Source: Podarcis melisellensis
Taxonomy: Eukaryota
Assembly (NCBI GenBank): GCA_964234715.1
Contig: OZ174290.1
Strand: one strand, 5' to 3'
DNA length: 64,000 nucleotides
Positions within the stretch are counted from its first letter, which is position 1; each line of letters starts with the position of its first letter. Position numbers and translations under genes: made by a program. The notes under the pieces are model-generated. The model had not been told where the DNA came from, made no database searches, and worked only from the letters and a program-made list of their open reading frames with translations. This document shows, one piece after another, positions 1 through 64,000 of the stretch.

Positions 1-536
1 GGCAAGTTGCTAAATATCAGAAAAAGACACCCATCTATATTGAAGATCCTGAACAAGATCTGCAGTACTTTAGGCTCTGCTTACAGGAAGCACAATCCTC
101 TGGAAAGTTTGCCTGCACAGCCTGCTCTGGGATCAATGGGAGATGTGCAAGAGCACAGCCATGCTAATTTTTTAAAAAGAAAATCCTAGCTTTCAGCATT
201 TACAAATTCTTGAAAACATAGCTGCATGCAGTGAAATACAACCATAGATTCATTTTGCTAAATTCTGGGGGGCCAACTGGTCAAATTTAATATTCTAATG
301 GTATCTCTCAGTTAGTAAGACTTCTAGGGTATCTCAAGATTAAGCTAGTTATGGCTTCAATCCCATGGACGCTACTGGAGAGTCAGCCCTATTGAATATA
401 GTGGCACTTCCAAGGAAACATGCACAGGAATAGCATGTAAAGGCAATGCCATTTGAGCAATGAAGAAGCTGTTAGGGCTTGAGAATTTAAAATGTGCCGT
501 TCAGATTTCCCCACTTGGAAAAGAAAAGGAACTTGC

Positions 537-612
537 CATTCAGACTTCCGGTGGTAGATACAGCACTGCTCTGTTTCTGGTTATCATACGCAGGGCCAAT
601 ATTAGCAAGATC
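537..612 (-). CDS. ASH2L: ASH2L exon 8 ([25 protein letters not shown]), ending at a GC donor
   Basis: Matches ASH2L; tttag| acceptor; donor AATG|GCAAGT; 76 nt. Confidence 0.9.
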
Positions 613-1287
613 CTAAAGAAGGAAAAATCAAATACACACCATTAAAAGTTACACGCCTTGCGCTGTTTGGATCAAATCTCACTGCTCAAGATCTGAGCAT
701 TTTGAAGATAAAGCAGGTCTTTTACAGCACAATTCCACCAAGCGTGTTGACTCTGAAGGAAATCCCACTGTATTCAATGGGGTTATTCCCAGGTTAAGTA
801 TGTTTAGGACTGATGCTGTGCCAGGTAAATAGCAACAATACAAATTTCTGTCCGACAAAGGGCCTCATCTCCCAACGTGTCCAAGATCCTGTTGTTCAAT
901 AGCTCATGAAAGCAACCTGCTCAAAAGCTTTGACAAATAATAATTCAGCAATATTTTGAAGTAACTGAGATAGCAATCATCACTATCCTGAAACTGCAGA
1001 GCTGAAGGGAGGACAATGCTGACGTTTGTCACCAGTCAGAAGCCTAGGGCCACTGAGAGGCTGCCTCTCAAGAATATCATCATGGCAAAGGGGGGGGGGG
1101 AGCAACCTGGCCGTATCTCTCAACCAAGGAAAGGCACAGCTGCTCTAACACTCACTTTCTTCTTCCCTCCCCAACCATTTTTCCTTGCATCTTTTTTCAG
1201 TTGGATTATCACTCTGTGCGCAGGAACTATTTTTTGAGCACTTAAAAAATCTTAGGCTACAGCATGCCCGCAACCTGAGCACATTTA

Positions 1288-1614
<327 letters not shown>

Positions 1615-1909
1615 CTAAAGCAGAACATTCAAACAAAATCATGTGCTAATGGCATAGTGAAAAGTACCTGGGATGTTATGTAGTGGGGGTTTTTCTGCCA
1701 TAAAGACAAGCGCTTATGGAGGCTGAGATAAAATAGAGGCTGACTGAGGATTTTATTTTAAAAAATTAAAGGGGACAGTAATGTAACAGGTATATTTTCA
1801 AAGCAATGATTTTTTTTTAAAAAATCAGCTTCTTAACCAAGCTTTAATAAAAAGAAATTTGCAATTTTGCTATGTCCCACTTCATACATATGTTTGAAGT
1901 ACGCTTCCG

Positions 1910-2582
1910 AGCACAATTCAAAGTGTTGGTGCTGACATTTAAAGCCTAAACTGTCTCGGCCGAGTATACCTGAAGGAGCATCTCCACCCCCGTCATTCAG
2001 CCCTGACACTGAGGTCCTGTTCCGAGGGCCTTCTTGCAGTTCCCACACTGCGAGAAGTGAGGTTACAGGGAACCAGGCAGAGGGCCTTTTCGGTAGTGGC
2101 GCCCGCCCTGTGGAACGCCATCCCATCAGATGTCCAGGAAATAAACAACTATCCGACTTTTAGAAGACATCTGAAGGCAGCCCTGTTTAGGGAAGTTTTT
2201 AATGTTTGGTGTTTTATCATGTTTTTAATCTTCTGTTGGGAGCAGGGCCGTAGCTAGGGCGTGGTGAGGTGGACCCCACCAGGGGCGCAGGCAATGGGGG
2301 GTCGTGCAAAATCGGCTAAAAATATGTCCATAAATATAAATATTGATTATTGCCTCATAAGAAATTGTTTTAAATAGACGGTGAATTGAATGGGTGGAGC
2401 AGGGGGTTGGAGGAGAGGCGGAAAGAAGAGCTAATTTGTCCATGGCTTGGAGGTGCAATCTGGACAGTTCTGCCAGGGGTGCAAAATCACCTAGCTACGG
2501 CTCTGGTTGGGAGCCGCCCAGAGTTGCAGGAGAAACCCAGCCAGATGGGTGGGATATTAATTATCATCATCATCATCATCAT
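1910..2582 (+). mobile_element. L2-type LINE 3' fragment, interrupted by a MITE
   Basis: Encodes RAFSVVAPALWN...FRRHLKAALF (L2 ORF2 C-terminus); (ATC)n tail; the same family recurs at about 12980, 21828 and 45184. Confidence 0.75.
2243..2505. mobile_element. hAT-type MITE (Tip100-like termini)
   Basis: 16-bp TIRs CAGGGCCGTAGCTAGG / CCTAGCTACGGCTCTG; 8-bp TSD GTTGGGAG at 2235-2242 and 2506-2513. Confidence 0.8.
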
Positions 2583-2589
2583 GACTCAC

Positions 2590-2685
2590 CATTGTTTTTA
2601 CAATATTATTTGGCCAAGTCATCTTCCCTGGTCTTTGTCGTGTCGTCATACACTCCCAATACTTATCAATGAATGGTATAATATC
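2590..2685 (-). CDS. ASH2L: ASH2L exon 6 ([32 protein letters not shown])
   Basis: Matches ASH2L; cag| acceptor and |GTGAGT donor; 96 nt. Confidence 0.96.
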
Positions 2686-3212
2686 CTGTTTGAAATCAAA
2701 GGCAAAAAAGGCAGAGTATTTTATTAAACAGATAAAATGGGGCTTTGGGGAGAAACTTGGTCATCTATACAAGTGGTTCCCAATCAGCTAAGTACTGCGG
2801 ACCCCGTTTTTCAGAAGTCAAGCCATGGACCTCCTACTTTGGAAAATTCTGATATCTCTATGGTAGTTTTTGTTATGTGACTGGTGCCACAGACCCCCTG
2901 GGTGGGTTACACAGACCACCAATTGGGAATCACCAATCTACATGATTATCTACTTATTTCTAGCATTTAAGCTACTGGACAAAATACAGGCAAAGATTAA
3001 AGAACATGAACTAAATTCACCAAGGCACAGTTCCATGAAAACCTACTGCAGTGTGCGTAACTTGCAGGGTATAATCTGTGTTTTCCAACGCAAAAAGCAC
3101 ATTACTGATGAAGGCAGAGTTAAGAACCAAGGCCTTTGACAGTTTCCACAAACTAAAATAATGGAGATAATTTGAGGCTCTCTGTGAGGATAGCAAACGT
3201 ACATACCAAATA

Positions 3213-3453
3213 CAGTGGAATCTCGGTTTTCAAACATCTTGGCTGCCAAAAGTTTCAGAAGCCGAACGCCGAAAACCTGGAAGTGAATGCTTCCTTTTTC
3301 GAACATGCCTTGGAAATCAAACGGCTTCTGAGGCACGTTTCTCATCCCCCCCCATTTAATTTGCCAACAGCCCTTTGATCCTTGGTTTTCGAACATTTTG
3401 GAGGTCAAATGGTCTTCCGGAATGGATAACGTTCAAAAACCGAGGTTCCACTG
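3213..3453. mobile_element. Tc1/mariner (pogo/Tigger-like) MITE
   Basis: TIRs CAGTGGAATCTCGGTTTT / AAAACCGAGGTTCCACTG; flanking TA. Confidence 0.75.
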
Positions 3454-3602
3454 TACAAGGATACGGTTTAGTTTTCACCTGTTTTGAACTGTACCATTTC
3501 ATATGGAAGATAAGGGGTTGCATAACTGTCCTCCACAGGCAAAAATTCCCTCTGGAGGAAACCTGGTATCTGCGAGATGAGTTCTAACTTAGCTGTCCCC
3601 TA

Positions 3603-3848
<246 letters not shown>

Positions 3849-4386
3849 TCAGGTGATGAAAAGGCTTTTGGTGAATCGGGAAGGATGTAGAGAGCTGGTG
3901 AAATAGTTTGACAGGAAAGGAGCAATCGGGTGGGCTACACAACTTATAGCTCTGGGCGATGTAGAATTACTTCCAAATGCAGCAACTACAATGCCGGGTC
4001 AGATGAGAAATGCTTCAAGCTCTCTTTGCTTTTGGCAATTAGCTCGATGTCTCCCAGAATGTCACACAAAACTCACAATGGAAGATTCGAAATTGTTCAA
4101 AATGGCATAAAGGCCGGACATAAGGGCCATGGCTCATTTGGCTCTTCCCGTGAACAATTTTTATATAAAATCAACAAGGAGAGATAAGGTAACCAAAACA
4201 CTCAATATTTAAGTGAAATCAGAGTTTCTAGTGGCACAGCTTTAGAAGAATTTGGAAACTTATTTTATCTGGTCCCAAATGAAAGCATGAGACATTTTAG
4301 AATCTGCTGCATTTGGTAGAGACTTCAAGATAGCATATTAGAATTCGGTTATCAGCAGCTTTTGGCAACATGCTCTTGGATTCATA

Positions 4387-5722
4387 TCATAGAATCATAG
4401 AGTTGGAAAAGACCACAAGGGCCATCGAGTCCAACCCCTGCCAAGCAGGAAACACCATCAGAGCACTCCTGACATATGGTTGTCAAGCCTCTGCTTAAAG
4501 ACCTCCAAAGAAGGAGACTCCACCACACTCCTTGGCAGCAAATTCCACTGTCGAACAGCTCTTACTGTCAGAAGCTCTTACTTCTTCCTAATGTTTAGGT
4601 GGAATCTTCTTTCTTGTAGTTTGGATCCATTGCTCCGTGTCCGCTTCTCTGGAGCAGCAGAAAACAACCTTTCTCCCTCCTCTATGTGACATCCTTTTAT
4701 ATATTTGAACATGGCTATCATATCACCCCTTAACCTCCTCTTCTCCAGGCTAAACATGCCCAGCTCCCTTAGCCGTTCCTCATAAGGCATCGTTTCCAGG
4801 CCTTTGACCATTTTGGTTGCCCTCCTCTGGACACGTTCCAGTTTGTCAGTATCCTTCTTGAACTGTGGTGCCCAGAACTGGACACAGTACTCCAGGTGAG
4901 GTCTGACCAGAGCAGAATACAGTGGCACTATTACTTCCCTTGATCTAGATCAGTGTTTCCCAAACGTTTTTGGGCAACGGCACACCTGTTTACTGAAAAA
5001 AAATCTCGCGGCACACCACCATTAAAGCCCCGCCCCGTGACGTCAGCGCGCAGCGTCACGCCGGGAGGGACGCACAAAAGTGAAAGCTTTTTCCCTCCCC
5101 CTTGCTGGGGAACCTCCAAGCTTTGGGGGTGGGAGGAGGCAGCAGAGCGAGGGACTGAGGGACGGCGGCAACTGAGGCGGCGGCGGCTGAGGCAGAGCTG
5201 GGAAGGGGGTTTCCAGGGGACACGGCAGCTCCTCGAAAGGCTTCTCTCAGCTGCGCTAAATCCGCCTCGGAGAGGATTTCCCCTCCGGTCCCATGCGTTC
5301 GTTTGGGGCATCGCTCCGGCTGCTCCCTCTCCCGCCGCGCAGGAGCGATGCCTCTCTCTGGCTCTCCCTCCGCGCAGGCTGAGGGAGGGAGGGAGGGGCG
5401 CGTGTGACCCGTCTCTGCTGGGAGACCAAACCCAGCGAGGCAGAGTCGCGCGGAGGCGCCCAGGCAGCGCTGCCGGCTGCGAGGAGGAGCGCCAGGCAGC
5501 AGCAGGAGGCGCGGCCTCTCCTCGCCGCCGCCGCCCCGCCTCTCGCCGCCCGACTCGCCCGCCTCCCTCCAGGCATCTCGCGGCACACGAGGCAACGTCT
5601 CACGGCACACTCGTGTGCCGCGGAACACCGGTTGGGAAACACTGATCTAGATGCTATACTCCTATTGATGCAGCCCAGAATTGCATTGGCTTTTTTAGCT
5701 GCCGCGTCACACTGTTGGCTCA
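4387..5722 (-). mobile_element. CR1 LINE 3' fragment, split by a hAT insertion
   Basis: [23 protein letters not shown]...[11 protein letters not shown] and SQQCDAAAKKANAILGCI (CR1 ORF2); (ATTCTATG)-type tail. Confidence 0.9.
4951..5644. mobile_element. GC/CpG-rich non-autonomous hAT (Charlie/Buster-type) element
   Basis: TIR CAGTGTTTCCCAA at both ends; perfect 8-bp TSD ATCTAGAT at 4943-4950 and 5645-5652; subterminal CGGCACAC repeats. Confidence 0.88.
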
Positions 5723-5942
5723 TAAAACCTTTCATCCCGGTTAACTGAAATCATCTCTAGCCAAGGATTTTTGAGATTCAACAGGTTAGCATTCTGCCAT
5801 GAAAGAGGATATTCTCACAGTTATATTTAAGACTGTCATATACATAATGAGAAAAGGAGAAATCATGATTTAGCATGTTTATATGCGTGCTAGGGATGGC
5901 AGCTACCCTAGATAATCCCACATTTTGAAGGTTATAGATTTA

Positions 5943-6128
<186 letters not shown>

Positions 6129-8796
6129 TTAAAATAAGTAATGAGTACTGGCTTGTGACAGAAGAATAAAATCCCCATCAATTTTATAGAATTAGAGCTA
6201 ACAATACTAAAGAATTTAAGATGAAAAACTACCTTAAAGCCTCCCCACCCTATTTTTAACCACTCTTGATGTTCGGGTTCTAGAGTGAGTTTGAAGTGTC
6301 TAGAGAGGCAGAACTAAGAAACAAAATATATCAAAATTTCACACAACTTTTCCACAAAGACACTGAGATATAGCCTAATCTGTGCATAATGCTCTTCAAA
6401 TTATGACCCATATTCAACTTCTTCCCATTTTAGCCAAGTAATCCCACCCCCAGATTCTTCTAAAAACAGCAACTAAGGAAGCCATCACTAAAGGTGAATA
6501 GGCTGACTGCCCCCACCCCAACCTCCTTGTAGGTCAAACACTGATCTACAATCTACTTAAGATACTGTACCTGCATTTAAATATTTCAGATATTGGGGAA
6601 AGGCAGTAGCTCAGTGACAGGCTCTGCTTCACGTGAGGAAGACCCCGGTTTCAGTCCCCGGTAACTCCTGACATAGCCCCAAACTAAAACCCTGGAGTGT
6701 TGCTACCCAGTATAGTCCATACTAAGCAAGTGGGCTAGCGGTATAAACGCAGTTTCCTGTGTTCCAGGTCTAAGCAAGTGCCAAGTCTCAATGCAGCAAA
6801 GAATTCCCACCTCAACCCCACAAGAGAGACTGTACCTTGGGGGTTGCTATCTTGCAACACAGCCTGTAGGCTGGCTCACTTGCTTGAGCCACCTGAAGCC
6901 CCTGCTTGGTTAACATCACTTGTTGTGCATGAAAGTTGCTGCATTGCAGTGCAAAGTTGGAAAAGAATGGCTTCAAATGATGGAGTTGGAAGATACTAAC
7001 TTTGTGGGACCAATCTTTCCATTTCAGATCAAGTGAGCCGAGTAGATGGCCTACAAATCACAGCTTTAAGACCAGTTCATTAAAATTCACATAGCTACAA
7101 AAATATTTTTCAAGCCCCACTTTGTTTACTGACTCCATGGAATGTTGCAATTCAGCTCAACCTCTTTGGATCCTTTTATTTAGAATGAGCCAGCAAAATA
7201 GCCTTTGCTCGCTCAGTTTAAGCCAAGGTTGTCAGCATTTCAGGGAAATACCAGCAAGCAAATAGAAGTTCAACTTTCCATGGAATAAAAAAAAAAAAAG
7301 TAAACATCCAGGACTGTAATTCATAAACAGTATACTCAGGATAACTGAAATAGATGGGTTTTCTCAAATTAAGTAGGTTAAGGACCGCAGCTCCACAGCG
7401 TTGTGTTTGGCACACTTTGTTTTATTATCACTTCACGGTTCAATGTGTGCTCAATGCTACACAAACACAGAGAAGCAAGGTCATTGCCACAGTTCATTAT
7501 GCAGCAAGTTCATTAGGCAGCAGAATATTACTTAAAGAAATCATAAAACTAATGCCTATTTTACCCAGCAGTCCTACAAAACGTTTGCCACTTCACAAAT
7601 CACGCGCCAGCCAAGATGAAACCGAGGTTTTAGCTTAAGGTTAAATTAATAGAAAATTTATAAATGAGAGGATATTGTGTATTTCTTTCACAAGCTGAGA
7701 GCTGGAAGAATTCTTGGTCAAGCCTGCAGTTTAACCACTTGATATTAATGTTCAGCATGGACATCAAAAAAATGACATGCAGAACTCAACAAAACAGAAT
7801 CAAAGTTTTGCCTAAGAGATTATTATTTCTGTGTAGAAAATCAATTGCTACTGTGTTGCTGTTTCCTCCTTTTATTTTTTAAAGTGGAAAAATCATTTAT
7901 CATATATTAGTCTTTTGGTGTTTACGTTGAGAATACCTTGCTGCACACGTACACACAAAAAAGCTATAAAGGCATATGGCTAAAAAGCAAAAGAGAGATT
8001 CAGAAACAGAATTTCTAAAGTCAGCATAACTCAGTGCATGGCTACTTAGGAGAAGGCGTCAGCATTTTCAGTGGAGCTTTCTCGCAGGTATAGGACTGAA
8101 GCCAATGAGCAGTATTCCATGCAGTACTATAATTGTTCCAAGATGGCGGCGCATTCAAACGCTGCGGCTCTGAACTCCCAATACTTCACCTACTCACGCA
8201 CAAAACTGGTACTAAGAGAGTTGAGTGGGGGGTGCTCGTGTAATCTCACTGTATACAGGTTGTACAAGTGACAATGAAGTATTTCAATAATGAACATTCC
8301 ATCTGCACAAGCATTGCAGCTTGCCAGACAAAACAATATCCCCTCTCCCCCCCCCATGCACTGTTCTGGGGGAGCTGCCCCAGAGCCAATTTGGGGGGGC
8401 ATGAGAGCCACGGGGAAGCCCTATGATGCAAGCGGGCGTCCTCACACAAGACCTGTTAGGTGAATCCTGCCCAATGCCTTAGGTAGCATTTTTCTGCATG
8501 GCTAGCAGTTTTATAAGCACGGCTTTGAGAGAAAAAACTAACACTGTGCTGTCATAGAAAATTAAAGCCCCAGCGAATTCAGTGGTGCTGACTTCCAAGT
8601 AAATACATCTAGAAAACGATTAGGTAGCTGAGCTCATACTGCCCTCTTCTGGAATGACAAAACTTTTCATACAGAAATTGACAGAACATTTAGAAAGTTC
8701 TTTAAGATGTGTCTATTAGGAGGACCAAACTAGAATCAGAGTACAAACGGGAATCACATGGCTCAAAAAGGAGGAAAAACTGCAAATACTACATAC

Positions 8797-8942
8797 GTGG
8801 TATCAATGCCAAAAGTTTCTGCCGTAAACCATTTGGTGCAAATTCCACACTGCAGCTCAATTTCTCCCAGCTGTCGTCCATTCTCTTCATCTACTGAGCC
8901 GGTCTGATTATCCATAACTTCAGAACTGTCGCCAACACCCTC
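8797..8942 (-). CDS. ASH2L: ASH2L exon 3 ([48 protein letters not shown])
   Basis: Near-identical to the start of the ASH2L PHD region; AG/GT boundaries; 146 nt. Confidence 0.96.
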
Positions 8943-9829
8943 CTGTAACAACATCAGTGCAAGTGTACCAAAGGAAGAGCTAAGAACAACATCTATTAAG
9001 CTTCTATCCCACCCTTCCTCCAGGGAACTTGAAGTGATACACACAGTTCTTCCCCTGCTTTATAGCCTCACAACAACCCTATGAGGCAGGTTAGGCTGAG
9101 AGATCCAAACTTATTTCATGAACTGTATGGCTGCAATTTCTACAGTCTTGGTCCAACACTAATGGACACATTTCAATGCTTTTTGCTAGGCTAGTTTTGC
9201 CAGAATTGAAGACACAAGTTATGACATTCATCTCATTTAAAAACAATTGCAACAAGTGTGGGCTTTTTTAAACATTAGTTTTCCATGATACAGAAAGAGA
9301 TCACTTCTAAATCTTGGTACAATAAGCTTCCTTTTCCAAACTTTCAGAACCCTCTAAAAGCTGCTGTTTTATGTATTAATTTGATCGTTTAAATTCTGGT
9401 TTTTAACAACTTTGTAACTGTAAAAATTAATTGTAAGTCAACTAGACACTGCCCTGTGTTAAGATGCAATTATTTAATTTTCTAGTCACGTAAGTGTATA
9501 AATTGGATGGAAAACAAACAAACATAAAAAACACTATATAGTGATGTAAGAGAAGAAAAGTTTGTGGGTAAACTTTGATCACACCAGTCCTACACAGGCT
9601 CAGGAATTCACTTTGTCTAGGTTTGCATTAGCATGCCACATTGAAATAATTTTCCACTTTGGGATAGGAATACATGGATCCACTTTAGCCCACTATCCAG
9701 GAGCAGTAAAAGACAAAGATGTTGCACTTCATAGACAGGTGGCCAAATTTTACCTTAGGGTGCTGTTTTCAGAGTTAACAAACAGTTATTGGCAGATGGT
9801 TTTAAAAAACCAGTACAAAGCATGTTAAA

Positions 9830-10677
9830 AGCATCCTTGATGCCTCCCTTTCCATGGAGGCGCAAGTTACAGCAACAGCCAAGGCGACATTTTTCCACCT
9901 TCGCCGCATCAAGCAGTTGGTCCCTTAGCTTTCCCGCCCCGACCTGGCCACAGTGATCCATGCGACGGTCATCTCCAGGCTTGACTACTGTAATTCGCTC
10001 TATGCGGGGCTGCCCTTGAAGCTGTCCCAGAAACTCCAGCGGGTACAGAATGCTGCAGCGAGGCTCCTCACGGGGTCTCTGCCATGGGAGCATATTCACC
10101 CAGTGCTTTTCAAGCTGCACTGGCTCCCGGTGGAGTACAGGGTCAGATTTAAGGTGCTGCTTTTGACCTTTAAAGCCCTTCACGGCCTAGGACCCTCGTA
10201 CCTACGGGACCGCCTCTCCTGGTATGCCCCACGGAGAGCCTCAAGGTCCATAAATAACAACACCCTAGTGGTCCCAGGCCCTAAGGAAGTTAGATTGGCT
10301 TCAACCAGAGCCAGGGCCTTTTCAATTCTGGCTCCGGCCTGGTGGAACACTCTGCCTCATGAGACCAGGGTCCTGCAGGATCTGATTTCTTTCCGCAGGG
10401 CCTGGAAGACAGAGTTCTTCCGCCTGGCCTTTGGCTTGGAGCCAATTTGATTCCCTCCCTCCCTCTCTCTTTTTTCCCCCCTTTCTTTTCCTTCTCCTCC
10501 TGCGATGAGGCTACATTTTAATATTTTAATGTTCCATTATTTTAATGTTGTATTTTTTTTGTTTTTAAGTTGTAACCATTCATCTTGTTTTTATTATTGC
10601 TTGTAAGCTGCTCTGAGCCCAGCCTTGGCTGGGGAGGGCGGGGTATAAATAAAAAATTATTATTATTATTATTACTA
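9830..10677 (+). mobile_element. L2-type LINE, 5'-truncated
   Basis: ORF 9953-10450 (IHATVISRLDYCNSLYAGLP...LQRVQNAAARLL...LHWLPV) is typical L2 ORF2 C-terminus; (ATT)n tail. Confidence 0.88.
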
Positions 10678-11230
10678 CAGAAAGCGTTAGTTCGAAGAAA
10701 CCCCACCATGAACAGTGCATAATTAATCTGATTCATCTGTCCAGTGGTAAGCACTGTGGAATCTCAAACCCTCCCCCCACCCCAGTATGCTATTATCCTT
10801 CTGGTTAAAAGGCAATCTGCCAATAAGTCAAAATTCTCACCTTTAAAACCTTCTCATCTTCTCCCATTCCTTTATAATAGCCATGTTGTCCCTTTGCAAC
10901 ACAACTCATCAGCAATCCCTAAGTAGCCTAAGCAGTGCATGAGATTTGAGCAATGAATATTTTGCTTTACTTTTGGAGAGCTGAAGAACATGCCTTCCCT
11001 TCCTTCACCAACTACAAAATAGTCTGGCAACAAACATGATGACGACTGGCACTTTAATCATGCCAGAGGCTCCTTTAACAGGCTTTGTGGATGCATTACT
11101 GCTCTGTGGCGCCCAATATGACATCCAGGGACTGAAAGACTACTTCCAAATCCCCAAACGGTTCATTCACAGGGCACATAGCTCTCCCCATGCATGTGGT
11201 ATCCCAGCAGAGTAGACTCAATTCACGTAC

Positions 11231-11300
11231 CAGTGCATCCTTCCCACTGGAAGATTCCGTCTCCATGGTGGCGGTGACATCGGCCAGGGATGCATCCCCC
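11231..11300 (-). CDS. ASH2L: ASH2L exon 2 (GDASLADVTATMETESSSGKDAL)
   Basis: ttcag| acceptor and |GTACGT donor; resembles human ...[21 protein letters not shown]; 70 nt keeps frame. Confidence 0.9.
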
Positions 11301-11590
11301 CTGAAGGAGACAGAAAGTCATCATCATGTTTTGTACACTTTTTAGGCATTATAGAATCACAGAGTTGTAAAGGACCTGGAGGGTTATCAGTCCAAGCCCC
11401 TGCAATGCAGGAATCTCAACTAAAGCATCCATAACAGGAAGCCACCCAACCTCTGCTTTAAAACCTCCAAGGAAGGTTGATATGCAGGACAGCTATGAAA
11501 AAGAATATACATTTAAAAAGCAAGGCACACACTAAAACCACTCTACTGTCCATTCAGCCATTCTGCATCATTCAAAACTGTGTAGTTAAT

Positions 11591-11834
11591 CCATGGGTAG
11601 GGAAACTAAGGCCCAGGAGCCGGAGCCGGCCCAATCGCCTTCTAAATCCAGCCTGCGGACGGTAGGGGAATCAGCGCGTTTTTTACATGAGTAGAATGTG
11701 TGCTTTTATTTAAAATGCATCTGAGTTATTTGTGGGGCATAGGAATTCATTCATTCACCCCCCCCCCCAAATATAGTCCAGAACCCCCACAAGTTCTAGG
11801 CAACAGCCCCCTGCTGAAAAAGTTTGCTGACCCT
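11591..11834. mobile_element. hAT-type MITE (family also at 38743 and 48111)
   Basis: Shares sequence (cccaatcgccttct...tttacatgagta...tttatttaaaatgca) with the other two copies. Confidence 0.7.
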
Positions 11835-12979
11835 ATCTGACCTCTATTGTTAACCAGAGATTAACCCTGACCTGACAAGGTCCACAAAGTGAAAAGGAGA
11901 CCTAAATGTAGAAGTGTGCCTTCATTCCTAGAACAGAAAGCTTCTTCAATGAAGTTTAAAAGAAAAGGAAAAGCTTGAGCTATCTCAAGTTTCTCTGTCA
12001 TCAGGATCCTTCTCATACTCAGTAGTGAGATGCTTGTCCAGAGAGCACATTGAGATAGGAGTCTCACTCAGCTCTAGTACCTTGGTACAGTTTACTTGGC
12101 TGCCTCCTGAGCAAGTAAGCATACACAGGGGCCAGGATAGGAAAAAGGAAACTGCCTTATACCATGTCAAACTATTTGTCCATCTGACCCAGCACTGCCC
12201 ACCACGACTGGCAGAAGCTCGCTGCTAGAGTGTTAGGTGGAGGTCTTTCCCATCACCTATCAACTGAATTAGAGCCTGAACCTGGGACCTTCAGCATGCA
12301 AAACATGTGCTCTTCCACTGAAAAAAACCCTGCAAATCTGTTGTTCTTGCTTCTGATCTAGGAAGGGAAATTGCACTCACAAGCTTCCTTTTACACACAC
12401 ATACTTGCTGGATCAGGTATGCACAACAGCATTATGTTTATGCCATGTCTTTCTATCACGGCATTCAAGGCAGCATATATGTAGTGGAGAAAACAGACTG
12501 CCATGCAGGGATGGCTGCTCCACTTGAAATGCTGCACCCTCCTGCACTAGGAGCCTTCAGGACAGAGCTCCTAATGGAAGAGGGTTTCTGATCTTCTGCA
12601 TTTAGGCATACACGTTTTTTTGGGGGGGGGGAGAGACTGCTCACTGGGTGGGGGAAAAAAGGGAAGTATTTACCTGGGGTTAAAAAATGTTGGTGAAGGT
12701 GTCAGGTGGACTTCACTGGATAAAGCATTCCACACACAGGGAGCCACAACTAAGAAGGCCCCCTGATTTGTCAACATCCTCCAAGCCTCCCTTACTAATT
12801 TTTATTAGTGTTACTCTACTACCGCTTAATTTTCTACAAACTGCTTTAAGCGCAAAAGTATCTGTGGAAAATGTGAAATAATCTGGCTTACTATATGGTT
12901 CCTCACCCTGATTTTATTCTTACAACCCTGTGAGTTAGGCAACACAAGAGATAGTTATGCGACCCCCGAGCGGTCGCCA

Positions 12980-13310
12980 TCCATCGTTCTGCCCAGATGC
13001 TGAGGTCCAGCGCCAAGGGCCTTCTGGTAGTTCCCTCATTGCGAGAAGCAAAGCTACAGGGAACCAGGCAGAGGGCCTTTTCGGTAGTGGCACCCGCCCT
13101 GTGGAATGTCCTCCCATCAGATGTCAATAAGATAAACAACTACCTGACATTTAGAAGACATCTGAAGGCAGCCCTGTTCAGGGAAGTTTTTAATGTGTGA
13201 CATTTTAATGTATTTTTAATCTTTGTTGGAAGCCACCCAGAGTGGCTAGGGAAACCCAGCCAGATGGGCAGCGTACAAATAACAAATTATTATTTATTAT
13301 CATTATTATG
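12980..13310 (+). mobile_element. L2-type LINE 3' fragment
   Basis: RAFSVVAPALWNVLP...; same 3'UTR and tail as the 1910 copy. Confidence 0.75.
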
Positions 13311-13999
13311 ACCGACTCAATGTCCCCACCGAGCTCCACGGCCGAGTGAGAATTTGCAGCTGGGTAGCTCCTGCCCCACCCTGATGCTCCAGCCATTACA
13401 TCACACTTGATTATGCTCAGAAACAGGTGGCCTTAGACGGAATCAGAACACAGGCCCACTTAGCTAAGGTAACTTCTAACTCTACAATGAATGGCTCTGG
13501 CTTTTTCAGGTTTCTGTGGAAGGAACTTTCTCACCCATAGCTAGAGAGTAACTTTACTGTTAATTCTCTGAACAGGGCCAAGGAAATGGCAGGGTGAGCA
13601 CATGCCACACAGAGCAAGCTCATTTCCTGCTGCTCCAGAGGGCAGGACCCGAACCGACGGATTCAAATAGGAAATAAGGAGATTTCAACTCTAACTTTCT
13701 GACCGTAAGAGGTGCTCCAACAATGTGGAACCAACTCTCTTGGAGCGTGGCAGGCTCTCCTTCACTGGAGGATTTTAAGCAAGAGGCTGGGCGACCATCT
13801 GTCCTATATGCTTTCGTTGAATTGTTGAATTGCAGGAGGGCTGGACTTGATGACCCCTGGGGGGACCCTTCCGACCCTGCAATTCCATGGCTGAACTCTC
13901 TTGCTCAGGTACAGCCCCATTCCTAGGGCGGGGGGAGGCAGTGCAGAAAGCAGCATGAACACCGGCTGGGAAGCAGCAATGGGTTCTGGGTTCAAGAAC

Positions 14000-14570
14000 A
14001 GCGCCTGCGAGAAAAGCACAGGCAGAATCGCTGCAAGGTTGGGGCGGGCAGAAAGGCGGACGCAGCTGATTGGGCAGGACGGCACTGCTCTGACCAATGA
14101 GAGGCAGGCCCGAGAGCCCCGACCAATAGGAGCAGGCGGCGGGAGCCGAGGCTCCCTAGCCAATAGCAGCGGCGGTGCCCGCTTTTCTCCCTCAGCCGTT
14201 ACCGCCGGGCCTCACCCGGTCTCGGAGTCCCCCGTCCCCTGCTCCGCTGAGCCCGAGGCCTCCCCGGTCGTAGATTCCGGAGCCGCCGGAGGAGTAGCCT
14301 CTTCCTCTCCTCCCTCGTCCGGCGCTGGAGCCGCCGCTCCCGCCGCCGCCATCTTCCCGCTGGAAACAGGTTCTCGCGAGAACTCCTGCCTGAACTCTCG
14401 CGAGATACTCTCTCACGGTAGCGCTTCCTCCCTCCCCCCCTTTATATTAAAGGGGCAATGTCACTCTCGCTTTCTTAAACGGGCGATGCGATCCACTGCG
14501 GGCTTGCTGCGAAGTCTCTGGACTTGGCATGCCGCAGCAATTAAACTATAGCGAGGGGAGGGGCGGGAGG
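14000..14570 (-). promoter_or_regulatory. ASH2L CpG-island promoter with two TCTCGCGAGA elements and a YY1-type motif
   Basis: CpG-rich; TCTCGCGAGA at 14372-14381 and 14396-14405; CCGCCATCTT overlaps the start codon; four CCAAT boxes at 14069-14164. Confidence 0.8.
14216..14352 (-). CDS. ASH2L: ASH2L exon 1 (MAAAGAAAPAPDEGGEEEATPP...GDSETG)
   Basis: ATG in gggaagATGG context inside a CpG island; MAAAG start like vertebrate ASH2L; donor GG|GTGAG; 137 nt, phase 2 matches exon 2. Confidence 0.9.
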
Positions 14571-16825
14571 GAATGTATTAATATTATATATTTATTAATA
14601 TCCCGTCTTTATCCCTGTTAGGGACTCAAGTCGGCTTAAAGAAAACAATCTGAACAGCTAAAAAACATGAAGGGGAGGGGGAAAATAAGCATTAAAAGCA
14701 ATTAAAAATTCATAGAATTAAAACTACACACATAACGCACACGTATTTTGTAGATATTAAAAAATCTATTAAAGCCATACCAATAATTACAATAAAAACA
14801 GCACCCCCTCCACATTGCATCTAAAGCTGAATGCAGTGACTAAAACTTTCCCACGTGGCCCTGGGTCTAAGTCTCATTGAACCCAACAGGACTTAATTTT
14901 CTGTAGACCTACCTAGAATTGCGCTGATTCATAAGGAATCGGCTCCAGGCTCCAGTACTGCCATTTGTGCCATCAATTTTCAACCTGCTGCTCGAACTCA
15001 ATGGGATCTGATTCTACTCGTTATCTCAGTAATTCTTGCAACAGTGGAGGCAAATATGTGGTCCTCCAGGTGTTCTTCGGCTCCAGCTCCCATCAGCCCA
15101 AGTCAGCATGGCCAATCTGAGAAGAATGGGAGCTGTGCTTTGTTTGGAGAGTCACAGGTTATCACCCTTACCTTGCAATAAGTCTGCAAAGTAGCTCCCA
15201 TATATTTTAGGCTGTGGTTAAGGCCAGTAAGTGATCTATTTTATTTTTATTTATTTGAAGAGTTTATTTTTGCACTGGTGGTTTCAAAGTTCAAACAGCA
15301 AGCACTGGACAGGTTCTTACTACAGTGTTAGACTTCAGACTGCAGATGAAGGCTCAATACATGCAACGTTTTTCTACATTCCCCATTCCTCCAAAATTCC
15401 CTGCCACCCAGAAAACTGGACAACAGGGGAGAAACTTTCTAGCTTATGTTCCATACTCCTGAGCAGGCCTTTTGCTCTTAAGGCAGCACCTTTCAGTTTC
15501 AAGGGAGTCAGGTAACAGAAGCAGCTAACTGCCCACTGAATCTCCTAGCCCTCTTTCTTTTCCATTCCTTCCCATCAAATGGGGGGGGGGGCTTAGAGAT
15601 TAGCGGACTCATTGAACCTCCACATTTTTTTCAGTACCAGTATCAATACGTAGCTGTATTAAAAATAATACCATTTATTTTCCTGCAGTTTTCATAAACC
15701 AGAGATTGTATAACAATGTTTTTAAAGGTAGATAGATAGACTGCCTTGATAAAAATACAACCACTTTAGTAAAATAACAACCAGAAGAGCCTATTTAGAG
15801 CAAAGCCTAACTGTAACTCAAATTGTTGTTTGGGGTTATATCCAGTGCTAGCCCAACACAGAGTCTGCCTGTTGAAATTAAGGAACCCAAGGCAGCCTTG
15901 TTCATTAACTTCAGCGGGTCTACTCTCAATAGGACTACTATTAGATACAACGCTGTGTCTTTACTGAATTGGGAATTCTGTACTGCTTTATATTTGGATG
16001 TTTAAATAGATCGTTTTGCTTTTTTTACTTTAAAAAAAACAACCCAATAATATGGTAAGGTATGCAGTAAACGACCTCATAATGAATCAGACCCCATTTA
16101 GCTCAGTACTATTTACACACCGACTGGCAACTGGAGATGTTGAGGATTCAACCTGAGACCACCTATATGCAAAACAGATGTTCCCCTACTGACCCACGGC
16201 CCTTCCCTTTTTAAAGAAAAGCCATACACCATTATGGTATCAAGATGTGAAGATATGGTTTCTAGGATGTAGGCAGGAGAAAGCTTGGATTTTTAAATTA
16301 TATTTTCAAAGATACCTCACCCCCCGCCCCGGGGAAGTGACTCATCCCTACAGCTTGGTCTCATAATCTTACTAGGAATATTCAGTCACTAGCAGGCAAT
16401 CATCCAATAACAAATGTATTGCCTCTGAAAGCAGCTTTCGTCTTCAAATTGCTTCATTTTCACTAATTCATTCATACATTAGGCCTCTCTTTGAAGTTAC
16501 TGATAACTACCATTGTTTCTGAGTCTAGAACATTGCAGGAATCTTTTGAAGTACCAATTCATTATAAAGACTAAGTTACTGAGGTGCATTGAATTGATTA
16601 TCGCTGACTGAGGGTAAAGTGGGACAATGGCATTAAATGCATCCAAGAGTCCCGTATCTTTTCTTTTTTAAATCAATGATAGCTTCCTGTGGGAGGCTCA
16701 GAGAGTGGTGACAAGGGAGAGGGCCATGCCCTCCTCACTTTCTTTGAAGTCCTTTTGGCACCAGATAAAAACTTACTTTTCCTCCCAGGCTTTTGATCGA
16801 CTGAGATGCTGCTGTTTTGCTATTA

Positions 16826-17024
16826 CAGTGGTATCTTGGGTTAAGAACTTAATTCGTTCTGGAGGTCTGTTCTTAACCTGAAACTGTTCTTAGCCTGAGG
16901 TACCACTTTAGCTAATGGGGCCTCCCACTGCCGCCGTGCAATTTCTGTTCTCATCCTGAAGTAACATTCTTAACCCAAGTTACTATTTCTGGGTTAGCGG
17001 AGTCTGTAACCTGAGGTACCACTG
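16826..17024. mobile_element. Tc1/mariner-type MITE
   Basis: TA|CAGTGGTATC...GGTACCACTG|TA; homologous to the 41421 and 58305 copies. Confidence 0.8.
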
Positions 17025-17157
17025 TAGTGCTGCTCAAACTTCCTGTGGCTGTTTTGGTGGGTTGTTTTCGGGTTGTTTTTGTTTATTTATTTGTGTTTTT
17101 AACAGCATTGTAAGTTGCTAGGAGACCTTTGGGTCACAAAAGACTAACAAGTCTAAT

Positions 17158-17158
17158 A

Positions 17159-17203
<45 letters not shown>
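17158..17203. repeat. (AAT)n microsatellite
   Basis: Direct reading. Confidence 0.9.
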
Positions 17204-17204
<1 letters not shown>

Positions 17205-19107
17205 GCTGTGATGGTTCCAGTCCAAATAGGCACTGTTCTGAAAGGAGGGGGAGAAGATAGTAGCAATGCTTTAGAGGAAAATAGCAGCTTGGGTAGGGAA
17301 TTGCCAGCAGGTTAATGGTCTGGGGAGAAGATTAATCCCCTGTGCACATTAATTCAAGGCTGTATTCAATGCTAGTTCTACTCAGATTAGACCTATTGAA
17401 ATCAATTGGCAAAAGTAACTTAAATCTATTGAGTTCAGTGGGTCTGTTTTGAGCAGGGTTAACATTGTATACAACCCTAAGTGTCTTCTGAAGTTTTCAC
17501 TAGAGCTTCAGATGCACCTTCTTTTAGTCTTTTATGCATTAGTGGGAAGATGGTATCAAACACTATTACTCTTCAGCAAGAGGAACTGATTCCCATCATG
17601 CCAAACACCTCCTAATTCGCCCAACGCCTTCTCTGCAGCTCACTGGGTGAGAAATAGGAGCCAAAGTGCTCAGTTCCAGGCACATAGAGCATCATTTGGA
17701 GTTGAATCAAGTTCCTTGTAGCCAGGGATCTGTCCATGGTCCTGCAAACCTTGTACCTGATGCTCCATCTCCTGTTGAACTTCAGACCCATATTGGTTGA
17801 TTGTCAGTACTACACTGGACTGCCTTCTCTTTGACATAGATCTAGGGCAGTCAACCTTTGATCCTCCAGATATTGTTGGACTTTTAACTCGGTCATTGGC
17901 TCCGGTCATTGTGGCTCATGGTTAGGAATGATGGTCATGCTGGCTGGGGCTGATGGGAGTTTGAATCCAGCAACATCTGGAGTGCCACAGATTCCCCCTT
18001 ATAAATATAAATATTTCCAAAGAAGAAAATCCAGAAAGTTATTAGAATTCCACTTGTCACAGTTAACACGTTTTCCACTAATGGCATATTGCTAGTATTA
18101 ATTAAAACCTAGTAATCATGCATACTCCTAGAAATCAATATGTTTTAAATGTTCAACAACAGAAAGAAGTAAGCATGAGAGGTAGCACCACCCGTTTCCT
18201 CTTGCCTAACCACCACATGTGAGCACATTTGGTCATGGAAAACTCTCCCATGGAAAACTCTCCCAAAGTAGTCATGGTCATGGAAAACTCTCCCAAAGTA
18301 GTTAAAGCTGTTGTCAGTAGCTATTGTGGTGCTTAATCACATTACACAACATCCCCAGAGAGCATCCTAGAGGCAATGGGACTGAGATTTAAGAAACAGA
18401 AATAGCAACAACACAAATATTGACTGGAAATATTTAGTGGGTGTTATTTTTTTGGTGGGGGTTGGTTGGTCTTGGGTCAACTCAGGCAAATTACTGCAAG
18501 CTGGTCTAGGGGTGAAGTGGCAAAATCTTCACACATTTTTGCCAGGAAAAGGAAGGAAATTATTGAACCACTTGGTGGCAGTAAACATATATCCCAGGAA
18601 AGTTTAGAATACAGAAAGTGCAAGGGGTGAGAGCAGGAGCAGGTTGTATATTTAGAGTTGAAACTTGGCTGAGTGGAAAAAGAGAAAGTATCTTCTCAGT
18701 AGCTCATTATAGAATACCCTGCACCCTTCCTCACTGTTTTTCACCAATCAGGGTATGCCTTTTTAATCTGAATGGCTTTTATTTTATGAGAAAGCAATGT
18801 TTTAAACAATTTTTTTAAATAAAAAAGCTCTTCTTTATAATTGTTTTATAAAAGTGCAATGTTTTGTGGTGTGAGCTGCCCAGAGTGGTGTACAAGTATT
18901 GTATCCCATACTAGTTACACTCAAAGTAGACCCGATGAAATTAATAGACATGGCTAACTTCTAATTCATTAGATTTCAATGGCTCTACTCTGAGTAAAAG
19001 TTAGTTTGATACAACCCTAAATGCATTTCTCAAAGGAGTTATTATTATTTTTTCCCTTTAATAAAAAATAGTCCATAAATAACAATACCTCTGCTCCTGT
19101 CTCAAAG

Positions 19108-19163
19108 GAAGAAGAAGAAGAAGAAGAAGAAGAAGAAGAAGAAGAAGAAGAAGAAGAAGAAGA
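19108..19163. repeat. (GAA)n microsatellite
   Basis: Direct reading. Confidence 0.92.
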
Positions 19164-20530
19164 ATTGAGAGTGTGAAGGAGGGTCTGCAAACTGTCTTTG
19201 AGATATTCTGGGACCCACAGAGCCCCCTCAAATATTGCTGATCTGTGTACCATTTGAGCTTGAATCTTCCTGTCTCATAGAGAAAGAGGCTTGTGTCCCC
19301 CCCCCTAGAAAAAAACACTGCTTGTAGTATTGCTTTTCTTCTGCATCCTGAGTTTTTACCTGGCATCACCTCTGTATGGTTCATGGCTGCAGTGCAGATA
19401 GGCAGATAAGCAGTTACTCTGTTCTCACAGTGGCCAACCAGATGCCTGGGAAAGCCTGCAAGCAGGACTCTCAATGCAATAGCATTCTTCCCTCCTCTGG
19501 TTTCCAGAAACTGTTATTCAGATGCATACAGTACTGCCTCTGAAAAATGCCGGAACTCCTGCTTTTTTATTTGTTTAGAAAAGATTATGAAGCCATTCAG
19601 TACAGTGTAGAAATATAAATCATCTGCCTCTCCCTTGACTGAACAATGCTTGTGTGTCAGTAATTGCTCCTTGCCATAATTCCTGTTACCTGTGAGTCAG
19701 AGTTAAGCAGTCAGGCATCTTCCAATTTTTCACTGCGACCTGTCAAGCTGCCGATATCCTAAAGCTTATTAAGTCTTTGGGTTTACTGTAGCAATCTCAT
19801 TCTTTTCAGCTCACATTCTTTTCAGCTAAGGCAGCTGAAAGGTATTGTCTGTTAGGTTTAGGTGGTTACATTAATTTCATGAAATACTGTGCGCCACTGG
19901 CTTATAAATCCACCAAATTCACGAATCTCTCTGATTACATCCTCTCCAGCACATTACATTATGAGTATGCATGACTTGTCCCAGCTTTACCAGATTACGT
20001 ATCAACTTTTCAGATGTGTGCCCTTAGGCTTGTGCCCAATGTAGTGATAAGTAAGCAACAGTGCAACAATTTCTGCTTGTGCAACAGAACATTCCCCTCT
20101 CTCCTTGTGCACCCCACACCCTCCCCAAATCTGCTCTGGTGGATTCAGGGGGAAACCCAGGCTAGATCTGGAGGTAGCACAGGGATGGGCATGGGGAAGG
20201 GGAAGGGGGAGGAAGTCCTCTTGTGCAAGTGGAAATCTTTGCACTGATGGGATGCTTAAAATGCTACACCAGATACAAGCCTAAATGTGTGAGGGTCTGA
20301 AGATGCATTGGGGTCATAGCTGTCCTCATCCACATTTCAAGCACTTGCTTGTTCAGACAAATGTCCAAACATGGTTTAGCCTTGTCCTTACACTCAATTC
20401 ATCCATGGGCCATGGATGAATTTTCCTTGATTTGACAAAGTATCCTGTTTTGATTTTTACTAGAACCAGATCTGGGTGCAAAACACCAGCTCTGCTTAGA
20501 CAATGGCAAAGAATTAAGGAACACGGTATA

Positions 20531-20883
20531 GGGATGCGGGTGGCGCTGTGGGTTAAACCACAGAGCCTAGGGCTTGCTGATCAGAAGGGCAGCGCTTCGA
20601 ATCCCTGCAACAGGGTGAGCTCCCACTGCTCAGTCCCAGCTCCTGCCCACCTAGCAGTTCGAAAGCACGTCAAAGTCCAAGTAGATAAATAGGTACCGCT
20701 CCGGCGGGAAGATAAACAGCGTTTCCGTGCGCTGCTCTGGTTCGCCAGAAGCGGCTTAGTCATGCTGGCCACATGACGCAGAAGCTGTATGCTGGCTCCT
20801 TCGGCCAGTAAAGCGAGATGTGTGCCGCAGCCCCAGAGTCGTCTGCCACTGGACCTGATGGTCAGGGGTCCCTTTACCTTTAC
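20531..20883 (+). mobile_element. Sauria SINE (lacertid type), full length
   Basis: tRNA-like head GGTGGCGCTGTGGGTTAAACC with degenerate B box; (ACCTTT)n tail. Confidence 0.9.
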
Positions 20884-21827
20884 GGAACAGGGTGCCTCTG
20901 AGCACATGCTCAGGCCAGAAATCTGTGGTTGGTGTTGGAACTAAGCTCACAAGTCCTTCTGCACCAATTTCCACTCCTGGTTCACCCCCCCCCCAATTCT
21001 TTTTCAGCAACTTTATTCTTCATTCTTGTGATTCTGCGTACAGGATTTTATCAGCAGACTTCATCTGCTCGGCTGGGTCTCTCTTTCTCACAGAGGCTAC
21101 TGGAACCAACTGCCCCATGAGGGGGAGCAGCTGGACCATCTGCTCTAGGGTGGGTGGCATCATCTGTCCCCACCTGCCCCCCCCCCAATCCCCAAAAGGC
21201 ACCACCTTCCAGCTGCATCACAGCCACTCCCAGGAAGCTTGTGAAGCATGGGTATTTTGCCTGTTTTGAACTGTGACCAGCCTGTGACAGCTGGCCCATC
21301 TGTTCTGGCTGGGCGTGTGGTCTCACCTGGACCCCCCAGTACTTCCTGGAAGGACTGACCAGACATTGTCAGATCTTCGCTCAATATTCAGCTCCCCTGA
21401 AGCCACTTTTGAGAAAGTGCTTCATCTGCTGGAAGCTAACCAAATATGAAACTCAGAGCTAGTGCATTTTTCCTCATTCCTGCCTGCCCCTTTTCTTTTT
21501 GTGTCATGCCTTTTAGACCGTAAATCCTGTGTGCAGGAATGGTTCTTGGGAAACCTTTGGGGTAATAAAATGCTCTAAATTAATGAATCATTAAAGAGTA
21601 TGTGTGCTGTGGGTGCCAGATAAGTAATTTGCACAGCACAACTCCAGTTGGCGGGCCTGGGTTCAGAATGGGTGGTCTGATGGTGTTATGTTATCAGCTG
21701 GGATCAAAGGGAGGATAACAGAGTAGATCAATGCAAATCCATTGTTTCACCTTGGGATTTTGCTTTTGGAGATGAAAGGACCTGTCCCAATAAGAGGCGG
21801 ATAGCTCTTTCAAGCTGTTGAGCAGGT

Positions 21828-22021
21828 TGATGTCAAGGTGATGGACAACTACCTGACATTCAGAAGACATCTGAAGGCAGCCCTGTTCAGGGAAGTTTTT
21901 AATATGTGACATTTTAGTGTATTTTTCATTTCTGTTGGAAGCCGCCCAGAGTGGCTGGGGAAACCCAGCCAGATGGGCGGGGTACAAATAATAAATTATT
22001 ATTATTATTATTATTATTATT
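21828..22021 (+). mobile_element. L2-type LINE 3' end
   Basis: Same 3' sequence as the 12980 copy; (ATT)n tail. Confidence 0.7.
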
Positions 22022-23799
22022 GCAAAGTGACAGGTTGCAATCCTGTCCACACTTACAGGGGAGCAAACCCCACTGAACATCAACTAGGCATTTAAAACAA
22101 GGGAGATACCTTCTTATTGAGAAGAACATTAAGGAAGGGGAGAAACAAAGAGCTGCCAGAGCTTCTGCTGTTATCTGCATATAGGCAAACCAGGAATGAC
22201 CACAGTCCTCACTGCCATCCCAGAGGGACCTTCTTAAGCTCCAGTGTGGTGTAGTAGTTAGAGTCCGAATCCTTACTTGGCCATGAAGTTCAGTAGGTGA
22301 ACTTGGGCCAGTCATTACCTGAGATTCCTGCATTGCAGGGGGTTGGACTAGATGACCCCTGGGATCTAAGATGATGTGATCAACTCTCAGCCTAACCCAC
22401 CTCACAATATTGTGAAACATGACAAAAGTTTGCATTATATGCTTTAAAAACAACAATAACTGGCTTTGGGAGCTACTTCAAGGAAGTATCTCATCCTGTG
22501 CTGAAGATTGTTTAACAGTAAGCAATAATTTGTCAAATTTAATACTAGTTTTCTAACCTCACATTGCTCTTTGGAGTACCACCCACAGCGTCTACATCAG
22601 GGTGACTAACCTGTGGCTCTCTCTAGATTCCAGCTCCCATCAGCCCCAGTCAACATGGCCAATAGCTGAGGGTGATGGGCAACCTCTGTTCCCATTCCTG
22701 TTCTAAATGAACTCCTGGTCAAGCTTCAAGGGTGGCTAACTCAGGATGAGGTTGCAGAGAAAGGAAGCCTTGCATTTCAGAACAAAGGCATATTTCTTTC
22801 TGCTTAAAAGTGTTGGCCTTAAGGAGTACACTATACACAGAAATGCATGTGATGGAGTTTTGGTGGTATGTTGCTGAGAAAAGCATCCTCAAAAACTTCT
22901 GTCCGTCTATTGCATTCTTCATAACATCCAAGCAGAAATATAGCATGGGGTGATGAATTTGCTGTTATTATATAATAGGTTATATATTATAACAGGTTAT
23001 TTTCCCCTCCTTTCAAAGGCAGTCATTCTGCTTCAGTTGTCACCAGTGATTTAAGAAATGCATTACCTGAAGAAATTACCCTTTGGAGGAGAATGTCAAA
23101 ATATACAGGTTTTCCCCTTGTACCTTTTTGCAGTGTATAGGAAGGAAAGGAAGTTAGTTGCTTTAACAGTGCGTACTGTACAGTACTCAACACTTACTGT
23201 CGCATAACAAATGTAACTGAGCTGCAGAAAAGACTTTACAACCTGAAAAAGGAAGCAATGGACGTACTTTTGTAAACCAAGAAAATCTTTAATAAAAAAT
23301 ATTTTTAAAACAACAACACTGCAAGCTGTCCTGAAATCATATAGAAAGGTGGAAGGAATAGAAACAAGTAATATTTTTTTTTGTTTATTTGTTTATTTAT
23401 TTGGCTTATTATTACCCTACCCTTTTCACCCTAAGGTCCCAGGGCAGATTGCAATGATTTAGAATACGACATTAAAGACAGTTTAAAAGAAATTACAGTC
23501 ACAAACTGGGAGGGGGGGGGTCCTAGAAACGTATGAAGATTTGTAGAGACAAACGCCTCATTTCACAAGCCCCCTCCCCCGATTAAAAACGATCAGAACT
23601 CATCCATTGCCACCCAGATCTCGGCTTTCTCAGCCAAGTGTCAAAGATGAAGGTATTAGAGAATCAGGATGCAAAGACTGAAGGAGGGGGTCGGATAAGG
23701 CGTTTGGGAAGGGGGGGATAACACCCGCCAGGGGGATCTGGCTATCTTCAAGCATCTGTGAAAAAGAATCACTTTGCTCACATTCCACGTTGAGGCTGA

Positions 23800-23990
23800 T
23801 GTCTAATGAGAGAGCGGTCATTAATTGCCTGTTTCTTTCCTCATTGGGGGGCGAGGGAGAAGGTGGGGGAGTTGCATGAGAATAGGGACCAGAGGAAAAA
23901 AGGCAAGAGAAAGTTTGACAGCTTGTTGACATCAAAGACTCGCAAGATTAGGCAGCCGCAGGTATAAAAGTGCTGAACTCGAAGAAGGAG
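23800..23990 (+). promoter_or_regulatory. Nodal core/proximal promoter (TATA box, TCF/LEF site)
   Basis: TATAAAAG at 23963-23970, about 350 nt before the ATG; ACATCAAAG at 23929-23937; TGACAG at 23916-23921; TAATTG homeodomain site near 23822. Confidence 0.65.
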
Positions 23991-24313
23991 AGAGGAGCAT
24001 TCGGAGCGAGCAGAAGCGGAGTAAGGGGCTTGAGCAGACGCCCCCTCCGGGGAGAGGGAGAAGAGGGAGCAAAAGAAAGAAGCAAGAAGACTTCTCATTT
24101 AGACGAGGGTGAAAAAGAGAGGGAGAATGGGAGCGAGACAATTCTGACCCGAGTCAACCCTCTTAAGTTCCCTGAATTCGGAGTCAATTCGGATCTGAGC
24201 ACAGGAGAGAGAGAGAGAGAAAACGGGGATTTAGGTGACACAAGATAGAAAACAGACTCTTAGGTTAGAAGTTGAGAGAGAGAGGGAAAGAGACTTCTGC
24301 AATCTATGCAGCG

Positions 24314-24623
24314 ATGCCTCCCAGGACCCCCTCGCTCTTGGAGCTGATGTCTTGGGCGCTCGCCCTCCTGGGCGCAGCCTGCTCGCAGACCGTCGAGCTG
24401 CTGCAGGAGGCCGCCGAGGGCCAGCTCCGGCCCGCCGCCTCCTCTCCGGCCGGCCTGGCCGCAGCCCCGGCCCGCCCTCGCCCGCAGCCCCCGGCGCTCC
24501 GCTCCCCGGTGTACATGCTGCAGCTGTACCGCGCCCTCGTCGTGGGCAGCCCCCCGAGCCAGCCCAGCGCAGAAGCCTCGGCCTGGAGAGAATCCGACAC
24601 CATCCTCAGCCTGGGGGCGCGAC
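24314..24623 (+). CDS. NODAL: Nodal exon 1 (signal peptide and prodomain start, ...PVYMLQLYRAL...ESDTILSLGAR)
   Basis: Hydrophobic leader WALALLGAAC; Nodal prodomain motifs YMLQLY and SDTILSL; donor C|GTAAGT, phase 1. The start could alternatively be Met12 at 24347. Confidence 0.9.
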
Positions 24624-24861
24624 GTAAGTCCTGCTCCTTGCCTCGGTTGACCCCTTTCCGTCCCCCCCCCCCCCCACCGCCACAAAAAGCCTCCCCTGGC
24701 CCCTTTCCATTTGGAGTTACTTCCATTCTGATTTCCTGCCCAGGGTTTGTAAGGACATCCTGGATGGATGGATGGATGGATAGATATCCGCATCCCTGGG
24801 TGGTGGTCCTTCTGGCCTTAAGTCAACCCGCCTCCCGCCTCTCCTTCCCGGGTCTCTTTTT

Positions 24862-24925
24862 TGTGGATTGTGGCCCCAGACGTCTGCAACGGAGAGAGCC
24901 CCCCAAGAGAGAGATGCAATCCACA
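24862..24925. promoter_or_regulatory. Nodal intron-1 FoxH1/Smad autoregulatory (ASE-like) enhancer core
   Basis: TGTGGATTG at 24862-24870 and CAATCCACA at 24917-24925 flank the palindrome CAGACGTCTG at 24877-24886. Confidence 0.75.
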
Positions 24926-26981
24926 TCCCCTTTCCCTTACTACTAAGGACATCTGGCAGGAACCAGATGGGAAAGTTGGGAGGGGGGGGAGAAGCGAGGC
25001 TGGGGGTGTCGCATGATGCGCAGGAAGGGTGCAGCTAGAGGTTGCCACGCTCCAGAAGCTGCCTTACACTCGGGGAGGAGCGAGGCACCTGGAAATGGCC
25101 AGCGGAGGAGAAAGCGGCGTCTCAACGTTCCCTGGAAGAGTATTGGGATATGCTATTGTCTGAGCTGCGTTCAAAGAAAAGGAAAACAGGTGGAGAGAGA
25201 GAGAGAGAGAGGGGTGGGGGGTGGGAGAACAGATTTCTGTGTACAGACTTGACTGTTCTCCCATTATGGCTGTGCGTGTTCTGTCTGATCCAGCTGCACA
25301 CTTTGCTGTGTCCGTGGATGGTTTTGAGGTTCAGGAACTCTAGAATACATTTGTACACCACGGCTGGTTTTTATTCTAGGGATTAGAAACGCCACTTATT
25401 TAAACTGTACCCAGGTAGGACCATAGGAAGCTGCCTTTTATCAGGTCAAACTAATTGTGCATTCAGCCCAATATCAACCCCCACCTCCCCCCTCAAACCC
25501 TGGAGCATGTTTGCAAATGATGTGCAACAGTCATGGCCTCTGCAGTGGTGAATTTGTCTTCCTTTTCTTGCTTTTCCATTTCAGCTTTTTGAGTTGGAAT
25601 ATAATTTTATACAGTCAATACCAACTGTTTCCCCTCAGTCTTTTGTTAGCACTTCAAAAGCAGAAAGGTATTTTTTTTTTAATGTCCTAATTAGTTATCA
25701 ACACTTTCAAAGAGGGGGCATCAAAGGGTCTATGGGTGTGAGGAGTACAATGAAATTTAATGAGCTACGTGCCTTTAGTCTTTGAACTTCCATAACCCAA
25801 TCAACCACTTAACTAGCTGATGCAATGAGTTAATAGCTGTCTTCAAGACAGCAGGGCCAGGGGAAGATAAAGTGGACAGCTGGAGCTTGTGCAGCTAATC
25901 TGGAAGTGATGTTGTTAGGGAGACGCATTAAGGAGAGTAAGGATTCTAATATACCCATATCTTAGAAATGGAGAATTATAATACATGCAGATGACTCTCA
26001 AGGTCCCTTCCAACTCTACAATTTTATTATTCTATATACCACTCTAGTTTTCAACAGCCATTCATATAAGCTGCCCTGTACAACAACCCTGTGAGGGAGG
26101 CCAGTATTTTCCCCAAAATGCAGATGGGGGGGGGAGGTTCCTGGGGAGGTGAGCTGAAGCAGATAGATGTGGCTTCATTAAGGCAAGGAAATTACTAATT
26201 CATGTCCCACTTTCTTTGCCACCATAAAAACCAGCTCCATGGTACCTGGCAGTAAAGGCTAGATTTTTCTTCAAAAAATTGAGTTCACTTAGCACCCATT
26301 GATATTAATGGAGTTCAGATAGTTTCCTGAGCATCTGAGCTTCATTTATGTGTCTGTTAATTTTCTACGGTCTTTCTTTCTCAACAAGAAAGTGAAGTAT
26401 TTTTTATTACTAATTTTTAGTCATTAGTACATTAATATCCTCCTTTCCCTCCAAGGAACTCAAGGTTTCATCACCCCATTATATCCTCACATCACCTGTG
26501 TGTGGTAGGTTAGGCTGAGAGATAGTAACTGGCCCAAAGTCACCCAGTGCACTTTCTGCCTGAGTGGCGATTTGAACTCTGGTATCCCAGATTGTAGTCT
26601 GACCCTAACTGCTACACCATGCTGGCTCATATCCTCTTCTTCTAGATATGTTCCTGGCTGCTCCTGAAAATCCCCTCTTCCCAGTTTGAGAACAGCTCAG
26701 TCACTGCTATGCTCTACAATATGCCAAGAATTACAGGTCCATTTCAAATTTACCATTGTAAGAACAAAGGTTATTTGATTTGTCTATCTAGCTTATTGTT
26801 ATCTACTTTGACTGGTAGCAGCTTTCCAGGGAGAGGATATTTTCAGATCACCTGCTGCATAATTCTTCTAACTGGAGATGCCAAGGAACTATATACCAAA
26901 ACACATGCTTAACCAATGTGCTATAGTCCCCCTCAGTTCTCTTGGATCCCTGTTTCTCACTTGTTTGTGCTGGTTTTTTCT

Positions 26982-26982
<1 letters not shown>

Positions 26983-27025
<43 letters not shown>
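26983..27025. repeat. (AAT)n microsatellite
   Basis: Direct reading. Confidence 0.9.
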
Positions 27026-27027
<2 letters not shown>

Positions 27028-27149
27028 AACCCCCCTTTTTTTAAAAAAAGAAAAAGCTGAAAGACTCCAGGGAAAAGTGAGTAGATTAGTGGCATGAGAG
27101 GTGCTAGCCAATCAGTACTACACACAGGCAACTTCAGCTGCAACAGGCA

Positions 27150-27150
<1 letters not shown>

Positions 27151-27196
<46 letters not shown>

Positions 27197-27370
27197 TTTA
27201 TTTATATCCCGCCCTCCCCAGCCGAAGCTGGGCTCAGGGCAGCTAACAACAATCAAAATAGTCCAACATTCTAAAAACATTCATTGTAAAATTAATTAAA
27301 ATCAAATTAAAATCAAATTAATGGCAACCATCAAGCAAAATTCTGTGCAGATTGCCAGAGGAGGGGGTCA
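27151..27370 (-). mobile_element. L2-type 3'UTR fragment with (AAT)n tail
   Basis: Reverse match to the 3' ends of the 9830 and 40393 elements. Confidence 0.65.
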
Positions 27371-27601
27371 GAAGTTCAGAGGAAATTTTTTGAGTGAAGA
27401 AAATGCAGTGGATGCTCTTGCACGGGGGCACAGTTCTATGCTGGCCTTCATAGATGCTGTTTTATTTTCCCACCCCATGTCCTCTTATCCTGCCTTCTCC
27501 CCAAGACTATTTTTGAGAGTCATAGAGTTAAGAGACTTTATTATTAAATGGTGTTCCTTTGTTCCATTCATCCCAACCAGTGCCATTCTTCTGCCTTCCA
27601 G

Positions 27602-28416
27602 ATTATTTCCAGTTTGAGGACCACTGGGACTTCTCTTTTGACTTGACCTCCATTTCCAGCAGCTCTGATGTGAGGCTGGCAGAGTTCCGGGTCTGCCTGA
27701 CGCCTTTCCCCCAGTACAGGAGTGTCACTTTGAACATCTACCACAGCCATGAGCGCACCTGCCATGGGAACCAGACCTGCACAGACAAGATCTTCCTTGG
27801 TTCTTTCATTAGCAGGAACTCCAGCCACTCCTCCTGGAAAGTCTTCAATGCCACCAGCATACTCCGCTTCTGGCTCCACCAGGGGGTATCATTTGGCATG
27901 GGTGCTCCTGATGATCAGGAGAGGCACTGGGTGGAGGAGAACCTATCTCAGGACAATGACGGAAGATCAGCTGATGGGTTCCAGGGAAAATGTGGGTGCA
28001 ATGACGATCAACAGGCCCATGTATTGAGCCATAGCATGACTGACAGAGTCCTACTGGTTATCTTCTCCAAAGATAAGGAACTGGTGGAGCCCTCTCAGGG
28101 CCCAAGTCTCATCAGGACGGTGGAGATGTCCAAGTACATCATGATGGACAACACTTTCAAGGAGACGGGGGGCCGTCGGCACCGGCGGAACAGGAAGCAG
28201 AAGCAAAGGATTAAAGCGGCTAATATTTCCACCGCCAACTTTGGCAAAGAAGGGAGATCTCTGTGCAGGAGGGTAGATATGATTGTGGACTTTGAGCAGA
28301 CTGGCTTCGGAAGTTGGATTGTGCACCCCAAGAAATACAATGCCTACCGGTGTGAGGGAGAGTGCCCGTTGCCTGTTGATGAAACCTTCAAGCCAACAAA
28401 TCATGCATATATTCAG
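27602..28416 (+). CDS. NODAL: Nodal exon 2 (prodomain, furin site RRHRR, mature domain to NHAYIQ)
   Basis: ccttccag| acceptor in phase 1; CRRVDMIVDF...WIVHPKKYNAYRCEGECP...PTNHAYIQ; donor CAG|GTTTGT. Confidence 0.97.
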
Positions 28417-29186
28417 GTTTGTCTTTATGTTTGCATTTTAGGGGTCTTGGAAACTAGAAACTGGGTCCAATGCAGTATATCCAACTGCACAGTCCAGTCT
28501 TATATGCTTTATAAACAGCACATTAAGAACCGTGGAAAGTGAAGCCCATATTTATACACCTGCAAAAACCTTTCTTTTTCTCCTATCCATTAGTTGCTTG
28601 TATGCTCAGCTCTTAGTTCTGTATAGAACAATGATTTAACTAACACCGGGGATCATTTATGTATAAATACTGGTGATGATGAAGAGAAAGAAAAGGGCAT
28701 GAGGAGTCAGGACATGGATCCATGTAGCTCAGTATTACTGGCACTAACTGGCAGTGGTATAATTTAAAAAAATCGTAAGGACAGCTGAGGCAATCGGTGT
28801 TTTTTTCTGGGGGGATTAAGGGGTACACATACCCCTTAACATTTTGTGAATCTAAGTTTGGCCTCATTGAGGGGCAGTATTTCAATATGAGTAGGATAAT
28901 GAAAGTACCCCTAAACATTTTTTTAGGAAAAAAAGCAGTGGGTAGCATCATTTTCAAAAGCCATCTGTTACTAATCTGCAGGGCTGAGGGGGCATGACGA
29001 GTCCCACCCTAGGGCTACCTCCAGGGGGACCATAAGAAGGAGGTCTTATCCCACCAAGAATTTCAGCAAGTGACATAGCACTGGGCTACGATTGTGTCCT
29101 AAGGCTCTGTTTCTCTCCCCACCCCATCAGGAAATGTCAGTCCTGTTTTATTCCCCTACTGGCTTTTTGGGATGAATTGTTAACAT

Positions 29187-29478
29187 TGTTGTTGTTTAGT
29201 CATTTAGTCGTTTCCGACTCTTCGTGACCCAATGGACCAGAGCACGCCAGGCACTCCTGACTTCCCCTGCCTCCTGCAGTTTGGTCAAATTCATGCTGGT
29301 AGCTTTGAGAACACTGTCCAACCATCTCATCCTCTGTTGTCCCCTTCTCCTTATGCCCTCCATCTTTCCCAACATCAGGGTCTTTTCCAGGGAGTCTTCT
29401 CTACTCATGAGGTGGCCAAAGTATTGGAGCCTCAGCTTCAGGATCTGTCCTTCCAGTGAGCACTCAGACCTGATTTCC
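29187..29478 (-). mobile_element. BovB/RTE LINE 3' fragment in Nodal intron 2
   Basis: SLEKTLMLGKMEG.RRRG.QRMRWLD...WRALVH.VTKSR; (CAA)n tail; 9-bp TSD TGTTAACAT. Confidence 0.88.
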
Positions 29479-30848
29479 TGTTAACATGTTGTTAGTTAAT
29501 TACTTTCTCCAGCTCTCTCTAGAAGTTAGGCTTTGGTCCTAAATACTGTACATTTACCTAAGTTCAGGCTGTCAGAACTGGGGATGAAAAGCCAGCTGGC
29601 TCGGTCCCAGCTGGAGCGTCTCTCCTCTCCGCTGCTGCAGAGATCCATCGACTTCTGCTCCTCTGACATTCGTCAGTGACTCAAGCTGCAGTGAATACTT
29701 GAGCACACATTACTCAGCAGTGTAAACTGCACAACAGAAGAGGCTTGAGGCGTAGATACAATACTAAGGCCACACATTTGGCTGTGCTGGCAAGGGCTGA
29801 TGGGAGTTGGAGTCCCAACTTCTAGAAGGTCACAAATTCCTCAGCTTTGGTTTGAACAGACTCCACCATCCCCTGCACAATTCTATAAAGAGGCTCTCAC
29901 TGTTGAGGAAGAAATTTCACTGGCTTTTTAAAAGCCTTGGATTTTTAATTTTTAAGCAACAACAGTCCCAAGTGGGGGCAATTTAATGCTCCTTGTGAGC
30001 TGGTGCATTCCTTGGCCCTGCAATCCCCCCAAATGGAGGTGTTTTTGTCCTGCTTTGACCATGCACAAGGCACAAGAATGCCCTAGGCAGGCATGGCCAC
30101 ATCACCAGAGAGAGCTCCAAGTTAGCAGCTTGCTCCAATAAGCTCTGGAGGCTGGATCTCTGCCAAGGCTTTATATCCCTCTTGGGGCAGAGTGGCACTC
30201 CTTGGCTCCTTCCTGAAGTATGGAGAGCCTTGAAGAGGAATTCCTCCAGCCCTGTCAGCAATCAGCAAGTTTCCTCTGGGTTCCTTCTTTGCACTTGGGT
30301 TTCCTTGATGTAGAAGAGGCTGGTCCCTCAGAAGAAACTAGCCCAGTGGGTGTTCCCAGTTTGGGGGCCTGTCACAAGCCCTCAGTATCAGGCGCCTGGT
30401 CAAATCCCTTCCATAAGTTTATGGCACTGGTCTTTCTGATTGGGCTGGCCGCTCCTCCTCTTAGTCAAATTCCAGACTCTTTTATGTATTTGGGGTGGGT
30501 GTCACAAAATATTTGCACCGGATTCTGCCAGGTCATAATTGGACATGGTGGGACTGCACTGCTTACCTGACTGCCCTCCAGCCAAGTTGCTGCTGCGTTC
30601 TGGATTGAGAGAGGTGAGGCGGTGAGGTCAGCGCAGTGCAAACACATCATCAGAGCCAATCTGGTGCTCCAATCTGCATTTGCACTGCAGTGACCTCACC
30701 ACCTCACTTGCCCCTCTCTGTCGTAGTATGAAGCAGCTAGGGAGGTCAGGTAAGTGGTGTAGCCTCACTGCGCCCTGCCCTACTGCCCTTAACTACACTG
30801 TGCCAGTTCTTGGATATGATGTTTTCTTCTTCCTCCTTTCCCTTTCAG

Positions 30849-31001
30849 AGCTTGCTGAAGTTATACCAACCCAACCGGGTGCCTTGCCCATCTTGTGCCC
30901 CTGTCAAAATGAGCCCTCTGTCTATGATGTACTACGAGAAAGGGAAAGTGAGGGTCCGTCACCATGACGACATGATCATCGAGGAATGTGGCTGCAACTG
31001 A
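30849..31001 (+). CDS. NODAL: Nodal exon 3 ([18 protein letters not shown]...MIIEECGCN*)
   Basis: Polypyrimidine tract and ttcag| acceptor; terminal CGC cystine-knot motif; TGA stop. Confidence 0.97.
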
Positions 31002-32479
31002 TGCATATGAGTCTTAGCTACTTGGTGGATGGGGCCTCCTCCAGATACCAGCTCCCTAAAACTCAAAGCACCTTCTTCTCTTGCAGCAGAAGCCCAAGAA
31101 GCATTGACCTTAAATGGAGGAAAAAGTAGACTCCTCGCCACTTGGAGATCAAGCTGTTTCTCTAGGGTGTTGTCTATATAATCCTTATCAAAATGGGGGA
31201 ATGGAATAGGCAGAGGATTATGACAGGGGTCATGCTTTTCTTATGGAACTTAGTCTGCTCCCAGAAGCAGAGGGTCCTCACAGAAATAACCCCTCTCCCA
31301 CGCCTGGGATTGGTTCCAGGTTTTTTGGGGGGTCCCTTGGCAAAGTAATATCAGCTGAGCCCCTTTCTATCTCAACAGGCCTCCCTGGTGGGCTTGTCTG
31401 GTGGCTTGGAGGCCTCGATGCTGCCATCTTTTTAACTTCCCACAATGCCCCTGATGTAATGTTAATTCAGGGAATTGTGGGAAATTAACACAGAGCCAGC
31501 TGCCCAGTGCAGAAGTTGGTTTAAAGGGGGCTCCAGAGTAGGCATCAGTGGTGGTCCATGCCGGCTCAAACATCTGTAGCTCTTTCCAAAAGTCCCACCT
31601 GTGAGAGATTATTTATAAATAGAGCCCCTATATGCAAAACACAGGTCTACCATTTTTTTCTGAGATCGGTGGGATGATAGGCGCATGCTGAACCACTAGT
31701 GAAGACAGTTGTTTTGTACATGTCTGTAAAGAGCCTCCTTGACTGGTTTTGAGAAAGTAGTGATATATTCCTTAAAAGGTATATAGCCCTCCTTCAAGGT
31801 ATGAGAGGCTCCGTCTGCACTATTATGTTTAAAGCACTATTACACTAATTCAAACAGCAATGGCTTCCCCAAAGAACCTTAGGAACCGTAGTTTGCAAAG
31901 GGTTCTTGGTGTTGTTAGGAGACCATTATTTCTCTCACAGACTACAATACCCAGAGTTCCCTGGGAAGTGGAATTGATTGTTAAACCATCCTGTCATGTA
32001 GATCAATTCAATGTGCATTTATTTGGAAGAAAATTCCTCCGGCTTCAGTGAGGCTTACTCCCAAGTAAATGTGCATTAAAGAATCCACAGTTTGTCATAC
32101 TGCTGACCTCCAGCTTCTTTTTAGTATTAAAGAAAATAACTTCCATTCTTTCAAACTTTGTCTGTCTTGTGTGATTATTCTGTGAAGATTTAAAAGTTTA
32201 AATGAGATCATAACCAAATTTCTGAGTTAACATTTTGTAATACAGATTCTTTCCACCCCCTACAATGTAACTGGGATTTAAATGCATAACTTCAGTGTAG
32301 ATCATCTGAACTAAAATCATAGGGTACAAAGGGAAATGTTGTATAGCAGGTCAGACCATTTGGCTATATTGAATGGCAGTCAGCAGCTTTCTGAGGACCA
32401 CCTTCCCAATCAGCTACTTTGCTCAACCCACTGAGAGCTATGGCCCTTCCCCAACATGAGACGTAACTGAACAGTCCAT

Positions 32480-32700
32480 CTGCTGTGGTGGCCACGCCGA
32501 TACGGAAGGAGTGACCTGAGAATTCCCTTGGATCGCCGCCACAGGCCCCAATGGCCTTATGGAAGACCGTGAAGGCATCTGGTGTCTTCACTGCCTAATG
32601 TACCAGTTAGTGGAAATGCTCCATCACCGCTTGATTGTCCGGCAGAAACAAACCCTGGAATTTCTGAAATGATTTCCCCAGATGCGAAGGGCAACGGCTG
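32480..32700 (-). mobile_element. DIRS/Ngaro-type tyrosine-recombinase retrotransposon remnant
   Basis: Peptide FSGHSFRIGVATTA resembles the YR box-II motif HSFRIGAAT; the surrounding sequence is degenerate. Confidence 0.6.
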
Positions 32701-32962
32701 TTGATTGGGGGGGGTGCGTTCTAGAAACAGGCGAACCAGAACAGGAAAGTGGCAACCGTTCCGAAATCAATGTATTTTTCTGCCTCCCTGTTGGGATAAG
32801 TTTTCAACAGGGGCAGCATGGCTGGAAGAGAAACAGGGGAGGGGGCTAGGGAGGAAAAGGGGGTTACTTCTGCACAGTGCCTCTTGAGTGCTGGGCTTTT
32901 TTATTGAAAAAGGGGGGGAAGGTGCCAGTAATCACCATGGAGATGTTATAATAAGTGCCACA

Positions 32963-33109
32963 TGGCTTAGTCATGCTGGCCACATGACCCAGAAAAACTA
33001 TCTGTGGACAAATGTCGGCTCCCTTGGCCTATAGAGTGAGATGAGCTCCGCAACCCCAGAGTCGTTCGCGACTGGACTTAACTGTCAGGGGTCCTTTACC
33101 TTTACCTTT
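32963..33109 (+). mobile_element. 5'-truncated Sauria SINE
   Basis: 3' half only (ggcttagtcatgctggccacatgaccc...cctttacctttacc). Confidence 0.8.
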
Positions 33110-33926
33110 TATGTAACAACCAAAGATCTTGGATGGTATGGTTGTCATCAATGCTTCAAATAAAGACAATGCAGAGATGAAAGGAGGATTTCTGTGTTTT
33201 GTTTTCCGCCTGTTTTTGCATCTCTGTTGCAGTACCTAGATTGTGCCCCATTCTTTCTAGGGCCCAAAATTCAGCAGAAAACAAAATTTTACATATGAAA
33301 CGATCAATGCAATTGCCCTTGCATTCTGAGAGCAGAACATTTCAGCATAGCTAAATATACACAGCTGCCTTTAATTTACAATCATTATCATGTTTTCTCA
33401 GTTTTGGGCTACAATTTGCCAGGGAGATCTTGCTCCAGTCCCATTCATTTGGGCTTTTCTTTGTTCTGTTGCCAAAACTGGGTATTTCATTTCAAGTTAG
33501 AGCACCAAGGGAAGGAAATAAAAACCAGGGCTTACAGAACACGGTGTATGGTTTTATGTTTTTACATTGTTGTAAATATATTTTTTATAAATAAGTAATA
33601 AAGGCCGAGGGGGGTGTGGATATGGAAAGGGATGAGGTTTGTAATTGGACTGGACAAATGGCTCCTGCAACAAAATGTTGCAGCGTGGAGTGCTCCTCTG
33701 CCTGCCAGCCACCCATTCTCTCTTCCACAATCGTCCCTTCTATTCCACCTGCCTGGTTTTCCACTTCTGAGGATGCTGGGGATTAAATCTGGGAGCTTCT
33801 GCAGGTGAGGCAGTGGATAAAAGTTCTTTCTCCCTCTCCATGATAAAACTTGTGGACAGCCAATGAATCTGAATGTTGGTAAGATTCAGGGCAGCTAAAA
33901 GAAGGCACTTCTTCATGCAGCACCTA

Positions 33927-34284
33927 AGGTAAAGGTAAAGGGACCCCTGACCATAAGGTCCAGTCATGACTGACTCTGGGGTTGCGGCGCTCATCTCCCT
34001 TTATTGGCCGAGGGAGCCAGTGTACAGCTTCCGGGTCATGTGGCCAGCATGACTAAGCCGCTTCTGGCAAACCAGAGCAGCACATGGAAACACCGTTTAC
34101 CATCCCGCTGGAGCGGTACCTATTTATCTACTTGCACTTTGACATGCTTTCGAACTACTAGGTTGGCAGGAGCAGGGACCGAGCAATGGGAGCTCACCCC
34201 GTTGCGGGGATTCGAACCACTGACCTTCTGACTGGCAAGTCCTAGGCTCTGTGGTTTAACCCACAGCGCCACCCGCGTCTCCCG
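33927..34284 (-). mobile_element. Sauria SINE, full length, inside a CR1-like remnant
   Basis: Reverse copy of the 20531 element; TSD TGCAGCACCTA at 33916-33926 and 34285-34295. Confidence 0.9.
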
Positions 34285-34640
34285 TGCAGCACCTAGTAGC
34301 TACCAATTTTAAAAAGATTGAACAAATTCATGGAAGAGAGGGTATCTGCTCTACTGCCACAGTTGGAGGCAGCACTGCTTCTGAGTGTGTACCTTTGCTG
34401 GAAAGCAGAAGACGGGAGAGGGCTCTTGTGCTCAAATGCTGCTTCAGGGTTTCCACAGGCACCTGGCTGGCTGCTGTGAGCAGGGGCAGACCTTGGCGCC
34501 TCAAATTTCAGTGGTGCCCTGTGCCCTGGAGCAACCCCTTCCTCCCCAAATATTCTATTGAATGTCATAGTTGTGGTCCCTGCTGAGGTGCCCTAGAAAC
34601 TCTGTCCCGGGTGCAACCAAACCAGTCACACTCCCTTAGG

Positions 34641-35600
34641 AGTTGTAAAGACTGCGGAGAGAATAATTTGGTGTACTCTTCCCACCTTGGATCAAATCTA
34701 TGCTTCCAGGTGCCATAAGAAAACTGCAGAGATAGTGCAGGATAGTGCGCACCCCGGAAATGATCTCTTTCAGCTTCTGCCTTCTGGAAGAAGGTACAGG
34801 GTTATAAAGACTAGGACTAGCCGCCTGAGAAACAGTTTATGTCCAAATGCGATTGGGTTTTAAATACAGTATAAGGAGTCTCTAAGGGACGCGGGTGGCA
34901 CTGTGGGTTAAACCACAGAGCCTAGGACTTGCCGATTAGAAGATCAGCTGTTTGAATCCCCATAACAGGGTGAGCTCCCGTTGCTCGGTCCCTGCTCCTG
35001 CCAACCTAGCAGTTTGAAAGCACGTCAAAGTGCAAGTAGATAAATAGGTACCACTCCAGCGGGAAGGTAAACAGCGTTTCCGTGTGCTGCTTTGGTTCAC
35101 CAGAAGCGGCTTAGTCATGCTGGCCACATGACCCGGAAGTTGTCTGCGGACAAACGCCGGCTCCCTCGGCCTTTAGAGCGAGATGAGCGTGCAACCCCAG
35201 AGTAGATCACGACTGGACCTAATGGTCAGGGGTCCACTGCTGTGCACTGCTCTGGTTCGCCAGAAGTGGCTTAGTCATGCTGGCCACATGACCCGGAAGC
35301 TGTACGCCGGCTCCCTCGGCCAATAAAGCGAGATGAGCGCTGCAACCCCAGAGTCAGGCACAACTGGACCTAATGGTCAGGGGTCCCTTTACCTTTACCT
35401 TTACCTTTAAGGAGTCTCTATGGGAGTATATTGTATTTTAAAATGGGGTGTCAGAGTTTTTAGGGGGCTAACCAGGTTAGGATAGCTGGGATAATAGGCT
35501 TGTTGGTTTTTGAATGTCTTATGTAGATTTTTTCAATTTCATTGTTTTGTATGGGACAATGACAATAAAGATTATCGTATTGTATCATCATATCGTATCA
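34641..35600 (+). mobile_element. Rex1/Babar LINE 3' fragment, host of a SINE
   Basis: Translates to ...DSAHPGNDLFQLLPSGRRYRVIKTRTSRLRNS (Rex1-type C-terminus); gacaataaag followed by a (TATCG)-like tail. Confidence 0.7.
34886..35407 (+). mobile_element. Composite Sauria SINE with duplicated 3' half
   Basis: Full SINE plus a second 3' half; a single TSD TAAGGAGTCTCTA at 34872-34884 and 35408-35420. Confidence 0.88.
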
Positions 35601-36572
35601 AATATTGTAGATCTGCTGTGAGAAAAGGGTGCTTGGCTACAATGGACCATTGGCCTGATCCAACAGCCTCTCCTTACATCCTTATGTTTATCCAGGCCTG
35701 CCTCCAAACCTGCAAAACATAGGGCAGTGATTTACCAGGGGCAGTAATAAAAGAAAAAGAAAAGAAACAAACCAATTCTGGGCAAAAAGGGGGAAACTGC
35801 AGTTTATGATCTCTTATTTTCAAGCCAAGCCTAATCCTGTTCCCTGTCCTCAAGGCTAAATTCCACCACCCCCCTTTCAGGATACCATGCAGAAGACTGT
35901 GCTATGGGTCATGCCCTTTGATCTTAAGTCTGGGGTCTTTTGTGTAGTGGATGTTTGTGTAACTGGGAAGGAGCTGTTTCCCCAGGGAGTCTTGTCATTC
36001 TGGAAAGTGAGAATCCAGACACCTGAGGGAGGCTGAGCTCTGCAGCAAGGGGGAAAGATCATTCATGCTCATAAACAGCTAATCATCGCCAAAACACCAC
36101 CACCCCCTGTCGAAAGTTGAGTTAAGGGTCACTTCCCATGAGAGAGCCAGCCCAGGAAGGCCATTTGAAACATGCTTGCACCCTTGAGTTGTTCAAGCCA
36201 TGACTGTACTAATCTGCCGGGTCCTGAGCATGTTTTAAAGAGGACATTGACAAACTGGGACAGAAGAGGACAGCCAAGATGGCAGGTGGTCTGGGATCCA
36301 AGTCCTGAGGAGACAGTTGAAAGAATTGGGTCAGATTATTTTTTTTAAACTGGTTTGCCAGTTGCACAAATTCCCCATCAGACACCTAAAAAAACAAAAA
36401 CAATGTGTGCTTTGCTCCTTGTTTACCCCTTGCCTAAAATCAGTAGCAGCTTCTCCCTAGCAGTCAGTAGTTTGTATTGACTGTACAGTGATGGTTCGTT
36501 GGTGAACCTGCCTTGGTTCAGTAACCAGCAGTACTCAAAAGGAGTACTCAGAGAGTATACTGAGAGTACATT

Positions 36573-37100
36573 GGGAGCCAGTGTGGTGTAGTGGTTAGAG
36601 CAGGGGTTGGCAAGTTTCACTCCAGTGGAGATCCCTCCGTGGGCCGGATTGCACGTGCGCATGAGCAGGCACCCCCACGATTTCCAGTGTCTGCGTCTGC
36701 GCAGATGTGATTTCCGGCGCCACGGAAGCGAGTCCCCGCGCCGCACTGCCGCCGGTTTAGCGAAGGGTGCGGGGACTCGCCAAATGGGCAGCTCTGTTCA
36801 GGGGCAGCTTGTTGGCTGGTAAAATGACCCCTGTGGCCCACTTGTGGCCCATGGGCCTTAGGTTGCCTACTCCTGGCTTAGAGTGTCTGACTAAGACCTG
36901 GGAAGATGAGGGTTCAAATTCTCACTCAGCCATGAAGCTCACCTTGGGCTATTCATTGCCTCGCAGCCTTAGGCTACCTACCTTTCAGAGTCATTGTGGG
37001 AATTATATGAGGAGCACTGGGGGGGGGGGAGCAACCATGTGTGCCCCCTTGAGCTCCTTGGGAAAACAAGGTGGGATAAAGGAAACAAAATGAATAAATG
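36573..37100 (+). mobile_element. tRNA-derived SINE interrupted by a hAT MITE (36601-36875)
   Basis: Head agccagtgtggtgtagtggttagag resumes as tgtctgactaagacctggga...ggttcaaat after the insert; MITE TIRs CAGGGGTTGGCAA / TTGCCTACTCCTG; TSD G(G/C)TTAGAG. Confidence 0.7.
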
Positions 37101-37510
37101 AATAATACTGTAATGGTATTTGCAAAGATGTGACAAAACTTTACCTGCCCTAAGGTAAAGGTGATGAAGAAGGGGCTAACTGATCCCCCAAGATCCCTTA
37201 AAATTCTGTGATTAGCCATATCCACTCCACACAGTTTAAGCGCTGTTCTACTACTTTAAACAGTCATGCCTCTCCCCTGCAAGAATCCTGGGAACTGTAG
37301 TTTGTTAAGGGTGCTGAGACTTGTTGGGAAACCCTTATTCCTCTCACAGAGTTACAGTTCTCAAACTGATTTTAAAATCATAGCTTCCTGTGTTCCTTTC
37401 ATGCCTGATCATTGACTGTTCTGGCTGGGGCTGATGGGAGTTGGCATCCAATGTTATCTAGAGCAGGCTTGTCCAACTCCCAAGAGACTGCGATCTACTC
37501 CCACAATAAA

Positions 37511-38202
37511 TCATCATCATCATCAATCTTTATTACGGTCCAGAGACTGATCAAATAGTTACAAAGCAATACACAATTCATACAGCCTACCTCCAGGTTA
37601 AACAAGCATTTTGTTCAGAATATAGGGATCATTGGTTCTTGCAATCACCAATAAAAACTTTGCCACTGCTAATGTTCTAGCGTTTGTCCGGTCTTCCAAT
37701 AGGAACCTGACATAGTGAGCCTCTGATTTTCCCGGGAAAGGTACCAGCAAGGGTAATATCAGTTCAGCCCTGGCTTGCTCATATTTTGCACAGAGCAACA
37801 AAATATGTTTTATGGAATCAATGTCTTGAGCACACGAGCAAAGTCTGTCCTGGTAGGGAACTCCTCTCAACCTGCCACCCAACACCGCAGAAGGAAAGAT
37901 GTTTAGTCTGGCTTTGGTGAAAAGCCTTCGATAGTTTGGTACTGTCAGGTTTTTAATGTAAGATGCTAACTTAAAGACATGCCCATATTGTACTCCTACT
38001 GCCAGCGGACTACAGACTGCGTGTGATCGAGATCGCAAGTCACTGTGTGGATTATCCCATAATCTTTCCTTTAACATTTTTAGGGTGCCTTCATAACCCA
38101 GGTAATACAGTTGGGGGGGGGGTTGACAGACCAATAGAGGTGGCTTTTTTAGCCATGGTTTTCTGCCATTTGCTGACAAATTCCTCATTGGTCAGGTGTT
38201 TG
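37511..38202 (-). mobile_element. LINE 3' fragment with C-terminal CCHC knuckle (RTE-X-like)
   Basis: ORF ...ARLNIFPS...RLCSC...HILLLC..Y...R; aataaa followed by a (GAT)n tail; 15-bp TSD TACTCCCACAATAAA at 37496-37510 and 38203-38217. Confidence 0.75.
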
Positions 38203-38742
38203 TACTCCCACAATAAAAAAATTGGCGATGATCTACCCACTGGATTGACCAAAGAATCAAAGTTGTTGAGCTTTTTTGGTCTAGCAACATCTGTGGCTGG
38301 ATAAAGGATGAACATTATAGGACCAATCAATTATAGAGCCCAGCTCTCAGTTTCTCCACCATGATCTGCGCTGGCCCCAAATTGGAAGGGGGGGTGTGGA
38401 TTAAAAGGAGCAAGCCTTGTGAGAAGGTAGGTGCTGTTTTGCCACTGCCTCCCCACAAATCCACCATGTTTTTCAAGGCTGATTAGCTCCAATCCACATC
38501 AGCCTTTGCAGATAAACAAAGCGTGTCTGGTTCTCACCCCTGAGGCCTGCATGTCAGCACAAAGGAGAGGGTAGCATTGCTGCATATTCAGACAGCAGTT
38601 TCACACTGTGAGCCTCTAGCAATTAAGGAGTGGCTAGAGGTTCATTTGCAAGAGCTGTTACCCAAAATGACTTCCTAGAAAGGAATGAACCCACTATTTC
38701 CCCCTCCTTCTCCCCCAAATCTAGGAATTGAATTGTCTATCT

Positions 38743-38910
38743 CAGGGGTAGGCAACCTAAGACCCAGGGGCAGGATGCAGCCCAATCGCCTTCTCAATCC
38801 GGCCAGTGGACAGTCTGGGAATCAGCGTGTTTTTACATGAGTAAAATGTGTGCTTTTATTTAAAATGCACCTCTGGGTTATTTGTGGGGCATAGGAATTT
38901 GTTCATTTCC
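38743..38910. mobile_element. hAT MITE, partial
   Basis: CAGGGGTAGGCAA terminus; homologous to the 11591 and 48111 copies. Confidence 0.7.
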
Positions 38911-39216
38911 CTCATCTACCACAAGCAAAGAGATCCAATGGGGGTTGTGTTGTGGCTTCCTCATAAAAAGGAAGAAGATTCAACAGATGCTTTTGGTAGA
39001 TTGGATTCACCAACATCTTCATAGGTAATACAGATAGATGTTGGAGGTGCGATTTATTTTTCTTTGTGGTCCAAAATAGTTGTCCACATTTATTATGTAT
39101 CAGAGAAATGCTTGGTATTTGCAGATGGCCATGCACTTTTAAATTATATGCTTGTGGTGCAGGGACCAACAGCAGGACGACCAAAGTGGTTTTTGCAAGC
39201 TCTTATGGTTTCCAAG

Positions 39217-39576
39217 GGGATGCGGGTGGTGCTGTGGGTAAAACCTCAGCGCCTAGGACTTGCCGATCGCATGGTCGGCAGTTCGAATCCCCGCGGCGGG
39301 GTGCGCTCCCGTCGTTCGGTCCCAGCGCCTGTCAACCTAGCAGTTCGAAAGCACCCCCGGGTGCAAGTAGATAAATAGGGAGCGCTTATCAGCGGGAAGG
39401 TAAACGGCGTTCCGTGTGCGGTGCGGGCTCGCCAGATGCAGATTGTCAAGCTGGCCCAGTGACCCGGAAGTGTCTGTGGACAGTGCTGGCTCCCGGCTTA
39501 TAGAGTGAGATGAGCGCACAACCCTAGAGTCTGGCAAGACTGGCCCGTACGGGCAGGGGTACCTTTACCTTTACCT
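39217..39576 (+). mobile_element. Sauria SINE, divergent subfamily, inside an L1-like remnant
   Basis: Intact GTTCGAATCC B box; TSD TTATGGTTTCCAAG at 39203-39216 and 39577-39590. Confidence 0.88.
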
Positions 39577-39829
39577 TTATGGTTTCCAAGAGACTTCTGA
39601 TTCAAACCTGGAAGGACAAACACCCACCATCCATTCTGCAATGGTTCAAGGACCTCACTGCCCTTTGCTGCTGCTGAACGTACAATATTTTGTTTCAGTT
39701 TTGTTCATATATCTATCAAGACATTTGGAGGGCAATTTTTACCTATATGTTGACTTACATGTTTAGGATGAGATGGATGATTAGATGGTCATTGCATTTC
39801 TAATGTGAGCAGATGTTTGCTTTCCCCAT

Positions 39830-40290
39830 TTAAAAAAAAATATTTTTATTAGTTTTTATATATATTTTCCAAACAAAACATAACATCTCCTCTCCTCTTA
39901 TACAACATTTTGTCTGTAAGCCTAGGACTTCCATCAACCACATCTAATGATTTTCAACCTTCATCACTTAGCCTTGCATTTCAATATTTTCACTGTTACT
40001 TTAATAGTCATAACTTAAAGTCCCTTATCATAAATTTTACTGCAATATTTCATATAGTTCTCCTTACAAAACCTCTTGTAATCCTATGAGCGTAGTCAAT
40101 TTGAATACAATTGTTTTTCAAATGGTTCGTATATTTACTCCAGTCTTTCAAGCATTTCTGGTCCCACCGGTTTCGAATTCTCCCTGTCATCTTATCCAGT
40201 TCTGCATAGTCCATTAATTTCGTCTGCCACTCTTTTTTCCCTTTTCCCATTTTTTTTGTCTTGCTTCTCCCCTTTCTGTTTTTGTTAAAC
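39830..40290 (-). mobile_element. L1-like LINE 3' end
   Basis: WQTKLMDYAELDKMTGRIR...KDWSKY..HLK resembles squamate L1 ORF2 ends; related pieces at about 44130-44450 and 45890-46440. Confidence 0.55.
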
Positions 40291-40295
40291 TTGCT

Positions 40296-40311
40296 AGATA
40301 GACAGACAGAC

Positions 40312-40358
<47 letters not shown>

Positions 40359-40360
40359 TA
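40296..40360. repeat. (GATA)n/(GACA)n microsatellite
   Basis: Direct reading. Confidence 0.9.
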
Positions 40361-40392
40361 GCTGGATGCCACCCACCTGAGCTGCACAGCCT

Positions 40393-40415
40393 TAGTAGTA
40401 GTAGTAGTAGTAGTA

Positions 40416-40457
<42 letters not shown>

Positions 40458-40853
40458 TTTATTTATACCCCGCCCTCTCCAGCCGAAGCCGGGCTCAGGG
40501 CGGCTAACAACAATAAAATAGTACAACATTCTAAAACCATTCATTATAAAATTAATTAAAATCAAATTGATGGCAACCATTGGGCTAGAGTTCTGTGAAG
40601 ATTGCCAAAGGAGGGAGTCAGGCTGTGCCCCGACCAAAGGCCTGGCAGAACAGCTCTGTCTTGCAGGCCCTGCGGAAAGATGTCAAATCCCGCAGGGCCC
40701 TAGTCTCTTGTGACAGAGCGTTCCACCAGATTGGAGCCGCGGCCGAGAAAGCCCTGGCTCTAGTTGAGGCCAGCCTAACCTCTCTGTGGCCTGGGACCTT
40801 AAAGATGTTTTTGTTTGAAGACTGTAAGTTCCTCTGTGGGACATACCAGGAGA
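40393..40853 (-). mobile_element. L2-type LINE 3' fragment
   Basis: Reverse homolog of the 3' part of the 9830 element; (TAT)n/(TAC)n tail. Confidence 0.8.
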
Positions 40854-41420
40854 GTTACACATGTGTCACACATGTGACCTCCCCATACATTCCTCCTATG
40901 CATCCTAGGGTGAGGAAGGGCCCATATGTTCCCCTTTCTCTTCAGGGCAGAGGTGTTAGTGGACACCTGCCACTCCAGCTGGCTTCAAGCAGCTATGCTG
41001 GGGGTGCACAACATGAGGCCACCAGTCTTATGGGAAGCAGGGATTGGCAGACTTCTGCTGCTATCCTTATACTGCCCATAGCCTTATGTTTGTGGCCCAC
41101 ATCCATGGACCATGTGGGGAAACAGATGTTGGCTAAACGTTAGGGGAGCAAGATCCCAGTGGTGAGAGCTGTTTGACAGTGGAACAGACTGGCTCAGGAG
41201 GTGGGTGGGCCCTCCTTCTCCAGAGGCATTTAAACAGAGGCTGCAGAAACATCTGGCAGGGATGGTTTGCAGCTGCATCCTGCACTGCTGATCCATAAAG
41301 AGGTTAGCGCAGATGACCTCCACAGCCTCTGTGTTTCAGTTCTTATGAAAGCATACCTGCTCAAACTACTGCCTACCTTCAAACGGTTATTGGAAGGTCA
41401 AAACAGACTCTATATGTATA

Positions 41421-42025
41421 CAGTGGTACCTTGGGTTAAGTATCGGTACTTAATTCGTTCCGGAGGTCCGTTCTTAACCGGAAGCTGTTCTTAACCTGAG
41501 GTACCACTTTAGCTAATGGGGCCTCCCGCTGCCACCACACGATTTCTGTTCTCATCCTGAAGCAAAATACTTAACCTGAGGTACTATTTCTGGGTTAGCG
41601 GAGTCTGTAACCTGAAGCGTATGTAACCTGAAGTGTATGTAACCCGAGGTAGGTAAAGGTAAAGGGACCCCTGACCATTAGGTCCAGTCATGACCGACTC
41701 TGGGGTTGCGGCGCTCATCTTGCTTTATCCGCCGAGGGAGCCGGCGTACAGCTTCCGGGTCATGTGGCCAGCATGACTAAACCGCTTCTGGCGAACCAGA
41801 GCAGCGCACGGAAACGCCGTTTACCTTCCTGCCAGAGCTATACCTATTTATCTACTTGCACTTTGACGTGCTTTCGAACTGCTAGGTTGGCAGGAGCAGG
41901 GACCGAGCAACAGGAGCTCACCCCTTCAAGGGGATTTGAACTGCTGACCTTCTGATCTGCAAGTCCTAGGCTCTGTGGTTTAACCCACAGCGCCACCCGA
42001 GTCCCTGTAACCCGAGGTACCACTG
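41421..42025. mobile_element. Tc1/mariner MITE with a Sauria SINE in its right TIR
   Basis: TA|CAGTGGTACC...GGTACCACTG|TA. Confidence 0.8.
41652..42005 (-). mobile_element. Sauria SINE, full length
   Basis: 14-bp TSD TGTAACCCGAGGTA at 41638-41651 and 42006-42019. Confidence 0.9.
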
Positions 42026-43560
42026 TACAAATGTATCCTGGTGGGGTCTTAACACACAATGTGATACCTTGCTTTTTGGCTTATAGAGCCAACATGCATA
42101 CAGGTGTCAGGTAAGGCTCTGTTTCCACCTTGTGATAAATGTGTTGCTGTTCCATTTTGAGATAATGGGCTGTATCCAACTCAATTGTTCTCAGAGTAGA
42201 CCAACTGAAATTAACAGATCTACTTAATTAATTAACCTAAGTTAATCATGTCCATTAACTTCCATGGGTCTACTTTGAGCAAGACTAGCATTGGAGACAA
42301 CCCTGTGCATATTAAGCAGTATTTATTTATTTAGTCAGTTACAGACTACATAAATAAGTCAAATAAATATGAGAAACAATGATAGTGATGGCCAGTGCTT
42401 TTTTAAAAAAATAAAATAAAATGGTGATTTTCTTGAGTCAAAATGAGAGTACCCCTAAACGTTTTTAAATAAAGAAAAGCACTGGTGATGGCTTTAAAAA
42501 GGAAGAAGTTGCAGACGTACAACACAGCAGGCATTGTTTTCAGAAGAAACTGGAAGCAGCATCAGAAAACAATGGCATGGAAGAAATATACATTTGTTAT
42601 TCCAGTGCAATTCGAATCCTGCTGGTCCCTCACCAGGGAAATTCAGAAAAATAAAGGAATATTCAAAATACTTAGAAGGGACTAGCACATCTTAAAGTTA
42701 AATCTGCATTTCTCTGAGGGAGGAAAATAAGGGTTGTTAGAGCAGATCATTAGAGAGATATCCAACTCAGCCCACCTTGTGTTCTCTTATTTCTGCATTC
42801 TCATGTATTGACATTCTGAATCCAGAGGAAGCCATTTTAAAAAATTAGCAGTACACTTAGAATTTGGCTATGATGCCCCGATGTGGTATTAACCTCATCC
42901 ACTTCATCAATAATGAGCCTAAATCTTATACACCCAGACAAGGCAGATTATTTTGAGGATTAAGGGGCAAAAGCCTGACTAGCTTTGATGCAAATGTTCC
43001 CAAACTGCGCTGGACCTTTAGCATGTAGGAGGAACATGTTTGAAGTGCTAATGATCTGATGAGAGACATTTGCATGTAAATGCACGCAAGTGCCATTACT
43101 CTCACTCTGAAGCAGGGATGTGCTAAGCAAAGGCTACTAACCCAGCTACACACCTGCTTTCAAATGCATTTTTTTGAGCTTTGTGCCCCCTGCCAGGGAA
43201 ATACATGCCTGCTGAGCTGGACTCCATTGAGCACCAGTTAGTATCTTCCTTTCCCTAGAGGCCTTTTTAGCACTGTTGATTTTTTCATAAATTGCTGTCA
43301 CACCTCTTTGAATGCCTTTTGGGCATGTGAAATGTGGGTCATCAAAATTCTCTGATGAACAGGAATGCATTGATAGCATAACATTGCACTGATATGAGAC
43401 TGTGTGGTAAATTCAGAGGAAACCTGATTGACCCAGATTTTCTTTTGTTTGGATAACTGAGAAGTAAATATTCTTCAGATGAGCCTAAGCTTTGCATGAT
43501 TTCCTAAACTTTGTATGGTTTTTTTTTCTTTGCCTTAATTATTTAGTCAAGGATTTGAGG

Positions 43561-43627
<67 letters not shown>

Positions 43628-43629
43628 TC
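43561..43629. repeat. (CTTT)n microsatellite
   Basis: Direct reading. Confidence 0.92.
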
Positions 43630-44626
43630 GCTTTTGTCTTTAATGTTCCTTATCCCATTACTTATTCTATCACCTATGCTTTCTTTCTTGCGTAATCATT
43701 TTGAAATTAGCCCTTTATGGGGCTAAGTATTTGTGTTCTTTTTCTATCCTTTGCTTTGCAATAATACTAATACTATCTCCCCCATGTCTGTGTCTCACTA
43801 CAGGCATTAATTGACACTGCATGAGTTATGAGGATTATGCTACCACCAATTACTCCTATTATCTATTTTCACTGAATTTATTTGTTATACATATAAGCTT
43901 TAATTGAATACTATCGGTCTCTACTTTTTACATTTATGACAACTTGACCCCGATGATCACAGCCTTTTACTTTTCTATATCCATGTATAAAGGATGCTTC
44001 CTCGTGTGGCTAAGATTCAAACACAATAAATTTGTTCATCTTTAAAGTGAAAAAAGAGTTGTTATTAGTATTTCATTCTGTGTAGATCCTAATATTGTTT
44101 CTTTCCATTAATCTCCTATGTGAAAGCCCTTCAAACTTCATTGTCTTCCTGAAGACCAAAATTTTAAGAAGGAACGGGGAAAATATGTAATTTACCTTAA
44201 AAACCATTGCAAACAATTACAATTATTAGTAGGACTGGAATAACACTTGTAGCTTAATGTTGAATTTTGGGTATAATGGAGATTTAAAAGATTTGATTAA
44301 TAGACAGGATGCAGGAGGAAAAGGTTAATATAAAGACCCACAAAAGGGAAGAGGGACGTTCAGGAGAGTCTTCGGAATTCTCTTTCTATGTTGATAGTTT
44401 GATAATTGTTTGTAAAAATTTTTTAATCTGAAAAACTAAATAAAATTTAAAAAAGAGAAAGACCTTCAAACTTCAGGTGATATTCTAATCAAATACAGAA
44501 ACATATTTTTATTTCTTGCTACGATGTGGCTACAGTGTAAATGCACACGCAGACTTTCTCAGTTCAAGAGTGATTTCTCCTTTAGCGATTTTACTTGAAT
44601 TTTCCCACAAGCTTACCTATAACATA

Positions 44627-44867
44627 CAGTGGTATCTTGGTTTGCGAACAGTCTGGTTTGCATACGTTTTGGATTACAAACATGTCAAACCCAGAAGTGC
44701 GTGACCCGGTTTGTGAACTTTTTTTTGGATTACAACCCTTTTTGGGGGGATTACGAACATTTTTTTTTTGAAGCCCCATTGGCAGAAGTGTGCCTTGGGT
44801 TACAACCTGTTTTGGTTTATGAACGGACCTCTGGAATGGATTATGGTTGTAAACCAAGGTACCACTG
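44627..44867. mobile_element. Tc1/mariner-type MITE
   Basis: TA|CAGTGGTATCTTGGTTT...AAACCAAGGTACCACTG|TA. Confidence 0.78.
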
Positions 44868-45182
44868 TACTAAGGACTGTAATCAATTAAAGTTCCTTCA
44901 GACTCGTGAGGTTTTTTAAATTTTTGGTGGTTGTTTTTTTTGCAGGTATATTCCACAACATGTCACTGAAAGATTAAGAGTGCTTTAGTGCTGGATTTAT
45001 ATATAGTACTGGACAATCCATCCATCATTCTGTTCTGCACGGTTGTTCTGCGATGCTCCCTCAATCAGATTGTTGCCATCTCATTGGGGAGGGGTGTCAC
45101 TCTTGCACTATAGCCTTGCTCATCTCAACATCATTGAGTCGACAGCATTTGGAGTTAAGCCCTGTTAAGTCCCGTTGAATTG

Positions 45183-45183
<1 letters not shown>

Positions 45184-45234
<51 letters not shown>

Positions 45235-45581
45235 TTATTATTTATACCCCGCCCATCTGGCTGGGCCTCCCCAGCCACTCTGGGCGGCATCCATAAAAAC
45301 CAAAAATACAGTAAAATATCACACATTAAATACTTCCCTGAACAGGGCTGCCTTAAGATGTCTTCTGAATGTCAGGTAGTTGTTTATCGCTTTGACATCT
45401 GCTGGAAGGGCGTTCCACAGGGTGGACGCCACTACCGAGAAGGCCCTCTGCCTGGTTCCCTGTAGCTTTGCTTCTCGCAATGAGGGAACCGCCAGAAGGC
45501 CCTCGGCGCTGTACCTCAGTGTCCGGGCAGAATGATGGGGGTGGAGACGCTCCTTCAGGTATACTGGACCGAGGCCATTTA
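45184..45581 (-). mobile_element. L2-type LINE 3' fragment
   Basis: GLGPVYLKERL...RAFSVVASTLWNALP; (ATT)n tail. Confidence 0.8.
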
Positions 45582-47134
45582 ATCCAGTTAAACTAGTTTG
45601 TAGTCCGGATTGATAGTAAATCCCCAGTTTATTGACCAATCCATGCTTAAGTCCCAGTGAACTGAATGGAAGGCGCCTATCAGCCATGACTGGGTGGAAA
45701 ATACTTCACGGGGGACAAAGGAGTCCCATCCTAATGTTGGTTTGGGGTAAAGCCATTAGCTTGGTGGTAGAGCATCTGCTTTGGGCACAGAAGGTCCCAG
45801 ATTCAGTTCCCAGTGCCCTGGGTAGGGTTAGAGGACACCCCCTGCCTGAAACCCGGGACAGCTAGAGCCAGCCAGTGGTTTGGTTGTTGTTTTTTTTAAA
45901 AAATATTTTATTGATTTTTCAAAAATAACAGAATTAAATAAAAAAACCAACAAAATAACACAATACGAAAACAAAACGAAACAAACCGACTTCCCTCTAA
46001 TCCCTTCCCTGGTACCATTATTTGTCAATATACAGCATGCCCCTTGTTATGTTTGTAACATATTTAAATCACCTATTATCCATTCATTGTACTTTTAAAA
46101 CCCTGCTAATGTATTAACCTGTTAATAATAACAAATTATTTATATCCCGCGCTCCCCAGCCAAAGCCGGGCTGAGAGCAGCTAACAACAGTAAAAATAGT
46201 ACAGTTTACATAAAATCACAATCAATTAATTGAAATACATTCTAAAATCAATTCAGAATCAAATTAATGGCAACCGTTGGGCTAGAGTTCCAAGAAGATT
46301 ACAGGAGGAGACAATGTTTCTGTATATATGCAATAAACATCTTCCATTCTTCCTTAAATTCTTTGTCATCTCTGGCTCTTAATTTCATTGTCAGTTTTGC
46401 CATTTCAGCATGTTCTATTAATTGAACTTGCCAGTCTTCTTCAGGAGCCAGCCAGTGTGGACAATCATGAGCTATAAAAGCCACTGGTTTGCCTTGATCA
46501 TGTCTTCCTATAATACCTTGACTGGAACCAAACATTCATCAAGAAGACAGCAAGCTTCCCAGCTGATAAAACCTCTTCACCCAGCTGGAAAACCACAAGC
46601 AGAAAACCACTTGTGAGAATGAAATGGGGGGAGAGAGGAACCACATACAGCCCCCCTCGGAGGACAGGGGAGATAGAAGTGGAGCAAATAAACCAAACCT
46701 GAGCACATGCTCAGTGCATGAATTGGTATTCCAAAGCTTGCACACAAATCCTTCCAGATGGAAAGTGGTTGAATGAGCTGCTTATAAATGATGCTTAATA
46801 TACTGCTATCTAATTCTGCAGACTAAATGTTTGCTTTGGATGCAGAGGAAAGTGTCACAGAGGGTGAGTATGGGGGCAGCTTCTACCGATTCTGTTCATT
46901 GTTATTATGGCATTTTGAGATAACTGTTTTTTGAAAATGACTTTTATCCATAATTTTTTATGTTTAAGAGAATTTTTTTGTTTTCCTGTTAATGAAATCC
47001 TGCTTTAAATGTGGGTTTCTCATCTGACCATTATCTGGAATCTTTTATTTTGATATTATGCAATGCTTTATTGGATGCTTTAATTTAGGTCGTAAACTGC
47101 TTTGAGGTATTTTTCTTCTTTTAAAAAATATAAA

Positions 47135-47279
47135 NNNNNNNNNNNNNNNNNNNNNNNNNNNNNNNNNNNNNNNNNNNNNNNNNNNNNNNNNNNNNNNNNN
47201 NNNNNNNNNNNNNNNNNNNNNNNNNNNNNNNNNNNNNNNNNNNNNNNNNNNNNNNNNNNNNNNNNNNNNNNNNNNNNNN
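47135..47279. other. Assembly gap (N run)
   Basis: 145 consecutive n characters. Confidence 0.99.
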
Positions 47280-48110
47280 AACCTTGTTGATTGCAGCAGC
47301 TTCATTTAGAAAGGGAGGCAGGCTTTGTTTTTGTTGCCATTGTTAAAACATAGGGAGCTGGAAACCTTTGCAAATCATCCTAGAGGTCTCCCAGTAGATC
47401 CCTGATCTGCCTTCTGACCTCCCCTGATTTAGCATACCAACTGGAGCCCTGCATATCCTGGTGTGTGTCTCTGTTCCTCATCATCTGAACCCCTTATATT
47501 CCTGCCAGGTCACTTTGGGGGAGTCTCTTCGGGTGATCCCCCATGGCTCAGGTGCACAGGTTGTAACTACTAGAAACTGTGCGTTCAGTGTTGTGGGCCC
47601 AAGCCTGTGGAACTTCCTCCCACTTGAACCTAGGCAGGCACACTCCTTGATGAACTTCCTATAGCAGCTTGCATTTTAAGGTAGCATTTGGTGCGGCTTT
47701 GTGACTAATTTTTATTTCTCTTATTCTCTCTCTCTGTGTGTGTTTGTAGTTTTATATACATTGCTTAGAAATGTTAACGGAGCTAAGGAGGTTCTAACAG
47801 TGGAGAAGGGTCCATTTGGGTGAATGGAGCCCTGCCCCACCAAACTCAGTCTGCCCTCAGCCAGTGCCCATCTGCCTGTCTTACCAGGCCAAGGAGCGGA
47901 GGGTTGCCTTCCTTCTCCTTTGCCTCAGTGTTGCCCTTGTAGACTTCAGCAGGGAGGAGCTCAAAAATAGAAATAGTTGGTTCCACTTGCAGTAGTTCCA
48001 CTTCTCATTAGCTCTGGCGCCCCCTGCTGTTGGCCTCCCTCCTTTCCACCCTGCCAGACCCAATGGGCTCCAGTCACCACTGATATAATAACACATGATT
48101 TATACTAAGT

Positions 48111-48371
48111 CAGGGGTCAGCAAAGATTTTTAGCAGGGGGCTGGTCCACTGTCCCTCAGACCTTGGGGGCGGGGGGGGGGGTGGCGGACTATATTTTGGG
48201 GGGGAAATGAACTAATTCCTATGTCCCACAAATAACCCAGAGATGCATTTTAAATAAAAGGACACATTCTACTCATGTAAAAACATGCTGATTCCTGGAC
48301 CGTCTGTGGGCCGGATTTAGAAGGCGATTGGGCCGCATCCAGCCCCCTGGGCCTTAGTTTGCCTACCCAAG
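48111..48371. mobile_element. hAT MITE
   Basis: CAGGGGTCAGCAAA terminus; 8-bp TSD TACTAAGT at 48103-48110 and 48372-48379. Confidence 0.8.
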
Positions 48372-50692
48372 TACTAAGTGGTCCCGCAATCCTCAAATCC
48401 ATCTGTAGGGACCTCTATCTTGGAACCTTTCCTAAACTGAAAGAGGAAAGGGATAAGAGAACACATGCAAAAAAGAGGGGGGGGAATAAATAAAAGACAT
48501 AAAGGAAGATTTCAGAGACAGGGGGAAAGAAATGACAGGATGTTTAAGCTACCAGCCTGTAGTAAATGACTTGGGCATTATAAAATTGCATTTGATGGCT
48601 CTTTCAGACAAGAATATTTGAAGTGCAGTGTTGGAGATTTTATGGAAGTTCTTGCAACTTGCAAGCCGTTATGTTGGCATTCATCTGTCTCAAGAGATAA
48701 TGGACTTCCAGGGCTCGGCAGCGTGTATGGAGATCCTGGGCTGCCCAGATGATAGGACCCCTCTCTCAGCCTCAGTAATGTGGTCCAGAGGAAAGGAAAT
48801 ACCGGTACATTTGGCACCAGTATGACCATTTATAATCATTCATACTGGCTTAGATGGCTAAACCAGTTGAGCATAGCCTAAAGTTGCCATATTCTGAAGA
48901 GCAAAAAGGAGCACGTGTATAGGTGGGCAGAGGGGGGAGGGAGAAAAATAGTTGTAATAGTGTGTGTGAAGTGAAAGATAAAAGGTGTATTGAAATATTT
49001 AATAATTGTAATAAAAAATGAAAATAAAGGTAAAAAATAAAAATGGGGTGATAATTAAAATATGTTAGTGAAAGTCTAAGAGGTGTCAGAAAAGTAGAGT
49101 AGAAAGAGAAAGGGAGATATAATTAAAAGAAGGGGATTCCACCCCCCCTTTCCCTGGAGAAAAGGGGGAAAAACCCAGTTTCTGTAATTTTAAGTGATGA
49201 TTGTATTACAGAAATCTAATACACTGGATCGATGCCCGTCTTTATTGAGATTGATGCTAATATTTTATTGTTGCAGCTGCACCGGAGTCTTTGGACAAAG
49301 GGCAGAATATCAGTTTTAAAAATAACTAACTGAACCACCCAGGATTTTGCTGCTAAGTTCTTCACACTCATTTACAAATAGCATCTTACTCTTGTCTTGA
49401 CAGCTATTCAAGTGTTAACATGCTGGAAAGTTTCAATCTGCCCTTTGGGCAACTGAAATTCAGGACATTTTCACAAGAGAATGCACAAAGGCAGATAGCT
49501 CACCTAAAACACACACACATACAGTGCTCTTTTTCTAAAAAACAAACAAACATTTAGGGGTACATTTTCCTGCTTATATTGAAATATTGCCCCTCAATGA
49601 GGCCAAACTTAGATTCACAAAATGTTTAGCAGTATGCATACCCCTGCATCCCCCCAGAAAAACCACTGTACATATATATCTGAAAGTTCTGTCAACTGTT
49701 GCTTTTTATGCCATTAGCAGATTTGCCTTTCTAAACTCTTTAATCTCTAATCTCTTTATTAGACTCTCTCCATTTGTGCTTTAAACAAAGAAAAAAACAG
49801 ATCACTGAAGCTCCATCTCTCATCAGTTACAGGAAACACAATCTATGGTAACAGAATCATTTTTAAAAATGGCTTATAGAATTGTGCCATTTATAGTGTA
49901 GTGTGTGTGTGTCTGAAACTTATACGTTTTCCAAGGAAAGATTGAGATTTTCTAATTCAGGGATGGGGAACCACATTGGGCAAAAGAAGTGTTCGAAACT
50001 CCCATTGTTCTAGGTGCATTTTGGGACAGGGAATTTCATCAGCGAGAGCAGTTTCTGAGCACTGAGCGCAGTACTGCAGCGAAGATTTCAGCTTAAAACT
50101 GCAGTGGAAGGAAAGGAGGACATTTTTCTGTCTCCCCAACTTCCAGCTACTCTCTGGAGACTGAAGAAGAGACCCTCTTAAGAATATTAGGGGGGTGGGC
50201 AGGGGAAGGACTAGACCATGTGAAAAATGAACATAATATTTTAGTTGAGTTCATTCATTTTCTTTGTTTTCCTGTTCTATAAAAAAAAGTGCGCCCAGAC
50301 ATTGCGTTGTTGCGCCCATAACCTAGGTTTAAGGTGACATTTACTGTGGCTCTTAGCTTTCATATCTCTGTTTCTAACAAAGGGCAAGATATTCCTGCAT
50401 TGCATAGACGACTCTCATGATCCCTTCCAACTTAACAATTCTATGATCTACTATCTATGATCCTGTTACCCTCCAGATTCTGACAGACTACACCTCTCAC
50501 AATTCCCAAGCACTGGCCTGGGCTGATGGGAACTGTAGTTCACAGCATCTGGAGGGCACCAATTTAGAAAAGGCTCTTATGTGTTCTTTGACAGCATATG
50601 ATTAGCGCAGGCGCTCATTGGATTGGATAGTTTGTGCAACATTACTAATAATGGGAAACCATTTCCTCCAAAGCTTAGAGCAATTGTAAAGT

Positions 50693-50706
50693 TTTATTTC
50701 TTTATT
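50693..50706 (-). terminator. Probable EIF4EBP1 polyadenylation signals (tandem AATAAA)
   Basis: tttatt on the plus strand at 50693-50698 and 50701-50706, about 950 nt downstream of the stop codon. Confidence 0.5.
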
Positions 50707-51646
50707 TTTAAAGTACAGTGAATAATGTGTACAGATTTCCATGAATGGGTATGCAGCCCTTTAAAAAGTAAGAAAGATAGCAGGCTACCCACTTTCCCAC
50801 AGCAATACTTTCTCATTTCAATAGTTTTTGAAAATCCACCTCTCTTTGAAGCGACTGATCCTGCCCTCTCCAACACATTCAGGATTATTTTTTTCAAAAG
50901 AAGTGTTTCTACCAGAGTGAAATTGACCAGAACCTGCTGATAATGCCTAATTAATTTCAGCATGCCATTAATTTGTATGGTACTAGGAAAAACTGCTACA
51001 GATAAGACAACAGGAAAACCGATTTAACAAGCATGGCTCTCTCTTTTTCCACTCTATTTGTAGAAGTTTATCAAGATACCAGTGCTGGACTGGTGCTTGT
51101 GCTGCAAAAAAGCTTAAGGCAGAATGTTGTTCTGTCAATTTACAGAAACAACTAATTTCCGTTGATCTCATTTCTTGTGAACAGTGATGAGATAACATTT
51201 GTAGAGCACGTTGCATAGACAAGTGATGTGATTGGAAGAATGACCCACCACTGTATTAATCCCCTAGATCCGGCATAATTTTATATCTGTCCTTGCATCC
51301 AGTGCCTTGCTTAGCAGCACAGACATTCACGAACAAAGGCACTGGAACTCAAGGGCCAGAATTGCACAGAGCGTTCCACCTCTCCATGCCAATGCTCCTC
51401 CTTGGCCACCTTCCCACCACCAACACAGAGAGGCTCTGCCAAGTGTTTTCAGTCCCTATGTAACAGGAAATCTCCTCTTCCTCCCAGAAAAGTAGTAATA
51501 ATTAATGGACCTTCCATCTTGGAAAGCTTTGCAAAGCGTGGGCTATTCTACGAGCCCCACTTGTTTTGGAAGCATCACCGATTTCGCGTCTTCACTGGAA
51601 AAGTGTGTCTATCTATATGCATAGATATATTTCAGGGGGCAGGTTT

Positions 51647-51678
51647 TCAGATATCCATGTCAAACTGGGCTTCCTCAC
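51647..51678 (-). CDS. EIF4EBP1: EIF4EBP1 exon 3 (GEEAQFDMDI*)
   Basis: TOS motif FDMDI then TGA; tttgcag| acceptor. Confidence 0.93.
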
Positions 51679-52502
51679 CTGCAAAAGAAAAAGAAATTGC
51701 TGATGAATTCCAAGTTTTGCATATATTAACTTGATGTTGCCTACTGCTTAAGTGTCCAAAGATTTAAGGCACCTAGTTCTGGACACAATGTGTTCCTTGA
51801 GACAGCTGGAAAAAGCAATGACTTCAAAGGTTGGCAGCCTTTAATCCATTTAATATTTTCAGCGTGACTATGAACAAACAAATGGCATTGCCACCTTTGA
51901 TAAGGATGGTCAGGTGGTAGAAAAAGTTTTCAATGTTCTTTGCCTGCCAGCGGAGAACAATGTGTTCTCTCAAAAGCTGATATTCATTTGGCTTGAGCAA
52001 TGTTGTGCTATGGAAAGCAACCTTGCGAGGTACCCTTAACCTTTGCATTTCCAGGCAGCTTTACCAGTTCTCATCTCGATGTGCTGGACTACAGCTTCTC
52101 TTCATCCCTGACTGTTGGTCCTGCTTGCCTGGGATAATGGGAGTTGTAGTGTAACAATTCCTAGAATGTACCGCATTTGCTACCCCTGCTCTCACACATT
52201 TTAACACCTCTATCTCATTTTAATGCACAGTTTGAGAACCACTTGGCTCACTCAACACAGTCCACTGACCACATATTTGGGGCCTCCACTGGAGCTCTGA
52301 GAACTTTGCACTTGCCCTTGGATTCCAGGTGCTGACCCAGGCCTGGGTCTCCCTTATTCTCTTATTTTGCAATCCTAGGCAGGCAACAACACACAGGGTT
52401 TATGGCGCTCCTGATGGACCACCATAACCGGCTGCTGGGTAAGATCAGTGCAACCTGTGACTAAAATGATGGCACTTTATGACACAGCAACAGATCACTC
52501 AC

Positions 52503-52676
52503 CTAAGCCTGGTTGCTTCTCCTCCTCAGCGTGGATGAGATTGGTCTCGGTCCCAAGGATTTCGACAGCTGGGCTTGTAACACCTGGAATGTCTGGAAGG
52601 TCACAAGGTGGTGTTTTGGCAACTGGAGAATTCCGACACTCCATTAAAAATTTGCGGTCATATATAATGCGTGTAC
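52503..52676 (-). CDS. EIF4EBP1: EIF4EBP1 exon 2 ([24 protein letters not shown]...)
   Basis: eIF4E-binding motif YxxxxLphi; S65/T70-equivalent sites; ctag| acceptor and |GTGAGT donor. Confidence 0.96.
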
Positions 52677-55600
52677 CTAGGAAAGAGAGACAACCACAAA
52701 TCACTGCTTTCATCCCAGGGAGGAGGTAAGGAAGGACTTTTTGGTGTGTTCATCACCCAAGTCCTATAGGCTATACTACACTCTTGCATTTCACGGCATA
52801 AGGTTTGCACACTCTCTAAAGCACCTATTTTGGCCTACCAAGTTCAAAACCATTGCTTATTACCAAGTATGGGCATTAATAATATAGTAAAAAAAAAATA
52901 TTTATATCCCGTCCTCCCCAGCTGAAGCCAGGCTCAGAGCGGCTAACAACAATAAAAGTAACACAACACTCTAAAATCAATTCATTTTAAAATCAATTCA
53001 AAATCAATTACAGGGAACTGTGGTTAATTTAAAACCGGAAGGAGAGGAGGAGAGGGGTGGGGAACCTTTTTCAGAAGGATGGCCACTTTCCCTTCTGGGG
53101 GCCTCTGATCCAGAGGTAAAAGTGCGCAGAACAACAAATGGAAAATATACCTTTGTACAGTATGTTAGTTTCTACACAAACTCTATTCAAGCTGGCATGG
53201 GGCATTATCAGAGTTCTGTCTTCACCCTTTGACAGCTTAGTGGCATTTAACAGAGGGGTCAGTTGCCAATGTGAAGTCATGATTTGAGTTAAAAATTGAA
53301 TAAATATATCCAATAAGTTGGCTGATTCGTATGATGTGAATGGGATCTTTCCCCCATCCCTGACACAAATGCAATTAAATGTTTATCTTCTGCCATGTGG
53401 TAGAGATGGCAGTTGCTTCCAGAGAGAATTAAAAGGAAGCATATCTATAAACAGCAGCCAAATCTCAAAACGTGTACTCAGGATTGGATGGAAGAAAGCC
53501 AAATACAGTTTTAAAGAACAAAACACACTCTCCAAAAGCCACCGTCTGTCAATGAAATCTTGTTTCTGGATTGACTGTCAATACCTAGCAACAGTTGGTG
53601 CAACAATTGTAAGTGTGAGCCTTGAAGAGCCCAATTCAAGTCTCACTTTGGTCCTAGCTACACTCCAAATAAGCGAATAAGCGACAGGCAGGAGTTGAAG
53701 CAATTGGAGCAGGGGAAACTCAGCGTCTTTTCTTCCCTCTCGCTTCTCCATTCAAAAATCACCCCCCCCCCACTGAAGCAGCTTTCCCCTTTACTAAAAT
53801 AATAAAAAAGATCACCAGGGTTTTATTACACAAATTTGCATTCAACGTGCCAGAAATGCTCTCAGCCAGAAACCTACTCAGTGGACTTTAGGCAAACTGC
53901 CACCTGCTCCTCTTGTGAACTGCAGGCTGTGAGAGCCAAGAATTTTAGACTATTAAGGGGGTGCAACCCTCCAAAAACTGAGGCCTGAGTGTGCTCAGTA
54001 GCTATGGAATGTTGACAGTCAGCTGGAGAAGAAAAACAGAGAAGTGGGATAGAGACTGGCTACCCTGAACATTCCATTTGGGGATAAGGATAAGGAAGTA
54101 AGGGAAGCCCTGCTGGATCGGACAAAGGCCCATCTAGTTCCACATCCTGTTCTCAGTGGTCAAACAGATGCCCATGGCAAGCAGGACATACAATAAGTGA
54201 TAGGATATAATGCAATGCTTTGTGGCAGGTCTCACTTGCCAGGAAAATACTGCCGTACTTTGCAGAGCTGTTGCAAGGATTATTGATGTAATGAACACAA
54301 AGTGCTCTGAACATTATAAAGCACCATGTGTCTGCTTTAGCCTGCTCAAAGCATAGTGTGTGGGCTAGGTCCTGGGAGAGCTGGGTTCAAAAGCCAATTC
54401 AGCCATGAAGATCAGTGGATCTCAGCCTAACTAACCTCAAAGGGCTGTTGTGAGCATGAAATGGGAGCTGAACCTTGTAGTCCATTTGGAAGAAAGGAGG
54501 CCTATAAATGTCACTTCTGCAATTCACTGAGCTGAGTGAAACAGACCTCTTCAAACAAAACAGAGGCTCTATGTGTACGTGTGGTGAGGAAAGGCTTTTC
54601 GAAACTCAGCATGGAGGAACTGGTGCTAAACAATCTTCCAACTCAGTAGCAGTATTTCGAAATCTGGCTACTATCCGCAGATCACGGGCAGAGTCACCAG
54701 TTTAGACTACGCCCCACATTAAACAGCCGTTAATCAAGGTCCTGGAGCCAAGCCCTGTCAGTTATTACAGCTGCCAGCCGTTGGAACACTTGCAGAACAA
54801 CACCAGTTTTCCTAGAAGTGTTGTCAGTGTACCAGTTACCGCAGGGACATTTCATAACGGGTTCACTGGAGGACTCCATCCCTGAGTTTACAGTCAAGTC
54901 ACATATCTAAAGATCCAGTATGCTAAAGCAAACACGGGACAGGGAGCACAACAGGCTTGTGCCATTATACAAATGGGACTGGCAGAAGTTGTGTTTTGCC
55001 ATGTCTGAATGTTTTCATTTTTGAAGTGGTCAAAAGCACCCCTCCCATTTAGCCCATTAAGTTTTCAGCTGTTTTCTAGGGCCAAATTCCACTGGGCATA
55101 CCTGGTGGGATTTTTGACCTTTCCCCTTTGAACAACAGCTGCCACATTGGTGCATTATATGTACACCTAAAACAAAACTTTTACTTCTTTAAAACTGTTT
55201 TCATTGTTATGTGCAAATTTATATAGTTTTAATTGCTCAAATAAACCCCCACATATAATTTACTAGGATTTTTAAAAAAAACAGTGTCCAAAAGCCATTC
55301 AAACGATCTGCTTTGTGACTCTTGTATGTTCCTAGGGCATAATGATGCTTGTGTGCCATGATTTAAAGTCAGAAACTCTCACAGTGGTCCTCTGAATGTT
55401 ACTGGACTCCAACTCCCATGAGACCCAGCCATCCTCCCTGACTGCTGGCCACGGTGACTGGGTCTCATGAGAGCTAGAATCCGAGAACATCTGGAAAATC
55501 ACAGGCTCCCCATCACTGATTGACATTTTTTAAGGATTTTACACTGATTGTACCATGGCTTTCCCAACCTGGTCCCCCCCAGATGTCCCAGACGACAACT

Positions 55601-58304
55601 CACAAGGTGCTGGAGGGCTCCAGACTGGAAAAGCTGATCTACGAGATCTTGACCTGACCCAATGGCCTTCTCAAACACAGCAAGCACTGGGGGCCTATTT
55701 CCATCAGCACTCTGCGGTGTCAGTGGGGAAAACACTTGTCCATTTCAACACCCCCTTTGCTACTTCAGCCCAAGAACAGGCAGTCATGCACACCCATCAC
55801 CATGCCCAGTTTTTAGCCTTTCACCCTGTATGCTGTTTTTCAAGCATTTGTGACCGATTGGCAAAAGCTGAACCTGCCCTTTCCCAGAGACCGCCATGTG
55901 CTGAGATTCTGCTCTGAGGCGGCACGTCATTCAGTTACCACTTATGCAGGAACACCTTCGATGCTGGCAAGCCTCTCAACAGCAATCCGAGACAGTTAAA
56001 AACAAGCCACGAATAGGACCGTCAGCCACTTACTTGTTGCTCAGCAGCAGTAAGATTTATTTTGGACTTTTGATGGGCCAAGGCCTGTTGATGTGCAACA
56101 CATCTGCAGAGCTGGGGGGTCACAGAGGTAACTAAAGCTATGGAATCTAAAAGCTGCATTGGCAGGACATTGCCACGGCATTACTTTACACCAGGCATGT
56201 TCAAAGTCTGTTTCAGGGGCCTAATCCGGCCTGCTGGTTGGTGTAATCCAGCCTCGTGGCAGATAATTTCCTGGGGTAAAATCCTAAAAAAACTTCAACA
56301 GCTTCAACCCTAAAAAAGGACAACGACTTTGGTTGGCCCTTCAAAACTGGCCCTCTTTGAAGAACGTTTGGACACTTTACACGAACCAGAATTAAATGTG
56401 CTCCCTGACATACCAAGAGAGCCACGTACTTAGGTCAGCTTCTTGTTCTCACTTCCCCATACTGAGCTCTGCCGCAATCGACAAACAACAGTTTTGATCA
56501 GGTCAGCTGTTCTGTTTGTCCCTCTCAGTTATCTCTCCCACTCTCTCTAAGCCTCGGTTAGAAAGTCAAAGGTCAGAGCTGTTGACGCCAGCGTAACTAA
56601 ACCCCTTTCTCTGTCCAGGTTACAATTTAGAGGAGTGAGAAAAGTGTTGGTCAAGGTGACATTTCTGGGCTTGGCTGTAGACTTGCAAGCAACTCAACAG
56701 ATGCACTATGGCCAGCCACACTCCACTTCCCAATTTATATTTGCAGTTCCCCTACACAACAGTGGGGTGTGTGTGGAAGAAAGGGCTGTTGCTAGACTCC
56801 CATCATCCCTGACCAGTGACCATGCTAGTTGGGGTTGATCAGGGTTGGAGTGTAACATCTTCCCCACCCTTGCAGCAGATGAGAACGTTCTAAACTTTTC
56901 ACGTTGGCATGCATCATTTTGCAACATGGTAATTCAGTTCTATTAGCAAACAGGAGGTTAAACTAACCCCTTTCCAGCCCTGGGAGGAGCACGGGGAATA
57001 TTCACGTGACACACAGTTTGGAAAGCTCTGCAGTACACCATCACCTCTCCTCTCCTTCCCAGCAAAGCTTTCAGGTGAATTCTGCCTTTCCCGCGCTTAC
57101 TCCCCAACAGCACAGCTAACAAAGGAAACAAGCAGCATTCACATAAACACACACTTTTAGATTTAACGGTTTCTGGCCATATTCTAGGAAGGGTCCAGGT
57201 GCTGGTTTGCTGGGTTTAGATCTAATGGCAGACTACCATTTGCCACCAAGTCGAAAGCAAATCATGCAAAGGGAATAGGGAGAAAAGTGTGTAATCTATC
57301 CCAGGGTTTTCCCACCCAATGCCAAGCCATGCCTTGGCATAAGACTTTGAGAACCTCAGTTTTAGAACCAGAGCTTGCATGTAGGTTTGATTTTATGCCT
57401 AGTTCCTATTCCTTGAGAATAACAACTGCAAACCTTCCTCCAAGAAGCAACTCATTGTATTGTATTATTTTAATTTTTTAATTTTAATTTTTTTTACAAG
57501 GTTGTTATTGTACTTCACAAGATCTTAACCTATTACACTATTTGTAAGAATGGATTCCGAATATCATTCAATTTGTCCATGGCAAGTCTGCGTTTATATG
57601 CAAATTGTTCATACGTTGCGAGTTTGTATAAGTCTTCAATCCAATCGTAGAAGGGAAACACATTCCCCCCCTAATTCATCAGTATCAGTCTTTTTGCTGT
57701 GGTAAGGGCACATACTGTACTCTATTATTTTAATTTAATACCAGCTCTTTACCCTCAGATCCCAGGACGAGTTACAACAATTTAAAATACAACAATAAAC
57801 ACAGTTAAAAAAACCTATAATTGCAAAAGCTATTAGGGCCAAGCAAGAGACTACTAGGGTAACTCTCATCTACTTTCACAGTACATATTATTCAGCAAAA
57901 CTCATTTTACCCTCTAGTCAATGCCTCAGATCAGTAGCCAGCTGCCAAACTAAATCTTCACACAAGATGGCAAAGCTCAGTTTGTATGCAAAACTATGCG
58001 TGAATGAGCAAGTGTTGTGGCCATACAGAGCAAAAATCCCAGCCGCTCCTCTTCTGGTCCTGCTGCTGCTGTGCTGCCTGGAGCAAAACGATGGCTTGGC
58101 TTAGCATTATGTGCAAACTCAGGCTCATGGTGTGTTTTCCACAAATAAACCATGTGCAGTTAGCAAGGAACAATTCTTGGCTGCAGCTCATGGTTGGTTT
58201 GGAGAAAGGCAAACTACAAGCCCAGGTTCACGTGCAATGTTAAGTCAACCATGGCTTAGTGCTGCTGTTTGTGGCAAACTAGGATGTAGAACGCTTTTGA
58301 AGTA

Positions 58305-58517
58305 CAGTGCTACCTCCAATTATGAACTTAATTAGTTCCGGAGGTCCGTTCTTAACCTGAGGCACGCTTTCGCTAATGGGGCCTTGCGCTACTGGCACGC
58401 GACTTCTGCTCGCATCCTGGAGCAAAGTTCGCTACCAGGAGACCTGCTTCCAGATTAGCGGAGCTCGTTACCTGAAGTGTTCGTAAGGAGGATGGTACGT
58501 AACCTGAGGTTCCACTG
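58305..58517. mobile_element. Tc1/mariner-type MITE
   Basis: TA|CAGTG...CCACTG|TA; homologous to the 16826 copy. Confidence 0.72.
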
Positions 58518-58565
58518 TAGCCAGAAGAGCAGTTTTGACCTTGCTGGATGTGCCAAAAACATTTA

Positions 58566-58770
58566 CAGTTGTACCTTGGATCCTGAACACCCTGGAACTT
58601 GGATGTTCTGGCTTCCAAATGTACCAAACCTGGAAGTGATTGTTCCAGTTTGTGAACGTTCTTTTGGAAACCAAACATTTGATGGGGCTTCCGTGACTTT
58701 GGTTTTCGAACATTTTGGAAGTCGAATGGACTTCTGGAATGGTTCCCGTTCGACTTCCAAGGTACGACTG
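58566..58770. mobile_element. Tc1/mariner-type MITE
   Basis: TIRs CAGTTGTACCTTGGA / TCCAAGGTACGACTG; related to the 3213 and 44627 copies. Confidence 0.7.
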
Positions 58771-61700
58771 CATTGCCTTCTGCCTCCAGGCTTCTAAATA
58801 ACCATAAACCTGGTCAGCTGAAGTGAGTAAGAGTCACGTCCAGGCAACCAAGATGGATAGCCTTTGTATATAGCAATTTCCAAAGTGCTTTCCATGATGG
58901 AATCCACAGTGCATGAAGCAACTGAGTTTCTCATAGACAGAAGACAGCATTGTCGCCATCTGCTGAAATACAGCTGAGCTGCTAATGATGCAAGCCTACG
59001 CAAAATTGCTACAGAGCGAGTGCCATTGAACTTACTGTGCTAGACGAATATGGGAAGGATTACACTACAAGAAAATGACAGATTTGTGCAGAAAGGCTGC
59101 AGAGTTATTAACTTTAAAGACTAGTTAAGTTCAAGTCAAATACTTAAATAAAAAATGAAACAATTGTGCATTTAGTCTCAAATAATAATAATACGCAGAG
59201 CACTGATTAAATCAAGAGCATACTTCATGACCTCAGCACAACCACTGGGCATCTTATCTAACCTGACACTATAAAAGATAGACAAAAATAATTTGGTACT
59301 AACGTGAAGTATCTGTCACTTAACAGCAGCCATTCTATCAGGCTGAGGGAGAGAAAGGAAGCAGAACTATCCCATATGGTCTTCGGAGACACTAGATGCC
59401 TTTGGCTCTCCCTCAACTCTTACCTTGCAGCAGGTGTACCAGCAGGTACCTGAATTGTTTCTATGGCAACTAATTGTTCTAAGAACCCTCCAACTTTAAA
59501 AACTAGTGCCTGAGTTTACTTTCTACTTTTCCCTCCCCCCCATTCCTTCTGCCTTTTTGTTGTGTTTTTCAGACACCAAACACAAGGGCAGAGACTGTCC
59601 TGTTTTTTATTGACCCATAAGCCACTCTGTGAGGATTTTCTGCAGAAAAACAGGGGGAAAAGGCTTTAAATAAAGTAAAATTATAGTGGTGCAGTAAAAT
59701 ATTCTAGGTTCTAGGACTTCTGATTCTGAGCAGAGAACCCAAGGCTCTCTCTTCAGGTTTCTACTAATTAGCAGATAGCAATAACTTTTTAAGTATGTTT
59801 AATTCCCAGCTGACAAACTCCAGAATAGCCATGCATTTTGTAGCACCTAAAACGGGCACCCCCAAACTTGGCCCTCCAGATGTTTTGGGACTACAACTCC
59901 CATCATCCCTAGCTAACAGGACCAGTGGTCAGGGATGATGGGAATTGTAGTTCCAAAACATCTGGAGGGCCGAGTTTGGGGATGCCTGACCTAAAGAGTA
60001 ACAGATGCATAAGGTCATTATGGCATAAGATTATGTCCAATACAGGCCACTTAGTCAAATACATGAAGCATCACCTGCTCTGAATTTGCATATATTTGAA
60101 TTTTGCATAGAAATGTCACGAACTGTACCCGTATCTCATATTTTTTGACCCTGTGCTTACTATTTTCCCCCTCTATGCCTAAGAGGAGTGTACAAATATA
60201 CAGCTTACAAACCAAGGGATGCCTCTGACAAAGTGGTCTCTACTATGACACAACAATGGCTTCTGGTCCACAACAACCTTTCAATCTAGAGCAACAAGAC
60301 TGTTTAAAACACATTTCCAACAAGTTAAATACTGTAAGCAATGCTAACACCCAAGAAGTTTATGCACAGTCTGGAGCCTTCCACGAACCGTCACGGAAGC
60401 TTTTACACTGCTCACTAAGCAAACCACTTCTGTTCTTTGCAAGATACCTGCTCCATTGTATTTGTGCACTGCTACATGCTACAAAACAGTTAATGTTATG
60501 AAGCAGTCTGGGTGGCTGCCAAGGAATCATGCTTCACACAAAAACAAACAAAGCCAGGCATGCCTCTTCCACGCCCCATGTCCCTGGTGTGCAGATTCAG
60601 CTTGCTGATTCTTGCAAGGCCACGGCACCTGTGCATATCTCACACCAATCCTTGACCTGTGTGCTTAGCAGGTGTGGGGCAACCAAACTTGGGTGTACCA
60701 TACTGTATTTTCTCAGGCATTGCTTCCCGCCAGGAGCTAAAGCAGGGATAGGGAACATGTGGCTGTCCATGTTGGCCTACAACTCCCATCATTCCTGTCT
60801 GTTGGCCCCTCTGGCTGGGACTGATGGGAGCTGGGGTCCAACAACATCTTGAGAGCCACAAGTTCTCTATGAGCTATAGCAGGGTTTCCCAAATTTGGGT
60901 TTTCAGCTGTTTTCGGACTCCAGTGCCCACCATCTCTAGCTAGCAGGAGCAATGGTTAGGGATAATTGGGAACTGTAGTCCAAAACACTGCTGGGGACCC
61001 AAGTTTGGGAAACCCTGAACTACAAGGCTGCACGACGCTTCACCAGTTGATCACATTTTCACGAGGCTACTCTAGCTACTTTACCCTATGGCCTTCAACT
61101 ACTCATATCAACAGCAAGACTTTCAGACAGAAAGGGCCATGCCAAAAGAATTAAATTTTGCCTTTGCATGTCTGCCACAGTAGTTTAACTCGGTTCAAAC
61201 AATCTATTAAAAAAGCAGCAATTGCTTTTAGTTGACAACAGCATACAGATTTTAAAGCCTGGCAACATTTCTGCATGGGGAACCAGAGACGTTTGCACAC
61301 AGATGGATATTAGTCAAATAAAAGAAATTACTAGCATTCCTCAGCACGGCTCGTTCTCTTGGACTGATATAACAATAAAGCTACTGAACAGTTTTTATTC
61401 AAAAACAATTAGAATTACTACATCGGCGCTTATAACAGAATGTTCTCCACACTGGAAGGATCTCTGTATTTTTTATTTCCAGTAATTTATGAACAGGTAT
61501 TGCTGTGGACATTTGCTCAGCAATGTTAATAAATTGGAAGGGGCAATGGACTGAAGGCTGCTCATTATCTTTTATTCTTATCATTCTGGGGAGGTTTCGG
61601 CAGCCTTTGATTAAACCATTGTACACAGATAAACTCTGGAAAAAGTTATACACATGACAGCTTAGAGGACTGTGGCCGTCCTTTATGCAGGCAAACATAA

Positions 61701-63639
61701 TTTGCTGTTCACACTTTTGTATGCTGTTTTATAAACTGGAATTTAAGTCCTCTGCACTGTGCTAGGCGACTTAAGGCTGGCGTTCTAACCACGTCTACTC
61801 AGAAGTAAGTTCCATTGAATTCCACAGGTATTCCATGGTAATATTAGGATTGCAGCCTAAGCAAACAAACAAACAAACTTGAGCCTCCAGGACTGCTCTC
61901 CGCTAATGCCAATATAATCATTTAATATCAACTGTCTCATGCCTGACAGAAAGCAACAGCTTTTTTTCTGACAGACCCGTATACATAATTCCACAAATCA
62001 TGCCCTGCTCAGCCATCACCCAATTCCAGAAAGTCACATTCTTTGCAAGAGATTTACTACTGTCTGACATAACAGTAAACACAGAGAAGGCAGAAACAGT
62101 CTTTAACTGAATCATAGTGCTGGTTCAGACAAAAATGTGCTGCCTCAGCTGTTGCATCCTTATTATTTCGAGATGTAGCCTCTTCTACTTTCAGTACATG
62201 GTCTTGAGCAAAATGCAACACAATGCCAAATGATGTGCCCTGTGTTCAAGCATTTTCACCGCTGCCTTAAGTCATTCCAAGTTAAATTCCGCACCTAAGT
62301 GCATTTCCTAGCATCTAAGAAATTCACTACTTTGTTCTCAAAATCAGGGTTGGCAAAAAGCCTAATAATTTGCATGGAGTGCTGCATGACCCTTGTAAAT
62401 TGAGAGTCGCCTGAACTACGCACATGATTCCTAGCCCAAATACTTCCAAAGAACAAATATGTTCCACTCTCGCATTCTCCGGCAGTCCCTCCCCACTCCC
62501 CAACTTCGGGGTACCCATTCTCTGGCCCTAAACACAAAGCCTCTTTGAAGGCATGCTGCAACCAGGCTTAATCTGCACCGTTTGCAATCAGTTGTTTTGG
62601 CTTCAGCCATTTGTGCAGTTTCCTGCACTGAAGCCAAGGACAGAGAGCTTTTAAACCAAAGACTTGTTTCACAGCATAAAGACAAAACATTTCTCCACAC
62701 AATGAAGATCATTTCTGATGTTTTAGGCTTGCTCTCTTGTGTTAGGTAATTAGTTCCACTACCTCAAATTAACAGAATTATACACTATCTTCCCCTGCCC
62801 ACCTTCCAAACTCAGTATGTATCCCTAATTGGTTATTATCATTCTAAAACAGGCAGTATCATGACTCAAGCCTGACCATAACTACTGCCCCTTTCCCCAA
62901 AATCCCCATACCCCAGGACTCCCCATGCACTGTTGGCACGAAGTGGCAGTTCATCGTTACAGGCAATGCTTGATTTCCAATAGGAAAATGCCACATGTGT
63001 GTGTAATCTTAGCAAAAGGACAACAGCATATTCAATCATTTCTCCCCACATAAGGAACAGTTTGGCCCTTAGTGCTGTGGTTAAGGCAGCACTCTGAATT
63101 CCATGGCTTTTACATTCTTTGGCTCCCTATATACAGTACTCACTGGCCAATCTGTTAACGGAGAATCACACTCCATGCATCTGACTAAGTGACCAAGGAA
63201 ATCTTGTCTCCCTCTTTCTCTCCCCCCCCCCCGAATATTACTTATGTGGTATTACAAAGAGGGGGATGAACCAGGTCTGGCTCAAGTTCACCCTCATATT
63301 ATCCACACCTATTCTCCAGTTCTTTCCCAGGAACAGACCCTGCCCCTCCGAGGATGCCCTGGGGATCCCAGGGCTTATTGCAAAAGGGATGTGGAGTGGC
63401 AGGGGAGCCTCGGCCCCCAATCCTTTCCCACCACCCCACTTCCCTCAAGAGCTCACACTGGTAAGGGATGCTCAGAGGTGTACCCACCCGCAGCTGTCAC
63501 TCTGCACATGTTTAGAGGCACTACTAGAGCTTGGTCTGAAGGGGGACCGCCACACCGAGCCCTCCCTGGGAACGAGACTCTGCACATGCCCAGAGGCACT
63601 CCAGAGCTGCTTCCCACTGGAAGTGAGGGGGTGGGCGGA

Positions 63640-64000
63640 GGGGAGTCCCAAGAGCCAGCGCCCGCCGGGGGGCTGCTCAGGGGCGCTCTGCACATGCTCA
63701 GGGGCGCTCCCTCCCTCCCCTCGGCCGCTCACCGCCCGGCGTGGTCCCGAAGAGGGTTCCGCCCGGCGTGGTGCTGTAGTCGCCGGGAGGCAGCGCGGCT
63801 CCGTCGGGCAGGATCAGCCGCTTGGCGGGGCCGGGGATGTCCCTGCCCAGCGTCGGCCCCTGAGGCGGGTGAGGGCGGCAGCAGCTGGCGGCGGACATGG
63901 CGGAGGCGCTCGCGGACCAGAAGATGCGCGACCAGACGCTCGCTCTCCCTCTCGGTCTCAGCGCCCCACGGCCACGCCCACTTGGCTTACGGCGCCGCGC
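63640..64000 (-). promoter_or_regulatory. EIF4EBP1 CpG island / 5' region
   Basis: Very high GC and CpG density around exon 1, continuing to the window edge. Confidence 0.75.
63733..63898 (-). CDS. EIF4EBP1: EIF4EBP1 exon 1 (MSAASCC...RDIP...DYSTTPGGTLFGTTPG)
   Basis: gccATG in a CpG island; T37/T46-equivalent TP motifs; donor G|GTGAG. Confidence 0.95.

Follow-up and report, generated by a model that had tools for sequence, protein, structure and literature searches.

The window is the whole 64,000-nucleotide stretch of DNA that was analyzed, and it holds a three-exon Nodal gene on the plus strand with a neighbor on either side. Exon 1 (24314–24623, plus strand) runs from the ATG to a GTAAGT donor in phase 1, and its translation finds the orthologue exon 1 by tblastn. 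Intron 1 (24624–27601, plus strand) is 2,978 bp long, extends from the donor at 24624 to the acceptor AG at 27600–27601, and hosts the module described below. The reading frame is unbroken across the exon 1/exon 2 junction. Exon 2 (27602–28416, plus strand) encodes the end of the prodomain, the RHRR cleavage site, and the first half of the ligand domain, and Pfam identifies both TGFb_propeptide and TGF_beta in it. Exon 3 (30849–31001, plus strand) encodes the second half of the ligand domain, matches positions 57–104 of the Pfam TGF_beta profile, and ends with a TGA stop. The three exons were searched and scanned singly, unjoined. The best protein match to the exon 2 product is the Podarcis raffonei "nodal homolog" (96% identity), and the similarity ranking continues with squamate, turtle, crocodilian, and bird Nodal and the amphibian "nodal homolog 2-A". 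The window accordingly belongs to a lacertid near to, yet distinct from, P. raffonei. The ASH2L exons (526–14243, minus strand) are colinear with the ostrich ASH2L gene, and an eIF_4EBP exon identified by Pfam (EIF4EBP1; 52570–52677, minus strand) lies on the other side. A run of 145 N's occupies 47135–47279, between Nodal2 and EIF4EBP1. The ostrich annotation gives the identical gene order, ASH2L, Nodal, and 4E-BP. Judged by gene order and protein similarity, the host gene is Nodal2, the bird/reptile paralogue flanked by ASH2L and EIF4EBP1, with the name used in the sense of PMC10126504. The initial annotation had placed the module in "Nodal intron 1". This holds in that the host is a three-exon Nodal gene with TGF_beta domains, but the gene is the Nodal2 paralogue, and mouse Nodal is not its orthologue. 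In Rhineura floridana, another "nodal homolog 2-A-like" protein (P0003, 345 aa), which shares 79% identity with exon 2 of the window, lies on another large contig than P0002 and may be a lineage-specific Nodal2 duplicate.

The intronic module consists of short motifs in a fixed order. FoxH1-type site 1, TGTGGATTG, occupies 24862–24870 on the plus strand and is preceded by a conserved T run. Exon 1 ends at 24623 with the GTAAGT donor next, which places site 1 at 239 bp into intron 1. A perfect 10-bp Smad-box palindrome, CAGACGTCTG (24877–24886, strandless), starts 6 bp past site 1. It is followed by a semi-conserved stretch with the consensus CAAAGGAGGGAC (24887–24899, plus strand) and then by a variable C-rich spacer. 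FoxH1-type site 2 is inverted (24917–24927, minus strand) and reads CAATCCACATC on the plus strand. Within it, CAATCCACA (24917–24925) reverse-complements the 9-mer TGTGGATTG exactly, and the gap between the two 9-mers is 46 bp (24871–24916). A third conserved block, GGACATCTGGCAGG (24947–24960, plus strand), contains the E-box CATCTG at 24950–24955. The motifs, the reverse-complement pair, the 46-bp gap, and the palindrome had been described before and are all exact in the sequence, and the earlier figure of ~240 bp into intron 1 agrees with the 239 bp measured here. In contigs from run X4, which come from another sample of this organism, the module shows zero differences, and a related organism (X7) differs at 24857 and 24895 alone, both outside the sites.

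Orthologous loci from eleven species were compared. Intron 1 was scored in Podarcis, Rhineura, Varanus, Paroedura (gecko), Liasis (python), Elgaria, Hemicordylus (cordylid), and the turtle Mauremys. Sceloporus was left out of this scoring, its exon 1 and intron 1 start lying beyond 6 kb upstream of exon 2; iguanians are thus unscored for the intronic module because the Sceloporus locus came without the start of intron 1. Each of the seven other squamates, and Mauremys as well, has one TGTGGATT(+)/AATCCACA pair, located 103–647 bp into intron 1. The alignment of intron 1 across sauropsids that the initial annotation had proposed was run, and both sites are retained throughout this set. In alignment A1, TGTGGATTG, CGTCTG, and AATCCACATC are invariant in nine of nine species, and the intron flanks are unalignable. 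Eight of the nine species have 6 bp between site 1 and the Smad box and the python has 21 bp, whereas the two FoxH1 sites are offset from each other by 29 to 77 bp. The full palindrome is intact in six of nine species; its left half reads CCGAC in the gecko, CAGCC in the python, and GAGAC in the cordylid. Because the left half varies in these three species, the constrained unit is one GTCTG box with a second half that is usually intact. The palindrome had been described as two CAGAC boxes; both are present here, but only the CGTCTG half is invariant among the nine species. The stretch at 24887–24899 is similar in seven to eight of the nine and missing from the gecko in the same alignment. The base flanking site 2, a C, is G in the python and T in the cordylid. 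The third-block core GACATCTGG is identical in the lacertids, Rhineura, Elgaria, Hemicordylus, and the turtle. The block as a whole has slight 3′-end changes in Rhineura and Hemicordylus, reads CATGTG in Varanus, and is altered in the python and gecko.

Two comparisons made without reference to the motifs single out the same segment. A blastn comparison of the window from 14 to 42 kb with the turtle locus yields a single non-exonic match, the module. K-mer footprinting across the 2,978-bp intron gave four 9-mers common to all seven distant species, TGTGGATTG being one of them, and all come from the two FoxH1 sites. The sole 10-mer of the intron common to all seven is AATCCACATC.

The module has several of the features by which ASEs are recognized. 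An ASE is defined as two to three TGT(G/T)(T/G)ATT sites within 30–200 bp (PMC2885315). The two TGTGGATT sites here are perfect and have a start-to-start distance of 56 bp, the module lies in intron 1 of a Nodal gene, and CAGACGTCTG, a Smad-binding sequence predicted by motif, is located 6 bp from a FoxH1 site. The module also sits at the orthologous position in other species, the property that separates functional ASEs from the Ablim1 pairs. These data argue that the module acts in Nodal2 as an autoregulatory enhancer of ASE type that responds to Nodal through FoxH1/Smad, a reading to which we assign a probability of roughly 0.8. By analogy, the ~100-bp segment at 24858–24960 is probably the counterpart of the intron-1 ASE of mouse Nodal and Xenopus Xnr1. 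The initial annotation had read the module as the equivalent of the ASE and as a left-side enhancer. Its position, motif content, and deep conservation fit the first part of that reading, whereas we infer the left-sided activity, together with factor occupancy and signal dependence.

The predicted mechanism follows the ASEs of mouse and frog, in which FoxH1 on paired sites recruits phospho-Smad2/3–Smad4 upon Nodal signaling and establishes positive feedback (PMC4068991, PMC2885315). FoxH1 would bind the two inverted TGTGGATT sites of the lizard module. Nodal signaling would lead to Smad2/3 phosphorylation, and Smad2/3 together with Smad4 would be recruited by FoxH1. The Smad MH1 domains would touch the GTCT/AGAC box held at a fixed 6 bp from site 1. 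Nodal2 transcription would then increase, and the positive feedback would amplify and spread Nodal expression. The expected site of action is the left lateral plate mesoderm, and probably gastrulation too. The mouse ASE is active in the epiblast as well, which makes it probable that "left-side enhancer" captures just a part of what the element does.

The same conserved bases might be read mainly by other factors, in which case the enhancer would serve gastrulation or midline control and not left-side Nodal autoregulation. K50 homeodomain proteins (Pitx2, Otx2, Gsc) are candidates for GGATT, bHLH proteins (Hand, Twist) for CGTCTG/CATCTG, and ATF/CREB for ACGT. The GGATTG/CAATCC sequence is one base off the homeodomain site TAATCC, and the cordylid carries TAATCC itself. 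In the palindrome, CGTCTG is the half that does not vary, and a conserved CATCTGG block comes next at 24947–24960; both CGTCTG and CATCTG resemble degenerate E-boxes reported for Hand proteins. However, none of the eight FoxH1 consensus bases varies at either site in any of the nine species, and these include the TGT/ACA ends that a homeodomain does not need. The pair, the spacing range, and the intron-1 position agree with the ASE definition (PMC2885315), and the module agrees with the gecko and turtle ASE-like clusters in the text and Fig. 4 of PMC9634164. These proteins may act as co-factors, and additional factors would supplement the FoxH1/Smad reading rather than supplant it; we regard control mainly by these other proteins as unlikely.

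The abundance of the motifs was compared with chance expectation. The 9-mer TGTGGATTG matches three times in the window compared to 0.73 expected, a number equaled in 4 of 100 shuffles, so this count is weak by itself. It leaves room for the proposal that short motifs co-occur by chance in the GC-rich stretch just past exon 1 and have no regulatory role, as does the fact that the initial annotation sought FoxH1/Smad motifs exactly where they were expected. Random ASE-like pairs are estimated at one per 350 kb, and non-functional ones exist: the non-conserved pairs at Ablim1 are inactive in reporter assays (PMC2885315). The inactivity of the Ablim1 motif pairs makes conservation the test that matters. 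Here, the same motif order is kept in eight other species, from squamates to turtle, within an intron that is otherwise unalignable. Dinucleotide shuffles of the window place TGTGGATT(+) and then AATCCACA within 100 bp in 3 of 1000 cases (0.3%), and none of 1000 places a CAGAC/GTCTG box between the two sites. Chance co-occurrence is very improbable on these data.

The inverted 9-mers could also pair with each other, whether in single-stranded DNA or in the pre-mRNA, and the resulting stem could affect intron 1 splicing or transcription; the 9-mers are exactly reverse-complementary and the predicted fold pairs them, but the fold energy is ordinary (z = −0.61, with 45 of 200 shuffles folding equally well or better), compensatory changes are found in none of the species, the motifs are invariant rather than covarying, the ninth pair is lost in the python with no compensating change and is reduced to G-U in the cordylid, and the loop length ranges from 21 to 69 nt. 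An RNA hairpin was rejected on the fold energy and the lack of covariation and is exceedingly improbable. No Rfam family matched at 24000–26000. Origin from a repeat or transposon was rejected because the module has a copy number of one in the window.

The paired-site FoxH1/Smad module of Nodal2 is found in squamates and a turtle, and the archosaur loci differ in this intron. Intron 1 is ~215 bp in the alligator (L010 3169–3382) and ~730 bp in the ostrich (L012 10250–10980), compared to squamate introns of 2.7–5.3 kb and a turtle intron of 2.8 kb. The alligator and ostrich introns (one crocodilian and one bird) contain no FoxH1 site, even at one mismatch. The module is therefore dispensable for Nodal2 regulation in some sauropsids, and the lizard–bird comparison that had been suggested as informative proves to be so. 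A literature search on the remark that FoxH1 is hard to find in bird genomes returned no statement either way.

The 22-kb ASH2L–Nodal–4EBP interval of the ostrich contains one perfect FoxH1 site, and it lies inside a conserved element downstream of the gene. In the window, this element (38443–38697, plus strand) is located ~7.5 kb past the Nodal2 stop codon and has one conserved FoxH1 site at 38491–38498. It is common to lacertids, Sceloporus, alligator, and ostrich, as found by blastn and alignment A2, with matches at Podarcis L001 27440–27700, Sceloporus L008 13014–13263, alligator L010 7247–7370, and ostrich L012 15601–15769. Alignment A2 consists of the window, Podarcis, Sceloporus, and alligator; the ostrich was matched via blastn alone, and the turtle stands outside the comparison with only 3 kb of flank taken. 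The invariant blocks of A2 are AATCCACATC, CAGATAAACAAAGC, GTCTGGTTCT, CATATTCAGACAGCA, and TTTCACAC, the last a T-box-like half-site. The content of the element is a single FoxH1 site, Smad boxes, a forkhead/GATA-like block, and the T-box half-site. A neighboring TGTGGATT at 38395 is unconserved even in Podarcis. The downstream element is probably a second Nodal-responsive element. A tentative scenario, possible but at present doubtful, is that the paired-FoxH1 intron-1 enhancer was ancestral to sauropsids and was lost in archosaurs as intron 1 shrank, with crocodilian and bird Nodal2 feedback passing through the downstream element. If true, archosaur enhancer turnover would coincide with the way birds break symmetry, by cell movement and independently of cilia. 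The alligator/ostrich contrast, in which only the downstream FoxH1-bearing element is present, offers a handle on the rewiring of Nodal feedback in archosaurs.

Other conserved blocks surround Nodal2. A second squamate-wide block in intron 1 (25640–25830) is present in Rhineura, Varanus, Paroedura, Elgaria, and Hemicordylus, and no turtle counterpart was detected. Within the block, the stretches ACTTCAAAAG, CTTTCAAAG, ATCAAAGG, TTTGAA, and CCAATTAACCAATTAAC are invariant or almost so, and their TCF/LEF-type and homeodomain-type look suggests a Wnt-responsive element. Upstream of exon 1, the promoter-proximal segment at 23557–24038 gives blastn matches of 240–520 bp at 71–76% identity in Rhineura, Varanus, Liasis, and Elgaria; it probably represents the core promoter or else a proximal enhancer. 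A tandem TGTTTATT TGTTTATT at 23382–23397, ~0.9 kb upstream of the Nodal2 ATG, is embedded in T-rich sequence and corresponds to a general forkhead-type motif. Podarcis has a related motif in single copy at L001 9112.

Nodal self-activation via FoxH1 sites is the core of the spreading of "left" identity through the lateral plate. Lacertid Nodal2 retains the classic intronic module, which is nearly base-identical with that of snakes, geckos, anguimorphs, and turtle. The accepted picture of Nodal regulation is unaltered, and the module provides a precise 100-bp target for functional work in lizard models.

The module shares features with several characterized Nodal-responsive elements. The activin response elements of Mix.2 and goosecoid have a FoxH1 site adjoining Smad4 GTCT/AGAC sites. 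They resemble lizard site 1 and its box at 6 bp in being tight FoxH1–Smad composites, but they are promoter-proximal, belong to mesendoderm genes, and have one FoxH1 site, whereas the lizard module is intronic and paired. The Pitx2 ASE additionally requires an Nkx2 site, and the lizard module contains no clear conserved Nkx2 site. Like the lizard module, the Lefty2 and Pitx2 ASEs have paired FoxH1 sites, which make these genes direct Nodal targets in the left lateral plate, as described in PMC2885315 and PMC9634164. The genes and positions differ from those of the lizard module, the Lefty ASE being upstream of its gene and the Pitx2 ASE intronic. The FAST-regulated module within Xnr1 intron 1 (Osada et al. 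2000) reportedly gives activin/Nodal responsiveness and left-sided expression. It is an intron-1 FoxH1 (FAST) element like that of the lizard, and the two are likened by description. Osada et al. 2000 is the reference given for Xnr1 in a passage of PMC9178097.

The mouse Nodal ASE has two functional FoxH1–Smad2/3 motifs and is autoregulatory (PMC4068991). The work of Norris et al. 2002 and Saijoh et al. 2000 on this FoxH1-dependent element is taken as summarised in PMC4068991 and PMC2885315. The mouse and lizard elements both lie in Nodal intron 1 and have two FoxH1–Smad2/3 motifs in the 30–200 bp range. They differ in that the mouse gene is Nodal1, beside EIF4EBP2, and the lizard gene is Nodal2. 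Activity is proven for the mouse ASE, whereas we infer it for the lizard module, and the likeness is one of position and motifs.

ASE-like FoxH1 clusters have been described in reptiles. The text of PMC9634164 places them in Nodal intron 1 of the Madagascar ground gecko and of the Chinese softshell and other turtles, as in mouse, and cites Kajikawa et al. 2020 for them. The clusters in its Fig. 4 (gecko; Chinese softshell, green sea, and painted turtles) involve the same Nodal2, the same intron, and the same AATCCACA/TGTGGATT motifs. The gecko locus compared here, from Paroedura picta, carries the orthologous pair. A literature search for AATCCACA returned PMC9634164 as the sole relevant paper, the remainder being irrelevant primers. 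According to the text and the Fig. 4 legend, the published clusters are hand-mapped FoxH1 motifs, and the species added here is a lacertid. The fixed 6-bp FoxH1–Smad composite, the third block, and the absence of the module in a crocodilian and the ostrich are not stated in that text or legend. Because the intron-1 clusters of gecko, turtle, and mouse have already been described there, the lacertid element is a further case of the published ASE-like kind.

Follow-up and report, generated by a model that had tools for sequence, protein, structure and literature searches.

The second intron of a lacertid nodal gene holds an ancient palindrome that has probably been decaying neutrally, one of its arms presenting a perfect splice donor by chance, to which a young acceptor mutation has been added. 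Donor and acceptor enclose a 23-nt pseudo-exon that the original prediction had taken for a micro-exon held in check by the hairpin and acting, when included, as an off-switch or as the source of a dominant-negative ligand. Given that the acceptor is missing from most relatives and that the element evolves in the manner of intronic sequence, an old neutral relic is the most likely explanation rather than a splicing switch. The structure, age, distribution and evolutionary rates of the element and the non-conservation of its acceptor are set out below, and we infer that the pseudo-exon is most likely not used in vivo.

The nodal gene and its second intron

The palindrome resides in a three-exon nodal gene on the plus strand of a 64-kb lacertid window, the window being the whole stretch of DNA that was analysed. 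The parts of the gene that matter here are the following.

24314..24623, plus strand: coding part of nodal exon 1, from the start codon to the donor predicted by the phase of exon 2
27602..28416, plus strand: nodal exon 2, coding for the pro-domain, an RHRR cleavage site and, up to the final NHAYIQ, the first half of the mature ligand
28417..30848, plus strand: intron 2, GT...AG, 2432 nt
30788..30793, plus strand: CTTAAC, probable branch point of the intron, 56 nt ahead of the acceptor of exon 3
30849..31001, plus strand: coding part of nodal exon 3, with the second cystine-knot half of the ligand, ending in ECGCN, stop codon at 30999-31001

Protein searches were run exon by exon and not with the joined model. 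The translation of exon 1 shares 95% identity with residues 1-104 of the Podarcis raffonei nodal homolog (P0001). Exon 2, which carries Pfam matches to both TGF_beta and TGFb_propeptide, has the P. raffonei 'nodal homolog' as its first hit in a word-based protein search, at 96% identity, the next being Rhineura at 81%; the lower-ranked matches, many of which bear the name 'nodal homolog 2-A', come from other squamates, turtles, crocodilians and birds. Exon 2 ends at 28416 and is followed by GT, and exon 3 begins at 30849 directly after CAG, the intron splitting the TGF_beta domain after NHAYIQ into two recognisable portions (Pfam E 1e-12 in exon 2 and 4e-12 in exon 3). Among solved structures in the PDB, a Nodal/BMP2 chimera matches best. 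A 90% protein cluster brings together Podarcis raffonei, P. muralis, P. lilfordi, Lacerta agilis and Zootoca vivipara; the window is closest to P. raffonei, its non-coding sequence sharing about 94-96% identity with Podarcis and about 88-90% with Lacerta and Zootoca. As it matches none of these five genomes exactly, it would derive from a further lacertid, probably a Podarcis or a near relation. Judged by the names of its sequence matches and by the review PMC12344233, the gene is of the Nodal2 ('bird/reptile-type') kind, to which human NODAL is paralogous and not orthologous. The motif CTTAAC at 30788-30793 is invariant in the lacertids and Rhineura and is predicted to be unpaired (P about 0.9); it is probably the real branch point of intron 2.

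In exon 3 of Lacerta agilis (L002:14054-14206), CGC (Arg) replaces the first cysteine of CPxC, giving VPRPSCAP in place of VPCPSCAP. The cysteine is present in all other nodal proteins examined, from caecilians to birds, and the arginine could be genuine, altering a cysteine of the knot or of the dimer, or could stem from an error of assembly. At 47135-47279 the window contains 145 N in a row, either an assembly gap or masked sequence.

Structure of the palindrome

The near-palindrome spans 30541-30776 (about 235 nt) of intron 2 and is predicted to form a single hairpin with these parts.

30541..30642, plus strand: left arm, holding GCTTACCTGAC, the complement of the donor-like motif
30643..30678, plus strand: central loop, 36 nt between the inner arms
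30679..30776, plus strand: right arm, containing the splice-like cassette

The long inverted repeat on which the original prediction was built is borne out in full. Its inner arms (30614-30642 and 30679-30707) are 29 nt long, stand 36 nt apart and are complementary at 26/29 positions (90%), and its outer arms, GCTTACCTGAC (30561-30571) and GTCAGGTAAGT (30745-30755), form ten Watson-Crick pairs and one G-U pair within a longer outer repeat of 30 nt (30548-30577 and 30739-30768) that is 77% complementary. RNAfold turns 30540-30780 into one continuous hairpin of -128.8 kcal/mol, the shuffled sequences reaching -88.1 +/- 5.2 kcal/mol (z -7.82), with none of the 200 shuffles folding as stably as the native sequence. 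A long hairpin is likewise found in Lacerta (z -7.5) and in Rhineura (z -9.1).

An Rfam scan of the element returned no family at gathering score, the best being MIR1858 with 32.9 bits vs a threshold of 137. A microRNA or another known RNA family was consequently rejected, the Rfam matches being those of generic hairpins far under threshold. The heptamer AGUGCAA beside the loop was also considered as a miRNA and dismissed, lying at the wrong place for a mature miRNA and not within a conserved arm.

Distribution and age among squamates

Orthologous loci were compared from five lacertids (L001-L005), the amphisbaenian Rhineura floridana (L006), a gecko (L007), a python (L008), the Komodo dragon (L009) and another squamate from a Logan assembly (L011). 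The palindrome, together with alignable flanks, occupies the orthologous position in P. raffonei, P. muralis, P. lilfordi, Lacerta agilis, Zootoca and Rhineura. It is absent from intron 2 of the gecko, the python, the Komodo dragon and the Logan-assembly squamate, in all of which this intron is short (0.3-1.7 kb) and shows no similarity to it. Being common to the lacertids and Rhineura, the palindrome is older than the lacertid-amphisbaenian split, which squamate time trees place well over 100 million years ago.

As regards its origin, a palindromic MITE had been proposed. No second copy of the palindrome was found in the 64-kb window or in the five lacertid loci (about 80 kb; about 140 kb in total), and no target-site duplication is recognisable at its ends, the insertion being old enough for such marks to have eroded. 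Terminal inverted repeats are trivially present in an element that is entirely an inverted repeat and are not diagnostic of a MITE or foldback transposon.

Two other segments of the window in the middle of intron 2, 29186-29440 and 29782-29853, match other places of the lacertid and Rhineura loci, and do so in inverted orientation; as interspersed repeats, they account for differences in the size of intron 2 between species.

Tests for selection on the hairpin

A hairpin with a function of its own, to which the pseudo-exon would be irrelevant, is a decidedly improbable alternative. Possible roles would be those of a dsRNA substrate for ADAR or Dicer, of a splicing aid for an intron of 2.4 kb, or of a DNA cruciform or regulatory element of the Nodal locus. 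The persistence of strong fold z-scores in lineages more than 100 million years apart is the first point that speaks for such a function. Against it, Nodal2 works in other squamates that lack the element, every Rfam family scores far short of its gathering threshold, and the inner stem has diverged between Rhineura and the lacertids at many positions, as that of a conserved microRNA does not.

Rates of change among the lacertids place the palindrome with ordinary intronic sequence: 25% of alignment columns vary in the palindrome, in the upstream intron and in the right flank alike, the values for the 3'UTR and the coding part of exon 3 being 23% and 5%. Within the palindrome, 14% of columns in the left arm (30541-30642) vary among the six lacertids vs 39% in the right arm and 25% in the background intron, an asymmetry that may arise in part from indels concentrated in the right arm. 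The somewhat lower variability of the left arm relative to background would accord with a functional hairpin.

The deeper comparison, between the window and Rhineura, shows the palindrome to be less conserved than its surroundings, identity falling from 73% and 77% in the flanks to 71% and 61% in the arms and 58% in the loop. Non-coding sequence elsewhere in the locus, including much of intron 1 and the upstream region, is colinear between the two and mostly 69-79% identical, so alignability is not particular to the palindrome. A conserved non-coding element, suggested by a 71% alignment to Rhineura over 1 kb, was for this reason rejected, and a conservation no higher than that of the flanks weighs against a function of the hairpin. 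The flanks themselves (30385-30540 and 30777-30848), which align with Rhineura at 73-77%, include the CTTAAC motif.

Selection on pairing was examined by swapping arms between species: under neutral decay, cross-species pairing should equal that of a species' own arms, whereas selection or arm-to-arm conversion should render the native combination better. The folding energies are -122.3 (window) and -130.7 kcal/mol (Rhineura) for the native constructs and -110.8 and -124.0 kcal/mol for the cross-species chimeras, and canonical pairs in register amount to 74-84% within the non-reference species and 83-88% across species. As pairing across species is about as good as native pairing, the arms have not co-evolved, the comparison involving two deep lineages only and being of limited power accordingly. 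When a perfect palindrome was evolved neutrally in simulation, 15-19% change per lineage led to folds from -132 +/- 17 to -105 +/- 16 kcal/mol and 76-82% in-register pairs, native and chimeric combinations being equal, a range that brackets the observed values. RNAalifold reported seven pairs changed on both sides in Rhineura, which a functional hairpin might call for; this is about the chance number at the 36% divergence of stem columns between the window and Rhineura. Compensatory evolution was hence rejected, there being no excess by the arm-swap test, the register test or the simulation. The arm-swap comparison and the neutral simulation account for the persistence of the hairpin with no need for selection.

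The splice-like cassette in the right arm

The cassette reported within the right arm is present as described, a TAG, a segment of 23 nt and CAG/GTAAGT occupying 30724-30755, 99 nt before exon 3.

30727..30749, plus strand: 23-nt pseudo-exon, with AG before it at 30725-30726 and GTAAGT after it at 30750-30755

Codon reading upholds the expected consequence as well: if included, the 23 nt would shift the frame and truncate the ligand at a stop inside exon 3, the terminal exon. CAGGTAAGT at 30747 is the sole perfect MAGGTRAGT 9-mer on both strands of the 64-kb window, about 0.04 being expected by chance per 2.4-kb intron, and the cryptic donor agrees with the consensus at 9/9 positions vs 7/9 for the real donor of exon 2, CAG/GTTTGT. 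A donor of full consensus that is unique within 64 kb is a point in favour of a regulated micro-exon. Acceptors are easier to come by, a simple pyrimidine-tract rule yielding 11 acceptor-like AGs in intron 2, so that one within 250 nt upstream of the donor is expected by chance. With its 9/9 donor and an acceptor with a good pyrimidine tract, the cassette would be splice-competent if the hairpin were opened. Two other acceptors for the same donor were tried and set aside as mere further pseudo-exons, the one (exon start 30582) delimiting 168 nt with in-frame stops and the other, after the conserved CTGCAG at 30684-30689, a 60-nt segment starting with TGA.

The corresponding positions in the window and in its relatives read as follows.

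Window: acceptor TAG; complete cassette
P. raffonei: acceptor TAG; complete cassette
P. muralis: acceptor TGG; donor CAA/GT
Lacerta agilis: acceptor TGG; donor GTAAAT, 5 nt added within the 'exon'
Zootoca: acceptor TGG; no other change noted
Rhineura: acceptor CGG; donor GTCAGG, 10 nt added within the 'exon'
P. lilfordi: acceptor deleted; 16-nt deletion spanning the acceptor and half of the 'exon'

An acceptor AG is found in two of the seven species: four of the six relatives are without it, P. raffonei possesses it and in P. lilfordi it is deleted. The donor is weakened in P. muralis, Lacerta and Rhineura. With TAG limited to the window and P. raffonei, parsimony points to a recent G-to-A change. 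The claim of a structure-gated off-switch or dominant-negative isoform does not survive this comparison, since the cassette is incomplete in close relatives, an outcome that had been named beforehand as speaking against it. Its completeness in the window and P. raffonei is what a regulated gate would have going for it. Functional micro-exons usually keep their splice sites, length and frame across related species, and the cassette fails to do so: the segment has indels of +5, +10 and -16 nt, neither its length nor its frame is kept, and 52% of the columns of the pseudo-exon and its splice sites vary among the lacertids, the highest proportion of any part of the element.

In P. lilfordi (L005:9580-9954), the deletion joins the pyrimidine tract to CAG/CTAGGGAGGCCAG/GTAAGT, creating a different pseudo-exon of 13 nt.

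Low and unregulated use of the cassette, restricted to the window species and P. raffonei as young splicing noise with no selected function yet, carries only a small probability. It would accord with the recent G-to-A change having made TAG in exactly the clade that keeps the perfect donor, and with a cryptic pyrimidine tract and AG that are only partly paired in the predicted fold (P(unpaired) about 0.35). The donor, predicted to be paired with a probability of at least 0.999, the very short exon and the lack of any annotated isoform for P. raffonei all weigh against it.

Masking, temperature and the splicing of intron 2

Partition-function folding of 30500-30848 was carried out in silico from 5 to 70 °C. 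As had been predicted, the donor is paired in the modelled fold (P(unpaired) of the nonamer about 0.001) and the branch-like CTCAC motifs are largely so (about 0.11), and both would be compatible with a gate. The pyrimidine tract of exon 3 has a P(unpaired) of about 0.9. Gating of the cassette by temperature, which had been suggested for an ectotherm, is contradicted by the model, in which the P(unpaired) of the donor is at most 0.001 at 5 to 42 °C and 0.013 at 70 °C. With its donor paired at all temperatures from 5 to 70 °C, the hairpin would be a constant mask and not a thermosensor, and its failure to melt in silico leaves the gate with no plausible physiological trigger.

Evidence on the splice junction itself comes from Rhineura, which has a processed, 5'-truncated retrocopy of the gene (L010 3875-5774, CM057609.1), 98% identical to its parent (L006) and sitting on the opposite strand in an intron of a gene with CUB and PDGF domains. 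The retrocopy joins exon 2 directly to exon 3 (...CATATATTCAG/AGCTTG...). It is colinear with exon 3 and about 1 kb of 3'UTR up to an AATAAA run; exon 3 is the last exon. The canonical NHAYIQ/SLLK junction is likewise present in all six lacertid database proteins, including that of P. raffonei with its full cassette, the retrocopy and the RefSeq models alike reflecting the major isoform only. The retrocopy corresponds to a second Rhineura 'nodal homolog 2-A-like' gene (P0003, 345 aa), in which the exon 2-exon 3 frame is still open, and its homology to the parent ends at the AATAAA run.

A regulated gate, whereby opening of the hairpin by temperature, helicases or ADAR editing would admit the 23-nt micro-exon and give a truncated, NMD-resistant Nodal without cysteines 4-7 as an off-switch or dominant negative, is extremely unlikely in view of the acceptor being lacking in P. 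muralis, Lacerta, Zootoca and Rhineura and deleted in P. lilfordi, of a 23-nt exon being poorly defined without enhancers, of the retrocopy and annotated proteins showing canonical junctions only, and of a hairpin that shows no melting in the model.

Comparison with known systems

The original prediction had also drawn a parallel with human NODAL, whose intron 2 was said to contain a described cassette exon. Such an exon does exist in the literature: it measures 116 bp, its donor is created by the minor T allele of rs2231947, and its inclusion leads to a premature stop in the terminal exon and to a protein that is secreted and lacks canonical signalling (bioRxiv 10.1101/254409, 10.1101/276170; Findlay & Postovit). 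It sits in Nodal1, and with the lizard gene being of the Nodal2 type, any parallel would hold only between paralogues. Like the human variant, the lizard cassette lies between the exon of the first ligand half and the last exon, is predicted to cause a frameshift with a stop in the terminal exon and loss of the cystine knot, and is completed by a single-nucleotide change; the analogy of a SNP-created cassette in the same intron, with its premature stop in the last exon, would lend the gate some plausibility. The human exon, however, has been shown by experiment to be spliced, is 116 nt long and is not known to lie in a hairpin, whereas the lizard segment is 23 nt long and a candidate exon at most. 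The resemblance is on paper only, what is seen being an intronic pseudo-exon in an old inverted repeat.

In its consensus-quality sites, its donor placed in a stem, the lack of conservation of these sites and the absence of evidence of use, the lizard feature is akin to intronic pseudo-exons, unspliced AG...GT pairs that look like splice sites, among them those silenced by local RNA secondary structure. It departs from typical cases in that the donor lies within an old palindrome of about 100 bp and not in a short local stem, and in that its acceptor is a lineage-specific point mutation. MITE and foldback insertions offer another likeness, the element being compact (about 235 nt), composed of two arms and a short loop and confined, among the squamates compared, to Lacertidae and Rhineura; unlike them, it has no recognisable target-site duplication, and no further copy turned up in the window or in about 80 kb of other lacertid loci. 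With RNA thermometers and temperature-dependent occlusion of splice sites, it shares a splice motif occluded by pairing. Known thermosensing RNA structures have only marginal stability and open at physiological temperatures, unlike the lizard hairpin, whose donor the model keeps paired as far as 70 °C.

Proposed history and significance

The favoured account of neutral decay would run as follows. An inverted repeat of about 235 nt arose before lacertids and Rhineura separated, and its source could have been the remnant of a hairpin-forming transposon or a local inverted duplication. It would since have decayed at about the neutral intronic rate, and the pre-mRNA would still fold into a very stable hairpin upon transcription. 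One arm happens to read CAG/GTAAGT and would be permanently paired to its complement in the other. A TAG 23 nt upstream of this donor would then have arisen by one G-to-A change in the lineage of the window species and P. raffonei, completing a pseudo-exon on paper that would be a by-product and not a maintained regulatory cassette. Normal splicing would proceed from exon 2 to exon 3 by way of the unpaired branch point and pyrimidine tract 3' of the hairpin.

Low-level, lineage-specific use of the cassette or some other role of the dsRNA are, taken jointly, unlikely. Occasional inclusion of the micro-exon upon unwinding or editing of the hairpin in the clade of the window species and P. raffonei, with a secreted but signalling-dead Nodal2 fragment as the product, is very unlikely; if true, it would make a young lizard counterpart, in a paralogous gene, of the human NODAL variant created by a SNP. 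Were the switch real, an ectotherm would provide a rare instance of a key morphogen of the embryo having its output gated by RNA structure, and the human NODAL splice variant would have an independent parallel.

Should the element be the neutrally decaying palindrome favoured here, the arm-swap comparison of complementarity within and across species would offer a simple means of separating neutral decay from selection. On this account, a perfect donor motif can remain in an intron over very long periods without harm, as the arm of a palindrome, and a long hairpin can last for more than 100 million years through slow neutral decay alone.
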